Shown: positions 1 through 64,000 of the stretch, piece after piece
How positions within the stretch are numbered: position 1 is the first letter of the stretch
How the letters are laid out: every line of letters starts with the position of its first letter
Assembly (NCBI GenBank): GCA_964530725.1
Contig: CAZGYV010000001.1
Span: 15,829-79,828, forward strand
Source: an uncultured Candidatus Saccharibacteria bacterium
Lineage (GTDB): Bacteria > Patescibacteriota > Saccharimonadia > CAILAD01 > CAZGYV01
Direction of reading: 5' to 3'
Length of the DNA stretch: 64,000 nucleotides
Translations under genes and position numbers: made by a program
The notes under the pieces: generated by a model
Seen by the model: the letters and a program-made list of their open reading frames with translations, nothing else
Database searches by the model: none
What the model was told of the DNA's origin: nothing

Positions 1-384
1 AACCCAAAAAATAAACACTTTATTGAGCGGCGATGAGCTGCTGTTGGCAAACGTCAAGATCACAAGTGAAATACCGGTAGTCACGAACAGTGACCAGACT
101 ATAAGCGTGCGGTCTCTGTTTTTTAAGCGCGGCCAGATTAATAAATTATAGCTCAATCCGATAAGCGACAAAGCGATGACAGCGATATTGTCAGGCGGAA
201 AAGTACCAAAACCATGCGTCAATACAATATGAATACTAACAATGGCCACCAGCGCTACCTGGGTGATCGAAGATAAATACATCAGCCAGCGATTAAAGCG
301 GCTATCATCGCTGATGCCAGATTGCACTACGCCAGTCGGCAGCGGCGACGACTGGTTGGGTGGTTGAACGTTCTGCATCGTCAT
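1..384 (-). CDS. integral membrane protein, C-terminus cut by window edge
   Basis: The minus-strand frame opens at ATG 384-382 (MTMQNVQPPNQSSPLPTG...) and stays open to position 1. It has three hydrophobic spans (VALVAIVSIHIVL, IAVIALSLIGLSYNLLIW, LIVWSLFVTTGISLVILTF). It is absent from the ORF track because no stop lies in the window. Confidence 0.5.
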   Translation of the reverse strand, partial: MTMQNVQPPNQSSPLPTGVVQSGISDDSRFNRWLMYLSSITQVALVAIVSIHIVLTHGFGTFPPDNIAVIALSLIGLSYNLLIWPRLKNRDRTLIVWSLFVTTGISLVILTFANSSSSPLNKVFIFWV

Positions 385-460
385 AACTAAATTGTAGCAT
401 AAGCAAATTAGCCAGTGTTGCTTTTGAGTTTCGCCATTTGAGCTATAATTATCAACGAGT

Positions 461-1468
461 ATGCAAGCGGCAAATAAAATACCCATTACCGTCTTAACTG
501 GCTTTCTCGGCGCCGGCAAGACAACCGTGTTGAATTACATCCTTGTCAGTGGCCAGGGGCGTAAATTTGGCGCGATCGTCAACGATTTTGGTGATATTGG
601 CATAGATGGCAAGCTGGTGGAGAAAAAAACCGACAAGCAGCTCGAGCTAAGCAATGGCTGCATTTGCTGCAATCTGAACAATATGGACCTCACAGAGGCG
701 ATCGATCAGTTCACTCACCCTGCTTCACCGATGGATGAGATCTTGATAGAAGCTTCGGGCTTGGCCGCGCCCAAGGAGCTGCTGCTCACCTTGCGTGAGG
801 TGTTGAGTGAGCGAGTCGCATTGAGTGCCATCATTTGCGTCTTGGACGGCGAAAATTTCCTATCACTTGATAGTAATGAGGCTAAAATGGCTCGCGACCA
901 GATTAAATACGCTGATTTTGTACTGATCAATAAGTGCGATCTGATTGGTCAGAAAACCCGCCGCGAAATAGAGCAAATTGTCTTGGAGGCCAATCCCAAG
1001 GCGCGCCTGTTTGACATCGAGTACGGACGGGTTGATATTAATATTTTGCTCGGCAGTGGCCTGTCGAGCGCGTCAGATAAGTTACCGGATGGTACCAAGG
1101 CCGATCACGCGGCCCATCTTCACGGGCAATATCAAAGCCTTAGCTTTACTAGTGATAAACCGCTCCACCCGCTGGCCTTTCAGGAGTTTGTTAATAAAAA
1201 AATCCCCCGCCAGATCTATCGTGCCAAGGGCATAGTTGACTTGGGTGGCAAGGGCCACGATCGCAAATATATTTTTCAACTGGTGGGCGCGCGGGCTAAT
1301 CTGTCTTGGGAGGATTGGGCTGGTACAGCGCCAAAGACGGAGCTGGTATTTATTGGCCGAGATTTCGATGAGGATACGCTCAAGCGTGACCTCGAGGCTT
1401 GTGTGGACAGTGATCCGGCGAGTCAGCTTGAGGGCATGACGGTGCGCCTGCCTCGGCGTAATACTTAA
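461..1468 (+). CDS. COG0523/CobW-family G3E GTPase (putative metallochaperone)
   Basis: P-loop GFLGAGKTT, CxCC metal motif (NGCICCNL), EASGLAAP and NKCDL G-motifs, and a C-terminal CobW_C-like region; 335 aa. Confidence 0.85.
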   Translation: MQAANKIPITVLTGFLGAGKTTVLNYILVSGQGRKFGAIVNDFGDIGIDGKLVEKKTDKQLELSNGCICCNLNNMDLTEAIDQFTHPASPMDEILIEASGLAAPKELLLTLREVLSERVALSAIICVLDGENFLSLDSNEAKMARDQIKYADFVLINKCDLIGQKTRREIEQIVLEANPKARLFDIEYGRVDINILLGSGLSSASDKLPDGTKADHAAHLHGQYQSLSFTSDKPLHPLAFQEFVNKKIPRQIYRAKGIVDLGGKGHDRKYIFQLVGARANLSWEDWAGTAPKTELVFIGRDFDEDTLKRDLEACVDSDPASQLEGMTVRLPRRNT

Positions 1469-1474
1469 GTGTTT

Positions 1475-1666
1475 TTAGCCCGAACAAAATAGTCGATTTA
1501 TTATCAACTGCTTTGATCGGTCTTGCTGCTTAGCAGGTAGCCAAGCAGCAAGAGGCGGATTGGTAGGTTGTCGTCCCTTAGCAGATGACTGCCAGTAGAG
1601 CAGCATCACCAGAGCGAGCAAGATGATCACAGCGGTGACTAGGTGGCTGTAAAAGCGTTCCTTCAT
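1475..1666 (-). CDS. small single-pass membrane protein (63 aa), hypothetical
   Basis: Internal ATG (MKERFYSHLVTAVIILLALVMLLYWQ...) is preceded by a strong SD (caAGGAGGtacaggATG). It overlaps the stop of the upstream gene as ATGA and has one clear TM helix. Confidence 0.45.
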   Translation of the reverse strand: MKERFYSHLVTAVIILLALVMLLYWQSSAKGRQPTNPPLAAWLPAKQQDRSKQLIINRLFCSG

Positions 1667-2517
1667 CCTGTACCTCCTTGTCTTGAGAGACAGCTGTAAG
1701 TTCTCACGATTAAGCGAGTGACAGCTTCTAGCGAACAATCAGTGTTGTCAATGTAGATCTGCAGTTTGGGATTCTCATGGCATTTTCTAGCCAAATCTAC
1801 CGCCATGCGGTTGATATCTTCGGCCCGTGAGGAGCTATGACTTTCTGACCAACGGATGTTTTTCCTATTCTTGCGATCTGCCGGTCTGAGCGGCGCGACC
1901 TCTCGGGTGGCATCGAGCATATCGCGCTCGGCTATTTGAGCGACGATGGCCTGAAACGCGCCGTAGTCATCAACATCTTCACCCGATTCCATCATCCTGC
2001 GACGGGCTCGCTCGCGCGGGTCGGTATCGAGAAAGACGGCTAGCTTGAAGTCCCCGCGGTGCTCCCAGTAGCTGGATCTGCCATCGACGATTGCCACTTC
2101 TCCCCTGTCGCCGCATTGGCGCGCGAGGTGTCTGGTGCTTGCAATAACCCATGCACGCACTTCTGGCAAGCTAGAAACTAGCGAAACGTTTTTCTCGACT
2201 TCTCTACTACGAATGAACCGACTAATATCATCACTTTCGTAGTAAACGGTATCATCTCCTGCATCCATATGGACAAAGCGCCCGTACTCAAGAGCATTTT
2301 CGATAATAGCTCGTTGGGCAGCTATACTATGAGGATGATCAGATGAAGTAAGAAGCCTCTGGGTCGCTCTGCCGCCGAGTGCCGCGTAGGTGATGCCGCG
2401 ATAAAGCGCGCCGGTGTTGATGACCCAGCCATTGAGCTGCTCGGCTACCCGGCGAGCTGTCGTACTGCAGCCCGTGCCGGCCGGCCCGTCGATCACGATC
2501 ATGTTGAGCGCTGTCAT
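1663..2517 (-). CDS. cytidylate kinase-like P-loop kinase with C-terminal extension
   Basis: IVIDGPAGTGCSTTARRVAEQL P-loop followed by INTGALYRGITYAAL, then VDGRSS...KLAVFLDTDPRERARRR. This matches the Cmk pattern (IDGPxGxGK, DTGAMYR, GRD, FLTA..eRA.RR). At 284 aa it is longer than typical Cmk. Confidence 0.55.
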   Translation of the reverse strand: MTALNMIVIDGPAGTGCSTTARRVAEQLNGWVINTGALYRGITYAALGGRATQRLLTSSDHPHSIAAQRAIIENALEYGRFVHMDAGDDTVYYESDDISRFIRSREVEKNVSLVSSLPEVRAWVIASTRHLARQCGDRGEVAIVDGRSSYWEHRGDFKLAVFLDTDPRERARRRMMESGEDVDDYGAFQAIVAQIAERDMLDATREVAPLRPADRKNRKNIRWSESHSSSRAEDINRMAVDLARKCHENPKLQIYIDNTDCSLEAVTRLIVRTYSCLSRQGGTG

Positions 2518-2711
2518 TTGTTACCCCAATCTGGAAAAGAACGAAAAACCATCTCCGCTTATAGAGATGGCCTACCTTCCATTATTATATAATTATGTGC
2601 TGATAAGTCAATGGTGAAGTGCCACGTTACGAATCGGCACCTTATCAAGAAGGATCAGCCTCCTACTATCGACTACCAGTGTGGGGTGAAACTAGCGGCA
2701 TAAACGTGCGA

Positions 2712-2752
2712 GCCCCCGGAGAGACCCGCAGTATTGCAGGTGTCACGGGGGC
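2712..2752 (-). terminator. GC-rich hairpin just downstream of the 2757..3116 gene
   Basis: Perfect 7-bp arms GCCCCCG (2712-2718) and CGGGGGC (2746-2752) lie 5 nt after the stop. There is no U-tract. Confidence 0.4.
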
Positions 2753-2756
2753 GTGA

Positions 2757-3116
2757 TTAGCCGACTATGTTGAGGTGGGCTTGGGTGTGTGGGACGCTCT
2801 CGATGGCAACGCCACGCGAGGTGAAGAAATTGTTGAGAGCACGACTGATAGCGGCGTGCAGACGTACCTCGTACAGCTCGCGGCTCTCGGTGAACCAGGC
2901 TAGAATCACCAATTCGATGTCGACTGGCAAACTCTGGCTCTCGAAAATACCGTCGGTCTTGACGGTTCTGCCGGGAAAGAGGTCCTCGCCGAGCTCATCG
3001 TTGAATACCCTGGCGACGATGGCTTCGGCTTCTGAGGCGAATTGCTCGACCGTGAGGTTGAGGTTGGCCAGGGTATCGCGCCCTGCCTGCTTGGTGTAAA
3101 TGACATGGTGCGGCAC
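2757..3116 (-). CDS. hypothetical protein (119 aa), possibly tautomerase-superfamily-like
   Basis: Starts MPHHVIY (Pro at position 2, as in CHMI/4-OT-type tautomerases) and has a beta-alpha-beta feel in PVDIELVILAWFTESRELYEVRLHAAISRAL. The assignment is weak. The gene is high-GC relative to the backbone. Confidence 0.3.
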   Translation of the reverse strand: MPHHVIYTKQAGRDTLANLNLTVEQFASEAEAIVARVFNDELGEDLFPGRTVKTDGIFESQSLPVDIELVILAWFTESRELYEVRLHAAISRALNNFFTSRGVAIESVPHTQAHLNIVG

Positions 3117-3203
3117 AGTTGCCCCTTTCAGAGCGGATCTGGTTGTTAAGATGGTCTTATCGACCCCACAGCCTGCAAATTACTTTGTAAACTCTGAGGT
3201 CGA

Positions 3204-3228
3204 CCGGGGTGCTCTATGCGCACCCCGG
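3204..3228 (-). terminator. GC-rich perfect hairpin downstream of the 3250..3684 gene
   Basis: CCGGGGTGC (3204-3212) pairs with GCACCCCGG (3220-3228): 9 bp perfect, 7-nt loop, no U-tract. Confidence 0.4.
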
Positions 3229-3249
3229 AGCGATCCTTACTGAATGGAG

Positions 3250-3684
3250 CTAGTTCGCGGTCGTCGGCCAGGGGTCTCCCTCGGTAAGGTGTCTGATGAG
3301 CTTGTCATGCCAGTCGTCACGAACCACGTTGATGAACGTGGTGCCGCCTCCGACGCTCTCGTTGAGGGACTCGTTGCTGGTGCAGATCACCATAATGCAA
3401 TCAAGCCAACTGGCTCCGTAGCGAGCACCGCAGACGTGCTTGGTCAGGACGGAAAATGTATTGCCGTCAAGCTGAACCGACAGGAATGCACCGGTGGCCA
3501 AGTCGGCAGTCGTGGGGTAAATGCCGGCGTGGGGCTGGGAGCGCTCCAAGACGGAGATATCCTCGTCGCTAACATCGAGAGCCTGTTGGTAGGCCTGCGC
3601 GTGGCTGACGAATCGCTGCCACATGCTGGCCTCACGGCTGGTGGTTTCGTCGATGATCGAGCGTACCGCATTTCGAAAGCCCAT
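3250..3684 (-). CDS. hypothetical protein (144 aa; maximal ORF extends to 3741)
   Basis: I prefer the internal start MGFRNAVRSIIDE because of the SD (aaaGGAGccctATG); the ATG at 3741 has none. High-GC codon usage. I recognise no family. Confidence 0.4.
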   Translation of the reverse strand: MGFRNAVRSIIDETTSREASMWQRFVSHAQAYQQALDVSDEDISVLERSQPHAGIYPTTADLATGAFLSVQLDGNTFSVLTKHVCGARYGASWLDCIMVICTSNESLNESVGGGTTFINVVRDDWHDKLIRHLTEGDPWPTTAN

Positions 3685-3867
3685 AGGGCTCCTTTCACTT
3701 GAAGGATCGTCATTCACCGCGGATGCGGCAAATGTGTTCATTGCGCGAACCTGTAGATATTAGCACAACTATTGCTTTTTATCAAGGTTTGTGGTGTGAT
3801 TTCGTTTATTCTTCTTAGGACAATTGGCCGGGAGAAAATGCTCGAGGGCGCTGCTTGTTCCGGCATG

Positions 3868-3898
3868 AAAAAACCCGAGACTTAGACTCGGGTTTTTT
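3868..3898. terminator. bidirectional rho-independent terminator
   Basis: AAAAAACCCGAG-acttaga-CTCGGGTTTTTT: a 6-bp GC core flanked by an A-run and a T-run, so it can terminate in both directions. Confidence 0.7.
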
Positions 3899-3899
3899 C

Positions 3900-3922
3900 A
3901 TGGTGAACGTGGTTGAATCGAA
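3900..3922 (-). other. degenerate tRNA 3'-end-like remnant (candidate left attachment site)
   Basis: ATGGTGAACGTGGTTGAATCGAA compared with the tRNA-Glu 3' end ATGGTGATCCCACGGGGAATCGAA (10930-10953). The shared parts are ATGGTGA (ACCA end) and GAATCGAA (T-loop). The stems do not match and there is no cloverleaf. Confidence 0.3.
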
Positions 3923-4081
3923 TTGGAACGATATCCTTATGGAGTTCAGGCGACTCCATCACCTTATCAGGGGATTATCTCTGGCATAATCCATTCGCTA
4001 CGGTGATAGAACTAGTTTATGCTTGACACATAATGCTAATGCTTTTGTTATAGGCTTCTGAACCCTATAATACAGTGTAAT

Positions 4082-7000
4082 ATGTCTACATTACATAAAA
4101 GAGTATGGGGTAAAATCAAAAGCTACTTTGTAAGGGATGAAGCCGAGAAGCAAACACACCCCCTAAAGTCTCTCAGGCCAGCAAAGAATATTGATGGTCA
4201 CTCCGCTTATGTTGACGACATCGCTGAAGCGGTTGCAAATGATGACATTCTGAATATAGCCCTTACTGGCAGCTACGGTTCTGGTAAAAGTAGTATCCTC
4301 AGAGTCTTCAAGGATTCAACAAAGAAGAATAAAGTAGTCCAAATATCGTTCTCAAGCCTAGGGGCGAATATACAGGGTTATATCAATAAGTCTGAAGATG
4401 ATGAACACGAGAAGCTAAACAATCTCACAAACCTAATCCAAAAAGAGATAGTCAAACAGATACTCTTCAAGGAAAAGTACAAGAATATACCGTATTCAAA
4501 GTACAAGAGAGTCTCCAGCCCACGCTTGCCCCTAGTTTTTCTTAACGCATCATTAATATCTATAGTTCTGTTGGCCGTATCATTCGCAAACGGGTGGCTG
4601 GCTCAATTGTTTAAAGTTGCAGCCATTTCGGATTTCTGGTGGCAGGTAGCACTCTGTGCAGACCTATTCATTATCAGTACCTCGCTTATTGCTATCTTCG
4701 TGCTTACGCTATCTGGCAAAATACGGATAGATAAAATTGGTGCATCTTCAATATCATTATCACTCTCGGGAAGTGCAAGTTATTTTGACGAATACTTAGA
4801 TGAGATTATCTACTTCTTTGAAGCTGGACGATACAACGTGGTTATCTTTGAAGATATTGATAGGTTTGAGAGCCTTTATATTTTCGAGACCCTTCGACAG
4901 CTCAACACCATTCTGAATAACTCAGAGCAGATAAAACAACCCGTGACTTTCATCTACGCAATTAAAGACAGTATTTTCGCCAAAGAAGTTGTTGATGCTA
5001 AGAACGACCACAAAGAGCGAAGTGCAAACAGAACCAAGTTCTTTGACCTCATCATTCCTGTAGTTCCTTTCATTACTAATGTGAACTCACAAGACCACAT
5101 ACTTCAGGTTTTTGATAGCGAGTACCGAGACATCATCAGAGAGCCAGCCTCAGTAGTGGCAAAGCATATTACTGATATGCGTCTTGTGGTTAACATCTAT
5201 AACGAGTTTCTAATATTCAAGGATAAAGTTGTACTCCCCGACTCAGGCTTATCTCTGGATAAGTTATTTGCAGTTGTTGCTTACAAAAACTGGAATCTGG
5301 ATGAGTTTGAAAAAGTTAAAGATGGTGATAGTTCAATCGATAAGGTTATTGCTGCACACAGCAAATATGTTGACGATAGAATACGTACCATTAACTCTGA
5401 GATACGAAGCAAAGAAAGTGCCCTAAAGACTATCAATGCCATTGCTGAACGGTCACAGAGCTTAGGTAAGGTTCTTACCGACTATATAGCCGATGTATTG
5501 CGACAGGTGCAAGGTTCTGCTCAGTCCTATAGCCTTAACAGCACTTCTTATGACTTAGAAGATTTCACAACCGAAGATTTTTGGAGCGATATCATCAAAG
5601 GGGGTGAGACCAGTACTCTTATTGTCACCTATCGAGCATCAACTGGCTACACACAAAACCTTACACTGACGGCAGCCGACATCAGTAGTATTTGTAGCGA
5701 CAGCCTTGATAAAACCCAGTGGGATACAAAAGCAGCAGAAGCTATTGAAGACGAAATAGGAGTACTACGAGCCGAAGCTAATAAACTCCCATACCAAAGT
5801 ATCAAGGAACTCATTCAGGAATCACCAGAGTTTCTCGCTAAATTAAAGGAGCTCGATGGCGGTAAGGTTGTTGCTGACGAGGTAGGATGGCAACTCATTA
5901 AGGCTGGCTATATCGATACCGAATTCGTACACTACACCTCGCTATACTACAGCACCAGCATGAGCCTCAAAGCTCGTAGCTTCTTGCTAAATAATGTCCG
6001 ACTGAACAAACAGTCTTTGCATCACAAGTTTGAAAACGATGATGACATACAAGCACTTCTAGAAAAAATGGGCAGTACCTATCTTAATGATAAGAGCATG
6101 TACAACATCTCAATAGTTGATTACTTGCTCAGGAAGGATGACTCAAGAGTAGATAAGATAATAGCTAACTTGGCAGGCGGTGACGCTGACGACCTTCAAT
6201 TTATCAATGCATATGTGAAGGAGGGTTCTGAAGTAACCAAGTTTATCCAACAGCTTGCTGCACGATGGGATGGAATCTTTACGTATATTACAGGTGATAA
6301 CGAAATGGATGATAAAAAGAAGGGTCGTTTCATTAGCCTTGCATTAACTGCTGGTTCTGAGAGTATCAAGTATAAAACCAATCCATCCGTTAAAGGTTTT
6401 ATTGAGGCCAATAAAACAAACGTCCAGATACTTACAAACGATAACCAAGATAGCTCAGCCGTTGATGATGCTTGCCGATTGCTCATGCAGTTTGGAATTG
6501 AATTCGATACTCTTGATAATCTGAACGAGCAAGCAAAGGAAGCCGTAAAAGATTATGGTCTCTATACGGTCAATGAGCAGAACATGACATCTATCCTTGG
6601 AAGTCCAAGAGTGCCTTTGGATACAATCAAACGCACAAATGAATATGTCTACTCTCACTTGCTAGGGCATCTTGGTGAGTACGCAGACCTATTCCAGAAT
6701 CGAGCAGGCTCAGAATATGCACTTGCAGGCGAAGACGGATTTGAAGCAGTAATTGATGAGGTGTCAAAGATTTCGATGGATGACTTAGGATTAATTCTGG
6801 CTAATGCTGACCTGTCGAACTGTATCGTTCAAGATATTAATAAACTTGGTTCAGACACATGGCCTCTACTGGTTGAGAATGTCATTCTGTCCAACACTCT
6901 AAGTAACGTTCTGACATACTTTGAGCTGTCACATGCCGATGACAAGACAGTAATCAATGACCTGCTGGCTACATACCTTACTGAGGCTGAAACGGTTGTA

Positions 7001-7753
7001 CTTGATAAAGACTTTGCGGAGTATACTGCAGAAAATGTAAAGACCTTTGTTTTGGCCGTAGTAAATAGTTCAAAAATCGATGTGGAGACCACGGTTAATA
7101 TTGTCCATGATTGCTACACCGAAGACTACATTGACATATCAGATATTAAACCCCAAAACGGTAGCCTCTACGGTGCGTTGCTATCAAAGGACTGCATCGA
7201 AGATACGCAGGCGAACTTCGAGGCAATTAGAAACCTTTCTTGGGAAACGAAAAGCTCATACATAGCAAACTCCAAGAAGTTCTTAGAGTACATTGCAGCC
7301 CTCGCTCTCACTACGGACGAGCTAAACTCTATTGCTGAAGACGGCTCAATTCCTGATGCCGTTAACGAGTATATAGTCGATAACATCGTTGCTTATTCTG
7401 CTGAGTTATCTATCATGTCAGCTGCACACTTTGCCGAGTTTGCATTACGTAAGTCGAAGGTACTCAGTGCTGATTCACTTAAGGTTATTCTTGACGGAGC
7501 GGATAAGGAAACTAGCATTAAGCTCATAGGTCTAGCTTTAAATAATCTCGACTTTTCAAATATGCTCACACTCATGCCAGTTGTTGGTGGAGAGTATAAG
7601 AAGCTATCCGAGAAAAACAAACGACCATTATTTGAGAATACCGACTACAACTTAAACCTCATTGCCCGACTTAAAGAACTGGGCTTGGTGAGTAGTTATG
7701 AATTAAAAGATAATGAAACAAAAATAAAAGTAGTTATGAAGTCACGATGGTAG
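4082..7753 (+). CDS. KAP-family-like P-loop NTPase with transmembrane insert (1223 aa; YobI-like)
   Basis: Walker A LTGSYGSGKSS and Walker B-like VVIFEDIDRF are separated by two long hydrophobic helices (LVFLNASLISIVLLAVSFANGWLAQLF and WWQVALCADLFIISTSLIAIFVLTL). About 900 aa of unassigned, largely helical-looking sequence follows. Confidence 0.7.
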   Translation: MSTLHKRVWGKIKSYFVRDEAEKQTHPLKSLRPAKNIDGHSAYVDDIAEAVANDDILNIALTGSYGSGKSSILRVFKDSTKKNKVVQISFSSLGANIQGYINKSEDDEHEKLNNLTNLIQKEIVKQILFKEKYKNIPYSKYKRVSSPRLPLVFLNASLISIVLLAVSFANGWLAQLFKVAAISDFWWQVALCADLFIISTSLIAIFVLTLSGKIRIDKIGASSISLSLSGSASYFDEYLDEIIYFFEAGRYNVVIFEDIDRFESLYIFETLRQLNTILNNSEQIKQPVTFIYAIKDSIFAKEVVDAKNDHKERSANRTKFFDLIIPVVPFITNVNSQDHILQVFDSEYRDIIREPASVVAKHITDMRLVVNIYNEFLIFKDKVVLPDSGLSLDKLFAVVAYKNWNLDEFEKVKDGDSSIDKVIAAHSKYVDDRIRTINSEIRSKESALKTINAIAERSQSLGKVLTDYIADVLRQVQGSAQSYSLNSTSYDLEDFTTEDFWSDIIKGGETSTLIVTYRASTGYTQNLTLTAADISSICSDSLDKTQWDTKAAEAIEDEIGVLRAEANKLPYQSIKELIQESPEFLAKLKELDGGKVVADEVGWQLIKAGYIDTEFVHYTSLYYSTSMSLKARSFLLNNVRLNKQSLHHKFENDDDIQALLEKMGSTYLNDKSMYNISIVDYLLRKDDSRVDKIIANLAGGDADDLQFINAYVKEGSEVTKFIQQLAARWDGIFTYITGDNEMDDKKKGRFISLALTAGSESIKYKTNPSVKGFIEANKTNVQILTNDNQDSSAVDDACRLLMQFGIEFDTLDNLNEQAKEAVKDYGLYTVNEQNMTSILGSPRVPLDTIKRTNEYVYSHLLGHLGEYADLFQNRAGSEYALAGEDGFEAVIDEVSKISMDDLGLILANADLSNCIVQDINKLGSDTWPLLVENVILSNTLSNVLTYFELSHADDKTVINDLLATYLTEAETVVLDKDFAEYTAENVKTFVLAVVNSSKIDVETTVNIVHDCYTEDYIDISDIKPQNGSLYGALLSKDCIEDTQANFEAIRNLSWETKSSYIANSKKFLEYIAALALTTDELNSIAEDGSIPDAVNEYIVDNIVAYSAELSIMSAAHFAEFALRKSKVLSADSLKVILDGADKETSIKLIGLALNNLDFSNMLTLMPVVGGEYKKLSEKNKRPLFENTDYNLNLIARLKELGLVSSYELKDNETKIKVVMKSRW

Positions 7754-7919
7754 ACGTGGGGTGCGGTAGGGCTCGCCAAGCGTAGCGGCACAAGTCCTGT
7801 TTAGCGGGATACTACTTTATAGCATAAGCATGCCATAAGCAAAAAACGAAAACTCCATACCTCTGCATCTGTAAATTGGCGGATTTCTAGTAGTTTTTGG
7901 CTATGACTAACTATACGTA

Positions 7920-8414
7920 TTAGTAGCTTTTAGGAATAGCCTTACAAACTTCATCAAGAAGCTCATCAGGACTCATGTTGAGGTTTTGGTTTAAGTCTTT
8001 AAACTCCATAGTTATCATCACATAGACCATAGTCTGGAAGTTATTTGGGTGTTCTAGCTTCTCTGCAACTTGGGTTGTATATGCAGTTAGTCGTAATAGT
8101 TCGTCTGGCTTTTTGAATCCAGTTCTTGCAGAGACTGTCATAAGTCGCAACTCTTCCTTACTGGCATTAGGATTCTGGCGTTTATGCATGTCATACATCT
8201 TCTTTTGCGTCTTGGCTATTGAAACAGGACTACCTGCTTTTTTGAATAGTCCACCAATCCACTTGAAGATAGCAACAACCCAAAAGAACAGACCAAACCA
8301 TACAAGGATACCCGCAAACATTGAGGGTAGTAAATGGAATATACTAGGCAGCATTAAAGCTAACCCGATAAGGAACAGTTGATAAGGCTTAATACTTTTT
8401 CTTTGCTTCGACAT
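7920..8414 (-). CDS. hypothetical two-TM membrane protein (164 aa)
   Basis: Start MSKQRKSIKPYQ is preceded by an SD (ttAAGGAGaaaaacATG). Hydrophobic hairpin LFLIGLALMLPSIFHLL / FAGILVWFGLFFWVVAIF, followed by a soluble C-terminal domain. The 196-aa track ORF has an unsupported N-terminal extension. Confidence 0.55.
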   Translation of the reverse strand: MSKQRKSIKPYQLFLIGLALMLPSIFHLLPSMFAGILVWFGLFFWVVAIFKWIGGLFKKAGSPVSIAKTQKKMYDMHKRQNPNASKEELRLMTVSARTGFKKPDELLRLTAYTTQVAEKLEHPNNFQTMVYVMITMEFKDLNQNLNMSPDELLDEVCKAIPKSY

Positions 8415-8575
8415 GTTTTTCTCCTTAAAAATAAAAACGACACCACGCTTGGTGTCTAAACCAGTAACAGAGTTTTTAAGCCCGATTACTTCGCATGGTG
8501 CCGTTTTCAAGGCTTAAAACCACGCAAAATTACTTGCGGTACTCTATAACTGGTTTAGACTATTTCATTATATAA
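8415..8575 (-). promoter_or_regulatory. structured 5' leader: long closing stem, two internal hairpins, then a terminator-like hairpin abutting the SD
   Basis: Arms 8454-8473 and 8541-8560 pair 18/20. Inner stems are 8474-8482/8511-8519 (9 bp) and 8523-8527/8534-8538 (5 bp). Hairpin GACACCA-cgct-TGGTGTC (8439-8456) is followed on the minus strand by GTTTTTATTTTT and then AAGGAG-ATG. Confidence 0.45.
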
Positions 8576-8856
8576 CAAAAACACCCCCATGTTGCTCAAA
8601 TCACCCCTGAGCCCAAACGATATTTTGCGTTTAAAATCAAAAGTTGATGTTATGCCCATCTCGTAGATAAAAGTGCGTGTTTTGACGGTTTATTTACAGT
8701 ATGTTGGTCGATTATTTTGCTTCCAAAATTAAAAGATGAGCATAAGTCCACCTCACAAATATGAGCGAAAAAAATGAAGCAAGTTCAGCGGTATTTCCGA
8801 CCACTATGGAGTTTTTGGTTATCCACAGACACTTGTCAAAATAAACATAAAAGGTA

Positions 8857-8885
8857 TTGACTTTTTGGGCAAAGTTTGATATAAT
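8857..8885 (+). promoter_or_regulatory. near-consensus sigma70-type promoter
   Basis: TTGACT (8857-8862), a 17-nt spacer, then TATAAT (8880-8885). Confidence 0.6.
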
Positions 8886-8891
8886 ACCAAC

Positions 8892-9128
8892 AGTTAATGA
8901 CGTGGTACACATGTTAAATCTCTTAGCTAAATCATACACAGAACCGACACGGCGTGGTGTTTAGCTAGTTATTTGATAGTCCTATAGTCACTACTCTTGT
9001 TGGAAGCAATAAAGAGAGAGCATCAGAGTTTCGCCTTCGTGAAAATATGCCCATTCTCCTACGTTGTCCTACTAAATAATTAGTAAGATAACAGGCTGAT
9101 TTAGTACGCCCTCGGACGGGTGTTTTTT
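8892..9128 (+). ncRNA. candidate ~235-nt non-coding transcript (or leader of the recombinase operon)
   Basis: Runs from the consensus promoter at 8857-8885 to a weak terminator: CGCCC-tcggac-GGGTG plus TTTTTT (9107-9128). Only 6-17-codon ORFs lie inside. It contains several hairpins, e.g. CTACTAAataaTTAGTAAG. Confidence 0.35.
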
Positions 9129-9154
9129 ATATCTGCCAAAGAATAAGGGTTAAC

Positions 9155-9376
9155 ATGCCACGACAAAGAACATGGAGCGGTCAGATGCTCACAATATCAG
9201 ATAAACCTATCATTACCACAGGAGAAGCTCGCAAGATACTAGGCAAGGGTTACGAAGAGCTTTCAGATGAACACCTAATGGGAGTAATTGTTTCACTTTC
9301 TAAGATAGCAGACTATTTCCTGACTAGGATTAGTGTTCCAGAAAACTATAAGGTATGTGGTAAAATGGGGATATGA
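9155..9376 (+). CDS. small protein (73 aa), possible HTH/recombination directionality factor
   Basis: ATGA-coupled to the recombinase start. The segment ITTGEARKILGKGYEELSD looks like a helix-turn-helix. I recognise no family. Confidence 0.4.
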   Translation: MPRQRTWSGQMLTISDKPIITTGEARKILGKGYEELSDEHLMGVIVSLSKIADYFLTRISVPENYKVCGKMGI

Positions 9377-10971
9377 ATACGATGGATAAAAAAGAGCCAA
9401 TCAAAGTTTATGGTTATAAGCGTGTGTCTACTGAGGAGCAAGTTGATGGGATGTCTTTACATACTCAAGAGCTTGCAATTCAAGCCTACGCAGAGCAGCA
9501 CAATCTTGAGGTGGTGCATATCTTTCATGACGATGGAATATCCGCCAAAACAGCCAAGCGCCCGCAACTTCAAGAGATGCTCGCAAAACTCACAGCCAAA
9601 GATAACGAGGTGCGTGGTGTAGTTGTTTACAATCTCAGTCGTATCTCTCGTGATTTAGAGTCATACAGTCGTGATATAGGCTATCATCTTTCGGCAAAAG
9701 GCGTTCGTCTGTACTCTACAGTTGAAAACATTGACGATACACCAGAGGGTCGTTTGATGCGTAATATTGCACTCTCTATCCACCAGTACGATAACGATAC
9801 AAAAAGTCGAACAGTTAAAGACAATATGAAACAAGTTGCTCTTGAGGGTTGGTGGCAAGGCAATATCCCCTACGGATATAGCCGTGTTAAAGTACCGATT
9901 GGCATTAAGGACAAAGACGGTAAAACTAAGGAGCGTCTCACTCTCGAACCTGATAGCAATAACGACTTGAGCGACAAGATGCGTATGATGCTAGAGCGGT
10001 TCAGTGAGGGTGATTTGAAACAGTCCGAGCTTACTGATTATGCTGAGAGTATCGGCCTATACAGCCCAAAGGGTGAACGTTTTGCACCTCAGTCAATGAA
10101 TAACATTCTAAGAAATATTACCTATGCGGGCTTTGTGTGTAATAAGATGACAGACTTTGAACCTGTAAAGGCTAAACACGTAGGTCTTATCTCGCTTGAG
10201 ACATATTTACGTAATCAGGCTGTTCTTGATGGTCGTAAGCCTGATGAGGCGATGCCTCGCTTTACTGCTAGCTACCCTCTCAAGCACTCTCTGTTATGTA
10301 TTAACTGTCATAAACCCTTAACAGGTAGTGCACCTACTGGAGGTTCTGGTAAGAGCTCACCTCGCTATCACTGCACAAGATGTACGGGTACTGGCTCAAA
10401 AGGTCTTGATAGAACGAATGAGCTATTTGAAGCATTCTTAAACGATGTTACGCCTACAGATAAGATGATTAAGCTCTTTGATGTGATTGTACGCCGTATC
10501 GCCAAAGACAAGCTCTCAAACGTGAATAAGGCTATCAGCGATGTTAGAGACGATATGACCAAGATAGACACTGATATGCAGAAAGCACTTCAGTCTATGC
10601 TCGATGGCGATATCAGTAAGCAAGAGAAAGAAGACTACCAGTCGTCATTACGTATTAAGCGACTCAACCTAGAGGACGAACTTAATAAGCTACGAGACAT
10701 ACAGAGCCTCAATGAGTCTACTATTACCTATGTTTGTAACTTTATGGACGCTCCTGCTCGTATGTGGCAAGATGCAGACGCAGAGACAAAAGTCATCTTC
10801 CAACAGATGGTTACAGAGAACGGTATTGTATTCGACCTCAAGAACGAAAAGTTTGGAACGGACGGTTTGAGTATGTTTTACAGATTGAAAGACAACAAAA
10901 AAGACCCATCAAAGGCTGATGAGTCCCTTATGGTGATCCCACGGGGAATCGAACCCCGGTTACCAGGATGA
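9373..10971 (+). CDS. large serine recombinase (532 aa)
   Basis: Resolvase-type N-terminal domain (VYGYKRVSTEEQ with catalytic Ser; GISAKT..RPQLQEML; VVVYNLSRISRD). Recombinase domain (WQGNIPYGY). Zn-ribbon CINCH...YHCTRC. Coiled-coil C-terminal region. The last 41 nt overlap tRNA-Glu in antisense. Confidence 0.9.
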   Translation: MNTMDKKEPIKVYGYKRVSTEEQVDGMSLHTQELAIQAYAEQHNLEVVHIFHDDGISAKTAKRPQLQEMLAKLTAKDNEVRGVVVYNLSRISRDLESYSRDIGYHLSAKGVRLYSTVENIDDTPEGRLMRNIALSIHQYDNDTKSRTVKDNMKQVALEGWWQGNIPYGYSRVKVPIGIKDKDGKTKERLTLEPDSNNDLSDKMRMMLERFSEGDLKQSELTDYAESIGLYSPKGERFAPQSMNNILRNITYAGFVCNKMTDFEPVKAKHVGLISLETYLRNQAVLDGRKPDEAMPRFTASYPLKHSLLCINCHKPLTGSAPTGGSGKSSPRYHCTRCTGTGSKGLDRTNELFEAFLNDVTPTDKMIKLFDVIVRRIAKDKLSNVNKAISDVRDDMTKIDTDMQKALQSMLDGDISKQEKEDYQSSLRIKRLNLEDELNKLRDIQSLNESTITYVCNFMDAPARMWQDADAETKVIFQQMVTENGIVFDLKNEKFGTDGLSMFYRLKDNKKDPSKADESLMVIPRGIEPRLPG

Positions 10972-11005
10972 GAACCTGGCGTCCTAACCGCTAGACGATG
11001 GGACC
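10931..11005 (-). tRNA. tRNA-Glu (anticodon CUC), 75 nt with encoded CCA
   Basis: Manual cloverleaf: acceptor GGTCCCA/TGGGATC, D-arm GTCT-AGCGGTTA-GGAC, anticodon arm CCAGG-TTCTCAT-CCTGG, T-arm CGGGG-TTCGATT-CCCCG, discriminator A, then CCA. Confidence 0.9.
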
Positions 11006-11122
11006 ATTGTCATATTATATACATTATACCATATTTACACTACTTTTTCTAGTCCTAGGGTTCAGGCAGTTTAGGTAATAATATCTCATTGTACTTGTGC
11101 TAAAATAGTATTAAAGAAGTAT

Positions 11123-12358
11123 ATGGCAAACAAAAAACAACTCCCAAAAAGTTTTGATATCTCGGTACGGCGTCGATCGGTTAAAACGACTGATAAGAAT
11201 GACTCGAGCCTAGCCGCCAGTCAGGCTGAAGAGTCCGGCAAGGGCTTGTCGACCACGAAAAGTGATGATGACAAGCTACTCTCCTCGCCTGCTAAAAAAC
11301 GCCTATCGAAAAAAGCCAAAATCATCATAGCTGTCGTGGCCGGCGTATTTGTGGTGGTGGCCATCGTGGCGACTATCTACTTTTTAAATAAGAGTAAGCC
11401 CCAGGCAAGTCGCACTCAGACTGGTGTCAAGGTCTCGCAACCACCGGCCAAGCCACCAACCGCACCCAGCCCCTTGACTGGCGTTGAAGTTGATCCAGCC
11501 GCTGCTAAGCAGCCGGTTGTGGCTGTGGTGGTAGAGAATCTCTACCCTAGCGCTCGTCCGCAATCCGGGCTATCCGATGCTGGCGTGGTTTACGAGGCTC
11601 TAGCTGAGGGCGGCATCACCCGCTATCTGGCCTTGTTTCAAGATCACCTGGCAGCTGATATCGGTCCGGTGCGCTCTTTGCGGACTTATTTTGTCGACTG
11701 GGGCTTGGAGCACAACGCGCCAGTGGCTCATGTTGGCGGCAATGCCGACGCGCTTGATCTCATTAAGCCGCTGGGCATGAAAAACCTCGATCAGTTTCAT
11801 AATGGCAGTTATTTCCGGCGCATAAATACCCGTGCCGCGCCGCATAATGTTTATATCAAAAGCGAGCAGATGAAAAAGCTGCTGAATGATCGCGGCTTTG
11901 GCGGACCGCCAGATTTTAAGCCGTGGCCGCGCAAAGACGACACTAAGTCGCAGAGCTTAACCGCCTCGACTATTGAAGTTAATTTCTCCGGTCCGGACTA
12001 TAAAGCCCGCTTCGACTACGATCCGGCCACCAACAGCTACACTCGCTTTATTCGCAATGCGGCTGATATCGATGCTAACACTAAGGCGCCGATTAAAACT
12101 AAGAACATCATCGCGATGTATATGCCGACGCAATTCGGCGTTACTCGAATCGGCGAGTCGACTGTCGTCATGCAGACGGTCGGCAGCGGCAAGGCGGTGA
12201 TTTTCACAGATGGCGTGGCGACCGAAGCTACCTGGAAAAAAACTGACCACAAGGCACGTACTCAATTTTTAGACGCTAACGGCGCCGAGATCAAGCTCAA
12301 TCGAGGCCAAACCTGGGTGTCGGTGGTACCGGTCGGTAAAAGCGTTAGCTATAAATAA
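11123..12358 (+). CDS. DUF3048-family secreted/membrane-anchored protein
   Basis: N-terminal TM anchor (IIIAVVAGVFVVVAIVATIYF). Motifs PVVAVVVENLYPSARPQSGLSDAGVVYEALAEGGITRYLALFQ and GPVRSLRTYFVDW are typical of DUF3048 (YerB-like) proteins. Confidence 0.75.
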   Translation: MANKKQLPKSFDISVRRRSVKTTDKNDSSLAASQAEESGKGLSTTKSDDDKLLSSPAKKRLSKKAKIIIAVVAGVFVVVAIVATIYFLNKSKPQASRTQTGVKVSQPPAKPPTAPSPLTGVEVDPAAAKQPVVAVVVENLYPSARPQSGLSDAGVVYEALAEGGITRYLALFQDHLAADIGPVRSLRTYFVDWGLEHNAPVAHVGGNADALDLIKPLGMKNLDQFHNGSYFRRINTRAAPHNVYIKSEQMKKLLNDRGFGGPPDFKPWPRKDDTKSQSLTASTIEVNFSGPDYKARFDYDPATNSYTRFIRNAADIDANTKAPIKTKNIIAMYMPTQFGVTRIGESTVVMQTVGSGKAVIFTDGVATEATWKKTDHKARTQFLDANGAEIKLNRGQTWVSVVPVGKSVSYK

Positions 12359-12787
12359 TTAATTACTGATATTGACAGTCGTGGTAGTGGAGTTGGTCAC
12401 AGCAGCGTTACCACCATTGCCTGATTGAGCTGACTGACTGGAATTATTGCTGACTGAGACATTGGTCGAGCCGTCTTCGTGCTGAACAGTCGAGCTGTGC
12501 GTCGAGGAGACGGCACCCTCACCTGTTTCGCTCTGCTCACTTTTTTGCTCGATAGTGACTACCGGGTCTTGGCTTGGTTGCTCCATTTGCGGGTTCTCCT
12601 TTGTATCCGGTAGTTTAACGGCGGGCTTGATGGTGGTCTGTGTCGCAACTAGGCTCTGCGTGGCGGCCAGACTCACTCCGCCAAGAATGGCGAGTACAAA
12701 AAATACAGCGCCAATCTTGGTCCATAGTTGATAGGTTGGATTAGAGTGAATCACTATCGAACTCCTCCCCTGAATAATATTGTACAC
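12359..12787 (-). CDS. secreted Asn/Ser/Thr-rich protein with SipW-type-looking signal (start uncertain)
   Basis: Signal anchor WTKIGAVFFVLAILGGVSLAATQSLVATQT. The C-terminus ...SGNGGNAAVTNSTTTTVNISN parallels the C-terminal module of the upstream SipW ORF. Confidence 0.5.
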   Translation of the reverse strand: MYNIIQGRSSIVIHSNPTYQLWTKIGAVFFVLAILGGVSLAATQSLVATQTTIKPAVKLPDTKENPQMEQPSQDPVVTIEQKSEQSETGEGAVSSTHSSTVQHEDGSTNVSVSNNSSQSAQSGNGGNAAVTNSTTTTVNISN

Positions 12788-12820
12788 GATAAAAATTGTC
12801 TGTAAGAAATCTTGGATTGT

Positions 12821-13744
12821 TTACGGCTGAATGTTGACAGTCGTATTGGTGTTGTTCGAATTTGTCGCCTCTCCGCCGCTGCTGGTTTGCTGATTATTGT
12901 TGATAATATTGATATTATTGGTGTTTTCCTCATAAATCGAGCAGTTGTCATTAAATGTAATTTCATTAATCGAGCCCGGGCCGGTATTAGTGATTGTGGC
13001 GCTATTTTCTCCTTGCCCGCAAGGATTGTTACCGCCCTGCGAGTTGACTGATATCGTGTTGCCAATCAGGCTAGCCTGCGAAAAAAGAGCTGCCCAGCCT
13101 ACGCCGCTAGCGGCTATAAAGATGAAAAACACAAAGACGGCGCGTTTTATCAGCCCATCTATACTGGAAGGATGCTTCCTGGGGCTTGCTTGGTCGGACG
13201 GGTGGTTCTGCGGAGGTTTATTGTCGTGATCGTTTTTTTGATTTTTCGGCTCAACCTCGGGGTGCTGAAGTGATCGCCGCAGCAGCCTAATTTCATCAAA
13301 AATTATAAACGCGGCCGGTATAAAGACAAAAATGATTAGTAGCGGCCAACCTCGGGCATAGCTGAACGCTTGGCCGATTTTTGGATAATGCCAAATTACT
13401 TTACCGACAACATTGCCGCCCATGATCTCTTGATCGGCTACTTGATTTGCGTCACCCTTGGTGATGAGAGTTGGCAAGCCATTGCTTTTTATTTCGACGA
13501 CGCGGTGAGTAATGGTTTGTTTCGGATTATTGGGGTTGATATAGGTAACGACATCACCGGATTTTAGTTGCCTAATCGGCTCGCGCTTGATGACTATCAG
13601 CGAGCCTTGCGGGATGGCGGGGTCCATACTGCCGGTTAGTACCGACATGGCTTTGAGGCCGGTTACAGGCAACAGAAAGACCGCGAGTATGGCCCCGCTG
13701 ACAACACAGATCGCAGCGGCTATAATTTTGATAGCTTTGATCAT
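12821..13744 (-). CDS. sipW: signal peptidase I, SipW/archaeal type, fused to an Asn-rich substrate-like C-terminal module
   Basis: LTGSMDPAI (catalytic Ser), ITHRVVEI (His) and TKGDAN, with N- and C-terminal TM helices within aa 1-155. Residues 199-307 form a second signal-anchor plus an ITNTGPGS...NTNTTVNIQP module. Confidence 0.75.
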   Translation of the reverse strand: MIKAIKIIAAAICVVSGAILAVFLLPVTGLKAMSVLTGSMDPAIPQGSLIVIKREPIRQLKSGDVVTYINPNNPKQTITHRVVEIKSNGLPTLITKGDANQVADQEIMGGNVVGKVIWHYPKIGQAFSYARGWPLLIIFVFIPAAFIIFDEIRLLRRSLQHPEVEPKNQKNDHDNKPPQNHPSDQASPRKHPSSIDGLIKRAVFVFFIFIAASGVGWAALFSQASLIGNTISVNSQGGNNPCGQGENSATITNTGPGSINEITFNDNCSIYEENTNNINIINNNQQTSSGGEATNSNNTNTTVNIQP

Positions 13745-13796
13745 GGTTTAAATTCCGCTCATACTTTATAAATTTATTATTAAGGTTTTATTTTAT

Positions 13797-14333
13797 TTAA
13801 GGTTGTGTGCCGGTAAACACGACATCAAAATTGTCAATGGTCGCCTGCGTGCCAGTAACAGCATCAGTGTCCACCTTGATTACGAGCTTGTAATTACTTG
13901 TCACACCAGCGTTGATCGTTTCTACTGCCACATTGCTGTTAATTAGATTGGCTAGTGTTGTGGTAACGACATTGCTGTCGTCTAGCCGGTTGATTTTAAC
14001 GTGAACTTTAGCAAAGTCAGTGAAGTTCGAGTAAGTTGGCACTACTGGTACATGAGCGGTTACGCCAAGATTGACGCCGCCGTTGTTTTTGAGGTCAAAC
14101 AGGAATGGCAGAGTATCATTTCCAGGTACAACATTGGTCCAGCTATTACCTTGGGCAGTCGAACCAAAAGTGCCAGTTGTATTGATCTGCAAGTCGGCCG
14201 AAGCGGTCGACAGCGTGTTGCTCGTCAAAGTAGCAGTTGAGCCTAGGTTCGCGAAGGTCACGCCTACTACCAGCGCCATAGTAGCACCAATAGAAACGAT
14301 TGCTCGCGAGATAGCCGCGCGCTTAGTCACCAT
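13797..14333 (-). CDS. TasA/camelysin-like protein with SipW-dependent-type signal peptide
   Basis: ATG MVTKRAAISRAIVSIGATMALVVGVTFANLGSTATLTSNTLSTASADLQI is preceded by an SD (GGAAGGGGGTGAtatgtATG). The N-terminal pattern (basic-hydrophobic-TFAxL...N.L...DL) is that of SipW-cognate signals, and the gene lies directly upstream of sipW. Confidence 0.6.
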   Translation of the reverse strand: MVTKRAAISRAIVSIGATMALVVGVTFANLGSTATLTSNTLSTASADLQINTTGTFGSTAQGNSWTNVVPGNDTLPFLFDLKNNGGVNLGVTAHVPVVPTYSNFTDFAKVHVKINRLDDSNVVTTTLANLINSNVAVETINAGVTSNYKLVIKVDTDAVTGTQATIDNFDVVFTGTQP

Positions 14334-14506
14334 ACATATCACCCCCTTCCTATATAGATTAGCCTCACAAAAGCTTAAGCTTTATTATACACCTTTCACA
14401 ATAATTACAATGAATTTTTGTACAGACTTATATAAATGCTAAAAAACATACTTTGCGCTATAATTGTAGTTAGAATGATTGTTATGCTATCTCAAGGATC
14501 ACTCCC

Positions 14507-15862
14507 ATTAAAAAGCCAGCACAAACCGGCTCCACTTTAGTCGAAATTGTTATTAGTTTGAGCATCGTGTCGGTGGTTATTTTGGCTGTCTTGTCGGTGA
14601 TGGTGTTTAATATGCAGATCATATCAAGCGGCAAATCAAGAGCTCTGGCGATGGCTTTGGCAAACGAAAAATTGGAAAATCTGCGCAATATGCCCTATGA
14701 CAGCTTGGCTACAGTGCATGGTCCGATCTATCCAGGAGGCTCTATCGTTGACGACGAGGATGTGACTGTTGGCGGTATCGCCATGGTTGTGCACACCGAT
14801 ATAAGTTATAACGACGATCCATTTGATGGCAATTTTGCCGGTACTATCGCCGGTAAGCCGCAGGATTTTTATCCCTATGACTACAAGAAAGTTACCATCA
14901 CGATCTACCTGAAGTCAGGCAATCGCAAACTGGCCAATATTAGTACCGACGTGGCCGGCAAAGTAGCCGAGACAGCCACGAACACCGGCATCATCTTGAT
15001 TAAAGTAATAGACGCCAATGGCAATCCGGTCGATGGCGCTTCCGTTCACCTAACAAACCCTACTCCAAGTCCGGCAGTTAATATCACGACCACGACCGAT
15101 AATCAGGGCCAGGTATTGATTCCCAAGATGCCACCGGACAGTGGCAACGGCTATCATCTGACAGCGACGAAAGCGGGCTTTTCGACTGATCAGACCTATC
15201 CCGTTTCCGTTCAAACACCCTCTCCGACTCAGCCCGATTTTAGTGTTCAGGCTCAACAGGTCGTAACCCAGACGTTGGCTATTGATCAGCTGGCTAATAC
15301 TCTAACAGTTAAAGCTATTGATATCAGTGGTAATCCAATTAGCGGGGCTGCTGTTAATATCCATGGTCAAAAAACTATTAATTCTAGCCCGATAGTCTAT
15401 AAGTATAGTTCGGTGCAGACGACAAATGGCAGCGGCGAGATCAGCCTGACAGCTTTGGAGTGGGATTCTTATGACTTGAGTGTTAGTGGGCACAGTATTC
15501 TCGCCTCCTCCCCTTACAAGCCCTTCGCTCTCAATCCTAGCGCTAGTCTGACTGTTACATTGACACTGGACACCCCGTCGACAAGCCGACCAATTATCGA
15601 AGCGGTCACGCCGAGTAGCGCGGTCTCCGGCAGCCCTAATGTCCAAATTGATATCACCGGACAGAACTTAAATGGTGCAACCTTTTTACTGCGCAAATCG
15701 GGTAGCGCTGATATTGTAGCGGGCAACCTGTCTTCACCCGATTCCAGTACGCTTTCTGGCACTCTTGATCTATCCGGCGCGGCAGTTGGCAACTGGGACA
15801 TTGTGGTGACAAAAAGTGGCCAATCAACCACTCAGTCAGGAGGATTTAATGTCGCTAACTAA
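14507..15862 (+). CDS. prepilin-type minor pilin with CarboxypepD_reg/Ig-like repeats (start codon non-canonical or frameshifted)
   Basis: The in-frame N-terminus (I)KKPAQTG|STLVEIVISLSIVSVVILAV is a class III signal (G-1, E+5). Downstream repeats include IKVIDANGNPVDGASVHL and VKAIDISGNPISGAAVNI. No ATG/GTG/TTG lies upstream in frame; an ATT at 14507 follows an AAGGA SD. Confidence 0.65.
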   Translation: MKKPAQTGSTLVEIVISLSIVSVVILAVLSVMVFNMQIISSGKSRALAMALANEKLENLRNMPYDSLATVHGPIYPGGSIVDDEDVTVGGIAMVVHTDISYNDDPFDGNFAGTIAGKPQDFYPYDYKKVTITIYLKSGNRKLANISTDVAGKVAETATNTGIILIKVIDANGNPVDGASVHLTNPTPSPAVNITTTTDNQGQVLIPKMPPDSGNGYHLTATKAGFSTDQTYPVSVQTPSPTQPDFSVQAQQVVTQTLAIDQLANTLTVKAIDISGNPISGAAVNIHGQKTINSSPIVYKYSSVQTTNGSGEISLTALEWDSYDLSVSGHSILASSPYKPFALNPSASLTVTLTLDTPSTSRPIIEAVTPSSAVSGSPNVQIDITGQNLNGATFLLRKSGSADIVAGNLSSPDSSTLSGTLDLSGAAVGNWDIVVTKSGQSTTQSGGFNVAN

Positions 15863-16454
15863 ATCGATCAACCCTTCCGCCCCGCGCGGATTGTCGCTGA
15901 TTGAGCTACTTATCGCAATGTCGATGGGGTTAGTTATCGGCATCGTGTTGACAAGCTTAATCGTTAATACCAGTCGCTCATATCGGTTCGCGCAGCTGCA
16001 ATCACAAACGGCCACCCAGATATCCACCTACTTGGAGCGCATGAGCCGGGTTTTACGCGGCTCGACTGATGTAGTTAGTGCCAGCTCGACAAGCCTAACT
16101 GTCTACGCATATTTTTCGCCGCGTGATAATGTGCCCGACAAGGTGCGTTATTTCGTGGACACCGATAATGCGCTTAAGGTGGGTGTCATCAAGGCGACGG
16201 GCAGTGCCCCCAACTACACCTATAACAGCTCCGATGAGACCGTGCAAACATTACTTTCTGACCTAAGACACGGCTCAACGCCGGTTTTTACCTACTATGA
16301 TGACAATAATAACCAGCTAACCGGCACCATTACGCCTGCTACAGTTAAGGAGATCGGCATTCGCCTGGAGCTCAACCCTGATCAGAGCATTTTAAAACAG
16401 AATGTAACGGGACAGACTAGGATAAATTTGCGCAATAGAAAGACTAACTTATGA
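15849..16454 (+). CDS. prepilin-type N-terminal cleavage/methylation domain protein (PilW-like minor pilin)
   Basis: SD AGGAGGatttaATG. Leader MSLTKSINPSAPRG|LSLIELLIAMSMGLVIGIVL (G-1, E+5). Confidence 0.75.
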   Translation: MSLTKSINPSAPRGLSLIELLIAMSMGLVIGIVLTSLIVNTSRSYRFAQLQSQTATQISTYLERMSRVLRGSTDVVSASSTSLTVYAYFSPRDNVPDKVRYFVDTDNALKVGVIKATGSAPNYTYNSSDETVQTLLSDLRHGSTPVFTYYDDNNNQLTGTITPATVKEIGIRLELNPDQSILKQNVTGQTRINLRNRKTNL

Positions 16455-17866
16455 AGTATCAATTAGGTCGTCTAAAAAATAACCGCCGTGGCTTCTCGAT
16501 GGTGCAAGTCATTATCACATCGGTATTCTTGATGAGTATCGCGCTTATTATGGCAACTTCAGCGGTGGTGAATTTAAAATATACCAGCTACGTAGAAAAA
16601 TCTTATGATGCCAACTCGGTTGCTGAGGCCGGTATAAATTATTATCTATGGCATTTGGCACACAACATCAGCGATTACTGTGACGGTCAGGCTTGTGGCA
16701 CGCAAGGGCCTGACGGCTACGGGCCGTTCACACATCAATACAAAGACAGTAGCGGTAAAGTAGTTGGTACTTACGAGCTATATATCAAGCCGCCGCCGGC
16801 CTATTCGAGCATGACGACAGTCAAGTCAATCGGTCGGATCAATGGCTTAAACAAATCCCGCGTCTTGCAGGCGCAGCTGGCTGTCCCATCGTTCGCGCAG
16901 TATGCTTTGCTGACCGGTACGGAGATTTGGATTGGCCCAAGCGAGCGAGTTAATGGCCCGCTGCACTCCAATGTCGGCGTCCACTTTGACGGTATCGCCG
17001 ATGGTCCGGTAACGGCTGCTAACGCGACTTACCGGCCAACTGCTCAGTTTGGCGGTGACGGGCAGATGCATAATGGTGTTTGGGGTAATGGCGGACCTCA
17101 GTCATATTGGAGCTTTCCGGTGCCGCCAGTTGACTTTAACGCTGTCACGGCGGACTTGCAAAAAATCAAAACCGACGCCCAGAGCAATGGCGTCTACCTG
17201 CCACCGACCAATCCCGGCAATCCCAGCTCAAAGCTAGGCTATTACCTAGAATTAAAATCAAACAAGTCAATTGATGTTTATCGTGTCACCCAAGAACGTT
17301 GCACTAGCCTATCGAGAACCTTCGTTGCCAACTACGCCAAGCCGGCCAATGGCTTGCTCTACGTTGAGGATAATGTCTGGGTGCAGTCTAAGTCTGGTGA
17401 TAGGTACAACGACCGCCTGACGATTGCGGCTGCCTACCTGCCCAGTAGCGCCGCGCGTGATAAATCGATTACTATCACCGGCGATATTTTATACAGTGCT
17501 AAAGACGGCACGGCCGCAATTGGCTTAATTGCTCAGAAAGACGTCAAGGTGAATAATGTAGCGCCATATAATCTAGAAATCGACGCTGCCCTGCTCGCTC
17601 AAAAAGGCCATACATTTTTTGAAAGCAGCACCCTTTCGGCCAATTGTAGCAATCAAGTCAAGGGTACGATAACTGTGCACGGCGCGATCAGCAGCTATCT
17701 ATTTTGGACCTGGACTTATGTTACGGGTGGCAACAATGTGATCGATGGCTACGCCACGACTCTCTCGACCTATGATAGTTATTTGAAGTTTAACCCGCCG
17801 CCGAGCTTTCCGACCACCGGCACTTTTTCGGTATTAAACTTTAGAGAATTACTAGAAAATCCTTGA
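16451..17866 (+). CDS. PilX-like large minor pilin / pilus tip-associated protein
   Basis: ATGA-coupled to the previous gene. N-terminus MKYQLGRLKNNRRG|FSMVQVIITSVFLMSIALIMA (pseudopilin-like, Q at +5); 471 aa. Confidence 0.6.
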   Translation: MKYQLGRLKNNRRGFSMVQVIITSVFLMSIALIMATSAVVNLKYTSYVEKSYDANSVAEAGINYYLWHLAHNISDYCDGQACGTQGPDGYGPFTHQYKDSSGKVVGTYELYIKPPPAYSSMTTVKSIGRINGLNKSRVLQAQLAVPSFAQYALLTGTEIWIGPSERVNGPLHSNVGVHFDGIADGPVTAANATYRPTAQFGGDGQMHNGVWGNGGPQSYWSFPVPPVDFNAVTADLQKIKTDAQSNGVYLPPTNPGNPSSKLGYYLELKSNKSIDVYRVTQERCTSLSRTFVANYAKPANGLLYVEDNVWVQSKSGDRYNDRLTIAAAYLPSSAARDKSITITGDILYSAKDGTAAIGLIAQKDVKVNNVAPYNLEIDAALLAQKGHTFFESSTLSANCSNQVKGTITVHGAISSYLFWTWTYVTGGNNVIDGYATTLSTYDSYLKFNPPPSFPTTGTFSVLNFRELLENP

Positions 17867-17875
17867 AATATTTGC

Positions 17876-19327
17876 CTATTTAAGCTTGGCGATGACACTG
17901 TTTAGGCGGCTGATTGTCTCATCAGTGCCAAGAACTGCGATTGTCTCAAACAGGCCTGGGGCGGCCGTCTTGCCGGTGATAGCGACTCGTATCGGGTAGA
18001 ATAGCTGGCCGGCTCCTACACCAAGCTCTTCGGCTAGTTGGCGCAAACAAGTCTCGATGGCGGTAGTGGTTTTGCTCTTGCATTCGCTTAGAGTAGCAAC
18101 GGTGCTAGATAATATATTCAACGTCCCTGGTTGGTCGCTTTTAGCGCAAACTAGCTCGATCATCTTTGATTTCACCTTCGGAGCTTTAAAGAAAAACTCC
18201 AATGCGTCGGGGCTTTGAGAAAAAGTTTTGATGCGCTCGCGCTCTAGAGCGGCTGCTCTCTTGATGTAGTCTTGGTTATGACTGGCGACATCAATATTAG
18301 CCTTTTCGAGCTGCTCAATAATTTTTTCCAAATAAGCTTGGTCGCTAATGACCTCGCGAATATAAACGCCATTCATCCAGTTAAGTCGGTCGCGGTCAAA
18401 TACTGCCGGACTTTTTTGAATTCTATCAACTGCGAATTTGCTTATTAGTTGGTCGAGTGAGTATATTTCTTGCTCGCTGCCATCGTTCCAGCCGAGGAGG
18501 GCTAAAAAGTTAATCAAAGCCTCCGGCAAGTAGCCTGCTTGCCGGTAATCCAATACATCGGTGTCGCCGCTGCGTTTAGATAATTTCTTGCCATCACTGC
18601 CATTGATGACCGGCAAATGAATCCACTCCGGTCGCTGCCAACCAAGCAAGTCATAGAGCATCGCGTGTTTGGGTGTGCTGGCGATAAATTCATCGCCGCG
18701 AATAACGTGACTAATCTTCATCTGATGATCATCGACCACGTTAGCAAAGTTGTAAGTCGGGAATCCATCGGCTTTGACAATAATAAAATCGTCAATGATG
18801 TCGTTATTAACCTTGAATTCTCCCCTGACCTCATCGCGCCAAACAGTACTGCCGGGGCCTACTTTGAGCCGGATGGGCAGATTGCCGCCTGATTGCTGAC
18901 TACTTGTCGGCTCCATCGCATGACGATAGACAAATGGCTTGCCAGCTGCAATGGCAGCTTGGCGTTTTTTGTCAAAATCTTCTGACGTAATTCGCGAATA
19001 ATATGCCTGGCCGCTATCCACCAATTGCTCGGCAATCTGCCGGTAGTTACCGAGGCGTTCGGACTGGACATAAGGGCCATGGGCGCCTTTATGGTCGCCA
19101 AGCCAATAGCCCTCGTCTGGCACGAGGCCGAGCCATTGCAGGCTGTGCTGGATTTGTTCAACTCCCGCTTCGACGAATCGTTCCCGATCGGTGTCTTCGA
19201 GGCGTAAAATAAATTCCCCGTCGTGATGACGGGCAAACAAATAGTTAAATAAGGCCGTGCGGGCAGAGCCGACGTGCATCATGCCGGTCGGGCTGGGTGC
19301 GAAACGAACTCGAACCTTTTGCTTCAT
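17876..19327 (-). CDS. gltX: glutamate--tRNA ligase
   Basis: VRFAPSPTGMMHVGSARTALFNYLFA (HIGH region) and KLSKRS (KMSKS); 483 aa. Confidence 0.95.
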   Translation of the reverse strand: MKQKVRVRFAPSPTGMMHVGSARTALFNYLFARHHDGEFILRLEDTDRERFVEAGVEQIQHSLQWLGLVPDEGYWLGDHKGAHGPYVQSERLGNYRQIAEQLVDSGQAYYSRITSEDFDKKRQAAIAAGKPFVYRHAMEPTSSQQSGGNLPIRLKVGPGSTVWRDEVRGEFKVNNDIIDDFIIVKADGFPTYNFANVVDDHQMKISHVIRGDEFIASTPKHAMLYDLLGWQRPEWIHLPVINGSDGKKLSKRSGDTDVLDYRQAGYLPEALINFLALLGWNDGSEQEIYSLDQLISKFAVDRIQKSPAVFDRDRLNWMNGVYIREVISDQAYLEKIIEQLEKANIDVASHNQDYIKRAAALERERIKTFSQSPDALEFFFKAPKVKSKMIELVCAKSDQPGTLNILSSTVATLSECKSKTTTAIETCLRQLAEELGVGAGQLFYPIRVAITGKTAAPGLFETIAVLGTDETISRLNSVIAKLK

Positions 19328-19355
19328 TCAATTATTATAGCCGATAATAGTAATT

Positions 19356-19685
19356 TTACAGAATGCCAGTTGGCTCTATTTCCAGCCAAGTGCCGCCTTC
19401 TTTGCGAAAAAGCAGCACCTTACTGGTCGTCTCAGTTGGGTCGTAAATATTTTCAATTCGCTGGGCGCCGCCACTGCGATGGTAATGGGTTTTTTTGTCG
19501 GCAACCCGTGGCCTAGTAACGCGTTCAAACTTATATTCCGTGCCGCTGCGCTCAAAAACTACGCAAGTCACGGTCTCTTCTAGTTCGTGAGCGTCAGACA
19601 AGGCGTGTTTATCAACTTTGTGTGATAGAATACCGTATTTTTGATCAATGACGTCAAGCAGCTCTTCCCAGGCGCGGTCGCTCAT
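19356..19685 (-). CDS. hypothetical protein (109 aa)
   Basis: Clean ORF that overlaps the upstream gene's stop by 4 nt. I recognise no family. Confidence 0.5.
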   Translation of the reverse strand: MSDRAWEELLDVIDQKYGILSHKVDKHALSDAHELEETVTCVVFERSGTEYKFERVTRPRVADKKTHYHRSGGAQRIENIYDPTETTSKVLLFRKEGGTWLEIEPTGIL

Positions 19686-22225
19686 AAGCTCGTGGCGATC
19701 TTGATTATTTGGTCTTGAGTTAGGCCGTGCTGATTGCCCTCTAAGCGGTACCAGTTGCCATTATTAATCCAGCTAGCTTGATTGTTGCCATACATGTAAA
19801 TTGTAAGCCCTTGGGCCTGCAGAGCTAAATACTTACTGGATTTTGGCGTAACGTAGTTTTCGGCCAGAGCTTGGGAGTCCCAGTCTGTCTTGGTGGTTAC
19901 GACGTCAATTTTACGCTTGTTGTTGTCGCCTTTAAGGCTGTAGCTAACGAGCCCAGGCGAGGTTTTGATATTGCTACCTAGCTGCCAGCCGCTTGGAATA
20001 TAGCCTGGCATACTGGCATTGATACCTGCTTTGCCGGCTGCCACTTTAAACGCCAGATTAGGGTAATTTACTTGCCAGACATAGACGCCGACCAAAACTA
20101 GCCCGACGACGCTGAGCAACGCGCTGCTGGCTGTAAAGCTGTGGCCGATTTTAGCTGGCGACGTTTTGGATTTTTCGGCCGCGCGCTCATGCACTAGCTT
20201 GAGGGCTTCTTCTTCGGTCAGCGGCTTATTTTCGAAATCAACTTCTTCTTTGGGTGGCTCGACTACCGGGTAGTTAATTTGATGGCTTGGCTTGTAGGCC
20301 GCGCCAGGAGTAATGCCATCGGGTGAAGTTGGCAGTACGAATGGTGTTGAAGCCTTGGGCGCGTTGCTTGCCTGGTTCGCCGGAGCTGGTTGTTCGACAG
20401 GCTTAGCTGGAATAATGTCTAGTGATCGCAAACCGCCCGATGGACCTGATACAGGCATTGGCTGTGGACTTGGCTTTGGCTGGGCGGGCTTGAGCGCAAT
20501 TGATTCTTGAGGCTTGCCTGGCTCTGCTTGCGATTGAGGTTTTTGGTTGATAGTGTCAACCGAGCCTGTGCCAGGCTTACTGACTACCTTAGTGGATTCA
20601 AGCTGTTTAAACTCTTCGTCGCTAAATACTGGCTCATCGTCAACATCAAGCGATGCTATTTCACTGCCAATATTCTCATGTGATTCCTTGGCTTGGGTAT
20701 CAGCTGCTGTCGGACTGGGTGCGGTAGCAGCATCGAGCGCGTTGATCTTTGCTGGCTCTAATTCTTTGGTATCCTTAACGCTAGCTTGACTCGGCGAAAC
20801 ATTTTGCGCGCCCGTGATATCGGACTTGGGTTGTACTTGGGATCCAGATTGTGTTGGCGTAGTTTGCTTTGAGCTTACCGGCTTGGCCGTGCTAGTTTCG
20901 ATTATTTTCGCTAAGTCATCAAGAGCTTCCTTGGCACTTTGGGCTGCAGGCAAGCTAACTGGTTTAGTGGTGGCTACAGGCGAAGAAGCTGCAGGCATTG
21001 GCATTGGGTTGTCCGTAGGTTTAGGTGCTGTTTGTGGTCGCGAATCAATCTTAATCGGCTCGGCGGACTGAATGGGGGTGGAGCTAGCTAAGTCACTAAA
21101 GGTAGTCGACGCCGGGCCATTGTTTTTAGTTGGTACTGTTTTTGTTGCCGGGCTAGCTAGTGGTGGCGAGGAGGTTACTTCGGTTTTTGGTGTGTCACTC
21201 GCTTTCGTTTCAATAGCTTGGGCTTGCGGAGCCGTGGTGCGAAATTTATTGACGAGCTCTGATTGAGGGACGGCGGCAGCTTTTTCTAGGCGCTGTTGGC
21301 GGGAGGGCACTGTAATTTGAAAATCTCGCCGCTCCAAATGTTTAGCTTGTTCTGGTGGCTGGCTAATGTTGACTGTGCCGCTGGCTACTGGTTTAGAGTT
21401 CGGTTCGATTGACTTTTTGCCACTGGCAACCTCTTCGACGACTCGTGAGATGCGCTCGCTCGGAATTGGCTTGACTGCTTCTATCACAGCACTTTCTATT
21501 AGAGCACGGTCATCAATGGTGTTAGGGGATTTTTTAGCCGGCTCTTTTGCCACACTTTCCTGGGTATCGCCGGAAACGTCACTTCGTCGCGTTTCAATAT
21601 CTCCTATTGGTGAATGCGGAATTATTGGCACCAAGGGCTTATTATCATCCGGCACTGGCAGGTTACTGGCTAGCTCTCGCGTAGTTTTCTGAGCTAGTTT
21701 CTCGGCGATTTCTTTGACTATGCGATCGTTTTTCTTGTGGCTGGCAATGACAGCTTGATCAATATTTTTAAACGTCTCAAGTTTATCATTGAGGTTGTCA
21801 ATTTTTTGCATGTTACTAGTTTGCGTGGCTTTAGCTGGAGTAGCTATGCCGGACTTTGGCTGGACAATAGGCTTACTTATCGGTGTGACGGGCTTAGGTG
21901 GAATCGGAGCGGCTTGATGATGGACGGGGTTAACCGGCGGCTTTACGGGCGGCGGAGGCGGCGGTACCGTGGCTTTTTGCGGCAACGGAATCTCTACTTT
22001 GGACGGATTGGGTTGAGTAACTAGAGGTATATTGTGTGTCGGCTGTTGCGGCACTTTTGCCACAGGTAAAACTGATGAGACCGGCTTAGCCTCTTCTTTG
22101 ACCTCTGGACTTGGTTTTATACCACCTGGCTGCCAGGGGGTGCCGCAATTAGCACAAAAAACCTTGCCAGCAATTACAATCCTATCTTTTTCTTCGCAGT
22201 CTGGACATTGAACCATATGAAACAC
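19682..22225 (-). CDS. zinc-ribbon / long disordered linker / single-TM / C-terminal globular domain membrane protein
   Basis: N-terminal CPDC...CANC zinc ribbon, then ~650 aa of P/S/T/A/Q-rich low complexity, a TM helix (ALLSVVGLVLVGVYVW), and a ~150-aa C-terminal domain reminiscent of DUF4367-type anti-sigma ectodomains. The start may be the 4th codon (MVQCPDC, 22216). Confidence 0.6.
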   Translation of the reverse strand: MFHMVQCPDCEEKDRIVIAGKVFCANCGTPWQPGGIKPSPEVKEEAKPVSSVLPVAKVPQQPTHNIPLVTQPNPSKVEIPLPQKATVPPPPPPVKPPVNPVHHQAAPIPPKPVTPISKPIVQPKSGIATPAKATQTSNMQKIDNLNDKLETFKNIDQAVIASHKKNDRIVKEIAEKLAQKTTRELASNLPVPDDNKPLVPIIPHSPIGDIETRRSDVSGDTQESVAKEPAKKSPNTIDDRALIESAVIEAVKPIPSERISRVVEEVASGKKSIEPNSKPVASGTVNISQPPEQAKHLERRDFQITVPSRQQRLEKAAAVPQSELVNKFRTTAPQAQAIETKASDTPKTEVTSSPPLASPATKTVPTKNNGPASTTFSDLASSTPIQSAEPIKIDSRPQTAPKPTDNPMPMPAASSPVATTKPVSLPAAQSAKEALDDLAKIIETSTAKPVSSKQTTPTQSGSQVQPKSDITGAQNVSPSQASVKDTKELEPAKINALDAATAPSPTAADTQAKESHENIGSEIASLDVDDEPVFSDEEFKQLESTKVVSKPGTGSVDTINQKPQSQAEPGKPQESIALKPAQPKPSPQPMPVSGPSGGLRSLDIIPAKPVEQPAPANQASNAPKASTPFVLPTSPDGITPGAAYKPSHQINYPVVEPPKEEVDFENKPLTEEEALKLVHERAAEKSKTSPAKIGHSFTASSALLSVVGLVLVGVYVWQVNYPNLAFKVAAGKAGINASMPGYIPSGWQLGSNIKTSPGLVSYSLKGDNNKRKIDVVTTKTDWDSQALAENYVTPKSSKYLALQAQGLTIYMYGNNQASWINNGNWYRLEGNQHGLTQDQIIKIATSL

Positions 22226-22274
22226 GCTTATGTATGCACTTTTATTATAGAAGGAAAAGTTGTAAGCGTAAAGA

Positions 22275-23117
22275 TTATTTTTGCCGCTTGGCTGCTAAAT
22301 AAACCAGCCAAATAAATCGCGGTATAGCAAACATGCGAGTGATTCGTCTAGGCTGGATCATAAACCGCCATAGCCACTCCAATCCACTCCGGCGCATAAA
22401 AACCGGCGCTCTTTTGATACTACCGCCGAGTTGGTCATAATCAAAGCTGCCGCCCTCACCTATCATGATTCGAGCTAGTCCCGCGTCTTTGTGTTGGAAA
22501 ATAAATTTTTCTTGAATCGGGAAACCGCGAGCGACGAAGAGAATATCGAGTTTCGACTCAGCTACTTTCTTGATAATATTTTCTTCTTCGGCCTTATCGA
22601 AAAATCCTGGCCAGACATCAATTAAATTTAACCGCGGAAAAATTTGCCCTAAAGCTTGCGCAACAGCTGGCGTTCGCTCGGGTTTGCCAGTGATGATGCC
22701 AACGCGCCATTTTTTGTCGCTAGCCAGCGCGAGCAGCTTTTTTGTCACGTCCACACCCGCGCCGCGCTCAACGATAATTTGTTCGCGCCATTTTTTATTT
22801 TGTATGTCAATCAAAAGACTCTTAATTAAGCTAAAGATTGTTTTTTTCGTCTTCGGCGCACCATACAAAAAGCTAGCCGCCCACTGCAGTGAGACGCCAT
22901 CCGCTAGGCATAAATCAGCTTGATTGATGATATGCGCTAGGCCATGGTTGTCACTGGCAGCCGTCATGAATTCGACATAGGGCTTAATTACATAGATAGT
23001 TTTTTTATTATTAGACTGCAAGTGGTTTTCAAAATATTCAAAAGTATCGCGGACAGTCATCAGGTCGCACTCGATCCCTAAAATATTGACCTTGTCGTAT
23101 TTATTTTGCTTTGACAT
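22275..23117 (-). CDS. WecG/TagA/CpsF-family glycosyltransferase
   Basis: Family-typical C-terminal GLEWLWRFMIQPRR and NILGIECD N-terminus; 280 aa. Confidence 0.85.
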   Translation of the reverse strand: MSKQNKYDKVNILGIECDLMTVRDTFEYFENHLQSNNKKTIYVIKPYVEFMTAASDNHGLAHIINQADLCLADGVSLQWAASFLYGAPKTKKTIFSLIKSLLIDIQNKKWREQIIVERGAGVDVTKKLLALASDKKWRVGIITGKPERTPAVAQALGQIFPRLNLIDVWPGFFDKAEEENIIKKVAESKLDILFVARGFPIQEKFIFQHKDAGLARIMIGEGGSFDYDQLGGSIKRAPVFMRRSGLEWLWRFMIQPRRITRMFAIPRFIWLVYLAAKRQK

Positions 23118-24237
23118 CTTGGCTCGCTACTCGTTCACAATGTTTTTTCAGCTCTTTAGCAAATATTTTTTGGTCGAATTTTTTCGCTTGTTTGACGAAA
23201 ACTTTTTTATCAAACGCAATGCCCTCAGCTTTTTCAATCGCCCAATTTAGGGCCTCAGCTGTCGCATTGTCAAAAAATACACCGGTTTTCATGTCAATAA
23301 CAGTCTCTCGAACACCACCTTCATTCAAGGCAATTACGGGCGTACCGGCAGCCATCGCTTCGACCGGCGTAATACCGAAATCTTCCACGCCTGGAAAAAT
23401 AAAGCTCTTAGCAAGGCGCAATAACTCAACTTTGCGAGACTGGCTGACACGGCCGACAAAAGATATATTTGGGGCTTTTTTTGCTAACTCGCGTAGCCTT
23501 AGCTCGTCCGGGCCACTGCCGGCGATGACGAGCGGCTTTTTATTGTGAGCAAAAGCTTCGATTGCCAGCTCAATATTTTTGTACTGGCTTAAAACTGACA
23601 ATATTAAGTAAAAATCTTGCTTGATAGTTTTGTATTGGCCATCAAAAAGTTCGGTCGCGACTGGCGGATAGACCACTACCGCTTCGCGCCGGTAGTATTT
23701 TTTTATTCTGCCGGCGATGTACTTGCTATTAGCAATAAATAAATCAACATTCTTCGAGGCCCGATAGTCCCATAGCCGCAGGTCCGACACTAGTTTGCTA
23801 ACAAAATATTTACCAATCGGACCGAGCTTAAAGCGACCGACCGATTGCGTATCAAGATATTTTGGCCAACTGTCCCAAAGCATGCGCGCCGGACTGTGGC
23901 AGTAGCAAACGTGCTTGGTGTTTTTACCGACATTAACGTTCTTAACCCAAGCGGTTGAGCTGGAAATTACCAAATCGTAGCTGCTTAAATCGATTCTATT
24001 GACGGCTCGCTTAATAAACGGCAGTAGTAGTTTAGGCTGTCGCTTCAAAAAGTCAGGTAGGTTTTGCAAGCTACTCGTCCTAACCCGCCGGCCGCCTAAA
24101 AAGTTACCAAATTTCTGATAATCACAAATTAGCGCGTACAGATCTGCTTCGGGGTAAATTTGCGCTAGTTCAAAAAAAACTGCCTCCGCACCGCCTATCT
24201 TGGTATTTAGCCAGTCATGGATGATAGCTACCTTCAT
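23101..24237 (-). CDS. glycosyltransferase family 4 (GT-B)
   Basis: MKVAIIHDWL..GGAE N-terminus and the EDFGITPVEAMAAGTPVIA (E-x7-E) motif. Confidence 0.85.
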   Translation of the reverse strand: MKVAIIHDWLNTKIGGAEAVFFELAQIYPEADLYALICDYQKFGNFLGGRRVRTSSLQNLPDFLKRQPKLLLPFIKRAVNRIDLSSYDLVISSSTAWVKNVNVGKNTKHVCYCHSPARMLWDSWPKYLDTQSVGRFKLGPIGKYFVSKLVSDLRLWDYRASKNVDLFIANSKYIAGRIKKYYRREAVVVYPPVATELFDGQYKTIKQDFYLILSVLSQYKNIELAIEAFAHNKKPLVIAGSGPDELRLRELAKKAPNISFVGRVSQSRKVELLRLAKSFIFPGVEDFGITPVEAMAAGTPVIALNEGGVRETVIDMKTGVFFDNATAEALNWAIEKAEGIAFDKKVFVKQAKKFDQKIFAKELKKHCERVASQDVKAK

Positions 24238-25523
24238 GCCCGCCTGCCATGGTGAATGCCCAAGATCGCAAATAGCACGATCGCTAGCGTACTGTCGCTA
24301 AAACTATGCAAAAACATGTTGGTTGAAGCCAGGCCAACTATACTGGCGAATAAACTAATGCTAGCCAGATTTTGGCTGCTTAGGCCCTCGCGTAGCAACG
24401 AAATCGCATTAAATCCTAAAAAGGCCAGGAACAGTATTAAGCCAACCAGCCCAATCTCGATCGCGATCTGCAAGTACCAGTTCTCGGTAATGAGTGATTT
24501 AGCGGCGTAATAACTCGCCGGACCGGCGGCGCCCAGCCCCTTGCCTAAGGGGTTTTCGACTACTGTGGCGACTCCGCCCTCGAGTGACTTAAGCCTAATC
24601 TGGTCAGAACCTTTGAGCGTGTTATCGCTGCAGCTGCCGTGCAATAAGTAATATTGGACGATGTTATTGGGGTTGCAGAAATTGCGGCTTGTCACAAATA
24701 GCAAGCCTCCAGTCAGGGCTATCACGACAGCAATGATTATTTTTGGCCGCCAAGATTTCTTAACGCCTAAAAATACAGTTACAAGGATGGCCAAGGCCGC
24801 TCCCAGCCAAGCGCTACGTGAATAGGTCAAATACAAACCGGTAATTAAAGTAGCTAAAATCATGGCTTTTTTCGTATCAAATTTATCGACTAATCGCCCC
24901 GTCACCAAAGTTATTGGTAATATCAGATAGGCACCGAGCTGGTTTGGCCCTCCGAGGGAGGAAAAAGCCCGTCTTACCATGGTGGCGGAATCGACATATT
25001 GAGCCGGTATAATGGTGGTTTCGTTGTAGCCAAGTGTCCTTAACATTTCAGGCGTGATCGCGAAGCTTTGTAAAATAGCTAGTAGGGCCACGATTAAGGC
25101 CGGCCAGACCACCAAATTATATACTTTTTGATCATTGAATCTTGAAGCGACGACCTGTGCCACCACGAATATTACTAGTGGCATTAAGTCTGTTTTGATA
25201 CCAAAAATAAAGGCTGTCAGCGAGCCGAACCTTATCAGGCTGACAGCTAGTGCCAGGACAATGATAGCTGCCACTAGGTAATTGACGCGGTCGAGCTTTG
25301 GCCTATTGCCTGGGTGTTTAAAGATGTAGAAGGCGCCCACCGCGGCTATTACTAGAGCCACTATCTCCTTCCAGGCCTGCCAGACAGGACCCATGCGCGA
25401 AAGACTGCCCAGGTAAGTCGTAAAGAAAGCATGAAAAGGCATCAGAGCTATCAAAACGACTAAGCCGCCGTAGATGATTTGTTCGGCGGATATTTTTTTT
25501 GTCATGATTGATCTAATTTTCAT
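24234..25523 (-). CDS. O-antigen ligase/polymerase-like (Wzy_C) polytopic membrane protein
   Basis: About 10 or more TM segments. YLTYSRSAWLGAALAILV matches the Wzy_C/O-antigen-ligase loop signature. Confidence 0.7.
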   Translation of the reverse strand: MKIRSIMTKKISAEQIIYGGLVVLIALMPFHAFFTTYLGSLSRMGPVWQAWKEIVALVIAAVGAFYIFKHPGNRPKLDRVNYLVAAIIVLALAVSLIRFGSLTAFIFGIKTDLMPLVIFVVAQVVASRFNDQKVYNLVVWPALIVALLAILQSFAITPEMLRTLGYNETTIIPAQYVDSATMVRRAFSSLGGPNQLGAYLILPITLVTGRLVDKFDTKKAMILATLITGLYLTYSRSAWLGAALAILVTVFLGVKKSWRPKIIIAVVIALTGGLLFVTSRNFCNPNNIVQYYLLHGSCSDNTLKGSDQIRLKSLEGGVATVVENPLGKGLGAAGPASYYAAKSLITENWYLQIAIEIGLVGLILFLAFLGFNAISLLREGLSSQNLASISLFASIVGLASTNMFLHSFSDSTLAIVLFAILGIHHGRRA

Positions 25524-26533
25524 CGGTTTGAGATAACGCTGCGCATGTATTCGTCTAGGTTTTCCAGGGCGATGCCGGTACCCTTGGCCACGCAGAGCAG
25601 CGGCTCCTCGGCCACATAAGCCGGTACACCAGTCACCTTGGTCATCAGTTTGTCGATGTTGCGCAGCAAGCTACCGCCACCTGTCATCACCATGCCGCGG
25701 TCAATAATGTCGCTTGAGAGCTCAGGCGGAGTCTGCTCTAAGACCACCTTGACGGCCATGATGATCTCATCTAGCCGATCGTTGATCGCCTCGGTCACCT
25801 CGGATGAATCAAGGCTGACTGTCTTGGGAAGACCGGCAATCATATCGCGGCCGCGAATTTGCATTTGCATCGGCTTATCAAGCGGCATGGCCGAGCCAAT
25901 TTTAATTTTAATCTCCTCGGCTGTCTGATCGCCGATTACGAGGCCGTACTTGCGGCGAATATAGTCGCTAATGGCCTGATCTATCTTGTTGCCACCCACC
26001 CGCACGCTATTTTGAGCCACAATCCCGCCCAGCGAGATAATTGCTACTTCGGTCGTGCCGCCACCGATATCAACGATTAAGTTGCCTGCTGGAGCGGCGA
26101 TTGGCACGTTGGCGCCGATCGCGGCGGCCAGTGGCTCGCGAATAATGTGAGCCTTTTTAGCACCAGCGGCCATAGCCGCATCGATGACAGCCCTTCTCTC
26201 GGTGGAGGTGACACCGGCCGGTATGCTGATCATTAACTCCGGCCTACTTAAGCGAAAGCTGCCCGACACTTTGTTAATAAAATGCTTCAACATGGCTTGG
26301 GTGATACGGTAATCAGCAATCACGCCGTCGCGCAGCGGCCGGTTGGCAGTAATAATATCAGGTGTGCGACCGAGCATTTCTTTAGCTTCATTGCCAATCG
26401 CTACAATCCGATTATCATCGACACTAATAGCCACCACGCTCGGCTCATTAGCTACAATCCCTTTTTTCGGCAAGTAAACCAAAATATGAGCGGTTCCTAG
26501 GTCAATTGCGATTTGTTTTTTGAACATCGACAT
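25520..26533 (-). CDS. mreB: MreB/Mbl-family actin-like protein (paralog 1)
   Basis: IAIDLGTAHILVY, NEPSVVA, DIGGGTTEVA and MTGGGSLLRNIDK; 337 aa. ATGA-type overlap with the downstream Wzy-like gene. Confidence 0.9.
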   Translation of the reverse strand: MSMFKKQIAIDLGTAHILVYLPKKGIVANEPSVVAISVDDNRIVAIGNEAKEMLGRTPDIITANRPLRDGVIADYRITQAMLKHFINKVSGSFRLSRPELMISIPAGVTSTERRAVIDAAMAAGAKKAHIIREPLAAAIGANVPIAAPAGNLIVDIGGGTTEVAIISLGGIVAQNSVRVGGNKIDQAISDYIRRKYGLVIGDQTAEEIKIKIGSAMPLDKPMQMQIRGRDMIAGLPKTVSLDSSEVTEAINDRLDEIIMAVKVVLEQTPPELSSDIIDRGMVMTGGGSLLRNIDKLMTKVTGVPAYVAEEPLLCVAKGTGIALENLDEYMRSVISNR

Positions 26534-26570
26534 TACTAAATATTACCAATTTATTGCTGTTTTCTCTATC

Positions 26571-27842
26571 TTAAACTAAGACTGGCGCACTTTCGCGGTA
26601 CATATTAGCGCCCAGTAAGCGCAATCTCTCGTCGAAGTTCTCATAGCCTCGATCGACGTGCTCAACTCGGTCGATGATAGTTTTGCCCTCAGCGATCATG
26701 GCGGCGATCAAAATAGTGGCCCCGGCTCTGATGTCAAAGCTAATTAGCTCAGCACCAAATAATGGCGTCGGGCCAGATATTACGCCAGTATGAGCGTCTT
26801 TGATAGCGACATGCGCCCCCATGCGCTGCAATTCAAACAAGTATTGCAATCTACCCTCGTACAGAGTCTCAAAAATCTCCGAACTGCCGTTGGCTTGAGT
26901 TAGCAAAACAGCTAGTGGTGCCTGTAAGTCACTAGGGAAGTTGGGATAAGGCTGGACTTTAATTTTAACTGGTCGCAACGGCCCCTTTTTGGGCTTGATG
27001 TGGATAGTTTTGCTATCTGGCAGGTTAAAATTAACACCAATTTCAGCAAATTTTGTCAATAAAGCGTCGTGATCATCGGCTATAAAATCGTCAATCACTA
27101 CATCGCCGTCACTAGCCGCGGCGGCAATCGCTAGCGTGCCGGCTTCAAGCTGATCTGGGCAAATTGTCCACTCGCCGCCACGCAGCTTTTTCACGCCTTC
27201 AATCGTCAGAACGTGACTGCCAATACCGGATATTTTAGCGCCGATATGATTGAGAAAATTGCACAAATCTACGATATGAGGCTCGGTTGCCGCCATCCGC
27301 AGTTCGGTTGTGCCGCTGGCGAGTACTGCTGCCATAATAATGTTTTCAGTGGCTGTGACCGAGAGATCGTCCAGTACCACGCGGCTAGCTTTTGGTGCGC
27401 CCAGTAGTGCAACCAAGCCTTCCTTGTGCGTCACTTTTACCCCCAGCGCTTCGAAGGCATGAAAGTGAGTATCAAGCGGACGAGCACCGATAATATCACC
27501 CCCTGGCTCGGCTACTTTTATCTTGTGTAGTCGACCAATTGCCGCTCCCATTATCAAGACTGAAGCTCGCAGCTTGGAGGTTAGCTTGCGGTCGATTGTG
27601 GAGGCTGATACTGAGCGAGCCGTGATGTTCAACATGCCATTCTCATAGGCGATGTCGGCCCCTAGTTCCTTTAATATATCAACCATCACCCAAACATCGG
27701 TGATTTCTGGAACATTTTTTAAGTATACTGGTCGCTCGGATAATAAGCAGGCGGCAATAATCGGCAGAGCCGCATTTTTACTGCCTGCCACCCTAATTCG
27801 TCCCTCGAGCCGAGTTGGCCCCTCGACGATTAATTTAGCCAT
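26571..27842 (-). CDS. murA: UDP-N-acetylglucosamine 1-carboxyvinyltransferase
   Basis: RIRVAGSKNAALPIIAACLL; EPSP-synthase/MurA fold length (423 aa). Confidence 0.95.
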   Translation of the reverse strand: MAKLIVEGPTRLEGRIRVAGSKNAALPIIAACLLSERPVYLKNVPEITDVWVMVDILKELGADIAYENGMLNITARSVSASTIDRKLTSKLRASVLIMGAAIGRLHKIKVAEPGGDIIGARPLDTHFHAFEALGVKVTHKEGLVALLGAPKASRVVLDDLSVTATENIIMAAVLASGTTELRMAATEPHIVDLCNFLNHIGAKISGIGSHVLTIEGVKKLRGGEWTICPDQLEAGTLAIAAAASDGDVVIDDFIADDHDALLTKFAEIGVNFNLPDSKTIHIKPKKGPLRPVKIKVQPYPNFPSDLQAPLAVLLTQANGSSEIFETLYEGRLQYLFELQRMGAHVAIKDAHTGVISGPTPLFGAELISFDIRAGATILIAAMIAEGKTIIDRVEHVDRGYENFDERLRLLGANMYRESAPVLV

Positions 27843-27918
27843 ATTTTCGTATCAATACCTATGTTTATTTAATGTTGTGTTAACAAATATCTTACAAATC
27901 ATTATAATCTAATGAAGT

Positions 27919-29316
27919 ATGATTTCAAAGCAAACAAGGACGGCACTAGTCTATATCGCCAGTATTATCGCGACGGTCTTGGGCACTATAATTTTAGTCG
28001 CTTTAGCTCGTGGCTATAGCTACGATTTTTTTAGCGGCCAAATCAAAGAGACCGGCCTCGTTATTATTAATTCGCAGCCCTCGGGAGCTTCCATCACTCT
28101 CAATGGCGCTTCCACCAAGCATAAGACGCCATTCCGCCTAGTAAATGCCGAGCCAGGCAATTTAACAGTTGGCCTCAAGAGAGATGAATACCGTGATTGG
28201 CAAAGACAGCTCGTAGTCGAAGCGCAGGAGGTTAGCTTTGCCGACCGCGCGCTGTTAATACCTAAAACTATCCTCTATGACAACTTGTACGGCGACTTTC
28301 GCGCGACATCTGTTGTCCAGTCCAATGATAATCGCCGAGTCGCTTTTGTGACTACTTCGCCCACTCTATCGATCTGGGTATCGGACAATGAGAAGCCGCC
28401 GGTAAGGATATACCAGCCGCCGACACCGACCACGCCAGAAGAAACCGTTACCGCTATCAGCGACCTGCAGCTATCGGCCAATAACGGCAATCAATTACTT
28501 TTTAAGACTACGAGTAATGCCAAGACTCACTTTTTTACTACTCCAACCACTGGCAATCAGATAGCTACCGATATAAATGCTAGCTTTGCGATCGGCGGTG
28601 GCACGCTGACGTTCAATCCTGCCAACGATCGAGAGCTCTTCTGGCTGTACGAGGGCAAGTTGCGCAAGCTCAATCTTGACTCAAAGGCAACCGGCAGCGT
28701 AATGGCTGAAAACATCGCCTACATGAAGATCAAAAGTGATCGAATTTTCTACATCTCAGCCCTCACCCCGACCAACTTAAGTCATGAATTGTGGGGTATG
28801 GATCTGAACGGTGTGCGTAAAATTAAAATTTTAAGCTCAGTCGTTGATAGTCCGGAGTATAAACTCGATTTTGCTCGTGTTCAAAGCCAGGATTACTTGA
28901 TGCTGCTAGCCTCGAAAGACAAGACGGCGGTGCTGTACAGTAATATTTACGACAAGCCTGTTAGCTCGGTTCTTAGCAAAGACGCGACCGATTTTACTTT
29001 TTCGCCCAATGGTACGTATCTGGTCATCAATCATGCCCAGACGGTCAAGGCGTACAACTTGGAGCTGACCGATCGCTTTAATCACAAAACTAGCCTCGCT
29101 GGCCTCACCAGCTGGCGTTGGCTTGATGACTATCATTTGCTTGTCATTACCAATGGTCAGCTGCGGATCATGGACTTTGATGGTCAAAATGACCAGCTTA
29201 TTAGCTCACCGGCCGATCAGGTTGCAACAGTACTGCCAAATAACAACGTCGAGTCAATCAACTACCTGGTGGCTGGACAGGTCAAAAAACTCTACCTTAC
29301 GCTTGAGAAAAAATAG
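27919..29316 (+). CDS. PEGA domain-containing membrane-anchored protein
   Basis: N-terminal TM helix, then a PEGA-type domain (LVIINSQPSGASITLNGASTKHKTPFRLVNAEPGNLTVGLKRDEYRDW), then a beta-rich C-terminal region. Confidence 0.65.
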   Translation: MISKQTRTALVYIASIIATVLGTIILVALARGYSYDFFSGQIKETGLVIINSQPSGASITLNGASTKHKTPFRLVNAEPGNLTVGLKRDEYRDWQRQLVVEAQEVSFADRALLIPKTILYDNLYGDFRATSVVQSNDNRRVAFVTTSPTLSIWVSDNEKPPVRIYQPPTPTTPEETVTAISDLQLSANNGNQLLFKTTSNAKTHFFTTPTTGNQIATDINASFAIGGGTLTFNPANDRELFWLYEGKLRKLNLDSKATGSVMAENIAYMKIKSDRIFYISALTPTNLSHELWGMDLNGVRKIKILSSVVDSPEYKLDFARVQSQDYLMLLASKDKTAVLYSNIYDKPVSSVLSKDATDFTFSPNGTYLVINHAQTVKAYNLELTDRFNHKTSLAGLTSWRWLDDYHLLVITNGQLRIMDFDGQNDQLISSPADQVATVLPNNNVESINYLVAGQVKKLYLTLEKK

Positions 29317-30441
29317 CTAGCTAACTTCTGGCAGCCGCGGCCGGCTGTCGTTTTTTGGTGTACTCTGCGGACTGGCCGGGTCATTTGCATCTTCACCCGG
29401 TGTGAAAAAGGCAATAATTTTACCAAAGAATGTTCGAATTTGCTCGCCAAAGCTCGGTACTTGACCGGGCAGACTGACTGATTCTACTGCCTTACTGTCG
29501 GTTAGCTGCGGCTGAACCTTAGCCGAGGGCAGCGGCTCGATCTGTTTGGCCACGACTATCAATCGCTTCCAACTGGTGCCCGGTGGCGTACAGGTGATAA
29601 GAGTTAGGGTTGGTTCGCTGGTCTGATTTAGTACCGATAAATCATTTGGCAGCACTACTTTTGTTTCGGTCACTTCGTAGACATATTTTTTGGAAGAATA
29701 ATTGATCTGCACTTTGTCGCCGACAGCCATTTTATCGAGCAAGGCAAAGACGAACTTGTAGTTACCCGGCTCCCACCAGTCATTGCTAGAGTGCCCGACA
29801 ATCACCACGTTGCCGACTTCTCCAGGGACGGCGGTACCGGCATAGTGCACGACACCGTTTTGAAGGGCTTTTTGAATATTACTCTCCTGCTGGCTTGGCT
29901 CCATGACGAGTGGCGCGCTGGAGTTGATTTTGGGAATTGTGACGATATTTTCGGGGGGCACGATTTCCACAGGTGTTGGCGTAGTGTTAACTTCTTGCGC
30001 TTCGGTCGGTAGGTTGACGCTCTCGCTGACCTGCGGTGGATTGAAGAGGTAGTTAATCTGCGAGATGATCATCGGCGCGTTAAATACCAGCGCGAATACG
30101 ACAAAGCTAGCCAGGCCAATGCTAATAAACTTGAGCCGGCTTTTGGTGAAAATCTTTTTAAGCTTCAGTCTGTCCGCTATTACCCCCAAGCGAGTACTAA
30201 TAGGATGATTTCTTATGTGATATGTCACTCGGTGGCGCATGCGTTCGGGTATCTTACTAGGCTCGGGAACGTCCGCTGATAGTGGCATGGGCTCGGCTTT
30301 TTTTGGTGGTGGCGGCGGTGGCGGAGCTATCTGAGTCCCGCGACCAAACAAAATAGCCTGGGCTTCCAATTCAGCCTTGGTTGGTTTATGCTTGTGAGAA
30401 GCCGATCCGTCGGTCTCGTGACTAGGATGTATTGTAGACAT
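29317..30441 (-). CDS. sortase-family transpeptidase
   Basis: VIVGHSS (His), TLTLITCTP (catalytic Cys, TLxTC) and an N-terminal TM anchor. Start MSTIHPSHE is chosen because the longer track ORF overlaps tRNA-Leu. Confidence 0.8.
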   Translation of the reverse strand: MSTIHPSHETDGSASHKHKPTKAELEAQAILFGRGTQIAPPPPPPPKKAEPMPLSADVPEPSKIPERMRHRVTYHIRNHPISTRLGVIADRLKLKKIFTKSRLKFISIGLASFVVFALVFNAPMIISQINYLFNPPQVSESVNLPTEAQEVNTTPTPVEIVPPENIVTIPKINSSAPLVMEPSQQESNIQKALQNGVVHYAGTAVPGEVGNVVIVGHSSNDWWEPGNYKFVFALLDKMAVGDKVQINYSSKKYVYEVTETKVVLPNDLSVLNQTSEPTLTLITCTPPGTSWKRLIVVAKQIEPLPSAKVQPQLTDSKAVESVSLPGQVPSFGEQIRTFFGKIIAFFTPGEDANDPASPQSTPKNDSRPRLPEVS

Positions 30442-30504
30442 AATTATACTTTTACAACTCTGATATAATCTATTATAATACAGGAGTTTTGTTAGAACTT
30501 CCAA

Positions 30505-30591
30505 GCCAGAGTGGTGGAATTGGTATACACGCACGACTCAAAATCGTGTGGAGGCAACTCCTTGTGGGTTCGAGTCCCACCTCTGGCACCA
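30505..30591 (+). tRNA. tRNA-Leu (anticodon CAA), 87 nt, long variable arm, encoded CCA
   Basis: Acceptor GCCAGAG/CTCTGGC, anticodon arm CACGA-CTCAAAA-TCGTG, variable arm GGAGGCAACTCC, T-arm TGGGTTCGAGTCCCA, then ACCA. Confidence 0.9.
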
Positions 30592-30597
30592 ACCAAA

Positions 30598-30618
30598 GTC
30601 CCACGTTAGTGGGGTTTT
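30598..30618 (+). terminator. rho-independent terminator after tRNA-Leu
   Basis: CCCAC-gtta-GTGGG followed by GTTTTT. Confidence 0.55.
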
Positions 30619-30627
30619 TGAATATGC

Positions 30628-31476
30628 CTATCCTAACTCCGCCAAAGTACTTTTCAAATTGACCAATGTCTCAGGTGTTTGCAAAGATTGCCTAAAAATA
30701 TAGCTAGCGGTCATAGCTTTGGGCAAAAATTGATCAATATCATTATCATATTGGGCCACTAAGCCCGCCAGTAGGCCGATCAAATAGCCACGGCAATGAT
30801 CAATATCTTCCATCTCAAGGCTGGTAACACCGACTTTATCACCATCTTCGCTGACGATAATATTGTTATTGTCATAAATTACAAAACCTGCCCTTAAACT
30901 GGTTCGCAGAGTATTGATGATATCTATAATGTTAAATATGCCCCGATCCGGCTTGATATCAACGCCGATTTTCAAGTGATTAGCAAGCGTGATAAGCCCC
31001 TTCGTGCTTAAACAGAAAATCGCTTGAGTGTCACTAAAAATGGTCGGATTAATTGATACGACCGACAATGCTTCATCACTCACTAAAATTACGGCTTTAG
31101 CGTCAGTCAACATGTACTCTAGCGCCATTTGGGTCGAGGCACTTTCGGCCAGGCCGGGTGCTAAAACAAGCAAATTGCAGTTCGCACCAGCGTCTTGCAA
31201 AGAGCTTACTTTAAGCATTTTATTTTTATCAAGTTCTATATAGGCAGCGACAGGTAGCCCATGGGTAAACTCGGCAATTTGCGCCGGCACGATCAATTCC
31301 GTTGTTGCGCCAAGAGCACCAGCTGCTTGATAGCAATCACTTAGGGTTTTTAGGCCTTTCACACTACCACCCACGATTGTCAGCCGCGGCCGCAACACTG
31401 GATTGATCGGTCGATTAAACAACACGTCCCCGAATAATAATTCGTCTTTTTGTCGTATGATGGCGGGAGTTGACAC
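30628..31476 (-). CDS. hypothetical protein, degenerate YjeF_C/NAD(P)H-hydrate dehydratase-like fold
   Basis: The pattern LTIVGGSVKGLKTLSDCYQAAGALGAT, LLVLAPGLAES and GYLIGLLAGLVAQ parallels the ribokinase-like YjeF C-terminal motifs, but key residues diverge. Confidence 0.35.
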   Translation of the reverse strand: MSTPAIIRQKDELLFGDVLFNRPINPVLRPRLTIVGGSVKGLKTLSDCYQAAGALGATTELIVPAQIAEFTHGLPVAAYIELDKNKMLKVSSLQDAGANCNLLVLAPGLAESASTQMALEYMLTDAKAVILVSDEALSVVSINPTIFSDTQAIFCLSTKGLITLANHLKIGVDIKPDRGIFNIIDIINTLRTSLRAGFVIYDNNNIIVSEDGDKVGVTSLEMEDIDHCRGYLIGLLAGLVAQYDNDIDQFLPKAMTASYIFRQSLQTPETLVNLKSTLAELG

Positions 31477-31488
31477 GAGTTTTAAAAT

Positions 31489-31887
31489 TTAAGATTTAAT
31501 GTAGAGCTGATTTAGCTCAGGCGGTAAAACACGCGCTAGTTTGATTTTGGAGTGAGGGTCTGCCACCGTTTTCACTGCCCTAAAGTAGGCTTTGAGCAAG
31601 TTAGTAACCTCAGTATTATCCGTTAGCTGAAGACTGATTTTAAGCCTTTCAACAATGGTAGCATGGCGGTAGCGCGGCTGGAGACCACCTAAGCGTACGA
31701 AAAACTTTTGCCGGCTGGGTTGCAAGTAGCCAGGAAGTATGGCAAACAAACGCTCCGAGCGCTTGGCTTCAATCGTGGCATCGAGCGCGCTGGTGACGGC
31801 TCGCGTGGCACGCTCGGCATCACTATTGCTTAATAGATTGGCGTGCTGCTTGACAAGTGCTAAAAAATAATCTGGAATAGGCTTCAT
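31489..31887 (-). CDS. hypothetical protein (132 aa), DUF2267-like
   Basis: Helical repeat with ...SDAERATRAVTSALDATI...LPGYL..., resembling DUF2267. Weak. Confidence 0.3.
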   Translation of the reverse strand: MKPIPDYFLALVKQHANLLSNSDAERATRAVTSALDATIEAKRSERLFAILPGYLQPSRQKFFVRLGGLQPRYRHATIVERLKISLQLTDNTEVTNLLKAYFRAVKTVADPHSKIKLARVLPPELNQLYIKS

Positions 31888-31926
31888 AATTGCCTACTCT
31901 ACCATAAAAAGCTGGTTTTTACCAGA

Positions 31927-32181
31927 TTAATCCTTGTCGAAATTCTGCTTGAGAGAACGGACTTTATTTTCAGCCGTCTTCAGATAAGCTTGCAAGTCTT
32001 TGGCGATCTTGACCCCGCGCTCATATTTGGCAATTGCCTGATCAATGTCAACATCGCTACCCTGCAAGTACTGCGCGATTGACTCGAGCTCTACCATCTG
32101 CGCGCCAAAATCAAAATCGGAGCTGTGTTTGGTCGGTGCTTTGTTTGCGATTGCTTCTTTTTTGTGAGCTGGCTCTGGCAC
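31927..32181 (-). CDS. xseB: exodeoxyribonuclease VII small subunit
   Basis: FGAQMVELESIAQYLQGSDVDIDQAIAKYERGVKIAKDLQAYL is typical XseB. I prefer the GTG start at 32181 after AAGAGGAAA. The track ORF starts at 32238. Confidence 0.75.
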   Translation of the reverse strand: MPEPAHKKEAIANKAPTKHSSDFDFGAQMVELESIAQYLQGSDVDIDQAIAKYERGVKIAKDLQAYLKTAENKVRSLKQNFDKD

Positions 32182-33385
32182 TGTTTTCCTCTTTAATCCG
32201 AGCGAGTCGGGCTTTCCCTTGGTGTAATTGTAGCACAACTACGCTATTTGTTTTTATCTGGTTGGCTGAAGTCACCGTCTTGCCGTCTACTGTCGCCAAA
32301 CTATAACCGCGCGCCAATACGGCCTTAGGGTTCAAATCGTCCAAGATTTGCCGCAAAACCTCGACTCTATCAATTTGTCTCTGGAGGTGTTTTTCCATAC
32401 CATAGTGGCTCAACTCAATTATGCGAGTGAGTTTAGATTTGACGTCATGGTAGAGGCCAGCAAAATGATGGTTAATTTGCTCGATTCGCGTTTCCAGTCG
32501 CGCCAACAGCTCCATCACACGCTGATTGGAATTGGCGTGTAAATTGTTGATGGCGATGATTTGCTGGTGCTTATCGGGTACCAGCCGACGGGCAGCATCG
32601 GTCGGTGTGGCAGCCCGCACATCGGCTACCAGCTCGGCTAGGCTAACATCATCTTCATGGCCAATACCAACAACGCAAGCTATCTTGGAGCCATAGACAG
32701 CTCGCACCACGTCCTCATGATTAAAAGCCTGCAGGTCTTCGGCGCTACCGCCGCCGCGTATCAAGACTAAGGCGTCATAGTCATCGCTACTTTGATTGAA
32801 ATAATTGATCGCCCGCACGATTTGCCTTGGCGCCTCTAAGCCTTGGACTTGCACCTGAGCTTGGTCAATAACAAGCCCACCCCAGCGATCATTGATTATA
32901 GTGATAAAGTCATTAAAAGCCGCCGCCTGGCGCGACGTAATAAGGGCTACACGACGCGGATATGGTGGCAGCACTCGTTTACGATCGGGCGCGAACAAAC
33001 CTTCGCGCTCAAATTGGGCTTTCAAAAGGTCAAAAGCTCGCTTGACCGCACCCTCTCCCGATAGCTCGATTTCTTTAACGGTCAGGCTAAATTTACCCCA
33101 CTTGGTCAGATTTGGCGTGGCGACTACCCGCACCAGCATGCCATCTTCAAGAGCCACCTTCAAGTTGTATACCGTCATAAAGCAGCCGATGGTAGACGTT
33201 TCATCCTTCAGGTCAAAAAACACCCATTTACCTTGATTCACTTTAAAGCTGGCAATCTCCCCTTCGATTACGACCGAGGGATAAGCGAACTCCAGCGTCT
33301 GATTGAGGAGCGCATGAAATTGACTGACTGTTAATATTTCATTTTCCACGGTGGCTCTTCTTCGCGGGCTGGTTATTTTCATCAA
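32111..33385 (-). CDS. xseA: exodeoxyribonuclease VII large subunit
   Basis: OB-fold N-terminus (LTVSQFHALLNQTLEFAYPSVVIEGEIASFK..GKWVFFDLKD) and catalytic core (LIRGGGSAEDL, GIGHEDD). Start uncertain (GTG at 33349 is possible). Confidence 0.85.
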   Translation of the reverse strand: MMKITSPRRRATVENEILTVSQFHALLNQTLEFAYPSVVIEGEIASFKVNQGKWVFFDLKDETSTIGCFMTVYNLKVALEDGMLVRVVATPNLTKWGKFSLTVKEIELSGEGAVKRAFDLLKAQFEREGLFAPDRKRVLPPYPRRVALITSRQAAAFNDFITIINDRWGGLVIDQAQVQVQGLEAPRQIVRAINYFNQSSDDYDALVLIRGGGSAEDLQAFNHEDVVRAVYGSKIACVVGIGHEDDVSLAELVADVRAATPTDAARRLVPDKHQQIIAINNLHANSNQRVMELLARLETRIEQINHHFAGLYHDVKSKLTRIIELSHYGMEKHLQRQIDRVEVLRQILDDLNPKAVLARGYSLATVDGKTVTSANQIKTNSVVVLQLHQGKARLARIKEENSARASSQKRSNRKQSTDQTQLRF

Positions 33386-34370
33386 TCATGGTTCTTTTGT
33401 AATAATAAAGCCCGAGCGGCACATAGAGCCACAGGGCGATCAAGCGGTAAACCGTCACCACCGACAAGCTTAGGGCGAATGGCTGGCCCAATGCCACAAA
33501 GGTTGCCACCATTGTCGCCTCATAGACCCCAATGCCGCCAGTGAAAATTGAAGCCAGTGAAAACACTAGCGCTAGAATATAGCCGGCAATCACTAGCCCT
33601 GGATTGACCGCTGTGCCAAAGGCCAGAAAAATAACGTAGATCGAGAAGATTTCAAATATAAAATAAGCTAATATCGACATAATTGGCCCTTTTAAGCGTA
33701 AGTGGTTCTTGCTGATGTAGTCCAGGGCACCGTAAAACTCATCGACAAATTTCTCGACGTTCTTGATCGACAAAGTACTATGTTTAAACCGGGTCATGAT
33801 AGCATTAATCGGCCGGGTCGACCAGACAAGTAGTTTTTTGGTCAAATCACGCGAAAACAACAATACTGCGGCCATGACGCCAATGATTATCACGACAATT
33901 AAAAATATTAAGACAATCTTAAAGCTAATCGCGGCTACTTGATCGGATAAAAAAAGCAGCAAAAAGGCCAAGCCAGCAAAAAATAAAAAGCAGAAGAAGC
34001 TTATTGGATACCAAAATATCTGCGCGATCGTGACAGTGTGGCTATCGAGCTTATCTTCCAGCTCGCGTGACATATACGACACCCCTGATATACCGCCGCT
34101 TGGGAAAACCGTATTAACGAAATTCATCCCCATCACGACCGGAAAAAGTCGTTTGTGTTCGACATCGTGATTAAAAATTTTAAAAAAACTCTGAAAATAT
34201 TTTGTATTTGCCCAATAGCTGAGGTAGCGAACGATTAAAATCGTGCTTAGTATCCAAATATTCATGTTCTGGATTAGATTTTGCAGGTTCGCAAAGTTGT
34301 CGATATTGCGTGCGAATAAAACGCCAATCACCACAATAGCGATAAAAAACAAAAAATGGCGGGCTTTCAT
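33339..34370 (-). CDS. polytopic membrane protein, LPG-synthase-TM/UPF0104 (flippase-like) family
   Basis: About 8 TM helices. The general architecture and the C-terminal GGIGVYEATMV motif are typical of PF03706-like proteins. Confidence 0.45.
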   Translation of the reverse strand: MKARHFLFFIAIVVIGVLFARNIDNFANLQNLIQNMNIWILSTILIVRYLSYWANTKYFQSFFKIFNHDVEHKRLFPVVMGMNFVNTVFPSGGISGVSYMSRELEDKLDSHTVTIAQIFWYPISFFCFLFFAGLAFLLLFLSDQVAAISFKIVLIFLIVVIIIGVMAAVLLFSRDLTKKLLVWSTRPINAIMTRFKHSTLSIKNVEKFVDEFYGALDYISKNHLRLKGPIMSILAYFIFEIFSIYVIFLAFGTAVNPGLVIAGYILALVFSLASIFTGGIGVYEATMVATFVALGQPFALSLSVVTVYRLIALWLYVPLGLYYYKRTMIDENNQPAKKSHRGK

Positions 34371-34443
34371 GGTTATTATTCTATCCCATATCGTCTCGCA
34401 GGACTAATAAATGAATTACCGTTTTTGAGGTATACTTTTAGTT

Positions 34444-35610
34444 ATGAAGATTGCGATTTTAGGACGTGTTGGCGAGCTGTGTCGGGCTGAACTCGAAAGC
34501 TTGTCGAGTTCAGAGTGCGAGCATCTGACTGATAATATCAGCCTGATTGGTGATCGTCAGGAGCTGGATATTGCCTACTTGGGCGGAGTAGTCAAGCTCG
34601 CGCAAGTTATTTATGACGGAGAACAGACTAGCGCCAATGACATACAAGATACCGTGACAAACTTTTTACGCCAAAAAAATCTTACCCATAAAGTTTCTTT
34701 TGGCCTCAGCCTATATGGGGACGTGCGAGCGCTTCAAAAGCAATCCTCGTCCAAACTTGGTATTAATATCAAAAAGCACTTAGTCAAAAATGGCATGTCA
34801 GCTCGTTTCGTGCCGGCCAAAAATCGGCAGTTTTTATCAGCCGCTCAAGTTTTGTTTAACAATCTCGCCGGTCAAGACGACAAAGGCTTTGACTTTGTCT
34901 GCCTGTTATTTAAAAAGCGCCTGATCATCGGCACTACAATGGCAGTACAAGATATCCTAAGCTATAGTAAGCGTGACTACGAGCGCCCTTGCCGCGATAT
35001 GGTCGTCGGCATGCTGCCACCGAAACTCGCGCAAATTTTGATTAATCTCGCTCGCCCCAACCCCGGCCAAGTAGTTTGTGATCCCTTTTGCGGTAGCGGC
35101 GTCGTCTTACAGGAAGCTTTGCTGGCTGGTCACCAGGTATGCGGCAGCGATATTAGCTCCAAAATGATAGATTGTAGTCAAAAAAATCTAACTTGGTTGG
35201 CAGAAAATTATCAAATTAACCAACCTTTTAAATTATCAGTTCAGGATGCAACTCAATTGACTGATTTACCACCGAATTGCGTTATCGTAAGTGAAGGTTA
35301 TCTTGGGGAGCCTCTCGACAAGTTGCCGGCCTCGAAAACTCACCAAGCGCAAATCAATAAGCTAGAAGCTTTGTACTTAAGTTTTCTTGGTAATTTAGCG
35401 AAGCTAGCAAACTCACCTGAGCGGATCGCTATTTGCCTGCCTGTTTGGCAATCGGATGGCAATATTATCACTCTTAATATCATTGACCAAATTGTTAAAA
35501 TGGGGTATACTTTAGAACAGTTTGCTGGTGCCGACAGCAAAAAAATGATCTATTTGCGACCCAAGCAAATTGTCGGCCGCCAGGTATTAGCGCTAAAAAG
35601 AAAGGTCTAG
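34444..35610 (+). CDS. SAM-dependent RNA (guanine-N2) methyltransferase-like protein (UPF0020/Trm11-like)
   Basis: MLPPKLAQILINLA...VCDPFCGSGVVLQEALLAGHQVCGSDIS: motif I DPFCGSG with the preceding substrate-clamp region. Confidence 0.65.
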   Translation: MKIAILGRVGELCRAELESLSSSECEHLTDNISLIGDRQELDIAYLGGVVKLAQVIYDGEQTSANDIQDTVTNFLRQKNLTHKVSFGLSLYGDVRALQKQSSSKLGINIKKHLVKNGMSARFVPAKNRQFLSAAQVLFNNLAGQDDKGFDFVCLLFKKRLIIGTTMAVQDILSYSKRDYERPCRDMVVGMLPPKLAQILINLARPNPGQVVCDPFCGSGVVLQEALLAGHQVCGSDISSKMIDCSQKNLTWLAENYQINQPFKLSVQDATQLTDLPPNCVIVSEGYLGEPLDKLPASKTHQAQINKLEALYLSFLGNLAKLANSPERIAICLPVWQSDGNIITLNIIDQIVKMGYTLEQFAGADSKKMIYLRPKQIVGRQVLALKRKV

Positions 35611-35614
35611 TTAA

Positions 35615-35887
35615 GTGTCAAAGACAAAAGCTGGTGGTTCCACAAAAAACGGCCGCGATTCACAATCCAAACGACTGGGCGTGAAGCTTTTTGGCGGTCA
35701 AATGGTCAAGCCAGGAGACATTATTGTGCGTCAACGCGGCACCAAATTCGAACCCGGTAAGAATACTGGCCTTGGCGTTGACCACACTATCTACGCCCAA
35801 ACTGCCGGTCAAGTAGTTTTCTCGAAAACTCAAAAAACGCTGTTCACCGGATCGGTTAAGCGCAAAACCCTAGTTAGCGTTGAATAA
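35615..35887 (+). CDS. rpmA: 50S ribosomal protein L27
   Basis: [43 protein letters not shown]; GTG start. Confidence 0.95.
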
Positions 35888-35890
35888 TAA

Positions 35891-36304
35891 TTAACTCGGC
35901 TGGTCTTTTGACTCGCCTGCTGTCTGGCCTTGAGTACCTAGTAGACGGCGGATTTTGGTTACAACTTCACCAATCGTAGTCTGCGATTTTACGCAGTATT
36001 CATTCGCGCCTAGAGCCATCGCTTTGGCAACGTCTTTTTCCTGCGACAAGGCTGATAAGACAATAATTTTTATGTGCTTCACCCCGTCAGTGTTGCGCAA
36101 AATATCAAGCGTGTCGTAGCCGGAAATCCGTGGCATCATGATATCAAGTAAAATTAAATCTGGCTTGTGCTCAGCAGTTTTGGCAAGCGCGTCCTCGCCA
36201 TTCGAGCACCAAAACACGTCAAAGCCCTCGGCCTCAAGCCTGGTTTGATAGGCCGAAGCTAGTTCTTGATCATCTTCAACAATTAATATTCTATGCTTTA
36301 CCAC
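35891..36304 (-). CDS. single-domain response regulator (CheY-like receiver)
   Basis: ILIVEDD..., DLILLDIMMPRISG (phospho-acceptor Asp) and IIVLSA...K. There is no output domain. It overlaps the pyrG 3' end by 14 nt. Confidence 0.85.
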   Translation of the reverse strand: MVKHRILIVEDDQELASAYQTRLEAEGFDVFWCSNGEDALAKTAEHKPDLILLDIMMPRISGYDTLDILRNTDGVKHIKIIVLSALSQEKDVAKAMALGANEYCVKSQTTIGEVVTKIRRLLGTQGQTAGESKDQPS

Positions 36305-37946
36305 CTCTTACTCCTTTACGGTTAATGATAGTAGCCTGCTGGGACTTGGCAAAATGTTTGGCAGCGCCGATAAAATCTCTAAAAAGCGGATGCGGACGGT
36401 TGGGTCGCGACAAAAATTCTGGATGGAACTGGCTGGCGATATAAAATGGATGATCTAGTAATTCGACTATTTCAACTAGCTTTTCATCCGGCGAAAGCCC
36501 GCTTAAAACCAAGCCGCATGCCCCAAGTTGCTCTCTATAGCTATTATTGAACTCGAAACGATGCCGATGCCGTTCGATGATTTTGGTCTTACCATAGGCC
36601 AAGAAAGCCCGAGAATTTTTACTTAAAACTGCCGGATAATCACCTAGGCGCATCGTGCCGCCGAGGTCAACATCAACCTGGTCGGCCATTATGTCGATAA
36701 CCGGGTACTTCGTATCAGGATCAAGTTCGGTCGAATGCGCACCCGATAGGCCAGCGACATTGCGGGCAAATTCAATCACTGCGATCTGCATGCCCAAGCA
36801 CAACCCAAGATAAGGTACTTTATTCTCGCGGCTATACTGGGCGGCTACAATCTTGCCTTCCGTACCACGATTACCGAACCCACCAGGAACTACCACGCCG
36901 TCCACGTCAGCCAGCTCGTCAGTTGAAACCTCAAGCTTCTCAGCATTAATCCACTTAATCTCAACCTGCAGGTTATGATACCAGCCGGCCGCTCGAATCG
37001 CTTCGCAAACACTCATATAAGTGTCCTCGTGGCTCAAATATTTGGCAATAACAGCAATCTTAATCGAGTCTTGGCTGTTTTTTATGCGATCAACCAGGCC
37101 GTACCAATCACTCAGCTTAGCCGTTCGCTTAGGCAACTCCAGCGTTTTTACGATATAGTCGCCGATACCACTCTCTTCCATGCGCAACGGCACCTCGTAG
37201 ACTGTCTTGGCTGTCGGCAGAGATACGATCGCTTCATTGTCAACATCGCAATACATGCTTAGTTTTTCAATCGCCGATTTAGACAGCTCATGATCGCTGC
37301 GCACGCACAAGACGTCGGCTTGGATGCCTACTTCGCGCAAATCACGGACGCTGTTTTGAGCTGGCTTTGTCTTCAGCTCCTTGCTCGCGCCCAGGTATGG
37401 TACGAAGACGAGATGGACATACAGAACGTTAGCGGTCCCGACGCGGCGCTTGAACTGTCGGATCGCCTCCATATTGGCCATCGACTCGTAGTCGCCGACC
37501 GTGCCACCGATTTCGACGATGTGAATTTGACTGTTTTTGCCGGCCTCAATAATTTTACGTTGAATTTCGTTGGTGATATGAGGAATTATCTGCACCGTCT
37601 TACCCAGAAACTTACCTTTGCGCTCAGCCGCGAATACACTGGCAAAAACCTCACCGTTCATGGTTGAGCTAGCTTTGGTCAACTCTCTATCGATAAAACG
37701 CTCGTAGTGTCCCAAGTCAAGATCAGTCTCACCGCCGTCTTTGGTCACGAAGACCTCACCGTGTTCTGCCGGGTTAAGCGTGCCGGCATCCGTGTTCAAG
37801 TACGGATCGCATTTTTGCATGCTGACAACAAATCCTCGCGCTCCGAGAATTTTACCGAGTGAAGCTGCCGTTATGCCTTTGCCGAGACCCGACATCACGC
37901 CGCCAGTCACGAAAATATACTTGGTTTTTCCTAGTTCATCCACCAT
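36291..37946 (-). CDS. pyrG: CTP synthase
   Basis: KYIFVTGGVMSGLGKGITAASLG, and a GATase domain with GLCLGMQ and HRHRFEFN. Confidence 0.95.
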   Translation of the reverse strand: MVDELGKTKYIFVTGGVMSGLGKGITAASLGKILGARGFVVSMQKCDPYLNTDAGTLNPAEHGEVFVTKDGGETDLDLGHYERFIDRELTKASSTMNGEVFASVFAAERKGKFLGKTVQIIPHITNEIQRKIIEAGKNSQIHIVEIGGTVGDYESMANMEAIRQFKRRVGTANVLYVHLVFVPYLGASKELKTKPAQNSVRDLREVGIQADVLCVRSDHELSKSAIEKLSMYCDVDNEAIVSLPTAKTVYEVPLRMEESGIGDYIVKTLELPKRTAKLSDWYGLVDRIKNSQDSIKIAVIAKYLSHEDTYMSVCEAIRAAGWYHNLQVEIKWINAEKLEVSTDELADVDGVVVPGGFGNRGTEGKIVAAQYSRENKVPYLGLCLGMQIAVIEFARNVAGLSGAHSTELDPDTKYPVIDIMADQVDVDLGGTMRLGDYPAVLSKNSRAFLAYGKTKIIERHRHRFEFNNSYREQLGACGLVLSGLSPDEKLVEIVELLDHPFYIASQFHPEFLSRPNRPHPLFRDFIGAAKHFAKSQQATIINRKGVRGGKA

Positions 37947-38000
37947 CTACGAAAACCTCTGTTTAAACCATAATAACCCTTATGATTTATAGCAGTCAAA

Positions 38001-39218
38001 TTATATTTTAGATTTGATCACTTCTAGAGCCCGATCGAGCTGCGGGTCACGACCGGCATTGTAGTCTTGGTCCGATTGTTTGACCTCGACATCTGGCTTA
38101 ACACCTTCTTTTGAGATATTAACGCCTTTTGGTGTATACCAGTGCGCGACAGTTATCTTGACAGCCGTACCGCCCGACAAGTCGAAAAGTTGTTGCACGC
38201 TGCCTTTACCAAAAGTCTTCTCACCTACCAATGTAGCCCGATTGTTATCACGCAGAGCGCCAGCCATAATCTCCGACGCCGAAGCACTGCCGCCGTTAAT
38301 TAGCACCACGACGGGTAAATTAGTCATCGAGCCACCTGGAATAGCTCGGTGGACGATACTATTTTCTTTGCGCGAACGTTGCTCAACGACCACGCCGTCA
38401 CTTAAGAATTCACTGGTGACATCAACTGCGCCCTGCAGATAACCACCTGGATTATTGCGTAAATCTACCACCACACCGCGGGCGCCCTGACGCATTAGCT
38501 CTCTCGCCGCCCCATCAACTCGCTCGACCGTGTCGTCGCCAAAGCGGCTGATTTTAATTAAGCCGATATTACCAGTCTTTAGCTCGGATTTCACACTCTC
38601 GACGGTGATCTCATCGCGAGTTATTTTATATTCCTTGGGGTCGCTACTACCTCGAATAATCGTTAGTTTTACCTCGGTGCCTTTTTCGCCGCGAATTTTT
38701 GACACCGCCACGTCGAGCGACATGGCCGAGGTTTCTTCGTCATTGACAGCCACGATAATATCACCGGCCTGAACGCCAGCTTTGGCCGCCGGCGCATTGT
38801 CAATCGGTGCGATCACAGTTAATTTATCGTTTTTAATGCCAACTTCGATACCAACACCCTTGAAGTTGCCCTTAAGATCGCTGGAGAGCTCTTGGGATTG
38901 CTCGGCCGACAAGAAAGCTGTGTAGGGGTCGCCCAATGATGCTACCATGCCCGCGATCGCGCCTTCGACCTGTTTGTCACTACTAATATCACCGTCAAAA
39001 TGCTTGTGCAGCAGCCCGTTGACCTTCCAGTACTCACTCATGTCATGCTTACTTTTAGTTGAATTAGTGCCAAGAGCACCAATGCTAATATTGGGGTTTA
39101 ACTTGCTAAACAAAAATCCCAACGCGAAAGTTACTATTCCAACGACAATAATTTGCGCTAAATGATTATTTTTCGGCCGCCCGTGATTGGGCGTCTGATT
39201 TGTGGCATTATCCTTCAT
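38001..39218 (-). CDS. S41-family C-terminal processing peptidase
   Basis: PDZ (PAAKAGVQAGDIIVAVNDE), VVLINGGSASASEIMAGAL (catalytic Ser) and TFGKGSVQ (Lys). Confidence 0.9.
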   Translation of the reverse strand: MKDNATNQTPNHGRPKNNHLAQIIVVGIVTFALGFLFSKLNPNISIGALGTNSTKSKHDMSEYWKVNGLLHKHFDGDISSDKQVEGAIAGMVASLGDPYTAFLSAEQSQELSSDLKGNFKGVGIEVGIKNDKLTVIAPIDNAPAAKAGVQAGDIIVAVNDEETSAMSLDVAVSKIRGEKGTEVKLTIIRGSSDPKEYKITRDEITVESVKSELKTGNIGLIKISRFGDDTVERVDGAARELMRQGARGVVVDLRNNPGGYLQGAVDVTSEFLSDGVVVEQRSRKENSIVHRAIPGGSMTNLPVVVLINGGSASASEIMAGALRDNNRATLVGEKTFGKGSVQQLFDLSGGTAVKITVAHWYTPKGVNISKEGVKPDVEVKQSDQDYNAGRDPQLDRALEVIKSKI

Positions 39219-39252
39219 AAGTGTAAATAAATGTCAGCAATAAACCTTAAAG

Positions 39253-40362
39253 TTAGTGAATGAAAGTCACAGCCGAGGTTGGCCAATCACTTTCGCTGTA
39301 GTGTCCCGTCATATCGGCGTTATATTCTGATACATGGACAGTGGCACCATTATTTTTAATTGATTCGACAATCATCACGTGGCCATACCGCCCGCCGCCA
39401 TAGACCGCGATCGCGCCAACTTCGGGCGAGCTGTCCACCCGGTAGCCAAAATTGCGCGCCCAATTCGGCCAGGTCTTGGCATCGGCCGGCCCCATTCTAC
39501 CCCAGGCCGGAATAGGCCGACCAATATTGGCCCGCCGCCAAGCCGCGTAGCTGGTACATTCGCGGTAGTAGAAGCCCCACGGGTCAGCTCCGCTATCTTG
39601 CACCAAGTGAGCCCACGGATAGCCGCCGGTACCACCATAGACGTTATTACTTGACCGAGCGGCAATGGCAGCTGCTTGCTGAGCTTTCAGTTTCGCGACA
39701 TCAGCCTTGTCGGATGAGACCAGTTGCTGGTAAGCCGCTTCTTCGCCTTGGGTTTTTGATAGTATACTCTGCTGTTCGTCTCGCTGTCGGTCAATATTAT
39801 CGACCTGGGCTTTTTGCTGAAAAGCTAGGATATCAAGCTTATGCTTTTTCTCATCAAGCTCGCGTTTAAGCTGATCAATTTTGACTAGATTTTCATTAAC
39901 CTTCTGCCTGATAGCAGACAGGTACTCTTGTTTGGAAACATAATCGCTCAAATTATCACTCGAAGCCAATAGCTCGAGCGTGCTGATATTGCCCTGCTTG
40001 TACATGACGACCATGTTTTCTTTGAGGATCTTTTTCTGCTTCTCCAGATCCTCGTTGGCTTTTTTGAGTTGCTCATTAGTCTGGGCTATCTGCAATTTTG
40101 TCACGTTTAGCTCAGCCTGAGCGGAATTAATCTGCCCCTGCAAGACGGCCAACTTATTGTGCAAAGTATTGGCCTCGGCTTGTTTTTGATTGACGGCCGT
40201 CTGATTTTGGTTAATCTTTTCATTAAGAGCGTTGATTTTATCATCGTACTCATCGGCCAAAACCACGCTTGGGACCAAGCCCAATACCAAAACCAAGCAA
40301 CAAATACTTGCTAAAATTTTTGTTTTAAATTGAATTTTAATTAGACCCTCCGGCTTTGTCAT
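39253..40362 (-). CDS. PcsB-like coiled-coil + CHAP-domain peptidoglycan hydrolase
   Basis: Signal/TM, ~200-aa coiled coil (Q/K/E/L heptads), and a C-terminal CHAP domain (YRECTSYAAWR...GHVMIVESI). Lies immediately downstream of ftsX. Confidence 0.85.
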   Translation of the reverse strand: MTKPEGLIKIQFKTKILASICCLVLVLGLVPSVVLADEYDDKINALNEKINQNQTAVNQKQAEANTLHNKLAVLQGQINSAQAELNVTKLQIAQTNEQLKKANEDLEKQKKILKENMVVMYKQGNISTLELLASSDNLSDYVSKQEYLSAIRQKVNENLVKIDQLKRELDEKKHKLDILAFQQKAQVDNIDRQRDEQQSILSKTQGEEAAYQQLVSSDKADVAKLKAQQAAAIAARSSNNVYGGTGGYPWAHLVQDSGADPWGFYYRECTSYAAWRRANIGRPIPAWGRMGPADAKTWPNWARNFGYRVDSSPEVGAIAVYGGGRYGHVMIVESIKNNGATVHVSEYNADMTGHYSESDWPTSAVTFIH

Positions 40363-40393
40363 TAGTACTAATTATAACACACCCAATCAAGTC

Positions 40394-41305
40394 CTAAAGC
40401 TTCAGATAGCGCGAGATCGCCAGCCAACTCGATATCACGCCTATCAATATACCGAGGCCAAATTCCGCCCCGACGACCAGCAGTAAACGTTGTGAAAAAA
40501 AGTTGATTACTTCGGGCGCGTTAAAGTAACTGACAAAGAATGGCCCCATCCAGCGAATAATCGGCAGTGATATCAAGACCGAAATGGTGGCTCCCAGTAC
40601 GCCATAGAGCGATCCCTCGACGATAAATGGCCCGCGGATAAACCAGTTGGTCGCGCCGACTAGCTTCATAATTTCAATCTCTTCGCGGCGGGTAAAAATC
40701 GCCATACGGATAGTATTGAAGATTATCAACAGCGAAATTACCAGGAAGGCTGTCGAGATAATAGTGCCGGCCTTGGCCACGCCATTGCTGATTTTGATGA
40801 TTTTCTCGTAGATTTTCTTGCGCGTGTCACTATCATCGTAGCTGGTAGACTTAATTATCTTCGAGTAGTCAGGTGCTTTGATAATATTGTTTATCTGATC
40901 GAGCTGACCGGCGTCCTTGGTCTTGACCTCGAGTGAGGCGGGTAGCGGATTGCCGATATCGGGCACTTTCTCGGTCAAGCTTTTACTGTCTTTGCTGATC
41001 GACTCGAAGCGCTTGAGAGCATCGGCCTTTGACACGTAGGTGACCGACTTAACATTATCAAGCGCGACTAGCTTAGCTTGCAGCTCCTTAATCTGATCGG
41101 TCGTGGCCTCGTCTTGTAAGAAAATGGCCAAATCGATTTTTTCCTTCACGGCTGTTAGCTGGGTGTGCAAAAACATGGCCGAAAAAGCGAAAAATGTCAC
41201 GATGACGAGCGTCACTACCATGATGGCGGTAGCGGCCGTCGATAACCAGGCATTGCGGAAGAGATTGCGAAAACCAGTCTTGAAAATTCGCCACAACGTT
41301 GTCAT
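40394..41305 (-). CDS. ftsX: cell division permease-like protein FtsX
   Basis: N-terminus RNLFRNAWLSTAATAIMVV, an extracellular domain, then three C-terminal TM helices with EIEIMKLVGATNWFIRGPF. Confidence 0.9.
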   Translation of the reverse strand: MTTLWRIFKTGFRNLFRNAWLSTAATAIMVVTLVIVTFFAFSAMFLHTQLTAVKEKIDLAIFLQDEATTDQIKELQAKLVALDNVKSVTYVSKADALKRFESISKDSKSLTEKVPDIGNPLPASLEVKTKDAGQLDQINNIIKAPDYSKIIKSTSYDDSDTRKKIYEKIIKISNGVAKAGTIISTAFLVISLLIIFNTIRMAIFTRREEIEIMKLVGATNWFIRGPFIVEGSLYGVLGATISVLISLPIIRWMGPFFVSYFNAPEVINFFSQRLLLVVGAEFGLGILIGVISSWLAISRYLKL

Positions 41306-41457
41306 AAAAACACCCCTCTAGAAATAGTCGACCCAAACTGCATCATTTGCGGCAAGTTCAAGGAAAGAACGAGCAGCACAATGAGGCGTACGCAACGGTA
41401 CGATGAACGAGCAGCGCAGTTCTTGACACAGAAATTGCCCAAAGAATTAAGCCCCAT
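41302..41457 (-). CDS. candidate 51-aa Cys-containing small membrane protein between ftsE and ftsX
   Basis: MGLNSLGNFCVKNCAARSSYRCVRLIVLLVLSLNLPQMMQFGSTISRGVFL. Its ATG shares its A with the ftsE TGA (TGATG) and its TGA overlaps the ftsX ATG (ATGA). It is below the ORF-track size cut-off. The paralogous DNA copy at 60793-60890 is not intact in this frame. Confidence 0.35.
   Translation of the reverse strand: MGLNSLGNFCVKNCAARSSYRCVRLIVLLVLSLNLPQMMQFGSTISRGVFL
41355..41450 (-). repeat. copy A of a ~95-nt intergenic element (post-ftsE)
   Basis: About 70% identical, with the same block spacing, to 60793-60890. Shared blocks are GTTCAAGGAA, GAGGCGTA and TTCT(T)GAC(A/G)CAGAA. The internal hairpin is CGTAC-n6-GTACG. 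Confidence 0.6.
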
Positions 41458-42155
41458 CACAGCACGAACCTCCCGACCTTCTCGTCTTTAATAATCCGCC
41501 CACGGTTAATTGTCACGACTCGTTTTTTGAGGGCGTTGACGATTTCTTTGTTGTGCGTCGTCAGCAGGACGGTGGTGCCGAATTTGTTGATCTTAAGCAA
41601 TAACTCAATAATATCCCAAGCGTTTTTGGGATCAAGGTTACCGGTCGGCTCATCAGCGATTAGAATCTTGGGATTGCGCACCAAAGCTCGAGCGATGGCA
41701 GTACGCTGTTTCTCGCCGCCCGATATTTCACCCGGGTAATTGTTGGCTTTTTCTGATAAACCGACCAATTGCAGTATTTTCGGCACTGCTCGCTTAATCT
41801 CAGACGTTTTGACCCCCGATACTTCGAGCGCGAAAGCCACATTTTCATAAACCGTTAGATTGGGCAGCAGCTTAAAATCCTGAAAAACCACCCCAATACG
41901 CCGCCGCAGATGCGGAATATTTGCCTTATCGATAGTGTCATAATCAACGCTGCCGACAATAATTTTACCCGAAGTCGGCACTTCTTCCTTAATAAGTAAA
42001 CGAATCAGCGTCGATTTACCGGCCCCAGAGGCGCCAACAATCGTCACAAACTCTTTTGGGCTGATATGTAAAGATATCCCAGAAAGCGCCACTGTCTTAT
42101 TGGGATACATAACTGTAACACGATCTAATAAAATCACTCTACTATTGTAACGCAA
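41457..42155 (-). CDS. ftsE: cell division ATP-binding protein FtsE
   Basis: GASGAGKSTLIRLL (Walker A), ISGGEKQRTAIARAL (signature), ILIADEPTGNLD (Walker B). Confidence 0.9.
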   Translation of the reverse strand: MRYNSRVILLDRVTVMYPNKTVALSGISLHISPKEFVTIVGASGAGKSTLIRLLIKEEVPTSGKIIVGSVDYDTIDKANIPHLRRRIGVVFQDFKLLPNLTVYENVAFALEVSGVKTSEIKRAVPKILQLVGLSEKANNYPGEISGGEKQRTAIARALVRNPKILIADEPTGNLDPKNAWDIIELLLKINKFGTTVLLTTHNKEIVNALKKRVVTINRGRIIKDEKVGRFVL

Positions 42156-42214
42156 ACTTAGCCGTAATTTAATAGCCGCTTGGTTTTTTTTCGAGCTATT
42201 TCGAGGTTACCAGT

Positions 42215-43297
42215 CTATCTGGCTAGTTCCTTATTCAAATAGGCTTCGATAAACGGCTCGATCGCGCCATTCAAAACAGCGGCAACGTCCGAAGTTTCGC
42301 AGTCAGTGCGATGATCTTTGACCTTGGTGTACGGTTGCATCGTATAGCTGCGAATTTGCCGGCCCCAATCAGCACTCTTTAATTGGCCGCGGATCTGCGA
42401 GATATCAGCCAGGTTTTGCTCACGGGCATAGTCGCTCAGGCGCGAAGCCAAGATCGAGAGCGCTTTTTGCTTGTTTTTGAGCTGGCTGCGCTCGTTTTGA
42501 ATCGAAACTGTTATGCCGGTCGGCAAATGAGTCAGGCGCACGGCCGAATCAGTCGTATTAACGCTTTGGCCGCCATGTCCGCCAGCCCGATAGGTATCGA
42601 CGCGCAAATCCTTGTCGTCGATTGTGATCTCTGTTGGCGGAATCTCCGGCACGATATCGATAAGAGCAAATGAAGTCTGGCGCAAATTATCAGCGTTAAA
42701 AGGTGATAATCGCACTAAGCGGTGAACGCCCTTTTCGCTTTTGAGCTTGCCGTAGGCGAATTGGCCGGCTATCTCAAGAGTGGCGCTTTTTATACCAGCT
42801 TCCTCGCCGTAAGACACATCCACCAGCTCTGCCGATAAGCCGCTTTTTTCGCAGTACTTAACATACATCTCCATTAACATTTGCGCCCAGTCCTGAGCAT
42901 CAGTACCGCCGACACCGGCTGATATTTGCATGATAGCTGGTGATTTGTCATAAGTACCGGACAGCCTTAGATCAACTAGCATCGCCTTCACGTTTGCTTC
43001 TAGCGCTTCGGCTTGCTGCCGAAATTCCTCCTCCTGATCCGCCTCTGATATTTTCGCCAGTTCAAGGGTCGTCACTAGATCGTTTTCAATATCGCGCCAA
43101 GCCGCGACCGATTTCTTAATATCACTCGCTTCACGACTGATTTTTTCAGCTGCTTCACGATCACTCCAGAGACCTGCGGCAGCCATCTTTTCTTCTAGGG
43201 CTACCAACCTGGCCTCGTCGCCGGCGATATTAAGCGATTCGATCGCCCGGCGCACTTCTTCGAGTAATTTATTTAGTTTATCAATAACTGTTTTCAT
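42215..43297 (-). CDS. prfB: peptide chain release factor 2 (single uninterrupted ORF)
   Basis: SPF tripeptide (RLSPFNADN) and GGQ (RAGGHGGQSVNTTDSAVRLTH); 360 aa with no internal frameshift site. Confidence 0.9.
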   Translation of the reverse strand: MKTVIDKLNKLLEEVRRAIESLNIAGDEARLVALEEKMAAAGLWSDREAAEKISREASDIKKSVAAWRDIENDLVTTLELAKISEADQEEEFRQQAEALEANVKAMLVDLRLSGTYDKSPAIMQISAGVGGTDAQDWAQMLMEMYVKYCEKSGLSAELVDVSYGEEAGIKSATLEIAGQFAYGKLKSEKGVHRLVRLSPFNADNLRQTSFALIDIVPEIPPTEITIDDKDLRVDTYRAGGHGGQSVNTTDSAVRLTHLPTGITVSIQNERSQLKNKQKALSILASRLSDYAREQNLADISQIRGQLKSADWGRQIRSYTMQPYTKVKDHRTDCETSDVAAVLNGAIEPFIEAYLNKELAR

Positions 43298-43336
43298 TAG
43301 CTTTAATTATAACTTATTTAAGTGAATAGACGTTTA

Positions 43337-43373
43337 CCAAACAAAAGACCCCGCTTGTATTTTAAGCGAGGTC
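43337..43373 (-). terminator. rho-independent terminator of the surface-protein gene
   Basis: On the minus strand: GACCTCGCTT-aaaatac-AAGCGGGGTC followed by TTTTGTTTGG. Confidence 0.65.
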
Positions 43374-43399
43374 AAATGTTTTTAAGTTTTAAGTTTTAT

Positions 43400-44620
43400 T
43401 TATTTTTTCCAGCTGCGCAGGGCGTCTTTGAGGGCTTTTTTACCTTTCAGGTAAGTGTAGCCAACGTAGCTTAGACCGCTCATGCCCAGTACTCCGGCAC
43501 CGGCACTCTCAATACCAGTTTGTGGTATTTCGCCGCCGCCAGCAATCACTGGTGCGCTTGGCGTTGGGGTGATTACTTCACCAGGTGTTACAGGTGTTGG
43601 GGTTGGTGTAGGTGTAATCGATGGCGTGACTGTTGGAGTTGGAGTCGGGGTAATAGTTGGGGTTGGCGTAGGAGTCACGCTTGGAGTGGTGGTAGGAGTT
43701 GGTGTAGGCGTAACTTTCGGCTTTTTAACCTTGACGATCGCCTTGTCACAACCCTTTTGGTTGTCATTGGCAGTGAAGCAAGCTTCGTTGTCAATGTAGG
43801 TGCCACCTGGTGTGTTACCATCAACGTTGACAGTAATAGTAACGTCTTTGATTTGATTTGGAGCCACATCAGGGTAGTTGAAGTTAATTACCCGAGTGGG
43901 GTCGCCATTGGCGAGCTTCACTTCGGCTGGCAGCGGGTCGGTCATCTTAATACCGGTTAGCGCGCCAGTACCAACGTTGGTCATATAGACAACGTACTTC
44001 AGCTTGTCGCCAGCTTCGACTTCCAAGGCAGTTTCCTTGGTGTCGGCAGCGTAAGCGGTGTTGGCATCTTTACTGAGGTTGATAACACGCTTATAAATCT
44101 GGCCAAAAGGCTTGTTCATCGGCTTGATGGGGTTACCGCAAGACTTGATGATCGCCCAGTGGAAAGTACCACCTTCCATGCTAACAAAAGCTGGCAAGGA
44201 ATTGGAGTTAAACGATACGGCTGGCGGACGCATCCACAGCGAACCGTCTTTGGTCGAGTTCTGCAAGAACTCACGGCCGGAGCTAAAAACTCCAGTACCT
44301 ACTTGAGCACCGTTCACCCAGACAGAGCCGTCTTTGCGAACTTCGCCCTCGACGGTGTTCGGACTCATAATGCCGGCTTCGGTGATACCGCGGCCTTCAT
44401 TGTAATAAATCTGCTTGAGGTTGGCCGATGAATTCGCACCATCGCCACCATTAATTTTACTGATTAATTCTTGCTTATCAGCCGCGCCACATTTCATCAC
44501 AGCATTGCTGTCACAGTCGCGGGCAGCGTCAACTTTAACTAGTGGCAAGACTATCGAAGCCACCAGTAGCAAAGCGCTAACAATACCAATCAATTTGGTA
44601 CTAATTTTGCCTTTCTTCAT
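43400..44620 (-). CDS. sortase-anchored surface protein (PQTG sorting signal) with Thr/Pro linker
   Basis: Signal peptide (LIGIVSALLLVASIVLPLVKVDA), a DUF11-like beta domain, a (TP)n linker, and C-terminal IPQTG plus a hydrophobic stretch plus KGKKALKDALRSWKK. Confidence 0.8.
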   Translation of the reverse strand: MKKGKISTKLIGIVSALLLVASIVLPLVKVDAARDCDSNAVMKCGAADKQELISKINGGDGANSSANLKQIYYNEGRGITEAGIMSPNTVEGEVRKDGSVWVNGAQVGTGVFSSGREFLQNSTKDGSLWMRPPAVSFNSNSLPAFVSMEGGTFHWAIIKSCGNPIKPMNKPFGQIYKRVINLSKDANTAYAADTKETALEVEAGDKLKYVVYMTNVGTGALTGIKMTDPLPAEVKLANGDPTRVINFNYPDVAPNQIKDVTITVNVDGNTPGGTYIDNEACFTANDNQKGCDKAIVKVKKPKVTPTPTPTTTPSVTPTPTPTITPTPTPTVTPSITPTPTPTPVTPGEVITPTPSAPVIAGGGEIPQTGIESAGAGVLGMSGLSYVGYTYLKGKKALKDALRSWKK

Positions 44621-44665
44621 ATATTCTCCTACTCACCCTCGACTTTATTATTTAACGTAACTATT

Positions 44666-44694
44666 ATTCTACAAGACAAAAGCATTTTTGTCAA
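44666..44694 (-). promoter_or_regulatory. sigma70-type promoter of the surface-protein gene
   Basis: On the minus strand: TTGACA (44694-44689), a 17-nt spacer, then TAGAAT (44671-44666). An SD AGGAG lies in front of ATG 44620. Confidence 0.6.
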
Positions 44695-44713
44695 TACTTT
44701 TTTGTTATGTTTA
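44687..44713. repeat. left copy of collinear direct repeat flanking the high-GC block
   Basis: TTTGTCAA (44687-44694) and TTGTTATGTTTA (44702-44713). The same two words occur in the same order at 49428-49435 and 49448-49459. Confidence 0.6.
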
Positions 44714-44791
44714 AGGTTTGAGTTTTTACGTATCCGGTTCTATTAACTACTTTTTAATTAATAGAATTAGAGACGTGAAAATGGTTGGGGT

Positions 44792-44840
44792 GGGGACCCC
44801 CTTCTAGTCGTTTTTTGATAAACGCTAGAAGAGGGTCCCC
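44792..44840 (-). terminator. long GC-rich hairpin ending the high-GC operon
   Basis: GGGGACCCCCTTCTAGTCG / CGCTAGAAGAGGGTCCCC: ~17 bp with one mismatch and one bulge, 12-nt loop, 25 nt after the last stop codon. Confidence 0.55.
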
Positions 44841-44865
44841 TTGAACTTGTCAGAGGTGGTCTTGG

Positions 44866-45780
44866 CTAGTCGCCAAAACCGCCAATGTTTGTCGAGCCGT
44901 CGATGCCACCGGCCCCATCAGGGGCTTGGCCGGTTTGGCCGTGCCCCGCGTCGGGGTTGCCGGTGGCCTTGGTGCCACCGCCGGCGATTGAGCCACCACC
45001 ACCATTGCCACCACTAGGTGGCGGACTGGTTGGCGGAGGACTCGTCGGGGGCGGTGGGTTGTTCGGTGGAGGCGGTTGAGCGATTGGCGGCTGAGCTACC
45101 GTACCGCCGCCGCCAGCGTTGGCTGGAGGTACCGGTGAGGCTGGGCCAGCCTGAGTGGCTGGATTGCCTTGCGGTGCTGATGCAGGGTCTGCCTGCGGCT
45201 CGCCGGCCGGAGCCGAACCAGTTGCCTGACTCTGTGCCGCGTCCGCCGCCGGCTCGCCTACTACTGACGTAGCGGCTTCCGAGCTGACAGCCGATGGCGC
45301 ATCCTGGACAACAGCTGCCGGAGTCTCGGTGGGAGCCGGTGTGACCACCGTATCTCCTCTCAAGCTCCAGTTAACCACCGCACCAGCTACCAGCAGCGCG
45401 ACTGCCAGCAAACTGACACCCACGCGGCGACGGAACTGAGACCAGTCCCGCCGATCAGTCTCGGGCACCGTCTTGGGACGGGCCTTGACTGGTCGCACCA
45501 GCGTCAGGGGCTTGACCTTGGTCGCTGGCTCTGGGATTTCCGGTAGCAGCGAGACAACGTCTACGATCACGACATCCGAAAGGATGTGCGTGGTCGTCGC
45601 TGGCGGGCTAGCTGACTCGATGACAGCCAGCGCCATACTGGTCGTCGGCGAAGCTTCCTCTTCCTTGGTCGAACCGTAGAGCACCGGCAGCGCTGTGCTG
45701 TCGGGCTTGAGGAACGATTGCAGATCGAAGACCTGCGCTTCCGCTTCCTCGAACTTCGTGGCCGTCAGTGTCTCTGCCAC
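44866..45780 (-). CDS. membrane-anchored, Pro/Ala/Gly-rich disordered protein (304 aa), hypothetical
   Basis: GTG start after GGAGGggata, overlapping the upstream TAG (TAGTG). Central TM helix (VGVSLLAVALLVAGAVVNW), a long P/A/G/S/T-rich region, and a C-terminus GGIDGSTNIGGFGD. Confidence 0.55.
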   Translation of the reverse strand: MAETLTATKFEEAEAQVFDLQSFLKPDSTALPVLYGSTKEEEASPTTSMALAVIESASPPATTTHILSDVVIVDVVSLLPEIPEPATKVKPLTLVRPVKARPKTVPETDRRDWSQFRRRVGVSLLAVALLVAGAVVNWSLRGDTVVTPAPTETPAAVVQDAPSAVSSEAATSVVGEPAADAAQSQATGSAPAGEPQADPASAPQGNPATQAGPASPVPPANAGGGGTVAQPPIAQPPPPNNPPPPTSPPPTSPPPSGGNGGGGSIAGGGTKATGNPDAGHGQTGQAPDGAGGIDGSTNIGGFGD

Positions 45781-46082
45781 TATCCCCTCCTTCTCGTTTG
45801 GCGGCAACCAGACTTCTCGGCCCGACGCATGCTGCGCGCGAGTTTGGGATCTCGCATCAACATTCGCCGGGTGTCGGCCATGGCTTCACTCTCCCAGTGC
45901 TCTTGGCGCAACACGTCAAAGTGCTGGGTGATCTTGGCCTGACGTTCCTTGGCGGCCTTGGCGCGCTTGCTCTTTCGACGAGCCTTTTTCAGCCAGCGAG
46001 CGGCGTGAACCGCTACGACATAGCTGAAGATTAGCCCGAGTAATACGGCAGCAATCCAGAATTGAGCCGAGTTTTCACTCAT
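45780..46082 (-). CDS. small TM + highly basic protein (100 aa), hypothetical
   Basis: MSENSAQFWIAAVLLGLIFSYVVAVHAARWLKKARRKSKRAKAAKERQAK... The ATG lies 1 nt after the upstream TGA (TGAGATG). Confidence 0.5.
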   Translation of the reverse strand: MSENSAQFWIAAVLLGLIFSYVVAVHAARWLKKARRKSKRAKAAKERQAKITQHFDVLRQEHWESEAMADTRRMLMRDPKLARSMRRAEKSGCRQTRRRG

Positions 46083-46083
46083 C

Positions 46084-46593
46084 TCAACCCCCAAAGCTGC
46101 CGACGTTGGTCGATGTCCCCATCTGGCCATTGCCAGATGGGCCCTGGCGAGCGCCGCCGTAATTGGCGGTCTCGCCGTGTTGGGCGTCCGAGACGTGCTG
46201 CGAGCCCTTGCTCGAAGCGCCACCCGACGAACTACCACCAGGTCCTTGCTTGGGAGTGGACGACGATTTGCCACCTCCTCCACCTGGGGCCGGTGATTCA
46301 CCACTACCGTCTCCACCACTGCCGCCACCTGGTGGTGGCTCGGCTTCTGGAGGGGGTGCCGGCGGCAGTGTGGTCGGTGACACTGTTGTTGTAGGCGGCG
46401 TGGTCGTTGTTGTCGGAGCTACCGTTGTGGTGGTGGCTTCGGTCGATGACGGCGGTGCCGCGTCGCTTGCCGACATGGGGCGGACTGCCACCATCGCCAG
46501 CACCGTAATCCCAACGATCGCGGTCGTAACGATGAGAGCGATATTACGTACCCTCATCGGGTCAATGAAGCGCAAGGGTTGCAAGCGAGCCAT
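46084..46593 (-). CDS. membrane-anchored Thr/Pro/Gly-rich disordered protein (169 aa), paralog-like to 44866..45780
   Basis: SD GAAAGGG. N-terminal anchor NIALIVTTAIVGITVLAMVAV, then T/P and G/S runs, and a C-terminus GQMGTSTNVGSFGG. Confidence 0.55.
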   Translation of the reverse strand: MARLQPLRFIDPMRVRNIALIVTTAIVGITVLAMVAVRPMSASDAAPPSSTEATTTTVAPTTTTTPPTTTVSPTTLPPAPPPEAEPPPGGGSGGDGSGESPAPGGGGGKSSSTPKQGPGGSSSGGASSKGSQHVSDAQHGETANYGGARQGPSGNGQMGTSTNVGSFGG

Positions 46594-46704
46594 TGCTTGC
46601 CCTTTCTACTAGACAATATGTTGACAAGTTTCACTGCTTTTAAGGGATTTAAAAGCAGATTCAAGCCGTCAAGCAGTATTATACTCCTATCAAAGAATGA
46701 TTGG

Positions 46705-46745
46705 GTGACCCCTCCCATCTCAGGTAGTGAGACGAGAGGGGTCAC
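46705..46745 (-). terminator. perfect GC-rich hairpin inside the high-GC block
   Basis: GTGACCCCTC (46705-46714) pairs with GAGGGGTCAC (46736-46745), with a nested TCTCA/TGAGA stem. Lies 35 nt after the stop of 46780..47400. Confidence 0.5.
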
Positions 46746-46779
46746 AGTTGGACATGGACATGGGACAAGTTAGGTTTGC

Positions 46780-47400
46780 CTAGGCAACCTGGCTGCTGGG
46801 TGGAGCGAGCTGCTCCGTCGGCCGGTCGACCTCCTGGTCAGATGAGTCGGCTACCCAGCGGCGAAGACGGATAACCGTCTTCTGTAGCTGGGCGGCTAAC
46901 GCCAAACCGAGCAGCCCACCGGCCATCACCACCCCGAGGTAGATCCCCCAGGGAACGGCAAAGTCACGTTCAGTGGCAGCCTCGATGCTGTGCTCGAAGC
47001 TTCCAGCCAGCAGCCAGAACCCAAGCCAGGAGAGAACCGCACCGCCAATGATGAACAGTGCCATCAAGGCACCGCCAACACCTTCGCGGCCAATTTCGGC
47101 CTCACCGGTGATGCGGCTGAGTGCGATCTGCTCGATCCAGTTTCGCAACTGCACCAAGTAGTCGCTGACGCCGTGGATCTGTTGGTTGACCCCGGCAAGC
47201 CCCTTGGTGGTGTTCTCGTGCTGCCACATGAAGGCATCCCGGGTGGCCGGATCGGCTACCGCGTCGAACGGACTGGCTTGGGCCTGTGGCTGATTGGTGT
47301 CGTCGGCAGCACTTCCGCCACCTTCAGCACCATTCCAGCCGGTCCTCGCCTGCTCCTGGCCGTCGAGGACAGAGTCAACAAAGTCTGGTGTTATCTGCAT
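46780..47400 (-). CDS. two-TM membrane protein (206 aa), hypothetical
   Basis: Perfect SD (AAGGAGGaaatcATG). TM helices GGALMALFIIGGAVLSWLGFWLLAG and WGIYLGVVMAGGLLGLALAAQL. Confidence 0.55.
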   Translation of the reverse strand: MQITPDFVDSVLDGQEQARTGWNGAEGGGSAADDTNQPQAQASPFDAVADPATRDAFMWQHENTTKGLAGVNQQIHGVSDYLVQLRNWIEQIALSRITGEAEIGREGVGGALMALFIIGGAVLSWLGFWLLAGSFEHSIEAATERDFAVPWGIYLGVVMAGGLLGLALAAQLQKTVIRLRRWVADSSDQEVDRPTEQLAPPSSQVA

Positions 47401-47414
47401 GATTTCCTCCTTAA

Positions 47415-47981
47415 CTACATGCCCAGATCGGCAGCGACCCTTTTGATCGTCACTCGAGCATCCTCAGGCGACAAGCCGACGTTGGCCAAGCAGGCGTAAG
47501 CCAGCCTGACTGCTCGACTGTTGGCCTCATCCTCCGCACCATCGCGAAAACGTCGAATGGCCGCCTTGGCGGCAGACTCCTCGTTTTTCGCTATCTCGCG
47601 CTGCCGCTCGCTAATGTCGAGCAAGCGCTCAAGCTCAGCAATCCGAGCTTGCAGGAGACTCAACTCCTGCTTCATGTCACCGAGCAGACGACTGTCTTGC
47701 TCGAGAAGCTTGCGTTGCTTCTCAACGTGACCCTCCAGCTTTTTGGTGTAGTCGCGCCATTTGGTATCGATGGGCTGACGCTCCTCAAGGGGGTTGTCAG
47801 GCACAGGCTGCGGAGGCTCAGGCGGAGTCACCACCTCAATCTGGTCGGTGATCTCCTCTGACTCCACTGGCACCTCTACCGGCGGAACGTATTCAGCCGA
47901 CTGCTCTTCAGCAGCTCGGGCTTCGGCCTCAGCGGCTGCTTCAGCTGCGATGGCGTCCAACTCGTCCATGTCAAAATTCAT
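47415..47981 (-). CDS. acidic N-terminus + coiled-coil protein (188 aa), hypothetical
   Basis: Start MNFDMDELD after GGGAGcgaaa. Contains an EAAAEAEARAAEE run, a Pro-rich spacer and a heptad-like region KKLEGHVEKQRKLLEQDSRLLGDMKQELSLLQARIAELERLL. Confidence 0.5.
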   Translation of the reverse strand: MNFDMDELDAIAAEAAAEAEARAAEEQSAEYVPPVEVPVESEEITDQIEVVTPPEPPQPVPDNPLEERQPIDTKWRDYTKKLEGHVEKQRKLLEQDSRLLGDMKQELSLLQARIAELERLLDISERQREIAKNEESAAKAAIRRFRDGAEDEANSRAVRLAYACLANVGLSPEDARVTIKRVAADLGM

Positions 47982-48085
47982 TTTCGCTCCCAATGTAAGG
48001 AACTTCTCTTGAAGCTTTTGCCTCAGAGTCAGCCAAGGATTTTGAAAAATCCTCAAGCTGATTACTAACGCAAAATGCTAGGGCA

Positions 48086-48120
48086 AGGGATCGGGCACTC
48101 GATATGAGCACCCGATCCCT
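48086..48120 (-). terminator. perfect GC-rich hairpin after the first gene of the high-GC block
   Basis: AGGGATCGGG (48086-48095) pairs with CCCGATCCCT (48111-48120): 10 bp perfect, 15-nt loop. Confidence 0.5.
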
Positions 48121-48137
48121 CACTTACCCCTCCAACT

Positions 48138-49118
48138 CTACTCGCGCACAGTCTGCCGAATGGCCGTTTTCACCAGTCTGATGGCGGCGGTTGGCGTCAC
48201 TCGCCACTTTTCGACAAACACCGGATAGTGCTCGTCGATGAGACAACGGTAACCATCTTGTCGCTCCTGGGCGTGGCGCTCGGGGTCGTCATGCAGCTTG
48301 TGCAGATCGGCCCAGAGACCCTCAGTCGCGCGGGCAACATCACGACACTCGTCGTGCATTAACGCCCATGACAGCGGCTGCGGGCCAACCTTTCGCTTGC
48401 CACGGCGCTGGCTGCGCTTGGAGTCAGGATTAGGCAAGGTCGCCCGCCCGTCGATCAGAGCATTGAGCCTACCACGATCACGTGGCGGCATAGCCTGACC
48501 GCAGAGTGCGCAGTTTGGCACAGCCAGCCAGAGCATCGAAAGATACTTCTCCAGTCGCTCCTGAGTCCGCCGCGAAATGCGGTAAAACCGAAGCTCCGGA
48601 TTGGTTGCTCGTTGCTCAGGTGTCAGCAGTGCCCGCTCCTGATACCACTCGAATGAAACGCGAATCTCTTCGCGCGGATCGAGCAGATCGCGGTAGGCGA
48701 AGTTTCGCCCCCGCTGCTCGACTTCCTCTGGTATCCAGCCCGGGCCAGCCGTCTGTAGCACACTGATAGCCTCGGATAGCTTATCGACCAGCCTGTGGTC
48801 GACATCGCGTGGCTCGGGCGCTACTTGGAAGCGCCAACGCCACTCAGCCTCACGGCTGGTGAACGTCGGCTGCGGTCGAACGATCTCGGTCGAGGTGCTC
48901 GTCACGACCTTTCCCTCCTGATCATTCGCGATCTCGGCTTGGTTTTCCAGTGCCTGCCGCAGCAACGCTGCCTCGCTTGATATCAGCATCGAGTTGTCAC
49001 GCAGATCGCGCTTGACACCAGCCGACGGAGCGAGCTTGAGCAGCTCCTTCGGCGTAATGCCGAGGTCATCGGCTACCTTGTCGAGTCGCCGACGGACCGC
49101 AACTTGAGGATTACCCAT
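48138..49118 (-). CDS. hypothetical protein (326 aa), possible DNA-binding/regulatory protein
   Basis: SD AAGGAG. The N-terminus VRRRLDKVADDLGITPKELLKLA is HTH-like. Also has a Cys pair (CALCGQ) and a basic patch SKRSQRRGKRK. I recognise no family. Confidence 0.5.
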   Translation of the reverse strand: MGNPQVAVRRRLDKVADDLGITPKELLKLAPSAGVKRDLRDNSMLISSEAALLRQALENQAEIANDQEGKVVTSTSTEIVRPQPTFTSREAEWRWRFQVAPEPRDVDHRLVDKLSEAISVLQTAGPGWIPEEVEQRGRNFAYRDLLDPREEIRVSFEWYQERALLTPEQRATNPELRFYRISRRTQERLEKYLSMLWLAVPNCALCGQAMPPRDRGRLNALIDGRATLPNPDSKRSQRRGKRKVGPQPLSWALMHDECRDVARATEGLWADLHKLHDDPERHAQERQDGYRCLIDEHYPVFVEKWRVTPTAAIRLVKTAIRQTVRE

Positions 49119-49427
49119 TTATTTTCTCCTTATCTGGAGTTGATTCACCTGGGGGCCGGTGACGCCAAAAATTTAACGCCACAACGGGCACCGCAAGATG
49201 CCTCTATTCCATCGGAGAAAATCTGAAGAAAATCGGAAATCCGACTTGATTAAAGGGCAGAATGCTGCCGTCAATTAAGAAATAACAGCACGATTCCACC
49301 CTTCACTCTCGTCAAAATATTCCTGAGTGATATTTGAGTAGTTTTGGAGTATATTAATTTGCTAGCGTTTGTCACTCAATAACTTAGGTGAAAACGCCGA
49401 TGTTTTAATCTACTATATTTATCAATA

Positions 49428-49459
49428 TTTGTCAAGTGTTTCTAGGGTTGTTATGTTTA
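49428..49459. repeat. right copy of collinear direct repeat flanking the high-GC block
   Basis: TTTGTCAA (49428-49435) and TTGTTATGTTTA (49448-49459). On the minus strand the first word reads TTGACAAA (-35-like). Confidence 0.6.
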
Positions 49460-49490
49460 GCTAAATCAGCAGCAGTGCTGCTCGCCAAAA

Positions 49491-50810
49491 CTACAACTCG
49501 CAAGCGGCTCGAAAAGCGTCGCCGCGCTGAGCGTAACCTGTGAACATATCAAAGCTGGCACAGGCTGGTGATAACAGCACCACATCGCCCGCTTGAGCGG
49601 CCTGACGCGACAGACGGACGGCCTGCTTGAGACCATCGGCTTGCTGAAAATGATGATAATTAGCCACCGCCAGGCACTTAGCAATTCTAGCTGCCATCTC
49701 GCCCATTAAAACGACTTGCTTGACATTTGACTTGGCTATGGCCGCGGCTAGCTGGGTGAAATCATGGCCCTTGTCCGAGCCGCCCAAGATTAGTATTTTT
49801 GGCTCATCGAGCGACTCGATCGCCGCGATGGCAGTGGCCGGATTGGTTGAAATTGAATCGTCGATATAGCGCACGCCAGCACTCGTTGCCACGACCTCCA
49901 GACGATGCGGCAGCGGCTTGAAGCTTTTAACGGCTCTGATAATCACCTCCTTGTCGCCGACTATCTCCCAAGTAGCAGCGATCGCAGCAGCCACATTTTG
50001 CAGGTTATGGCGGCCAAGCAAGGGGATGTCACTAACAGCGACAATCGGCTCGGCACCATACCAGATCCAACCCGCCCGCTCACTGACGCCATTTGGCAAA
50101 TAAAGCTGATTACTAAAGGGCAGCCGGCTCTCGGCCCGCGAAAACTGCACGGCGGCCTTACTAATCTCGTTGTCATCACAATAAATGGCTTTGTCAGCCG
50201 GACCTTGGTGGGCGAAAATCTGCTTTTTCGCCGCGACATACTCCTCCATATCGGCATGCGCGTCCATATGATCTTCGACGATCATTAGCATGACGGCGAT
50301 ATGCGGGCTTTTCTGAAGATCTTGGAGCTGAAAACTTGACAGCTCAAAAACCACGTAATCATCCTTCTCGATCTTGGGCAGTACATCGAGAGCTGGCTTG
50401 CCAATATTACCGACTAACCAGACCTTTTTACCAGCCGCTTCCAATATGACGGCAATTAGGCTCGATGTCGTACCCTTGCCTTTGGTACCGGTCACGCCAA
50501 TTATCTGAGCCGGACAATGATCGAAAAATTCTTGCGTCAAAGAGCTTAAGTGAGTCTTGACCTTGAGCATCGTTGGCAAAATATTGGCCGTGCGATAGAC
50601 CCGATCATAGCCCTTAAAATCTAAGCCGGCAAAGCCATTGATCGAGCCAACATTAATCGCTTCGACAGCCTTGGGCAAATGATTGATTGGCGAGCTCGCG
50701 GCGGTTTTGTTGTTTGTGTAGTAAAAAATAGTAACCTGAGACGTGCGAGCGCGAAAGTACTTGACCAGACTCTCACCCTCTATGCCATAGCCAAGAACCG
50801 CTATTTTCAT
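49491..50810 (-). CDS. murD: UDP-N-acetylmuramoylalanine--D-glutamate ligase
   Basis: IGVTGTKGKGTTSSLIA P-loop and Mur-ligase middle and C-terminal domains; 439 aa. Confidence 0.9.
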   Translation of the reverse strand: MKIAVLGYGIEGESLVKYFRARTSQVTIFYYTNNKTAASSPINHLPKAVEAINVGSINGFAGLDFKGYDRVYRTANILPTMLKVKTHLSSLTQEFFDHCPAQIIGVTGTKGKGTTSSLIAVILEAAGKKVWLVGNIGKPALDVLPKIEKDDYVVFELSSFQLQDLQKSPHIAVMLMIVEDHMDAHADMEEYVAAKKQIFAHQGPADKAIYCDDNEISKAAVQFSRAESRLPFSNQLYLPNGVSERAGWIWYGAEPIVAVSDIPLLGRHNLQNVAAAIAATWEIVGDKEVIIRAVKSFKPLPHRLEVVATSAGVRYIDDSISTNPATAIAAIESLDEPKILILGGSDKGHDFTQLAAAIAKSNVKQVVLMGEMAARIAKCLAVANYHHFQQADGLKQAVRLSRQAAQAGDVVLLSPACASFDMFTGYAQRGDAFRAACEL

Positions 50811-53407
50811 CGTCGCTTTTTCTTCTTTGCCTTTTTACTTTTTTTGGCGGCGCGGACTGGCTTAGACGGACCGCGTTGAGTAGTACGAGTGCGAGCATTG
50901 GTCTTGCCGCTTTGTTCAGCCTCGGCCTCGTTAGCCGAAGACGAAGCAATGGCCGTTTTAGCGCCCTTGGTAATGTCTGTCTCGATTGGCGGCGGGGCGG
51001 ACTCGATATTAATCGCGACTTTGAAAATCGTCGAGGCGATCTCGGCGTTAATGCTACGCTCAAGCCGGCGAAACATAGTAAAAGCCTCGGCCTTATACTC
51101 GACTAGCGGGTCACGCTGGCCGTAGCCACGCAGGCCAATACCAGCCCGCAAGTGGTCCATCGCTTCTAGGTGATACAGCCAGGCGCTATCAATCACCTTC
51201 AAGCAAACTAATCGCTCCATGATCCGGACGCCCTCTTCGCCAAACTGCGCTTCTCGATCTTGATAAACCTTGTCAGCTATTCGCATCAGATCGTCCACGA
51301 CGTCGGCGGCGAGCTTTGACTTAGTAGTTTTTGCCCAACCTTCAGGTACAGGAATAATGTTATTAGCCGCTTCGCCAATCTTGTCGATTGCCACGTCGCC
51401 GGTTTTTTCATTCACATTAGCAGTGTAAATAGCACTAAATTCATCTTTGATGAGTCCAGTAATTTCTTGCTTGAGAGTTTTGTTGTCAAGTACGTTACGG
51501 CGCCGAACATAGATAATTTCACGGTGTGAATTCATAACGTCATCGTATTCGACTAAGTGTTTGCGAATATCAAAATTATGACCCTCGACCTTTTTCTGGG
51601 CCGCCTCGAGTGATCGCGTGATCATAGCGTTCTCAATCGGCATATCCTCTGGTAGCTTGAGGGTGTTCATGACAGACGCTATCCGCTCCGAGCCGAATAT
51701 CCGCATCAGATCATCATCTAAGCTAACGAAAAACTGGCTTGAACCCGGGTCACCCTGACGGCCGGCTCGACCGCGCAACTGGTTGTCAATGCGGCGCGAT
51801 TCGTGGCGCTCGGTACCAAGGACGTGCAGGCCACCGAGCTTATCAACACCTTCACCCAATACAATGTCCGTACCACGACCAGCAATATTGGTCGCTAGCG
51901 TAACGGCCCCGCGTTGGCCAGCCGAGGCGATAATATCTGCTTCTTGCTCGTTATTCTTAGCATTCAAAATCTGGTGCGGAATTTTAGCGCTTTTGAGCAT
52001 GCGACTTAAAAGCTCGTTTTTCTCAATGCTGACAGTTCCTATCAGTACTGGCTGACCGATTTGATGACGATGACCAACTTCGCCCACGACAGCTTCGAAT
52101 TTAGCCTGCTCGGTCTTATAGATGCGATCTTTGAGATCGTCACGCACCATCGGCATGTGGGTTGGGATCGAGGTCACCTCAAGCTTATAAATCTTGGAAA
52201 ATTCCTCGGCTTCGGTAGCGGCCGTGCCAGTCATGCCAGCAAGTTTGTCGTATAAGCGGAATAGATTTTGAAAAGTCACTGTCGCTAGGGTCTGGCTTTC
52301 CTGCTGGATCGGTACAGCTTCCTTGGCCTCAATCGCCTGGTGTAAACCCTCGCTATAACGGCGGCCAGGTAGTAAACGGCCGGTAAATTCATCGACGATT
52401 ATGATTTCGCCATCGGGATTAACAACATAGTCGCGGTCGCGCTTAAAAATTGCCTCGGCCTTGAGGGCCGCTTCGATATGATGCACTTCTTCTAGTCGGC
52501 CAGCTTCGTAAACATTATCGACGCCCAGAGCCTTCTCGATCGCCGCGATACCGTCATCGGTCAAGCTGACGGCTTTTTGCTTTTCGTCGAGCGTGTAATC
52601 TGTCTCATGTTTAAGATTTTGGGCGATCTTAGCAAAAGCGTAGTAGCGGTCGGTCGATTTGGCATGTGGCTGGGAAATAATCAACGGCGTCCGCGCTTCA
52701 TCGATCAAAATCGAGTCAACCTCATCGACAATGGCAAAATTCAACGGTCGCTGCGTCACCTGCGCCAGATCCTGCACCATGTTGTCGCGCAAATAATCAA
52801 AACCGTATTCGTTGTTCGTACCATAAGTAATATCAGCCGCGTAAGCCTGCTGACGAGTAACCGGGCGCAGATGCCGCAAGCGCTCGTCGCCATGGCTCTC
52901 ATCAGCATACTCCGGGTCATAAATAAGGCTTTGATCGTGAATGATCACGCCAGTTGATAGACCAAGAAAATGGTATATCTGTGCCATCCAACCAGCATCA
53001 CGGCGAGCTAAGTAATCGTTGACAGTGATCACATGTACACCTTTGCCAGTTAGGGCGTTAAGGTAGACCGGTGCGGTTGCTACCAGCGTTTTTCCCTCAC
53101 CAGTGCGCATTTCGGCAATTTTGCCCTGGTGCAAGACCATGCCGCCGATCAACTGGACATCAAAATGGCGCATGCCAAGCACACGGCGGCTGGCTTCGCG
53201 CGCAACAGCAAAAGCCTCGGGCAAGATGTCATCAAGACTTTTGCCTTTGTCTAGGGCAGCTTTAAAATCATCGGTTTTAGCCGCCAGCAGCTTATCGGAA
53301 AGCTTTTTTAAGTCTCCTTCGTAAGAATTAATTTGCTCGGCGACCACGCGATCTTTTTTAATCTCGCGCGCGTTCGAATCACCAAAAATACTAGTCAAAA
53401 TCGACAT
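50807..53407 (-). CDS. secA: preprotein translocase ATPase SecA
   Basis: MRTGEGKTLVA, VTVNDYLARRD, DEVDSILIDEARTPLIIS and ATNIAGRGTDI; 866 aa with a Lys-rich C-terminal tail. Confidence 0.97.
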   Translation of the reverse strand: MSILTSIFGDSNAREIKKDRVVAEQINSYEGDLKKLSDKLLAAKTDDFKAALDKGKSLDDILPEAFAVAREASRRVLGMRHFDVQLIGGMVLHQGKIAEMRTGEGKTLVATAPVYLNALTGKGVHVITVNDYLARRDAGWMAQIYHFLGLSTGVIIHDQSLIYDPEYADESHGDERLRHLRPVTRQQAYAADITYGTNNEYGFDYLRDNMVQDLAQVTQRPLNFAIVDEVDSILIDEARTPLIISQPHAKSTDRYYAFAKIAQNLKHETDYTLDEKQKAVSLTDDGIAAIEKALGVDNVYEAGRLEEVHHIEAALKAEAIFKRDRDYVVNPDGEIIIVDEFTGRLLPGRRYSEGLHQAIEAKEAVPIQQESQTLATVTFQNLFRLYDKLAGMTGTAATEAEEFSKIYKLEVTSIPTHMPMVRDDLKDRIYKTEQAKFEAVVGEVGHRHQIGQPVLIGTVSIEKNELLSRMLKSAKIPHQILNAKNNEQEADIIASAGQRGAVTLATNIAGRGTDIVLGEGVDKLGGLHVLGTERHESRRIDNQLRGRAGRQGDPGSSQFFVSLDDDLMRIFGSERIASVMNTLKLPEDMPIENAMITRSLEAAQKKVEGHNFDIRKHLVEYDDVMNSHREIIYVRRRNVLDNKTLKQEITGLIKDEFSAIYTANVNEKTGDVAIDKIGEAANNIIPVPEGWAKTTKSKLAADVVDDLMRIADKVYQDREAQFGEEGVRIMERLVCLKVIDSAWLYHLEAMDHLRAGIGLRGYGQRDPLVEYKAEAFTMFRRLERSINAEIASTIFKVAINIESAPPPIETDITKGAKTAIASSSANEAEAEQSGKTNARTRTTQRGPSKPVRAAKKSKKAKKKKRR

Positions 53408-53480
53408 TAAATATCTTCTCTTTCTTTTCTAATTCTGTAAAATTATAGCTCAGATTAGCTCAATCAGTCGAGGATAAGTA

Positions 53481-53849
53481 TTACTCATCATCCGACACCT
53501 GAGTGCGCTTAGCCAGCCACTCCTTAACCCGTGAGCGCTTAACACCGTGCTTATCCTTGTACTTACGGATTTGCAGCTTGAGTTTCTCCTCGACAATATC
53601 AACACCAGCATAGGGGTTGAGCGTAGCCGTATCGGCCACTATATCCGGTCCTGGCACCTCGAGATAGGCTTTGACTTTGTATTTATTGTCTTCTTTGCCG
53701 GAAGGGTCACGAAAAATCTCTACTCGCATCGCTTTGGCCTTATGCTGTCGAGGTAAATAGCGGTCGAGCCGACCGAGTTTACGCTCGACATAGGCTTCTA
53801 GGTCCGCATCAATTTCATATTGGCGGCTGGATAATTGAACTTTTATCAT
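53481..53849 (-). CDS. hpf: ribosome hibernation promoting factor / S30EA family (short form)
   Basis: IDADLEAYVERKLGRLDRYL and the 122-aa size fit HPF/RaiA. Confidence 0.8.
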   Translation of the reverse strand: MIKVQLSSRQYEIDADLEAYVERKLGRLDRYLPRQHKAKAMRVEIFRDPSGKEDNKYKVKAYLEVPGPDIVADTATLNPYAGVDIVEEKLKLQIRKYKDKHGVKRSRVKEWLAKRTQVSDDE

Positions 53850-53859
53850 CTCTTCCTCC

Positions 53860-55086
53860 TTATAGATTATTTGACCCGTAGTATTTTTGCAGCGCTTGCG
53901 GAATTTTTATTTCGCCAGCTTTTGTTTGGTGGTTTTCGAGCAGAGCGATAGTGGTTCGGCTGGATGTGACGGCCGTGCCATTGAGCGTGTGCGCATAGGC
54001 CAGCTTACCATCTTCATCGCGGTAGCGAATGTTGAGGCGCCTTGCCTGATAGTCAGTACAGTCAGAGCAGCTGGTCAGCTCACGATAACTATTGTCGGCT
54101 GGCGACCAATATTCGATATCGTACTTTTCGTAAGCTGGTGCGCTCAAATCTCCAGCCGCGATTCTTACCACTCGATAAGGAATTTCTAATTGTTGGCAGA
54201 TTTCCTCCTCAAGCTGCTTGATTTTAGCAAGCATTTCGGCTGATTGGCTAGGGCCACAAAAAATATACATTTCAAGCTTGTCGAACTGGTGAACCCGGTA
54301 CAGCCCTTTTGAGAACTTGCCGTAAGCCCCGGCTTCCTTGCGATAGCAGGGTGATAGAGCCGCCAGCAGCTTGGGTGCACTCAAATCAATCGTTTCTCCG
54401 GCAAACATGCCAGTTAGGGGGATTTCGGCCGTAGCGATCAAGTGTAAGTTCTCACCCTCAATCTTATATATTTGATCTTCATCGCCGCGTGGCGAGAAAC
54501 CAGTACCCTCGGCGATCTGCTCGGTAACCATATGTGGCACCGACACCATGGTAAACCCAGCCGCCCGCAACATATCCATCGCCAAGCTATTGACCGCCCA
54601 GCTTAGGCGCACCAGCTTGTCTAGGCCGTAGTAAAACTTACTGCCCGCCACTCGAGCACCGGCTTCAAAGTCAAAAAGGCCGAGCTTTTGTGATAAAGTG
54701 ACGTGATCAAGGGGTTCAAAATCGAACTTTGGCTTTTCGCCACTAGTTTTGTCTTGGCGATTATTTTTTTCATCACCATCTGGCGTATTTGAGGCGATTA
54801 AATTCGGTACTTGAGCTAAGAGTTGCTGATAATCCTCTACCGCCCGCTGATAATTCTTGCTAGCCACCTCATAGGCGGCTTTGATTTTTTGCATTTTTTC
54901 AAGCTCTTGAGCAGTCGGCTTGCCATCTAGCTTAAGCTTGGCACGTAAATCTTCTGATTTTTGCTGCAGCTCAATACGTTCTTTGTCGAGGCCGAATAGC
55001 TTGTCTAAGTCTATTTTTAGGCCGCGGCGCTTGATACTATCCTTGACCTCATCTGGATGTTCCCGAATATATCGAATATCTAACAT
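53860..55086 (-). CDS. serS: serine--tRNA ligase
   Basis: MLDIRYIREHPD, an N-terminal coiled-coil arm, and class II motifs (FRKEAG-like YRKEAGAYG; TLNGTAV). Confidence 0.95.
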   Translation of the reverse strand: MLDIRYIREHPDEVKDSIKRRGLKIDLDKLFGLDKERIELQQKSEDLRAKLKLDGKPTAQELEKMQKIKAAYEVASKNYQRAVEDYQQLLAQVPNLIASNTPDGDEKNNRQDKTSGEKPKFDFEPLDHVTLSQKLGLFDFEAGARVAGSKFYYGLDKLVRLSWAVNSLAMDMLRAAGFTMVSVPHMVTEQIAEGTGFSPRGDEDQIYKIEGENLHLIATAEIPLTGMFAGETIDLSAPKLLAALSPCYRKEAGAYGKFSKGLYRVHQFDKLEMYIFCGPSQSAEMLAKIKQLEEEICQQLEIPYRVVRIAAGDLSAPAYEKYDIEYWSPADNSYRELTSCSDCTDYQARRLNIRYRDEDGKLAYAHTLNGTAVTSSRTTIALLENHQTKAGEIKIPQALQKYYGSNNL

Positions 55087-55126
55087 GATTCTATTATACG
55101 CTCATTCTCTACCCATGAGCAAAAGC

Positions 55127-56698
55127 TTATGCTTGGCGCTTAAGCCGATTAATAACGAAATTTTGCTCCAAATTACTCAAAAAATAACCGATTTTGGGCC
55201 CAACCGCCTGACCTAGAAATAGCTGATAGAGCAGCGCGAAAGCTTCAGCTGGCTTAATCTGAGCCTCGATGGCACCGGCATAAACGCTATCGTGAATGGC
55301 TTGAGCAGTGAAGTCGCTCTTGGTAAGCGTAGTGGCCAATTCGTCCAAGAACCGTGCTTGGGTCTTGGACAATTCGATTACTGGACAATCTTTTTGCAGC
55401 TCAAATTTAATATTGTCAGGCGCGTATTTATCGAGCCAATTAGCCACAAAATCTAGCTCGCGCTCGATTACTGGCCAGTCCTTTTCTACTGTCGCCCCAA
55501 AACCACTACGGCGCAGTATCTCACGCAGCTGGTCTTGATTGTCACGAGCGGTTTGAGCAGCGAAGACGAGGTGATTAAACGGCACACCCGAAACGGTCCG
55601 AACCGCCGCGCCACCAAGGTCGCGAGAGAACAGCAGCGCCTCTGCAAATTCCGGCTTAGGGCTAGCATCAACTTGCCCCTCAACCACAGAATATTCTTCC
55701 AGTAAGTTATAGAGTCCACGGTGCAGGTCAAAATCAAGCTGCTTCTCGGGCCGAGACTTGATCACAAAATAGCGCAGTACTTCCGCGGGCATGACCTCCA
55801 AGACCTGGGCGGGCGTATATAGATTACCCTTGCTAGAGCTCATTTTCTTGGTGTCACCTTTGAGATGAATATTGCCATATTGCGCCCCAGGCACGGGAGG
55901 CTCGAAGCCAAAAACCTCACGGGCAATTCGCGCGCCCGTATCATAACTGCCACCAGCCGCACCATGCTCCTGATGCGAAAAGGGCTCCACCATCACACCC
56001 AGAACCTGCCAGCGAACCGGCCACTCTAAGCGCCAATTCATCTTGACACCCCCTTTAGTATAATCAACCTCATTGATAGTACGGGCCGATTTGTCCCAGC
56101 TCGACAACTGACCCTGCTCAAATTGCCCGCCAGCCGTCATCACCTGTAGCGGCGTCCAATCCGCCTCCAGCTGGCGATTGCTAATGCTTTCTAGAATTGT
56201 CCGCACCGAGTCGATTTTCTCTAGAACTTGCTCGATGGCAGACGTCATCTGGCCAGATAAATATAACTCTGAATTACGCACCACTCGGGTTGGCGCAATA
56301 CCCATCTGCCTGGCGTAGTCTTCGAAATTAGCATAAAAATGTTCAGCGTAGCTGACATGGCAATTGCCTTCTGGATCGGGCACTTTAAAAAGTGGCCAGC
56401 CAACGTATTTTTCATACTCTGGCGGTAAAAAATCATAGCGCCGGCGTAGCGGATCGAAGTCATCAATCACATGCACATGTTCGACCGTGCGACCATCTTG
56501 ACGTAGCCGCCAGCAGATCGCCTCAGCTGTCAGAATTTCGCGAAAATGACCAATATGGTAGTGCGCCGAGGGCGAGATACCGGAACTAACAATAATCTTG
56601 CCGTCAGGATGTCGCTTGGCAATATCGGCCGTCGCTATATCGAGCCAAAATTTCGATTGCGTTTTGTCTGCTTGATTCATTTTTTTATTATATACCAT
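55127..56698 (-). CDS. lysK: lysine--tRNA ligase, class I
   Basis: SGISPSAHYHIGHFREI (HIGH-type) and KMSSSKGN (KMSKS-type), with the class I LysRS layout; 523 aa. The start could be 56680. Confidence 0.8.
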   Translation of the reverse strand: MVYNKKMNQADKTQSKFWLDIATADIAKRHPDGKIIVSSGISPSAHYHIGHFREILTAEAICWRLRQDGRTVEHVHVIDDFDPLRRRYDFLPPEYEKYVGWPLFKVPDPEGNCHVSYAEHFYANFEDYARQMGIAPTRVVRNSELYLSGQMTSAIEQVLEKIDSVRTILESISNRQLEADWTPLQVMTAGGQFEQGQLSSWDKSARTINEVDYTKGGVKMNWRLEWPVRWQVLGVMVEPFSHQEHGAAGGSYDTGARIAREVFGFEPPVPGAQYGNIHLKGDTKKMSSSKGNLYTPAQVLEVMPAEVLRYFVIKSRPEKQLDFDLHRGLYNLLEEYSVVEGQVDASPKPEFAEALLFSRDLGGAAVRTVSGVPFNHLVFAAQTARDNQDQLREILRRSGFGATVEKDWPVIERELDFVANWLDKYAPDNIKFELQKDCPVIELSKTQARFLDELATTLTKSDFTAQAIHDSVYAGAIEAQIKPAEAFALLYQLFLGQAVGPKIGYFLSNLEQNFVINRLKRQA

Positions 56699-56757
56699 GA
56701 CAGATCAAAAACCCGGCTTTTTATCACCGGGCTTTTTAAAGTCTCAACTTATATTTT

Positions 56758-57225
56758 CTACTTGATCTTAATGATTTTGTACACTACTGTGCCGGTTGGG
56801 ATTTCAACTTCTATTTGCTCACCAGGCTTCTTACCGAGTAGCGCGCGGCCAATCGGTGATTCGTTGGAGATCTTGCCCGACTCCAAATCGGCTTCAGTTG
56901 ACCCTACAATCTGAAACTGTTGAGTGCCATCCTCCAGCTCGACATGCACAGTCGAGCCGACCGCAACGACGTCGCCAGTACCACTTTCCTCGATGATTTT
57001 AGCGTTTTTTAGGATATTTTCTATCTCGCTAATTCTGCCCTCAATAAAAGCCTGGCGATCTTTAGCATCATCCCAGCTCGCGTTCTCGCTCAAATCACCA
57101 AATTCGCGAGCTTCTTTAAGAGCCTTGGCGACCTCTTTGCGCTTATTCTTGACTAAGTCATCAAGCTCTTCGCGCAACTTATCCGCGCCTTCTGGCGTTA
57201 AATAAAATTCTTTTTTCTTGTTCAT
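56758..57225 (-). CDS. greA: transcription elongation factor GreA
   Basis: YLTPEGADKLREELDDL...GDLSENASWDDAKDRQAFIEGRISEIE. I prefer the third in-frame ATG (GGAGG 9 nt upstream). Confidence 0.9.
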   Translation of the reverse strand: MNKKKEFYLTPEGADKLREELDDLVKNKRKEVAKALKEAREFGDLSENASWDDAKDRQAFIEGRISEIENILKNAKIIEESGTGDVVAVGSTVHVELEDGTQQFQIVGSTEADLESGKISNESPIGRALLGKKPGEQIEVEIPTGTVVYKIIKIK

Positions 57226-57413
57226 TTCACCCATCCTCCCCATCGCTCGCGAGATATATAATCACGACCGATCATTGAAAATTGATTAAAGTAAAAAAGG
57301 CTTTTTTACGGCCCGTACGTACGTTGGAATTGTGTTTAGTCAGTCTTTGAGAATTAAATACAGAATCATTCTCGCACCAACATTATAAGCTGTCAAGTCA
57401 CGCTTCTGATCTG

Positions 57414-59387
57414 CTAATTCGGCCGGCCGCCAAAATACCATTTCAAGCTGTTGCGCACCACCGGAGCCGCGAAATCTGCTCCTTCGCCAGAGTTTTCAAC
57501 CAATACCACCATGACGACTTTCGGGTTATCAGCTGGCGCGTAGGCCGTAAACCAGGCGTGCGGCTTAGTTCGCGGATTCTTACCATCAAAACCCTCCGAG
57601 CTTGTCTCGGCCGTACCAGTCTTACCAGCCACCGATACTGGTACTTCGCCCTTGAATTTGCAGCAAGCCGTACCTTCCTCGATCGCCCCACGCATGCCCT
57701 GCTGGACCACCCGCAAATACTCGGATTTCACAACATCCTTATCGACTATCTCCGGCTTAATCTGACGTATTACCTTGCCATCGGGCGAAACCACCTCTTT
57801 GGCCAAATGCGGCTTGTAGATGGTGCCACCGTTCGCAATCGCACTGGTCGCTATTAACATTTGGAGTGGCGTGGCTCGTAAATCGCCCTGACCAATTGAT
57901 AGGTTATAGGTATCGCCAACGAACCAGCTTTCCTTGGTGCGAGCTTTTTTTGTCTCTGGACTTGGCACCGAGCCAGCTGATTCGTCTGCTATATCGAGGC
58001 CGGTTTTACGGCCAAAGCCAAATTTATGATAATAATTCAAAAGCTTTGTAATGCCTAGGCCGCGAAACTGCTCAAAGCCGCCGCCGACCATGTAGTAAAA
58101 GATATCTGAGCTCCAAGCTATAGCTCGTACCACATTGACAACCCCCAGCCCCTCCGGCTTCCAGCCTTTAAAGGTATAAACAATCGAGGGATTGTACTGG
58201 TTCTTGACTTCCAACTTGCCCCTATCGACTACCGTTGTCGATGGACTAACTACACCTTCCTGCAGCGCCGCCGCCGAGACGATCGGCTTAATCACTGAGC
58301 CGACCGGATAACCGCCAATGGTGGCCTTGTTAAACAATGGCTTATTCGGGTCATTGAGAAGCTTTTGGTAATCTGCTTGGCTAATACCGGCCGCAAAGAG
58401 ATTATTGTCATAGCTTGGATAGTTAACTGCCGCCAGTATCTGGCCATTACTCGGATCCATCGCCACCGCCACGCCGCGGCCAGAGCCAGCCCGATCAACC
58501 TCAGCTTTGAGATATTGAGCGACTTTCTTCTCAAAGCCATTATCAACGCTCAATACCAGACTGTTGCCTGGCTTAGCGTCAGCCGAGGCCAGAGAACGAA
58601 CTTGGCGGCCGCTAGCGTCAACTTCTACCTGCTCGCTACCATCCATGCCTTTAAGGTCCTGCTCGTAAGCCTTCTCGAGGCCATTTTTACCAATATTGTC
58701 AGTCGGCTGATAATCAGGGTGGCGCTTAACCTCTTCGGCCGAAATACGGCCAATGTAGCCAATAAAATGCGATAACAAGCCGCCATCCAGATATTCACGC
58801 GAAGGATTGGTGTCGATCGAAAAGCCGATTACCTGGCGTGATTTTTCATCAAGCGCCAAAGCCTTGTCGCGCTCTACCTTGTCAGTGATTAAAATCGGCT
58901 GCGGGTAATCGAGCCCTTTGCTCTCGGCTATTTTTTTAATCTCGTCCTCGCTGCGATTGATTAACTTGGCAACCACGCCATAGGCCGCAGTCCGCTCTTC
59001 GGCCTTATTTGCCAGCTGACTCGGGACGACTACTAGATCAAAATTTGCCACATTACGAGTCAATAGCTCGTTATTACGATCATAAATCGCTCCGCGCGGC
59101 GCCCTGATCACCTTCTGCCTAATGCGATTGTCATTAGCCAGCAAAGCATTGCGCTGACCATTGACAACTTGGAGGTCAAACAACCGCCCTATTAGCACCA
59201 AGACGACGACACCGATGACAGCGACTAAGTATTTCAGATAACCCCCACCCAGCGGCTCTTCTATCTGGCCGCCTTCGCTGCCGGCCAAAATAGCCGTCGA
59301 CCAATTTTCGCTAGCACGAACCTTCTCCTCCTTCTTAGAGGTTTTATAGCTATAAGCGTCTTCCTTAAAATTGCCAAAAAGACTCAT
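57414..59387 (-). CDS. mrdA: penicillin-binding protein 2 (elongation transpeptidase)
   Basis: SxxK (GSVIKP), SxD/N and KTGTAE motifs, with an N-terminal TM anchor. Lies directly downstream of mreD. Confidence 0.9.
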   Translation of the reverse strand: MSLFGNFKEDAYSYKTSKKEEKVRASENWSTAILAGSEGGQIEEPLGGGYLKYLVAVIGVVVLVLIGRLFDLQVVNGQRNALLANDNRIRQKVIRAPRGAIYDRNNELLTRNVANFDLVVVPSQLANKAEERTAAYGVVAKLINRSEDEIKKIAESKGLDYPQPILITDKVERDKALALDEKSRQVIGFSIDTNPSREYLDGGLLSHFIGYIGRISAEEVKRHPDYQPTDNIGKNGLEKAYEQDLKGMDGSEQVEVDASGRQVRSLASADAKPGNSLVLSVDNGFEKKVAQYLKAEVDRAGSGRGVAVAMDPSNGQILAAVNYPSYDNNLFAAGISQADYQKLLNDPNKPLFNKATIGGYPVGSVIKPIVSAAALQEGVVSPSTTVVDRGKLEVKNQYNPSIVYTFKGWKPEGLGVVNVVRAIAWSSDIFYYMVGGGFEQFRGLGITKLLNYYHKFGFGRKTGLDIADESAGSVPSPETKKARTKESWFVGDTYNLSIGQGDLRATPLQMLIATSAIANGGTIYKPHLAKEVVSPDGKVIRQIKPEIVDKDVVKSEYLRVVQQGMRGAIEEGTACCKFKGEVPVSVAGKTGTAETSSEGFDGKNPRTKPHAWFTAYAPADNPKVVMVVLVENSGEGADFAAPVVRNSLKWYFGGRPN

Positions 59388-59899
59388 TTTAACTTACCCA
59401 GTTTATAGGTGTGGCTAGTCTTATTGCGGCCGGTGATAGTATAGATCACCCCAAAAGCCACAAAGGCCAGTACTACATTATATAACACTTCAATACCCAA
59501 AAACTTAAGCGAGTACAAGTCAAGAGACTGATTAGGAGTCCCAATCAAGCCCAGCGACATCACAATCGAATAAAAAACCGTGCCGAAGCCGATTACAATT
59601 AGCGCATAAGTATTGCGCGCCGGTGATTCGCCGAGGGAAAGAATAATTTTGATAATGATCACCAATAAAACATAAAAAGCCATATTGATACCAAAATCAT
59701 TACCACTGTATAGATCGAGAATGAAGCCGCCGCCAAGAGCTAGCCATACAAGGCTCGAATAATCCCAAAATAAACTGGCTACGACCAAATAAACCAATAA
59801 AAAGTTAGGCGTTACCCTGTTTTGACCGACCAAGCTAAGCGCTGACGCTTGAGCGAACACGGCCGCGAGCATTAAGCCGATTTGCCAGACGCGGCGCAT
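59384..59899 (-). CDS. mreD: rod shape-determining protein MreD
   Basis: 171-aa polytopic membrane protein between mreC and PBP2, with overlapping start and stop codons. Confidence 0.7.
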   Translation of the reverse strand: MRRVWQIGLMLAAVFAQASALSLVGQNRVTPNFLLVYLVVASLFWDYSSLVWLALGGGFILDLYSGNDFGINMAFYVLLVIIIKIILSLGESPARNTYALIVIGFGTVFYSIVMSLGLIGTPNQSLDLYSLKFLGIEVLYNVVLAFVAFGVIYTITGRNKTSHTYKLGKLK

Positions 59900-60693
59900 T
59901 ACTTCTGCCCCAACACCACAAAAACAATCTCAAGCTTGGATGTATTCACGAGCGGGCGTAAATGGGCCGTTTGGAACAAGGCATTGTCACTGCGATCGAC
60001 AGCCTCGACTTGACCGATCAAGATACCGCGCGGAATGATATCCGAGCCGGCCGTAATCACAGTCTCGCCAGGCCTGATCGATTCGCTTTGGGCGATTTTT
60101 TCCATCTCATAACCTTCACCAAGCTGTCCCTTGACAACACCGCTGGCTCTGCCCTCCTGACCAAGCCCTAAAATTCTAAACTCAGGGTCATCAATTAAAA
60201 ATATTTTGGCGCTGTAATCATTCACCTCCTCAACCTCACCGACAAGAACGCCACCAGAGACGGCCGCCATGCCCTTTTTGATATTACTCGAGGCACCCCG
60301 ATCGATCGTTAGATACTTGCGCACATTGTCAGGATTGTAGCCAACCACCCTGGTTGGCACTAGGTCGAGCGACAAGCGAGCGTTGAAGCCGACTTGCTTG
60401 CGCAAAATATCGTTTTCTTTCGATATTTCCTGCATATCTGACAACTGTTTTTTGAGCTCCAGCACCTCAGCTTCGAGCTGCTTATTTTTATTACCAAGAC
60501 TTGTCAGCGAGCCAAACAATCCAACCGTGTCGCTAATATTACGAGCCGAGGCCGTGAAAAACCGACCAACCGGGCTAAAAGCCTGGTCGAATACTATGCG
60601 CAACGGCCACAAAAGCCCAGTGAGTTGCAACACGACGATAATAATACCGACGGACAACACCGTAATAGTAGTAAAGCGAATTTTCCTCTTCAT
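59899..60693 (-). CDS. mreC: rod shape-determining protein MreC
   Basis: N-terminal TM helix, a coiled coil (LEAEVLELKKQLSDMQE) and beta-barrel repeats (GMAAVSGGVLVGEV..., ITAGSDIIPRGILIGQV). Confidence 0.9.
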   Translation of the reverse strand: MKRKIRFTTITVLSVGIIIVVLQLTGLLWPLRIVFDQAFSPVGRFFTASARNISDTVGLFGSLTSLGNKNKQLEAEVLELKKQLSDMQEISKENDILRKQVGFNARLSLDLVPTRVVGYNPDNVRKYLTIDRGASSNIKKGMAAVSGGVLVGEVEEVNDYSAKIFLIDDPEFRILGLGQEGRASGVVKGQLGEGYEMEKIAQSESIRPGETVITAGSDIIPRGILIGQVEAVDRSDNALFQTAHLRPLVNTSKLEIVFVVLGQK

Positions 60694-60792
60694 GCAACCT
60701 TATTTTACCATTTATTGAGATGGGTTTGTGATAGAATTCTGATCTTAGATTCTTTATAAGAAAAATAATACCGAGACGCATTTATAAGAATG

Positions 60793-60890
60793 GAGTTCAA
60801 GGAAGAAATGAGAATCGTAGAGAGGCGTAGTTTGCACTACGTCGAGCGAGACTCGCAATTTCTGACGCAGAAGTACGTCTTAAAAATGTG
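60793..60890 (-). repeat. copy B of the ~95-nt intergenic element (post-mreB)
   Basis: See copy A (41355-41450). The hairpin here is CGTAG-n6-CTACG, a compensatory change relative to copy A. Confidence 0.6.
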
Positions 60891-60895
60891 TCGAT

Positions 60896-61948
60896 CTACC
60901 GCGGTGTTTTTTCATATTGGGTGGAGACCAGCACATCCTTCAAACTATCAATATCCTCCAAGACCAGCCCCGTACCCCGTACCACCGCAGTCAATGGATC
61001 CTCGGCAATATGAATGGGCATCTTGGTTTGTTGATTTAGTAGTTTGTCTAGTCCGCGCAGCAAAGCCCCACCGCCAGCCAAATAAATGCCCTTGTCCATG
61101 ATGTCAGCGATCAGCTCAGGCGGCGTTTCCTCGAGAGTATTTTTAACCGCGTCGACGATCGAGCGCACGCTTTTGGCTAACGCCTGACGTACCTGATCGG
61201 ACGTAATAATGATTTCCTTTGGCAGGCCGGTTACGATGTCACGACCGCGGATCGGTGCCTCGATTTCCTCATCGATCTTACAGGCTGAGCCGACATTGAT
61301 TTTAATAGCTTCTGCCGTACGCTCACCTACCTGAAGATTGAATTTCTCCTTAGCATAGTTGATGATATCCTCGGTCAGTTCATCACCAGCAATGCGAATC
61401 GAGCGACTGGCCACGATCCCGCCCAAGCTAATCACCGCCACTTCACTGGTGCCGCCACCAATATCAACTATCATCGAGCCGGCGGCCTCATGCACCGGCA
61501 GGCGACTGCCGACTGCTGCTGCCATCGGCTCCTCGATCAGGAAAGCTTGGCGCGCGCCGGCGTTAGTAGTAGCGTCTTCGACCGCTCTTTTTTCGACTTC
61601 GGTCACTCCCGAAGGAATACCAATCACGACCCGCGGGCGGGGAAAAAAGGCGAAGCTCTCTTTGTGAACCTTCTCAATAAAATACTTAAGCATTTGCTCG
61701 GTGATTTCAAAATCACTAACAACGCCGTCGACCAAAGGCCTCGAAGCGACAATGTAAGCCGGCGTCTTACCGACCATCGTCTTGGCCTCCTCGCCGATCG
61801 CTAAAATCTGCTTCGTCTTAGTATTGATCGCGACCACACTGGGCTCGTTGATAATTATCCCCTTACCACGAACATAGACCAAGGTGTTTGCCGTACCCAG
61901 GTCTATGCCAATGTCGTGCGAAAATCTTCCTAGAATTTTTTTTAACAT
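60896..61948 (-). CDS. mreB: rod shape-determining protein MreB (paralog 2, canonical mreBCD context)
   Basis: IGIDLGTANTLVYVRGKGIIINEPSVVAI, DIGGGTSEVAVISLGG and LAGGGALLRGLDK. Confidence 0.95.
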   Translation of the reverse strand: MLKKILGRFSHDIGIDLGTANTLVYVRGKGIIINEPSVVAINTKTKQILAIGEEAKTMVGKTPAYIVASRPLVDGVVSDFEITEQMLKYFIEKVHKESFAFFPRPRVVIGIPSGVTEVEKRAVEDATTNAGARQAFLIEEPMAAAVGSRLPVHEAAGSMIVDIGGGTSEVAVISLGGIVASRSIRIAGDELTEDIINYAKEKFNLQVGERTAEAIKINVGSACKIDEEIEAPIRGRDIVTGLPKEIIITSDQVRQALAKSVRSIVDAVKNTLEETPPELIADIMDKGIYLAGGGALLRGLDKLLNQQTKMPIHIAEDPLTAVVRGTGLVLEDIDSLKDVLVSTQYEKTPR

Positions 61949-62011
61949 AGGCCCCGCTATTTACCTAAGTTTAACAATATTATTAGCATTGCCGCAAGAT
62001 TAGATTGGTAC

Positions 62012-62749
62012 TTAACTGTTCAAAAGTACAAAAAAAGCAATGGAATTGTTGAGCGTGTGCAGTATAATTCCTGGCCCAATCGAACGAAACCTAATATACA
62101 TAATCGACAGAATAACACCCAGTATGAATGTATAGATACCAACATTGACTTGCATGTGCATGGCGCCGAATAGCGCGCTGGAGAGAATAACACCAGCGAA
62201 ATTACCCCATTTAGCACTAAAAGGCGGCAACAAAAAACCGCGAAAATAAACTTCTTCAATAAATGGCGCGATCAATACCGATACGATGAAGCTGCCTATC
62301 AAGCCTGCTCCCCTGCGACCAAGCTCGAAACCACTTTTCTGTGTCTCATTAAGGTTAATCTGCGGCAGCAGCACACTCACCAGCAGATAAACTACAAAAA
62401 GTACGGCTACAAAAAGTACAAATAGCGTAAGAATCGTTAAGAGCGCCCGCCAAACATTGAACCGGCGTAAACCAAAATCAGCTAGCTTAAGTTTGTAACG
62501 ACGCTTTACCCCAAAAAGCAAGCCTACTTCGATTGCAATACTCATGACAATCCTCGTCAGAGCCGAGGCGACGCCATCACCTAATATAAACTTCGATACA
62601 GTAGACGGCAAAATCCCCAGCTTAGCCATCCCAATCGTCGAGAGTAAAATCATTAGCGGAATAATCACCGTCAAGGCCACCACTACAAATGCCGCCGAAG
62701 CGGACCAGCTAGTGCCGGCAAACGAGCTTTTTTTCAACCAGCCGATCAT
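62012..62749 (-). CDS. CPBP-family intramembrane glutamic endopeptidase (CAAX protease-like)
   Basis: APFIEEVYFRGFL (EExxxR), FGAMH and HTLNN motifs. Confidence 0.85.
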   Translation of the reverse strand: MIGWLKKSSFAGTSWSASAAFVVVALTVIIPLMILLSTIGMAKLGILPSTVSKFILGDGVASALTRIVMSIAIEVGLLFGVKRRYKLKLADFGLRRFNVWRALLTILTLFVLFVAVLFVVYLLVSVLLPQINLNETQKSGFELGRRGAGLIGSFIVSVLIAPFIEEVYFRGFLLPPFSAKWGNFAGVILSSALFGAMHMQVNVGIYTFILGVILSIMYIRFRSIGPGIILHTLNNSIAFFVLLNS

Positions 62750-63831
62750 CGCAAACGCGTAATATCAGTCACCGATACGATTATCATCAGAAGGATTAGA
62801 GCAGCAAAGCCGGCAATATGAACGAGATTCTCGACCCGCCCACTCACTTTTAAGCCCATCTTGTCCAGTACCACGATTAGCAAACGTCCGCCATCGAGAG
62901 CTGGAATGGGCAAAGCATTGATAATAGCAAGCGATAGTGAAATCGAAGCGACCAGAGCTATCAGGTAGCGCCAACCAAATTTAAACACTTCCCCGAAAAT
63001 TGCCGTAATGCCAATCGGGCCAGTCACGCCCTCACTGACTTTGGCGTGCAAAAACAAATTAGTTATAAGCCCGCCAAAAGCTGCCAAGGTCGCCCAAGTC
63101 ATTTGGCCTATCATCACAGCCGCAGCCAAGGGCGCGGCCCACCAATCGTAGCGGTAAAGCTGCTCGGGCATTGTCGCGACGCCGAATATGCCATTGCCAC
63201 TATCTTGCCCCGGCAGGCGCACAATTACGTCACGCTGGCGCTGATCACTCTCAACCACGAACCGAACTTCAGACCCAGCATGAGACTTTGTGAAATTACG
63301 AAATCCTTCGACCGTCGTGACCGCCTCGCCATTGGCAGACAATATCCAATCACCAGTCTTAAGACCAGCTTGTTGCGCCAAGGAATCTTTACTGACCTGC
63401 AATACCATCAAGTGATTTGGCCCCATGGCGTGTGGCTGGACTGGGCCGAAAGCCGGCATCGAGCCGGTAATAAGCGGCGGCATGCCAGTGGCTACTAGTA
63501 GTGTCACCAGTAAATAAGCGAAAATTAAGTTCATTGTCACGCCGGCTAGAAGAATCTTTGTCTTCACCCAGGCCCGCTGACCACTAAAACTATCCTTTGA
63601 TTTGTCGTCACCGGTTTCACCTTTGATTTTGACAAAACCGCCTAGCGGCAAAGCGTTTACGCTGTACAAAACGCCGTTCTTCTTCTTGCCCCACAGGCGC
63701 GGCGGGAAGCCGACACCAAATTCATCGACTCTCACGCCATTACGCCGAGCAACTACAAAATGACCCCATTCGTGAATCACTACTAAAAAGGTAAAAACTA
63801 AAAGAACCGCCAAAATCGTAAGTATAATCAT
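62746..63831 (-). CDS. rseP: RIP metalloprotease RseP (M50 site-2 protease)
   Basis: VIHEWGHFVVAR (HExxH), an internal PDZ (GLKTGDWILSANGE) and NALPIPALDGG. Confidence 0.9.
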   Translation of the reverse strand: MIILTILAVLLVFTFLVVIHEWGHFVVARRNGVRVDEFGVGFPPRLWGKKKNGVLYSVNALPLGGFVKIKGETGDDKSKDSFSGQRAWVKTKILLAGVTMNLIFAYLLVTLLVATGMPPLITGSMPAFGPVQPHAMGPNHLMVLQVSKDSLAQQAGLKTGDWILSANGEAVTTVEGFRNFTKSHAGSEVRFVVESDQRQRDVIVRLPGQDSGNGIFGVATMPEQLYRYDWWAAPLAAAVMIGQMTWATLAAFGGLITNLFLHAKVSEGVTGPIGITAIFGEVFKFGWRYLIALVASISLSLAIINALPIPALDGGRLLIVVLDKMGLKVSGRVENLVHIAGFAALILLMIIVSVTDITRLR

Positions 63832-63891
63832 GTGTCTATTTTAGCATAAATGCTAAAAATTAATTTTTACCCATGGCGAGCGAATTTGCCC

Positions 63892-64000
63892 TTACGCCCC
63901 GAAACGGCGCTTGCGCTTCTTGTATTCTGCCACCACTCCATCGAGCGTCTTTTCGTCAAATTCAGGCCACGATTTATCGATAAACATCAGCTCGGCATAA
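63892..64000 (-). CDS. uppS: undecaprenyl-diphosphate synthase, C-terminal 35 aa only (N-terminus beyond window)
   Basis: The minus-strand frame reads ...AELMFIDKSWPEFDEKTLDGVVAEYKKRKRRFGA*. This matches the conserved UppS C-terminus (AELyF....WPdF.......A...y..R.RRFG). Confidence 0.7.
   Translation of the reverse strand, partial: YAELMFIDKSWPEFDEKTLDGVVAEYKKRKRRFGA

Follow-up and report, generated by a model that had tools for sequence, protein, structure and literature searches.

What is transcribed from the DNA between a near-consensus promoter and a recombinase operon, and what does the product do? This question is raised by a locus in a stretch of 64,000 nt of Saccharibacteria (TM7) DNA, hereafter called the window, to which all positions refer unless another locus is named. 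The ~235 nt behind the promoter had been described in the original prediction as an ORF-less transcript, either an sRNA of its own (for instance, an antitoxin-like RNA) or an attenuating leader of the recombinase operon. In our analysis, there is an even chance that the region is a structured 5′ leader, read from the plus strand, which acts as an attenuator of an operon composed of a small ORF and a large serine recombinase (LSR) gene.

The recombinase island and its leader types

The leader is hosted by a ~7-kb low-GC island at a tRNA-Glu gene of the Saccharibacteria genome. The right end of the island is the tRNA-Glu(CTC) gene itself (10931-11005, minus strand), while the left end (~3900-3925) carries a degenerate copy of the 3′ part of this tRNA. 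The probable borders are located at 3900-3925 and 10929-10953, and between them the G+C content falls from ~0.50 outside the island to ~0.40. The tRNA-Glu 3′ copy at the left border (ATGGTGAACGTGGTTGAATCGAA) adjoins a bidirectional-looking terminator (3864-3902), and its likeness to the tRNA is modest, being reached by 14 out of 300 shuffles. The first island gene in order encodes a YobI-like P-loop NTPase (4082-7753) and is followed by a gene for a 164-aa membrane protein (7920-8414, minus strand). An intergenic region of 740 nt separates the latter gene from a 73-aa ORF (9155-9376, plus strand), which is the first gene of the recombinase operon and is preceded by the SD sequence AAGGG (9145-9149, plus strand).

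The second gene of the operon (9373-10971, plus strand) encodes an LSR of 532 aa with a Resolvase domain (PF00239, 2.7e-27) and a Recombinase domain (PF07508, 1.3e-06). The stop codon of the 73-aa ORF and the start codon of the recombinase gene overlap (ATGA, 9373-9376), so both genes are coupled in translation. The stop codon of the recombinase gene lies inside the tRNA-Glu gene, with the C-terminus of the protein (...PRGIEPRLPG) ending within this opposite-strand gene (10931-10971). The tRNA overlaps the 3′ end of the recombinase gene likewise in all four relatives checked (L003, L005, L019, and L037). Because this overlap recurs, the attachment site lies in the tRNA and the last recombinase codons are tRNA-encoded.

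The start codon and the SD of the 73-aa ORF are conserved in the relatives. The encoded protein belongs to a family of 36 clusters and adjoins an LSR in every locus fetched. It has no family in Pfam, and its AlphaFold2 model (medium confidence, pLDDT 72.6) has no Foldseek neighbor in the PDB with an E-value below 3.7. The protein was thus found in no known Xis/RDF family or fold, and the earlier label ‘RDF’ is a guess since there is neither a family nor a fold match.

Related loci were found through recombinase scans, with the 73-aa protein as a search query, and via look-ups of the encoding contigs, which gathered 21 distinct upstream regions. The nearest related loci come from Saccharibacteria MAGs. 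Every locus encodes the small ORF followed by the recombinase, and the module of leader, small ORF, and recombinase is the only part common to all island variants. The region 8415-9380 has no DNA match in phage and plasmid collections, the type A box (see below for the leader types) has no exact match in phage, plasmid, or viral collections, and viral contigs yielded distant recombinases only. No transfer or replication gene is recognizable in the island. The cargo of the relatives (L003, L004, L032, L033, and L036) is variable and defense-like, and comprises a methylase-like gene, a 1294-aa protein, GmrSD with HEPN, a TIR-like protein with DUF4411 and Peptidase_M78, and others, the cargo in the window being the YobI-like P-loop NTPase. 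The island family looks like small recombinase-mobilized defense islands of Saccharibacteria.

The leaders fall into types A to D. Type A leaders (~263 nt) are found in the window and in loci L038, L001, L007, L039, L029, L040, and L042. Type B leaders (~193 nt; L003, L004, L008, and L009) have the same promoter as type A. Leaders of types C and D are preceded by an ORF of ~230 aa in place of the consensus promoter. This ORF is located directly 5′ of the leader on the same strand (L002, 4860-5567; L005, 4849-5547; L019, 3122-3814; L044, 399-1094) and has no family in Pfam. Its C-terminus looks, by eye, like a helix-turn-helix, and the ORF may encode a regulator that is replaced by a constitutive promoter in the other types. 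Nhmmer profiles of types A and B match neither each other nor types C and D. Apart from short blocks, alignment across all types is confined to the last ~100 nt, which have in common an AAUAA loop box, a C-rich/G-rich hairpin, a U-rich tract, and the SD. Each type has a 5′ part of its own. Covariation counts were kept within a type, since MAFFT aligned the terminal stem in different registers among the types.

Sequence similarity between islands is higher in the leader than in the coding DNA next to it. The window and L040 are 84% identical in the leader, 78% in the small ORF, and 76% in the recombinase. The corresponding values are 89, 71, and 70% for L003 and L004, and 92, 77, and 69% for L003 and L009. 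The islands are mosaic (the window and L001 share 57% identity upstream of the promoter and 96% in the recombinase), so recombination could inflate the apparent conservation of the leader. The pattern is consistent across pairs and therefore points to purifying selection on the leader. In most cases, the small ORF has been inherited along with the leader.

Promoter and fold of the leader RNA

The promoter is of the sigma-70 type (8857-8885, plus strand) and consists of a -35 box TTGACT (8857-8862), a spacer of 17 nt, and a -10 box TATAAT (8880-8885), which is extended by a TG (TGATATAAT, 8877-8885, plus strand). It scores 11 out of 12 hexamer matches, plus the TG. Seven sites with 11 out of 12 matches occur on both strands of the 64-kb window, versus 1.06 expected from block shuffles, and the site at 8857-8885 is the only one of them with the TG (0.07 expected). 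To call it the best promoter match in the window, as had been done, is therefore fair. GGTATTGACTTTT and GTTTGATATAAT are unchanged in all 12 loci of types A and B, the extended -10 is likewise invariant, and the spacer always measures 17 nt; eight spacer positions and both flanks vary. On comparative sequence evidence, the promoter is real and has been kept by selection in evolution. Transcription is predicted to start at ~8892-8893, which gives a leader of ~263 nt (from ~8892 to the ATG at 9155).

Several relatives contain a second promoter-like site ~60 nt upstream of the main one, which is absent from the window. This site (TTGACA, 19 nt, TATAAC/TATAAT) overlaps an inverted repeat, TTGTTGT...ACAACA, and is located at ~5000-5045 in L001, ~3410-3450 in L007, and ~5467-5505 in L003; it is also present in L039.

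The ~235 nt following the promoter are indeed ORF-less, as first described. There is no ORF of at least 20 aa with a plausible start in 8892-9128, and the longer ORFs of 28 aa (8997-9083, plus strand) and 29 aa (8965-9054, minus strand) are broken in homologs by frameshifting indels of 1-2 nt. The type A copies (eight independent copies from seven different samples) are separated by such 1-2-nt indels, for example in alignment columns 155-156, which rules out that the leader is coding. No conserved small ORF was found on either strand of the leader region. We noted a tiny ORF (9047-9079, plus strand) encoding MPILLRCPTK (ATG CCC ATT CTC CTA CGT TGT CCT ACT AAA TAA), which is open over 10-17 codons, as MPILL(R/S/C)CP, in all type A copies. 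With no SD in front of it and its AUG inside a predicted helix, this ORF has probably been kept as a side effect of the conserved sequence.

RNAalifold predicts 75 pairs for the type A copies, and in the control count 99.2% of the cells of the predicted pairs do pair. Counted in 7-8 related type A sequences only, nine pairs have changed on both sides, versus 3.4 ± 1.4 in shuffles (none out of 500 reaches nine) and 0-4 when the pairing partners are slid. The homologs thus show compensatory changes above the controls. G-U pairs occur at at least 10 positions and fit the plus strand only, since an RNA from the opposite strand would have C-A mismatches there. The fold z-score is -2.66 for the plus strand versus -1.58 for the minus strand. 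The transcript predicted here is a non-coding, structured, plus-strand RNA.

Covariation backs the hairpins P1, P2, and P6 and an extended terminator hairpin (see the next section). P1 (helix 1; 8898-8916, plus strand) is a 7-bp hairpin near the 5′ end, TGACGTG-gtaca-CATGTTA, with three out of seven pairs changed on both sides. Its sequence is different in L029 and L040 with the pairing retained, and it may protect the 5′ end of the RNA. P2 (8924-8967, plus strand) is a long hairpin, TAGCTAAAT ... GTTTAGCTA, with a conserved internal AAATCATACACA strand. Its pair 42:82 occurs as GC, GU, or AU, and the block AAATCATA(T)ACA is found in type C leaders too. The central domain with the predicted hairpins P3-P5 (8974-9058, plus strand) is nearly invariant among the aligned type A copies. 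Because the central helices 6-10 are hardly variable, they provide no evidence for or against pairing. P6 (helix 11; 9063-9092, plus strand), GTTGTC-CTACTAA...TTAGTAAG-GATAAC, carries an AAUAA loop box, and its pair 190:203 switches between GC and AU. The CCTGCTAA...TAGC sequence and the AAUAA box of P6 recur in types C and D.

The leader belongs to no known RNA family in the Rfam/Infernal comparison that had been suggested, even under permissive settings. At the gathering threshold, Rfam 15 finds two tRNAs only in the whole window, and with E-values up to 10 the region 8300-9400 gives one sub-threshold snoRNA match (24.8 bits versus 42). The leaders of types B, C, and D have no match in Rfam.

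A second conserved structured leader is located at 8415-8577 on the minus strand, 5′ of the 164-aa membrane-protein gene. Its -10 box reads TATAAT, TACAAT, or TATAGT depending on the locus, and the RNA behind it measures ~145 nt, with a 20-bp helix (8454-8473 with 8541-8560) closing around additional hairpins. Immediately after this helix, a terminator (GACACCAAGCGTGGTGTC and T5, 8456-8439) precedes the SD AAGGAG and the start codon at 8414 (ATG). The fold z-score of this divergent leader is -5.58, Rfam gives no match, and the architecture is riboswitch-like. The divergent leader is conserved in L001, L003, L038, and L039, with too little variation for covariation. A motif that the two leaders had been supposed to share (8944-8968 and 8438-8465) does not exceed chance: the alignment score is 11 versus 10.5 ± 1.7 in shuffles, 197 out of 500 of which reach it, and the T that aids the claimed motif (TGGTGT) is a C in seven out of eight type A copies. 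The region between the divergent promoters (8580-8800) is ~80% conserved with L001 and L003, with no evident ORF or structure found in it; L001 contains an inserted 151-aa ORF at the equivalent place.

The terminator-like hairpin and expression of the operon

The terminator core (9106-9123, plus strand) has the sequence ACGCCC-tcggac-GGGTGT and is followed by a U-tract (TTTTTT, 9124-9129), so that a terminator-like hairpin with six T residues (9106-9129) does precede the 73-aa ORF, as had been noted. It is close to this ORF, as also noted, with a corrected distance: the ORF begins 31 nt past the hairpin and 25 nt past the T-run instead of 27 nt behind the terminator. The description as a weak terminator is inaccurate, since its stem (-8.2 kcal/mol) ranks sixth among the 22 hairpin-plus-T-run sites in the window. 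An outer helix (GGCTGA.../...TCTGCC) around the core extends the hairpin to 9094-9137 (plus strand). This extended terminator hairpin (helix 12) contains three compensatory pairs, including those of 9094-9096 with 9135-9137. These outer pairs have become A-U pairs in the lineage of L029 and L040, and U-G pairs in L039. Because they lie beyond the U-tract, the outer pairs can form solely in read-through RNA, and their compensatory changes therefore argue for selection on the read-through RNA. The stretch from the hairpin to the ATG is too short for a second promoter, and the operon has no promoter of its own.

A terminator-like hairpin at -31 to -37 is present in all eight type A leaders, in all three type C1 leaders, and in L036. 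More generally, a G+C hairpin ends 31-38 nt 5′ of the ATG in 15 out of 19 leaders (types A, C, and D), with arms that differ among the types (CGCCC/GGGUG, CCCUCUU/AGGAGGG, GCCCCA/UGGGGU, and ACCCU/AGGGU). Type B leaders have an AU(A/G)CCC/GGGUGU stem with an enlarged loop at the equivalent position, ~34 nt before the ATG. A strong U-run follows the hairpin in type A only; that of type C is moderate, and types B and D have none, so that termination at the equivalent hairpin is not universal. Type B leaders contain hairpin-plus-U-run structures within their first ~100 nt, and their SD is sequestered in a hairpin; from our reading of the sequences, the start codon of type C1 can be sequestered. 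No conserved alternative (antiterminator) pairing was found in the leader. Inspection of the sequence shows two possible partners for CUACUAA (9069-9075), namely its partner in P6 and UUUAGUA in the flank of the terminator, and a GGCGU/ACGCC alternative pairing is not compensated in L039; none of these pairings has covariation support.

In the attenuator that we propose, the constitutive near-consensus promoter would fire strongly, and the nascent RNA would fold into the 5′ hairpin, the conserved multi-hairpin core, and the long hairpin with its G+C core followed by U6. The majority of transcripts would stop at U6, resulting in a stable RNA of ~235 nt. A minority would be read-through transcripts, from which the 73-aa protein would be translated and then the recombinase via the ATGA coupling. 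Recombinase levels would be low or conditional because only this minority reads through. The start and the 3′ end of the transcript, as well as the efficiency of termination, are predicted from the sequence. Termination at 9124-9129 presumably takes place and is presumably partial, and the leader likely lowers the expression of the recombinase. The near-invariant core (8974-9058) would probably set or sense read-through or translation by binding some factor, and may thus be the sensor of the system. Several observations speak against an attenuator: mere attenuation would not require a nearly unchanged sequence of ~100 nt, no conserved antiterminator pairing was found, and the equivalent hairpin lacks a U-tract in types B and D.

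A comparable arrangement is known from Tn916, where a leader is located upstream of tet(M) and read-through reaches xis/int. As in Tn916-type attenuators, a promoter and a long untranslated leader with a hairpin and U-run precede a mobility operon, and recombinase expression would, according to our proposal, depend on read-through. Unlike in these attenuators, the leader contains no SD-bearing leader peptide, its conservation and structure go far beyond what simple attenuation requires, and the enzyme is an LSR in Saccharibacteria.

A consensus promoter, a 5′ hairpin, and a 3′ terminator are the classic build of an abundant stand-alone sRNA, so the ~235-nt product of termination may itself be functional. 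In the extreme case, the region would produce an abundant, trans-acting, stand-alone sRNA of ~235 nt, for example a type-specific immunity or exclusion RNA acting between islands, with the read-through into the recombinase being incidental. We consider this unlikely. Besides its typical build, such an sRNA would be in line with the nearly invariant central sequence and with the discrete types A to D, which lack an nhmmer cross-match and are highly conserved within each type; discrete, internally conserved types are the pattern of immunity and incompatibility determinants. However, the complementarity of the leader to the downstream mRNA is at chance (the longest run is 8 nt, and most shuffles have runs of at least 8 nt), no above-chance complementarity to the att regions or the divergent leader exists, and the best match in the rest of the 64-kb window has an E-value of 0.7. 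In addition, the operon has no other promoter. A leader is favored over a stand-alone sRNA because only 31 nt, including the SD, lie between the hairpin and the ATG, because the compensatory pairs extend past the U-tract, and because types B and D have the equivalent hairpin without a U-tract. The G+C hairpin also keeps its distance to the ATG in all types while its arms differ, which again favors a leader. From the two alternatives of the original prediction, the attenuating leader hence fits better, while a purely stand-alone sRNA conflicts with the covariation beyond the U-tract.

The suggested antitoxin-like role found no backing, as the leader region lacks a toxin ORF, tandem or direct repeats, and an antisense promoter. 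An RNA of a type I or III toxin-antitoxin system was rejected as well, there being neither an overlapping toxin ORF nor tandem RNA repeats.

In a further reading, the core could be a riboswitch-like or protein-binding sensor that binds a metabolite, the 73-aa protein, or the recombinase (autoregulation), and thereby toggles the terminator or the SD. The order of core, terminator, and SD would suit such a sensor, as would the primary-sequence conservation of the multi-hairpin core, which exceeds that of coding DNA, the sequestered SD in type B and start codon in type C1, and the usual co-inheritance of the leader with the small ORF. This sensor is nonetheless decidedly improbable, given that no leader type has an Rfam family, that types A, B, and C lack the common core that a shared ligand pocket would require, that no alternative pairing has covariation support, and that the invariant central helices lack covariation backing for their pairing. 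The leader resembles terminator-platform riboswitches in its conserved folded domain, intrinsic terminator, and SD, and differs from them by having no Rfam class, no core common to the leader types, and no antiterminator pairing found.

Other conceivable roles of the leader and its meaning for the islands

With a slim chance of being correct, the leader can be regarded as the type-specific RNA part of the recombinase module. It would either block incoming islands of the same type in trans (at the level of expression or recombination, as an RNA-based immunity) or bind the 73-aa protein or the recombinase and so gate excision. Such a role would explain why the leader is conserved above the recombinase gene, why it occurs in discrete types without cross-match, and why it is a member of the sole shared module. 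The CI RNA of phage P4 and the c4 RNA of phages P1 and P7 are leader-embedded immunity RNAs, and c4 is represented in Rfam. As in these systems, a constitutive promoter drives a small structured RNA encoded in the 5′ portion of the operon that this RNA would control, and discrete specificity types would be expected. Unlike the leader, for which no such complementarity was found, the P4 CI and c4 RNAs pair with repeated targets in their own transcript, and the leader does not match c4 in Rfam. Self-targeting of the c4/CI kind was rejected, as the complementary runs of 7-8 nt are not conserved across type A and fall within the shuffle range. RNAduplex runs with the leader gave loose, uninformative duplexes only.

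It is very improbable that the RNA is a partner of the recombination machinery, in which case it might serve as a guide or scaffold for site choice or synapsis by analogy with IS110 bridge RNAs. Its position directly 5′ of the recombinase gene, in the sole module common to all variants, and its high conservation would be compatible with this role. The leader shares with the IS110 bridge RNA and the IS200/IS605 omega RNA that it is a structured RNA of ~150-250 nt beside the gene of a DNA-rearranging enzyme within a mobile element. In contrast to these systems, the RNA is a 5′ UTR between a promoter and an SD, the adjacent enzyme is of the resolvase type and not of the IS110 family (DEDD/Tnp), and there is no match to the island ends as in a bridge RNA. 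Complementarity to the island ends scores 6-8 versus shuffle means of ~7, with 67-295 out of 300 shuffles reaching these scores, and all types adjoin a tRNA that is entered by the recombinase gene, yet share no guide-like segment. To our knowledge, characterized LSRs recognize their att sites by protein-DNA contacts alone, which also disfavors an RNA cofactor. The idea of a guide RNA was rejected after comparing the leader with both island ends in both orientations, all of which were at chance.

A DNA-level element of the excised island (a single-strand origin, an oriT, or a protein-binding palindrome) is scarcely credible, for although the region is hairpin-rich, orientation-specific, and highly conserved, contains a long imperfect palindrome (9094-9137), and lies in a mobile element without a recognizable transfer or replication gene, an invariant double-strand promoter is located immediately upstream, an SD and a coupled operon directly downstream, and the many G-U pairs and tolerated one-sided changes from G-C to G-U fit an RNA better.

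Saccharibacteria belong to the CPR/Patescibacteria; their genomes are tiny, and few regulators and hardly any characterized non-coding RNAs are known from them. We know of no previously described RNA-level control element for an LSR island. As a passive attenuator only, the leader would be an ordinary finding. It is a candidate new RNA motif for which the promoter and the ends are defined and which is known from eight independent copies of type A and from three more types. The recombinase with its tRNA-Glu att site is of possible practical use in Saccharibacteria genetics. The islands of this family share three things only, namely the leader, the 73-aa protein, and the LSR, and the leader is the most conserved among them. 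If the leader controls the output of the recombinase, it would give insight into how these islands stay quiet yet mobile.

What the first reader, a model, noticed from the sequence alone, without database searches (positions are those of the whole stretch)
10931..10971. Serine recombinase ORF reads 41 nt into the antisense of tRNA-Glu: attachment site inside the integrase 3' end
The recombinase frame does not stop before the tRNA. Its last ~13 codons (...MVIPRGIEPRLPG*) are the reverse complement of the tRNA acceptor/T-arm (10931-10971). The crossover site must therefore lie within or next to the int 3' end, and excision would give the enzyme a different C-terminus. That would be an integration-state-dependent protein, as known for elements whose attP lies inside a gene (SSV1 int; integration-dependent immunity in mycobacteriophages, both tyrosine systems). 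tRNA 3'-end targeting is classic for tyrosine integrases and uncommon for large serine recombinases.
Basis: partly seen in the sequence, partly recalled or inferred. Interest (0 to 1): 0.55.

Follow-up and report, generated by a model that had tools for sequence, protein, structure and literature searches.

The report
Serine integrase split by tRNA integration
A 7-kb defence island sits at the very 3' end of a tRNA-Glu gene, and the crossover site of its serine integrase lies inside the integrase's own coding sequence, so insertion swaps the enzyme's last ~27 residues for tRNA-antisense codons; a whole clade of Saccharibacteria integrases does the same.

Summary
ORF 9373-10971 (+), a 532-aa large serine recombinase, overlaps tRNA-Glu(CTC) 10931-11005 (-) by 41 nt. 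Of 101 family members, 86 end in ...(M/L)V plus a tRNA-antisense peptide. In 19 loci the ORF runs into an annotated tRNA (Glu, Ala, Arg or His), always entering at the CCA end. The window holds a 7,030-bp low-GC island (3901-10930) with a 6-nt core, TGGTGA, at both ends. Its left end (3900-3989) encodes, in the integrase frame, a conserved helix (MVNVVESNWNDILMEFRRLHHLIRGLSLA*, pN/pS about 0.2). This helix is fused to the integrase in a circular 4.3-kb relative and in other loci where no tRNA follows. Near-identical integrase genes (98-99%) diverge exactly after ATGGTGA. Unoccupied tRNA-Glu genes have a terminator hairpin abutting CCA, like the hairpin now at the island's left end. I also found that the last about 45 nt of conserved int coding sequence form, on the opposite strand, an intrinsic terminator that replaces the tRNA's displaced one. 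It is present in all 27 loci examined, with covariation and strand-specific G.U pairs. What the tail swap does is unknown: the AlphaFold2 model shows a tethered helix predicted with low confidence. I rate this a new variant of a known kind. No precedent was found in the literature searched.

The parts
3866..3900 (-). Displaced native intrinsic terminator of tRNA-Glu. It is the B arm of attL and host DNA.
   Evidence: Minus-strand fold -24.2 kcal/mol, z -7.6. Unoccupied tRNA-Glu genes L020-L022 have such a hairpin abutting the CCA end, and L022's stem (cccgagac..ctcggg) resembles this one.
3901..3906 (.). attL core TGGTGA. This is the left island boundary and contains the crossover.
   Evidence: It is the only identity between attL and attR. 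A 6-nt core is seen in every locus where attL and attR (or a P' arm) could be compared: TGGTGA for Glu, TGGTAC for Arg-GCG, TGGTGG for Ala, TGGGGT for His.
3900..3989 (+). P' arm of attP plus the coding sequence for the C-terminal tail of the excised-form integrase (MVNVVESNWNDILMEFRRLHHLIRGLSLA*).
   Evidence: Conserved at island left ends in L003-L008, L012, L019, L023, L026, L028, L030, L032 and L033. pN/pS is 0.1-0.5, variable columns by codon position are 8/3/16, and the stop position is conserved. Fused to Int in L001, L002 and L003.
3924..3929 (+). TGGAAC (the W-N codons), 17 nt after the core. It is present in every tail-encoding P' arm found and is a candidate integrase-binding motif.
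   Evidence: W9 and N10 are the only invariant tail residues; L032 has TGGAAT, the same W-N codons. A few P' arms carry TAGAAC instead, which puts a stop codon at this position (see Noticed in passing).
4082..7753 (+). Island cargo: a Tmn-type defence NTPase (YobI-like P-loop), 1223 aa.
   Evidence: PADLOC Tmn E 1.2e-63. Pfam YobI-ATPase E 6.9e-101. GC is 0.38-0.44 against 0.48-0.54 in the flanks.
7920..8510 (-). Island ORF of 196 aa with no family match.
9155..9376 (+). Conserved 73-aa ORF overlapping the int start (ATGA). Candidate directionality factor or regulator; this role is inferred.
   Evidence: Homologs lie immediately upstream of int in L002, L003, L023, L026 and L030, sharing the motif IITT.EARKILGKE..LSDE.LMG. 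No Pfam or PHROG match.
9373..10971 (+). Large serine recombinase, integrated form (532 aa). Residues 1-521 come from the element; the last 11 codons and the stop come from tRNA antisense.
   Evidence: phrog_95 integrase, 3.9e-69. R17, S19 and Cys309/312/334 are invariant in the 36-sequence alignment A1; in the 41-sequence alignment A3, which includes two distant LSRs, R17 and S19 are nearly invariant and the three Cys invariant. The AF2 model shows a coiled coil at 363-444.
10889..10929 (-). Intrinsic terminator for tRNA-Glu, embedded antisense in the int codons for KKDPSKADESL. It is also the P arm of attP.
   Evidence: Top terminator-like hit in 3700-11200: 14 pairs, loop 3, then a T run. 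Fold energy -16.9 on the minus strand against -8.6 kcal/mol on the plus strand. Present in 27/27 loci. Covariation: 99.2% paired, 3 compensatory pairs, 2 invariant G.U pairs.
10931..10936 (.). attR core TGGTGA, the antisense of CCA, the discriminator and two acceptor-stem bases. This is the right island boundary.
10931..11005 (-). tRNA-Glu(CTC), intact with CCA encoded. It is the B' arm of the attachment site.
   Evidence: It is 100% identical to three unoccupied metagenomic copies.

Best explanation
Window 3901-10930 is a 7,030-bp integrative island of a Saccharibacteria-type genome. It carries a Tmn defence gene and was inserted by its own large serine recombinase at the extreme 3' end of the tRNA-Glu(CTC) gene.

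The island's attP lies inside the recombinase ORF. The P arm is the last ~45 nt of conserved coding sequence. The crossover falls within TGGTGA, which is the M-V codons and the antisense of CCA, the discriminator and two acceptor bases. The P' arm encodes a further 27 residues that form an amphipathic helix on a disordered linker.

In the circular element the enzyme is therefore 548 aa. Integration moves the tail-coding segment 7 kb away to attL. The prophage-state ORF then reads 11 codons into tRNA antisense and stops on the antisense of the anticodon loop.

The tRNA stays intact, but its own terminator is displaced to attL. The element compensates with a terminator hairpin plus U-run encoded antisense within the int linker codons.

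Shown here: the boundaries, the 6-nt core, the sharp identity breakpoints, a circular relative with the fused tail, the shape of the empty site, purifying selection on the tail, and conservation and covariation of the terminator.

Inferred: the crossover dinucleotide probably lies at core positions 5-6, because identity always extends exactly that far. The tail is a working part of the excised-form enzyme, and its loss on integration changes activity, stability or directionality; I put that at about 0.4. The 73-aa upstream ORF may be the directionality factor.
For: Anatomy.

Family-wide recurrence: 86/101 homologs have tRNA-antisense tails. In 19 loci an annotated tRNA overlaps the int 3' end at its CCA end: Glu-CTC/TTC, Ala-GGC, Arg-GCG/CCT/TCT and His-GTG.

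Fused-tail forms: circular L002, plus L001 and L003. Tail-coding left ends preceded by host terminator hairpins are found in 14 loci.

Breakpoints fall exactly after ATGGTGA among int genes 98-99% identical. Empty sites L020-L022 show the expected shape.

Tail selection: pN/pS 0.1-0.5. A WNx(I/L/F)xx(E/D)(F/L) pattern persists at 24-45% tail identity, while the corresponding integrases are only about 33-45% identical to the window's.

Terminator. UUCG tetraloops appear on the minus strand only.
Against: No read-level or contig-level observation of this element's own circle junction or of the empty site in its own host: both exact-junction searches gave 0 hits.

The P and P' arms show no clear dyad symmetry, which is unusual for serine-integrase sites (my inspection).

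AF2 places the tail with low confidence (pLDDT 40-57) and does not dock it.

Some P' arms carry TAG in place of the TGG codon, which would give a tail-less enzyme (MVSP..LF*). These are in L004/L030, at the left end of a T4SS element, and at L028 position 642. A tail may therefore not be essential.

No activity has been measured.
Confidence: 0.8

Rival explanations
1. Integration at the CCA end is real and attP lies inside int, but the tail swap has no consequence. The tail codons persist only because the P' half-site must lie there, and the enzyme works the same with any C-terminus.
For: The only invariant tail residues, W-N, are the DNA motif TGGAAC at a fixed distance from the core. Integrated-form tails are arbitrary, from 11 to more than 40 residues depending on the tRNA. 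Variants with TAG in place of TGG lack the helix. AF2 does not dock the tail.
Against: Codons 12-29 lie beyond a usual serine-integrase half-site, yet they keep the frame, the stop position and a hydrophobic periodicity, with mostly synonymous change (pN/pS about 0.2). The helix pattern survives complete DNA divergence.
Confidence: 0.4
2. The element behaves like a classical tRNA island. The crossover lies deeper in the tRNA (T loop or anticodon loop), and the 3' part of the tRNA at 10931-10971 is element-borne.
For: The P' arm contains GAATCGAA, like the T-loop antisense, offset by 1 nt. This could be a degraded tRNA copy.
Against: attL shares only 6-7 nt with the tRNA. The same int (98% aa) is joined to tRNA-Glu(CTC) in the window and to tRNA-Glu(TTC), with compensatory stem differences, in L031. 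The window tRNA is identical to unoccupied copies.
Confidence: 0.04
3. The overlap is coincidental, or the island is a fixed, dead remnant: the ORF simply lacks a stop before the tRNA.
For: A 13-codon read-through is expected about half the time by chance. No circle of this particular element was found.
Against: The same geometry appears in 19 loci on 7 tRNA species. Near-identical int genes occur in four different downstream contexts. The separated tail is under purifying selection. A relative is circular.
Confidence: 0.03
4. The hairpin in the P arm is not a tRNA terminator. It is an att-site feature that mimics the B arm, which is itself a terminator hairpin, or it is an element of the int mRNA.
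For: The B and P arms have the same layout, A-run, hairpin, 5-9 nt, TGG, which would suit recognition of both by one protein. The hairpin is also present in the circular form L002.
Against: The fold is strand-asymmetric: mean -14.9 on the minus strand against -9.1 kcal/mol on the plus strand. Two invariant G.U pairs would be A.C on the int mRNA, and UUCG loops and the U-run sit on the tRNA strand. Duplex DNA recognition would not select for G.U pairs.
Confidence: 0.15

Closest known systems
Large serine integrases of phages and mobile elements (phiC31, Bxb1, A118/LI, TP901-1, TnpX)
   Same: Resolvase catalytic domain, Recombinase domain, Cys4 zinc ribbon with a coiled-coil insertion. Very short attL/attR identity. 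int lies at the edge of the element.
   Different: Only about 25% identical to any annotated phage integrase. The target is the CCA end of tRNA genes rather than a protein-coding gene. attP lies inside the enzyme's own ORF. The arms are not obviously symmetric.
tRNA-gene genomic islands with tyrosine integrases (Islander classes; P4-like)
   Same: Target is the tRNA 3' end. int abuts the tRNA. The tRNA is kept functional. Small islands with defence cargo.
   Different: A different enzyme superfamily. There is no displaced tRNA fragment as a long direct repeat, only 6 nt. The element restores the terminator, not the tRNA. Per Mageeney 2020 (PMC7192596), use of tRNA genes by serine integrases was 14/297 and had not been reported before.
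Fusellovirus SSV1 integrase (attP inside int; my own knowledge, not checked here)
   Same: The attachment site lies within the integrase ORF, so integration splits the gene.
   Different: SSV1 has a tyrosine recombinase, is archaeal, and the split cuts the enzyme into two large parts. Here only a 27-residue C-terminal tail is exchanged and all catalytic and DNA-binding domains stay together.
Integration-dependent immunity of mycobacteriophages BPs/Brujita (Broussard and Hatfull, PMC3694055)
   Same: attP lies inside an ORF, so integration changes the protein's C-terminus. There, a degradation tag is removed and Rep is stabilised.
   Different: There the gene is the repressor and the integrase is a tyrosine recombinase. 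Here the gene is the serine integrase itself. No degradation-tag motif is evident, as tail ends vary.
Tycheposons of Prochlorococcus (Hackl et al., 10.1101/2020.12.28.424599)
   Same: Small cargo and defence islands, some carrying a large serine recombinase (the 27 of 937 that lack a tyrosine recombinase).
   Different: A different phylum. The passages I read do not mention attP lying within the recombinase gene. No sequence relationship was tested.

Membership tests
Large serine recombinase (serine integrase) | N-terminal resolvase catalytic domain with the nucleophilic Ser and conserved Arg residues | tested here: met
   PF00239 E 2.7e-27, residues 12-159. Y15, R17, S19, Q23, R63, R90 and R93 are invariant in the 36-sequence family alignment A1; in the 41-sequence alignment A3, which includes two distant LSRs, these seven are nearly invariant, at 90% or more.
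Large serine recombinase (serine integrase) | Recombinase domain (PF07508) following the long alpha-E helix | tested here: met
   PF07508 scores 29 bits against a cutoff of 21.1. AF2 helix 124-157 followed by a mixed domain.
Large serine recombinase (serine integrase) | Zinc-ribbon domain with four Cys and an inserted coiled coil | tested here: met
   C309, C312 and C334 are invariant in A1 and A3, and C337 is invariant in A2. AF2 helices 363-410 and 416-444, pLDDT about 90. Pfam Zn_ribbon_recom itself hits only some relatives.
Large serine recombinase (serine integrase) | Short att sites with minimal attP/attB identity around a 2-bp crossover | tested here: met
   6-7 nt common core, with no longer repeat. 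The crossover dinucleotide itself cannot be located by sequence.
Large serine recombinase (serine integrase) | Each att site is an imperfect inverted repeat of two half-sites | tested here: inconclusive
   By inspection, the P and P' arms share only scattered positions (GG..ATC). TGGAAC has no inverted partner. The left arms are variable hairpins.
Large serine recombinase (serine integrase) | Catalyses attP x attB recombination; excision needs a directionality factor | not testable with these tools
   Only comparative footprints are available. The 73-aa ORF is a candidate factor without a family match.
Classical tRNA-gene island (tyrosine integrase, Islander type) | Tyrosine recombinase (Phage_integrase domain) | tested here: not met
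   Pfam gives Resolvase and Recombinase only.
Classical tRNA-gene island (tyrosine integrase, Islander type) | Displaced tRNA 3' fragment as a direct repeat at the far end of the island | tested here: not met
   No match of 12 nt or more to the tRNA region anywhere else in the window. The 46-nt pattern with 3 mismatches matches only itself.
Split-integrase elements (SSV1 type) | attP within the int ORF, so that integration partitions the gene | tested here: met
   The enzyme class differs, however (serine, not tyrosine), so it works like these elements but is not a member.
Integration-dependent immunity | attP inside the repressor gene; integration removes a C-terminal degradation tag | tested here: not met
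   The split gene is the integrase. No repressor was identified. Tail termini are not conserved. Proteolysis cannot be tested here.
Tmn defence system (cargo) | Match to the Tmn NTPase profile | tested here: met
   PADLOC PDLC02220 E 1.2e-63 over residues 19-696. Pfam YobI-ATPase E 6.9e-101.

The most novel reading that the evidence does not exclude
The exchangeable C-terminal helix is a built-in sensor of integration state for a serine integrase. The 548-aa circle-encoded enzyme would be competent or biased for integration. The tail-less chromosomal enzyme would have altered directionality, stability or partner binding. Directionality would then be partly hard-wired by splitting the gene at its own crossover site, on top of a three-way overlap of protein linker, antisense tRNA terminator and att arm. 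Placing the crossover at the universal CCA end would explain how the clade hops between tRNA species.
Probability: 0.3. Interest if true: 0.85.

Novelty: new variant of a known kind. Interest (0 to 1): 0.68.

Why it matters
Serine integrases are the main tools for inserting large DNA, and their control of direction is an active research topic. In this natural clade the enzyme's own gene is rewritten by the reaction it catalyses, which gives a simple test: compare the 548-aa, 532-aa and 521-aa proteins.

The clade also shows that serine integrases can target tRNA genes systematically, across seven tRNA species. A large survey could only flag this use as rare and unproven (PMC7192596).

The crossover sits at the CCA end, so the tRNA is left intact and a replacement terminator is supplied from inside a coding sequence. 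That is a compact example of overlapping codes.

In practical terms, these enzymes and their 40-50-bp sites could provide integration tools for Saccharibacteria and other Patescibacteria, which have few genetic tools. They also mark small, exchangeable defence islands in these reduced genomes.

Tried and rejected
- Exact search for this element's own empty-site junction in metagenome contigs and for its P' arm in IMG/VR: 0 hits each.
- Look-up of the right-flank DUF3048 protein by exact sequence, to find a strain without the island: not on record.
- The first alignment of 36 homologs was too divergent for locus finding, so I used 14 closer ones.
- Long direct repeats of the tRNA 3' end, as in tyrosine-type islands: none found.
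- Dyad symmetry of attP: no convincing inverted repeat (inspection).
- Pfam, PHROGs and PADLOC for the 73-aa and 196-aa ORFs: no hits.
- AF2 of the reconstructed 548-aa protein to see where the tail docks: the linker and tail have low confidence, so there is no answer.
- IMG/VR and INPHARED for close relatives or phage context: nothing above about 35% and 25% identity. The elements are not recognisable phages.
- Literature searches for an attP inside a serine integrase gene, or for Saccharibacteria serine-integrase islands: no precedent found. One search failed on term format.
Full report
**1. Observation.**
ARAGORN places tRNA-Glu(CTC) at 10931-11005 on the minus strand. The ORF 9373-10971 (+) encodes 532 aa ending ...KADESLMVIPRGIEPRLPG*. 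It carries Pfam Resolvase (E 2.7e-27) and Recombinase (29 bits, above cutoff) and matches PHROG 95 'integrase' at 3.9e-69. The catalytic Ser19 and Arg17 are conserved: invariant across 36 family members (A1) and nearly invariant in a 41-sequence alignment that includes two distant LSRs (A3). Cys309, Cys312 and Cys334 of the zinc-ribbon cluster are invariant in both, and Cys337 is invariant among the 14 closest homologs. An AlphaFold2 model shows the coiled coil typical of large serine recombinases at residues 363-444. The ORF and the tRNA overlap by 41 nt (10931-10971). The codons ATG GTG (M-V) are the antisense of CACCA, and the stop TGA lies on the antisense of the anticodon loop.

**2. The island.**
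GC falls to 0.38-0.44 between about 4000 and 11000, against 0.48-0.54 on both sides. There is no long repeat of the tRNA 3' end anywhere in the window. At 3900, however, the sequence cATGGTGAacgtggttgaatcgaattggaac... shares ATGGTGA with the junction at 10930. It is preceded by a strong hairpin plus T-run at 3866-3900 (-24.2 kcal/mol on the minus strand, z -7.6). Read in the frame set by ATG GTG, it encodes MVNVVESNWNDILMEFRRLHHLIRGLSLA*. The island is therefore 3901-10930 (7,030 bp). It contains:
- a Tmn-type defence NTPase (PADLOC 1.2e-63; Pfam YobI-ATPase 6.9e-101);
- a 196-aa ORF with no family match;
- a 73-aa ORF overlapping the int start;
- int itself.

**3. The feature is a family trait.**
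A search of 5.8 billion proteins returned 107 homologs. Of the 101 that belong to the clade (E <= 1e-54), 86 end in ...S.(M/L)V followed by a peptide that is the antisense translation of a tRNA T arm (GIEPxLPG, GVEPALSG, GFEPxx, RVERTT, GLEPTT...). Four end in a W-N tail like the one encoded at 3900. Three end in MVSP..LF*. The rest are fragments or otherwise differ. The six distant recombinases P0102-P0107 show none of this.

I read DNA for 31 distinct related loci and reached the following.
- In 19, counting the window, an ARAGORN-called tRNA overlaps the int 3' end, always entered from its CCA end. The tRNAs are Glu-CTC, Glu-TTC, Ala-GGC, Arg-GCG, Arg-CCT, Arg-TCT and His-GTG.
- For the ten Glu loci where the ORF stops at the same TGA, the overlap is exactly 41 nt; in L025 the ORF reads on through the whole tRNA.
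- The record titles are Candidatus Saccharibacteria, Saccharimonadia or Patescibacteria MAGs.

**4. Evidence that attP lies inside int.**
(a) P0077 lies on a 4,320-nt contig whose ends overlap by 30 nt, meaning a 4,290-bp circle. That circle has no tRNA, and its Int continues after LV into NLVESKWNDLISDFYRIK..., homologous to the window's left-end peptide.

(b) Tail-coding left ends, each directly preceded by a host-type terminator hairpin, occur upstream of int in L003-L008, L012, L019, L023, L026, L028, L030 and L032. L033 has one preceded by a remnant of another int 3' end instead.

(c) attL and attR share exactly six bases in every case: TGGTGA for Glu, TGGTAC for Arg-GCG, TGGTGG for Ala, TGGGGT for His. 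These are the antisense of CCA, the discriminator and two acceptor bases.

(d) Int genes nearly identical to the window's are joined to different DNA exactly after ATGGTGA:
- L003: 125/126 identical, then 11/64.
- L030: 119/126 identical, then 13/64.
- L031: 123/126 identical, then a tRNA-Glu(TTC) with compensating stem differences.

So the tRNA part is host DNA and the breakpoint is the core.

(e) Three metagenomic contigs carry a tRNA-Glu identical to the window's but unoccupied. In L021 and L022 a hairpin abuts the CCA end, and L022's hairpin (cccgagac...ctcggg) resembles the one now at 3866-3900.

The reconstructed sites are:
- attP: ...GATGAGTCCCTTA-TGGTGA-ACGTGGTTGAATCGAATTGGAAC...
- attB: ...CTCGGGTTTTTTCA-TGGTGA-TCCCACGGGGAATCGAACC...

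**5. The tail is a real coding sequence.**
Across seven related left ends the 27 codons after the core keep the frame and the stop position. Variable columns by codon position are 8/3/16, and pairwise pN/pS is 0.10-0.54, mostly about 0.2. Across tails whose DNA has diverged completely, W9-N10 are invariant and a hydrophobic periodicity, WNx(I/L/F)xx(E/D)(F/L)xx(L/I/V/W/F), persists. The W-N codons are TGGAAC (TGGAAT in L032), always 17 nt after the core. That motif may therefore be constrained as a DNA site as well.

The AlphaFold2 model of the reconstructed 548-aa enzyme has a confident body (pLDDT about 90). The linker 506-526 is disordered, and a helix at 528-547 has low confidence (40-57) and is not docked. 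Structure prediction does not tell what the tail does.

**6. A second overlapping function.**
The best terminator-like site in 3700-11200 is on the minus strand at 10929-10899: 14 pairs, a 3-nt loop, then a T run. It sits immediately 3' of the tRNA and inside the int codons for KKDPSKADESL. It folds at -16.9 kcal/mol on the minus strand against -8.6 on the plus strand.

All 24 loci examined first, and three more later, have a hairpin plus U-run at this place, including the circular element and the Arg-, Ala- and His-targeting relatives. Mean energy over the first 24 is -14.9 on the minus strand against -9.1 on the plus strand. There are two designs:
- a long stem encoded by DPSxxDES;
- a short GC stem closed by a UUCG tetraloop on the minus strand, encoded by DSEES, DAEAS or TEVP.

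In ten long-stem sequences 99.2% of cells pair (0/500 shuffles reach this). Three pairs show compensatory double changes. Two pairs are invariant G.U, which would be A.C mismatches in the int mRNA.

I conclude that the element supplies a replacement intrinsic terminator for the tRNA whose own terminator it displaces. The same nucleotides serve as protein linker and as the P arm of attP.

**7. Mechanism.**
Shown: site-specific insertion at the tRNA's CCA end by an element whose attP is inside int. The consequence is a 548-aa circle-state enzyme and a 532-aa chromosomal enzyme lacking the helix.

Inferred:
- The crossover dinucleotide lies within TGGTGA, probably at positions 5-6. Identity between P' and the tRNA always extends exactly that far for five different tRNA ends, while positions 1-4 must be supplied by the element to rebuild CCA and the discriminator.
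- Recognition relies mainly on the right arms (the tRNA in attB and the TGGAAC-bearing arm in attP), because the left arms are variable hairpins.
- Loss of the helix changes the enzyme's behaviour (about 0.4). The integrated tails are arbitrary in sequence and length, so what matters would be the absence of the helix, not the tRNA-coded peptide.
- Circles probably spread by natural transformation or by mobilisation. No replication or transfer genes are present.

**8. Comparison and novelty.**
The enzyme is a member of the large serine recombinases by domain criteria, but it is only about 25% identical to annotated phage integrases and absent from IMG/VR at more than 35% identity. The system works like tRNA islands of tyrosine integrases but fails their defining features. 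It resembles SSV1 (attP inside int) and integration-dependent immunity (C-terminus changed by integration; PMC3694055), but with a different enzyme class and a different gene.

Mageeney et al. 2020 found serine integrases at t(m)RNA genes in 14/297 islands and wrote that such use 'has not been reported previously' and needs proof. Some tycheposons carry a large serine recombinase. I found no paper describing attP within a serine integrase gene or these Saccharibacteria elements. I rate it a new variant of a known kind, with interest 0.68.

**9. Limits.**
All evidence is comparative. The window's own circle and empty site were not found. The att arms lack obvious symmetry. The role of the tail and of the 73-aa ORF is inferred.

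Noticed in passing
L003 7151; L004 11559; L030 9673; L033 4086: Elements sit in tandem arrays at one tRNA. An upstream int is fused to the P' arm, and so to the tail, of the next element, giving attP-like P-P' junctions inside chromosomes. This implies recombination of an incoming attP with an occupied attL or attR, which canonical serine integrases do not do.
   Followed up: partly
L004 11559-11584; L030 9673-9698; L028 642: Some P' arms have TAGAAC in place of TGGAAC, so the fused int ends MVSP..LF*. In L004 and L030 this arm is the left end of a T4SS-bearing, ICE-like element (TraG, VirB4, TrbL and PrgI-like genes). It could be a tail-less variant or a fixed element.
   Followed up: partly
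L007 11441-11683; L016 11483-11748: Int abuts an 18-20-nt copy of the tRNA-Glu 3' end. After about 170-190 nt come a terminator hairpin and a complete tRNA-Glu. This is a duplicated partial target that I could not explain.
   Followed up: no
window 4082-7753: The island's main cargo is a Tmn-type defence NTPase. Sister islands with related int modules carry other cargo: HNH, Mrr_cat, SLFN/AlbA_2 with DUF4379, and methyltransferase with helicase. These look like exchangeable mini defence islands.
   Followed up: partly
window 9155-9376: A conserved 73-aa ORF overlaps the int start codon. It has the motif IITT.EARKILGKE..LSDE.LMG and no match in Pfam, PHROGs or PADLOC. It is a candidate directionality factor.
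   Followed up: partly
window 45000-49100: A block with GC 0.59-0.64, against about 0.49 in the rest of the window, holds six minus-strand ORFs (169-326 aa; two of them overlap, so they may not all be genes) with no Pfam match. It may be another acquired segment.
   Followed up: partly
window 1000-3900: The left flank has GC 0.52-0.545, slightly above the right flank. It holds CobW-like GTPase and cytidylate kinase genes plus two overlapping unassigned ORFs at 3244-3741. Whether it is core genome was not established.
   Followed up: no
L031 1784-1843: An int 98% identical to the window's is joined to tRNA-Glu(TTC) instead of tRNA-Glu(CTC). One enzyme therefore appears to use both Glu isoacceptor genes.
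   Followed up: partly
P0035 (897 aa): One homolog is annotated as a fusion with UDP-N-acetylmuramate dehydrogenase domains. This is probably an ORF reading through the junction into a neighbouring gene.
   Followed up: no

Follow-up and report, generated by a model that had tools for sequence, protein, structure and literature searches.

A candidate fibre operon of Saccharimonadia whose SipW-like signal peptidase carries a second copy of its neighbour's signal-and-strand motif

We report that the SipW-like signal peptidase (P2) of a three-gene operon carries, at its C-terminus, a recognisable second copy of the predicted signal-and-first-strand motif of the secreted beta-sandwich protein (P1) encoded next to it, a feature which the original prediction on this DNA had missed. 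Operons of this type are already known; it is the peptidase-substrate fusion which is new. Saccharibacteria spend their lives attached to bacterial hosts; to our knowledge, only type IV pili have so far been tied to this attached lifestyle. A second, Sec/SipW-dependent filament would, if true, add a candidate structure for attachment or for building a matrix. We consider the chances evenly balanced that the operon represents a Saccharimonadia locus for a fibre subunit and its dedicated signal peptidase, in which the appendage of P2 would act as a TapA-like nucleator or anchor and the third protein (P3) as an accessory component.

Gene structure and the signal peptidase

The three minus-strand genes that had been claimed are real, and we refined the starts of P1 and P3, as listed here for the window (the whole 64,000-nucleotide stretch of DNA that was analysed).

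13797-14333, minus strand: P1, 178 aa; likely start ATG at 14333, with the RBS GGAAGGGGG upstream; ORF 13797-14342
12821-13744, minus strand: P2, 307 aa, signal peptidase
12359-12754, minus strand: P3, 131 aa; likely start GTG at 12754, with the RBS GGGGAGGAG 7 nt upstream; ORF 12359-12787

The genes are separated by 52 and 66 bp, with no convincing terminator in either gap. As in the B. subtilis tapA-sipW-tasA and B. cereus sipW-tasA-calY operons, a secreted beta-sandwich subunit is encoded next to a dedicated Ser-His peptidase and a minor accessory protein, but the gene order here is subunit (P1), peptidase (P2) and accessory (P3), which differs from that of tapA-sipW-tasA. The signal strings quoted in the original prediction are present in P1 (...ALVVGVTFA|NLGSTATL) and P3 (...GGVSLA|ATQSLVATQT), and the three signal peptides announced in its title fit a third copy of the motif inside P2 (residues 196-232), which it had not quoted. 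A cleavage motif of the pattern G[VIA][STG][FLWY]A is indeed common to P1, P2 and P3; when all ORFs of the window that are 60 aa or longer were scanned (32,238 residues in total), the pattern matched five times, and three of these matches are the sites in these proteins, each closing a hydrophobic helix.

P2 divides as follows.

13265-13744, minus strand: residues 1-160, TM1, signal peptidase I domain of the ER/archaeal (SipW) type, and TM2
13160-13264, minus strand: residues 161-195, linker; hydrophilic, Pro/Lys-rich, predicted cytoplasmic and disordered
13049-13159, minus strand: residues 196-232, TM3 and substrate-like motif, …FIAASGVGWA|ALFSQASLIGNTIS
12821-13048, minus strand: residues 233-307 and stop, tail; Asn/Ser/Thr-rich, with two Cys, predicted extracellular

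The middle gene had been called a SipW/archaeal-type signal peptidase I, and this assignment held. P2 passes TIGR02228 (88.7 bits, cutoff 51.85, residues 9-153) and PF10502 (27.5 bits, cutoff 22.9), and it has a Ser-His (plus Asp) catalytic set, not a Ser-Lys dyad; in 121 aligned sequences, conservation is 98-100% for S39 (GSM), H80 (THR) and D98/D104 (GDAN…D), and their catalytic roles are presumably those known from established SipW and SEC11 work. The AF2 model of the peptidase domain has a pLDDT above 90, and its top Foldseek matches are human SEC11A and SEC11C. As judged from hydropathy and AF2, helices at 2-23 and 133-160 flank the catalytic domain, and an extra third helix lies at 196-212. 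Against the Bacillus SipW equivalog NF046067, however, P2 reached 70.3 bits with a cutoff of 190, and its linker, third helix, motif and tail set it apart from every characterised SipW enzyme; by sequence, P2 is SipW-like in type and not a SipW orthologue. Streptococcus pyogenes SipA/LepA, which is among the structural matches of P2, likewise shows a signal-peptidase fold in a surface-filament locus, but SipA lacks the catalytic residues and works with sortases, whereas P2 keeps Ser, His and Asp and, unlike in the SipA system, no sortase or LPXTG motif is present here. In public records, proteins of the P2 type bear only the name 'signal peptidase I'.

P1 is probably the cognate substrate of P2. 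In 13 of the 14 evaluable distinct loci a SipW-type peptidase lies directly downstream of one or more P1 homologues, and these paired loci include some with two or three tandem P1 paralogues (in L016 and L020 the tandem stands next to one peptidase) and one, L022, with two subunit-peptidase pairs, while their neighbourhoods are otherwise unrelated. An alignment of nine P1 sequences finds seven genome loci, all of them in Saccharimonadia. We regard it as highly improbable that P2 is merely the general housekeeping type I signal peptidase of a reduced genome and that its adjacency to P1 is incidental. Such a role would agree with the small size of CPR genomes, with the name used in public records and with the profile search, which found no second S26 peptidase in the 64-kb window; but a window of this size is too small to exclude a LepB-type enzyme elsewhere, and the persistence of the adjacency despite unrelated surroundings, the two pairs at L022 and the presence on the enzyme of the motif of its neighbour P1 all argue against it.

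P1 and its relation to TasA

14250-14333, minus strand: P1 signal peptide, residues 1-28, MVTKRAAISRAIVSIGATMALVVGVTFA; predicted cleavage after Ala28
14184-14249, minus strand: P1 candidate donor strand, the would-be mature N-terminus, residues 29-50, NLGSTATLTSNTLSTASADLQI

P1 is a secreted beta-sandwich protein and a candidate fibre subunit. Its family, which has at least 637 cluster representatives publicly named 'hypothetical protein', appears to be a divergent and unannotated relative of the TasA superfamily, a likeness to TasA and camelysin which the sequences support only remotely. P1 itself gave no match to PF12389 (Peptidase_M73), TIGR04088 or the NF046066 TasA / CalY models, even at E<=1, and direct Pfam and NCBIfam scans of P1 returned nothing usable. 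At the level of the family, weak matches were obtained to TIGR04088 in 14 of 143 members (best 3.4e-4) and to PF12389 in nine (best 2e-5), and the TasA model was matched by one. By eye and by hhalign, the P1 motif is a variant of the TIGR04088 motif (GVTFA|NLxSTATLTxNT vs GGTWA|AFNDxxxxxATF). When the 143-sequence P1 family was aligned by hhalign to TasA and four CalY-like sequences, the match had 84% probability (P 7e-6) as compared with 0.2% for a reversed control; adding a bridging sequence gave 93% (P 3e-7). This match spans only 63-64 columns, that is, the signal peptide and the first ~60 mature residues, and without signal peptides it falls to 17% probability (P 1.4e-3); most of the profile-profile signal thus comes from the signal peptide and the surroundings of the cleavage site. 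Searched against PDB sequences, profiles of nine and of 143 P1 homologues returned only de novo Ig designs and noise and no TasA-superfamily match, and no sequence-level match was found to archaeal TasA-superfamily PDB chains. The earlier label 'TasA/camelysin-like' is thus borne out only remotely, by the weak matches of some family members and by hhalign over the N-terminal part, P1 itself having no profile match. Since the P1 family goes unseen by current Pfam and NCBIfam models, surveys based on PF12389 would undercount TasA-like systems in CPR.

P1 has a jelly-roll or Ig-like beta-sandwich core similar to that of solved TasA-superfamily members, but TasA itself is not among its Foldseek top 50. 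The best matches are the chaperone-usher pilins FimA (E 3e-5), CooA and CfaB, and the top matches are enriched in donor-strand filament subunits. These pilins share with P1 an Ig-like fold, which in their case is completed by a donor strand; the likeness is one of fold only (12-15% identity), and they belong to diderm hosts and depend on a chaperone in the periplasm and an usher in the outer membrane, genes for which do not occur here. As compared with Bacillus TasA, P1 is shorter (150 vs 234 mature residues), has no counterpart of the TasA helical insertions and falls below the TasA models.

It is at the N-terminus that P1 and Bacillus TasA agree, as their cleavage sites and the strand motifs which follow can be aligned. 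T26 and A28 of P1 are at least 90% conserved among 143 homologues, and in the hhalign alignment A28|N29 falls on the A27|A28 junction of TasA, whose mature form begins at A28 (PDB 8AUR); P1 would accordingly be cleaved after Ala28. Residues 29-50 are the best-conserved stretch of the P1 family and align by hhalign with TasA 28-47, the stretch which holds the TasA donor strand. In TasA fibres the donor strand comprises residues 28-38, and the N-terminus of TapA is similar to it and nucleates fibres (PMC9674648; PMC10151520). Residues 29-50 of P1 may thus function as a donor strand, although the conserved residues after the cut could instead be recognition determinants for the peptidase.

We consider it rather unlikely that P1 does not polymerise and is instead an Ig-like protein, secreted or at the surface (for instance an adhesin, a matrix protein or a cell-wall-associated protein), which needs a dedicated SipW-type peptidase but forms no filament. 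Six family members do match choice-of-anchor D and others match Big or FlgD Ig domains, and the drop of the hhalign probability to 17% after removal of the signal peptides points the same way. On the other hand, family conservation peaks right after the cleavage site, as at the donor strand of TasA, donor-strand subunits are enriched among the top structural matches, and the tandem paralogues served by one peptidase at L016 and L020 look like sets of major and minor subunits.

Filaments of the TasA superfamily are also made by archaea: AbpX of P. abyssi, AbpA of P. calidifontis, Tafi of Haloarcula and Natrinema, the 0406 thread of S. acidocaldarius and the CanX cannulae of Pyrodictium. A TIGR02228 peptidase and accessory proteins are usual, not universal, in TasA-superfamily loci; in those of AbpX and Tafi, as in the present one, the subunit is accompanied by such a peptidase and by minor or anchor proteins, and the archaeal hosts share with this bacterium a single-membrane (monoderm) envelope. 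In contrast to them, the host here belongs to a bacterial CPR lineage. Moreover, the AbpX-associated peptidase is described with ten TM helices whereas P2 has three and a substrate-like tail, and Tafi use the Tat pathway, unlike the Sec export proposed for P1.

The substrate-like C-terminus of P2

Between TM2 and TM3 the linker of P2 has an AF2 pLDDT below 60 and no secondary structure; TM3 is predicted to be helical by AF2. We infer that the linker is cytoplasmic and that TM3 crosses the membrane in the orientation of a signal peptide, residues 196-232 being probably an internal SipW-type signal peptide followed by a donor-strand-like segment. The motif common to the N-terminus of P1 and the P2 extension is GVxΦA|xLxSxAxLxxNTIS. 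A profile of the P1 N-terminus (42 positions) matches P2 209-235 with an E of 2.9e-5, which was its sole match outside P1 among 639 ORFs, and at a threshold of E<=0.01 it matches 24 of 59 long peptidase homologues and none of the 61 short ones. The fusion architecture could be followed through an alignment of 32 long forms. Conservation at A218 is 90% or higher, and conserved positions continue for ~14 residues beyond the predicted cleavage site, mirroring the mature N-terminus of P1 (xLxSxAxLxxNTIS), which is more than a -3/-1 site needs. We rejected the notion that P2 represents two genes or a frameshift, as it is a single ORF whose architecture is kept in dozens of homologues.

The tail contains ITNTGPGSxN … VxNxNxQxxxSG … TTVNI and is kept across the long forms, where N282 and Q286 each show 90% conservation or more; AF2 predicts beta strands at low confidence. 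The region past the motif is highly variable in homologues and may hold an Asn-rich module, Pro/Thr linkers or, in many, a lamin-tail domain (LTD). The Asn-rich tails matched no family in Pfam or NCBIfam, and their interpretation as a curli-like or amyloid repeat was rejected, there being no match to Curlin or any other family. The peptidase at L024 is likewise fused, contains the internal motif GTTKALFSDQ… and adjoins a protein which matches PF12389. The short-form peptidases at L006, L007 and L021 have neither an appendage nor a P3-like gene beside them, and hence the system can do without the appendage.

P3 begins with a hydrophobic helix that closes with GGVSLA|A; an acidic/polar linker then leads to an Asn/Ser/Thr module at the C-terminus. 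Its description as Asn/Ser/Thr-rich was accurate, since Ser, Thr and Asn make up 54% of its tail (49% in the P2 tail). The C-terminal module and the end of the P2 tail are paralogues: a Smith-Waterman comparison of the two tails gave a z of 5.7 and a score reached in none of 2000 shuffles, while a composition-adjusted BLASTP comparison of P3 with P2 did not reach significance. Searching for homologues of P3 yielded a single near-identical protein (91%), and L002 has a homologue with 38% identity (E 4e-15); no family in Pfam or NCBIfam matched. The proposal that P3 is itself a SipW-type substrate fared poorly, as it shares only the five-residue cleavage-site pattern and is not matched by the 42-position profile of the P1 N-terminus.

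Taken together, these features suggest the following course of events. P1 would be exported by Sec and cut after Ala28 by the membrane-anchored Ser-His peptidase P2, and the cut would lay bare a conserved N-terminus, NLGSTATLTSNTLS. Like residues 28-38 of TasA, this segment would then serve as the donor strand that enters the beta-sandwich of the following P1 molecule, and repeated strand exchange would build an extracellular filament without a chaperone; it is the post-cleavage conservation in the sequences which speaks for polymerisation. In P2, TM3 would be followed by the motif copy GVGWA|ALFSQASLIGNTIS and the extracellular Asn-rich tail. Either self-cut or left anchored in the membrane, this appendage could take the part of TapA, giving P1 its first donor strand and thereby nucleating or anchoring the fibre at the enzyme which matures its subunits. 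P3 probably serves as another minor or accessory component. By function, the P2 fusion would resemble a fusion of SipW with TapA: like Bacillus TapA, the appendage is an accessory element which copies the N-terminal strand of the subunit, but there is no TapA homologue here, and the strand resembling that of TapA forms part of the peptidase itself, following its third TM helix. Neither P3 nor the P2 tail showed sequence or fold homology to TapA via Pfam or NCBIfam, and a functional analogy alone remains.

In its most specific form this proposal is possible but doubtful, namely that Saccharimonadia and some other uncultured lineages have a SipW-type peptidase fused to a TapA-like primer, whose own C-terminal donor strand, cut or presented, nucleates and anchors to the membrane a chaperone-free donor-strand fibre of a hitherto unrecognised branch of the TasA superfamily. 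Episymbiotic CPR cells would then have a second surface filament in addition to type IV pili, which might serve in attachment to the host or in forming a matrix. It is also unlikely that the extension is unrelated to fibre nucleation; it would then be self-processed cargo (an Asn-rich or LTD surface domain which the peptidase releases or displays), or an additional anchor, TM3, with a pseudo-substrate regulating the active site. In agreement with this, the sequence past the motif varies greatly, short forms without the extension still pair with P1 homologues, and the tail module recurs in P3 with no donor-like segment. Against it, the ~14 conserved residues past the cut site mirror the mature N-terminus of P1, and the motifs of P2 and P1 stand in exactly the relation of the TapA and TasA N-termini. 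If the fusion were merely self-processed cargo, the finding would shrink to a divergent but ordinary operon of SipW and its substrate. The fusion offers a hypothesis for how donor-strand fibres may be primed and anchored without a chaperone and, in the manner of a 'Rosetta stone', it connects the N-terminal strand motif with enzymes of the SipW type.

The shared spacer and the pilin-like neighbour

14334-14506: shared spacer, 173 bp, 69% AT; candidate back-to-back promoters

The spacer which separates P1 from the divergent pilin-like operon had been given as 164 bp, and this is correct when counted to 14507 from GTG 14342; from ATG 14333 it is 173 bp. A perfect -10 element, TATAAT, occurs on each strand (14389-14384, minus; 14459-14464, plus) and these may function in promoters; a scan of the spacer for the sigma-70 consensus gave no full match and counts not above those of shuffles. 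The original prediction had further proposed a linkage and possible co-regulation with type IV pilin genes, which conserved synteny did not bear out. In a 68%-identical relative the pilin operon lies on the same side but four genes, or about 4.6 kb, away, and no homologue of it was found within 5-6 kb in 12 other distinct loci. Functional coupling and co-regulation of the two operons through a shared promoter region is thus quite improbable: the divergent layout, the AT-rich spacer with its two TATAAT elements and the retention of both gene sets on the same sides in the relative are in its favour, but the intervening genes there, the 12 loci and the promoter scan weigh against it. The pilin-like operon is a neighbour and not part of the P1-P2-P3 system. 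Its second gene scored 17 bits against N_methyl, under the cutoff of 21.2, and its first encodes a prepilin-type leader, KKPAQTG|STLVEIVISL, which is in frame only from ATT 14507.

Operon layout and the peptidase domain

The three minus-strand genes of the original prediction were borne out as three co-directional ORFs at 12359-14342, and the starts of P1, the candidate fibre subunit, and P3, an Asn/Ser/Thr-rich protein, were refined by inspecting the DNA.

ATG 14333 (start), minus strand: P1, most likely start, behind GGAAGGGGG; 178 aa
12821-13744, minus strand: P2, signal peptidase; 307 aa
GTG 12754 (start), minus strand: P3, most likely start, 7 nt past GGGGAGGAG; 131 aa

The intergenic gaps are 52 and 66 bp, and no credible terminator was found between the genes. 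At 12358-12359 the P3 stop meets, with no base between them, the stop of a DUF3048 gene that runs convergently on the plus strand (11123-12358); no terminator-like site was found at this junction.

P2 had been called a SipW-type signal peptidase, and as a type this label is right, since its residues 1-160 pass TIGR02228 of NCBIfam (88.7 bits, cutoff 51.85), retain the conserved Ser-His-Asp residues and most closely resemble human SEC11C and SEC11A among PDB structures (26-27% identity). Pfam Peptidase_S26 is likewise passed; the narrow Bacillus SipW equivalog is failed (70 vs 190). Across an alignment of 121 sequences S39, H80, D98 and D104 are 98-100% conserved, and instead of the bacterial Ser-Lys dyad they make up the Ser-His-Asp set found in ER/archaeal/SipW-type enzymes; their roles are taken from established SipW and SEC11 work. 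In the AF2 model, helices 2-23 and 133-160 flank a confidently predicted core (pLDDT >90).

The candidate subunit and its proposed relation to TasA

Even at E<=1, P1 matched nothing in Pfam or NCBIfam. A word-indexed search returned only 8 relatives; an exhaustive profile search brought the family to 637 cluster representatives at E<=1e-3, with 73 reaching E<=1e-30, and most are 180-215 aa long. One of ten members looked up carries a public-record name, 'hypothetical protein'. The families most commonly matched among 143 members were TIGR04088, the SipW-dependent-type signal peptide (14), PF12389, camelysin/TasA (9), BsaA (2) and TasA (1), every match being weak.

When the P1 family was compared by hhalign with TasA (reference sequence checked against PDB 8AUR) and four plasmid-borne TasA/CalY proteins, the probability was 84% (P 7e-6), and 93% (P 3e-7) with a bridging protein from L024, a related locus, added; the reversed control gave 0.2%. 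The alignment pairs P1 18-89 with TasA 17-80 and places P1 A28|N29 on the TasA A27|A28 cleavage site; the probability drops to 17% (P 1.4e-3) once signal peptides are removed. The AF2 model of P1 is a beta-sandwich (core pLDDT ~90), with FimA, the S. acidocaldarius 0406 thread and AbpA as top Foldseek matches. In our reading P1 represents a divergent TasA-superfamily branch that lies outside the TasA/camelysin family as modelled at present. Support for the proposed TasA/camelysin likeness is remote, and P1 itself matches no TIGR04088, PF12389 or TasA model.

Bacillota, Actinomycetota and archaea are already established as having TasA-superfamily loci that combine a TIGR02228 peptidase with accessory proteins, and PF12389 homologues have been noted in Patescibacteria (PMC9245690); the kind of locus is therefore known. 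What is new is a large Saccharimonadia subunit family missed by current models, and the fusion of a peptidase with the substrate motif.

A substrate-like motif fused to the peptidase, and P3

P2 exceeds canonical SipW by about 130 residues. Past TM2 it has four elements.

Residues 161-195, past TM2: hydrophilic, disordered linker
Residues 196-212: TM3, a third helix (AF2)
After the third helix: motif SGVGWA|ALFSQASLIGNTIS
75 residues: tail, 49% Ser+Thr+Asn

A 42-position profile built from the P1-family N-terminus (consensus …LVTGVTFAALQSQATLTGNTISTATADLQI) matches P2 209-235 (E 2.9e-5), its only non-P1 match among 639 ORFs. It also matches the equivalent region in 24/59 long-form P2 homologues, those with the C-terminal extension (E<=0.01), and in none of 61 short forms. 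The plan is kept in 32 aligned long forms: peptidase, TM2, linker, TM3 and '[GT]x[YRW]A|xLxSxAxLTGNxIS', then a variable region, 'ITNTGPGSxN' and 'VxNxNQxxxSG…NxNxT'. With the predicted topology, TM1 in-to-out, TM2 out-to-in and TM3 in-to-out, the motif would lie outside the membrane, beside the active site. In L024 the fused peptidase, which has GTTKALFSDQAKIEGNSVS internally, adjoins a protein matching PF12389 and the TasA/CalY profile (E 3e-9), and L025 is arranged alike; the fusion therefore occurs also next to recognisable camelysin-family genes. No published description of such a fusion was found in the literature searched.

In B. subtilis mature TasA begins at A28 and residues 28-38 form the donor strand, and the TapA N-terminus, which is like this strand, nucleates fibres (PMC9674648; PMC10151520). 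By analogy, P2 would cut P1 at A28|N29 and the freed NLGSTATLTSNTLS would enter the next P1 subunit, while the P2 appendage would give the first strand or anchor the fibre, making P2 a SipW-TapA fusion by function; P3 is probably a second accessory protein. Our observations are of sequence relations, from which we infer cleavage, polymerisation and priming.

P3 is a real, fast-evolving gene, with one homologue database-wide (91% identical) and a syntenic one (38% identical, E 4e-15) in L002, the locus of a 68%-identical relative. Its N-terminus is a hydrophobic helix with GGVSLA|A at its end. A post hoc test over the window ORFs (32,238 residues) found just five occurrences of G[VIA][STG][FLWY]A; P1 24-28, P2 214-218 and P3 26-30 account for three, each terminating a helix. 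Of the three SipW-type signals originally predicted, the short cleavage-site pattern is thus common to all, but the P1 N-terminal profile found no P1-like strand past it in P3. The C-terminal ~40 residues of P3 are more like the last part of the P2 tail than composition accounts for (Smith-Waterman z 5.7; score reached by 0/2000 shuffles). No P3-like gene was found in short-form loci.

Fused peptidases carry as their tail a recurrent Asn-rich module (ITNTGPGSxN … VxVxNxNxQxAxSGxA…GNTxGGxAxSGxAxNxNxT…I), which matched nothing in Pfam or NCBIfam; in L024 a separate 199-aa secreted protein has a related repeat, …NGAGSENxA…VxQSNxANxGNxVxTxANTGGNxANxNTGG…. Module or repeat is seen at window 12824-13048, L024 1845-2444 and in the peptidase tails of L010, L016, L018 and L020. 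Behind the module, a lamin-tail domain (PF00932) ends many long-form peptidases, giving a 415-497-aa 'signal peptidase I' (for example P2 homologues P0165, P0169 and P0176; L001 6678-7976; L020 5589-7016).

Gene linkage, the pilin-like operon and neighbouring DNA

Of 14 distinct loci that could be evaluated, 13 (the window, L001, L002, L006, L007, L010, L011, L016, L018, L020, L021, L022 and L023) have a SipW-type peptidase gene directly downstream of the P1 homologue, L009 being the sole exception; L008 is cut by a contig edge. In some relatives two or three P1 paralogues stand in tandem ahead of one peptidase (L016 2320-3532; L020 3758-5558), and L022 4821-8885 holds two separate subunit-peptidase pairs, one peptidase long and the other short, which suggests major/minor subunit sets. 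Neighbourhood genes differ entirely from locus to locus. All seven P1 relatives in the genome collection, and all four long-form P2 relatives with an organism name there, are from Saccharimonadia, as is the window genome (Patescibacteria/CPR).

Upstream of P1, a 173-bp spacer (69% AT) with a perfect TATAAT on both strands leads to the divergent pilin-like operon; a consensus promoter scan gave a count not above shuffles. Coupling to this operon had been proposed. Only the L002 lineage shares the pilin-like operon and the DUF3048 gene with the window, and there P1 and the pilin operon stand four genes (about 4.6 kb) apart; the coupling of the P1-P2-P3 operon to pili is therefore not a conserved feature.

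In the stretch 14474-14560, the first pilin-like gene has a prepilin-type leader, KKPAQTG|STLVEIVISL, upstream of its first ATG/GTG/TTG (14558). Its start is likely ATT 14507, because no canonical start lies between 14558 and the in-frame stop at 14471 and AAGGA stands 8 nt ahead of this ATT. On the minus strand, 19682-22225 encodes an 847-aa ORF, with a weak C-terminal DUF4367 as sole match, within a strongly strand-asymmetric stretch (20001-22000: GC skew +0.15, AT skew -0.27). A low-GC island at 4000-11005 (GC 0.40-0.41 vs ~0.48 elsewhere) encodes a YobI-like P-loop NTPase of 1223 aa (4082-7753; PF20693, E 7e-101) together with a large serine recombinase (9373-10971), whose 3' end overlaps tRNA-Glu(CTC) (10931-11005) on the opposite strand. 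The island resembles a mobile element that has inserted at this tRNA gene.
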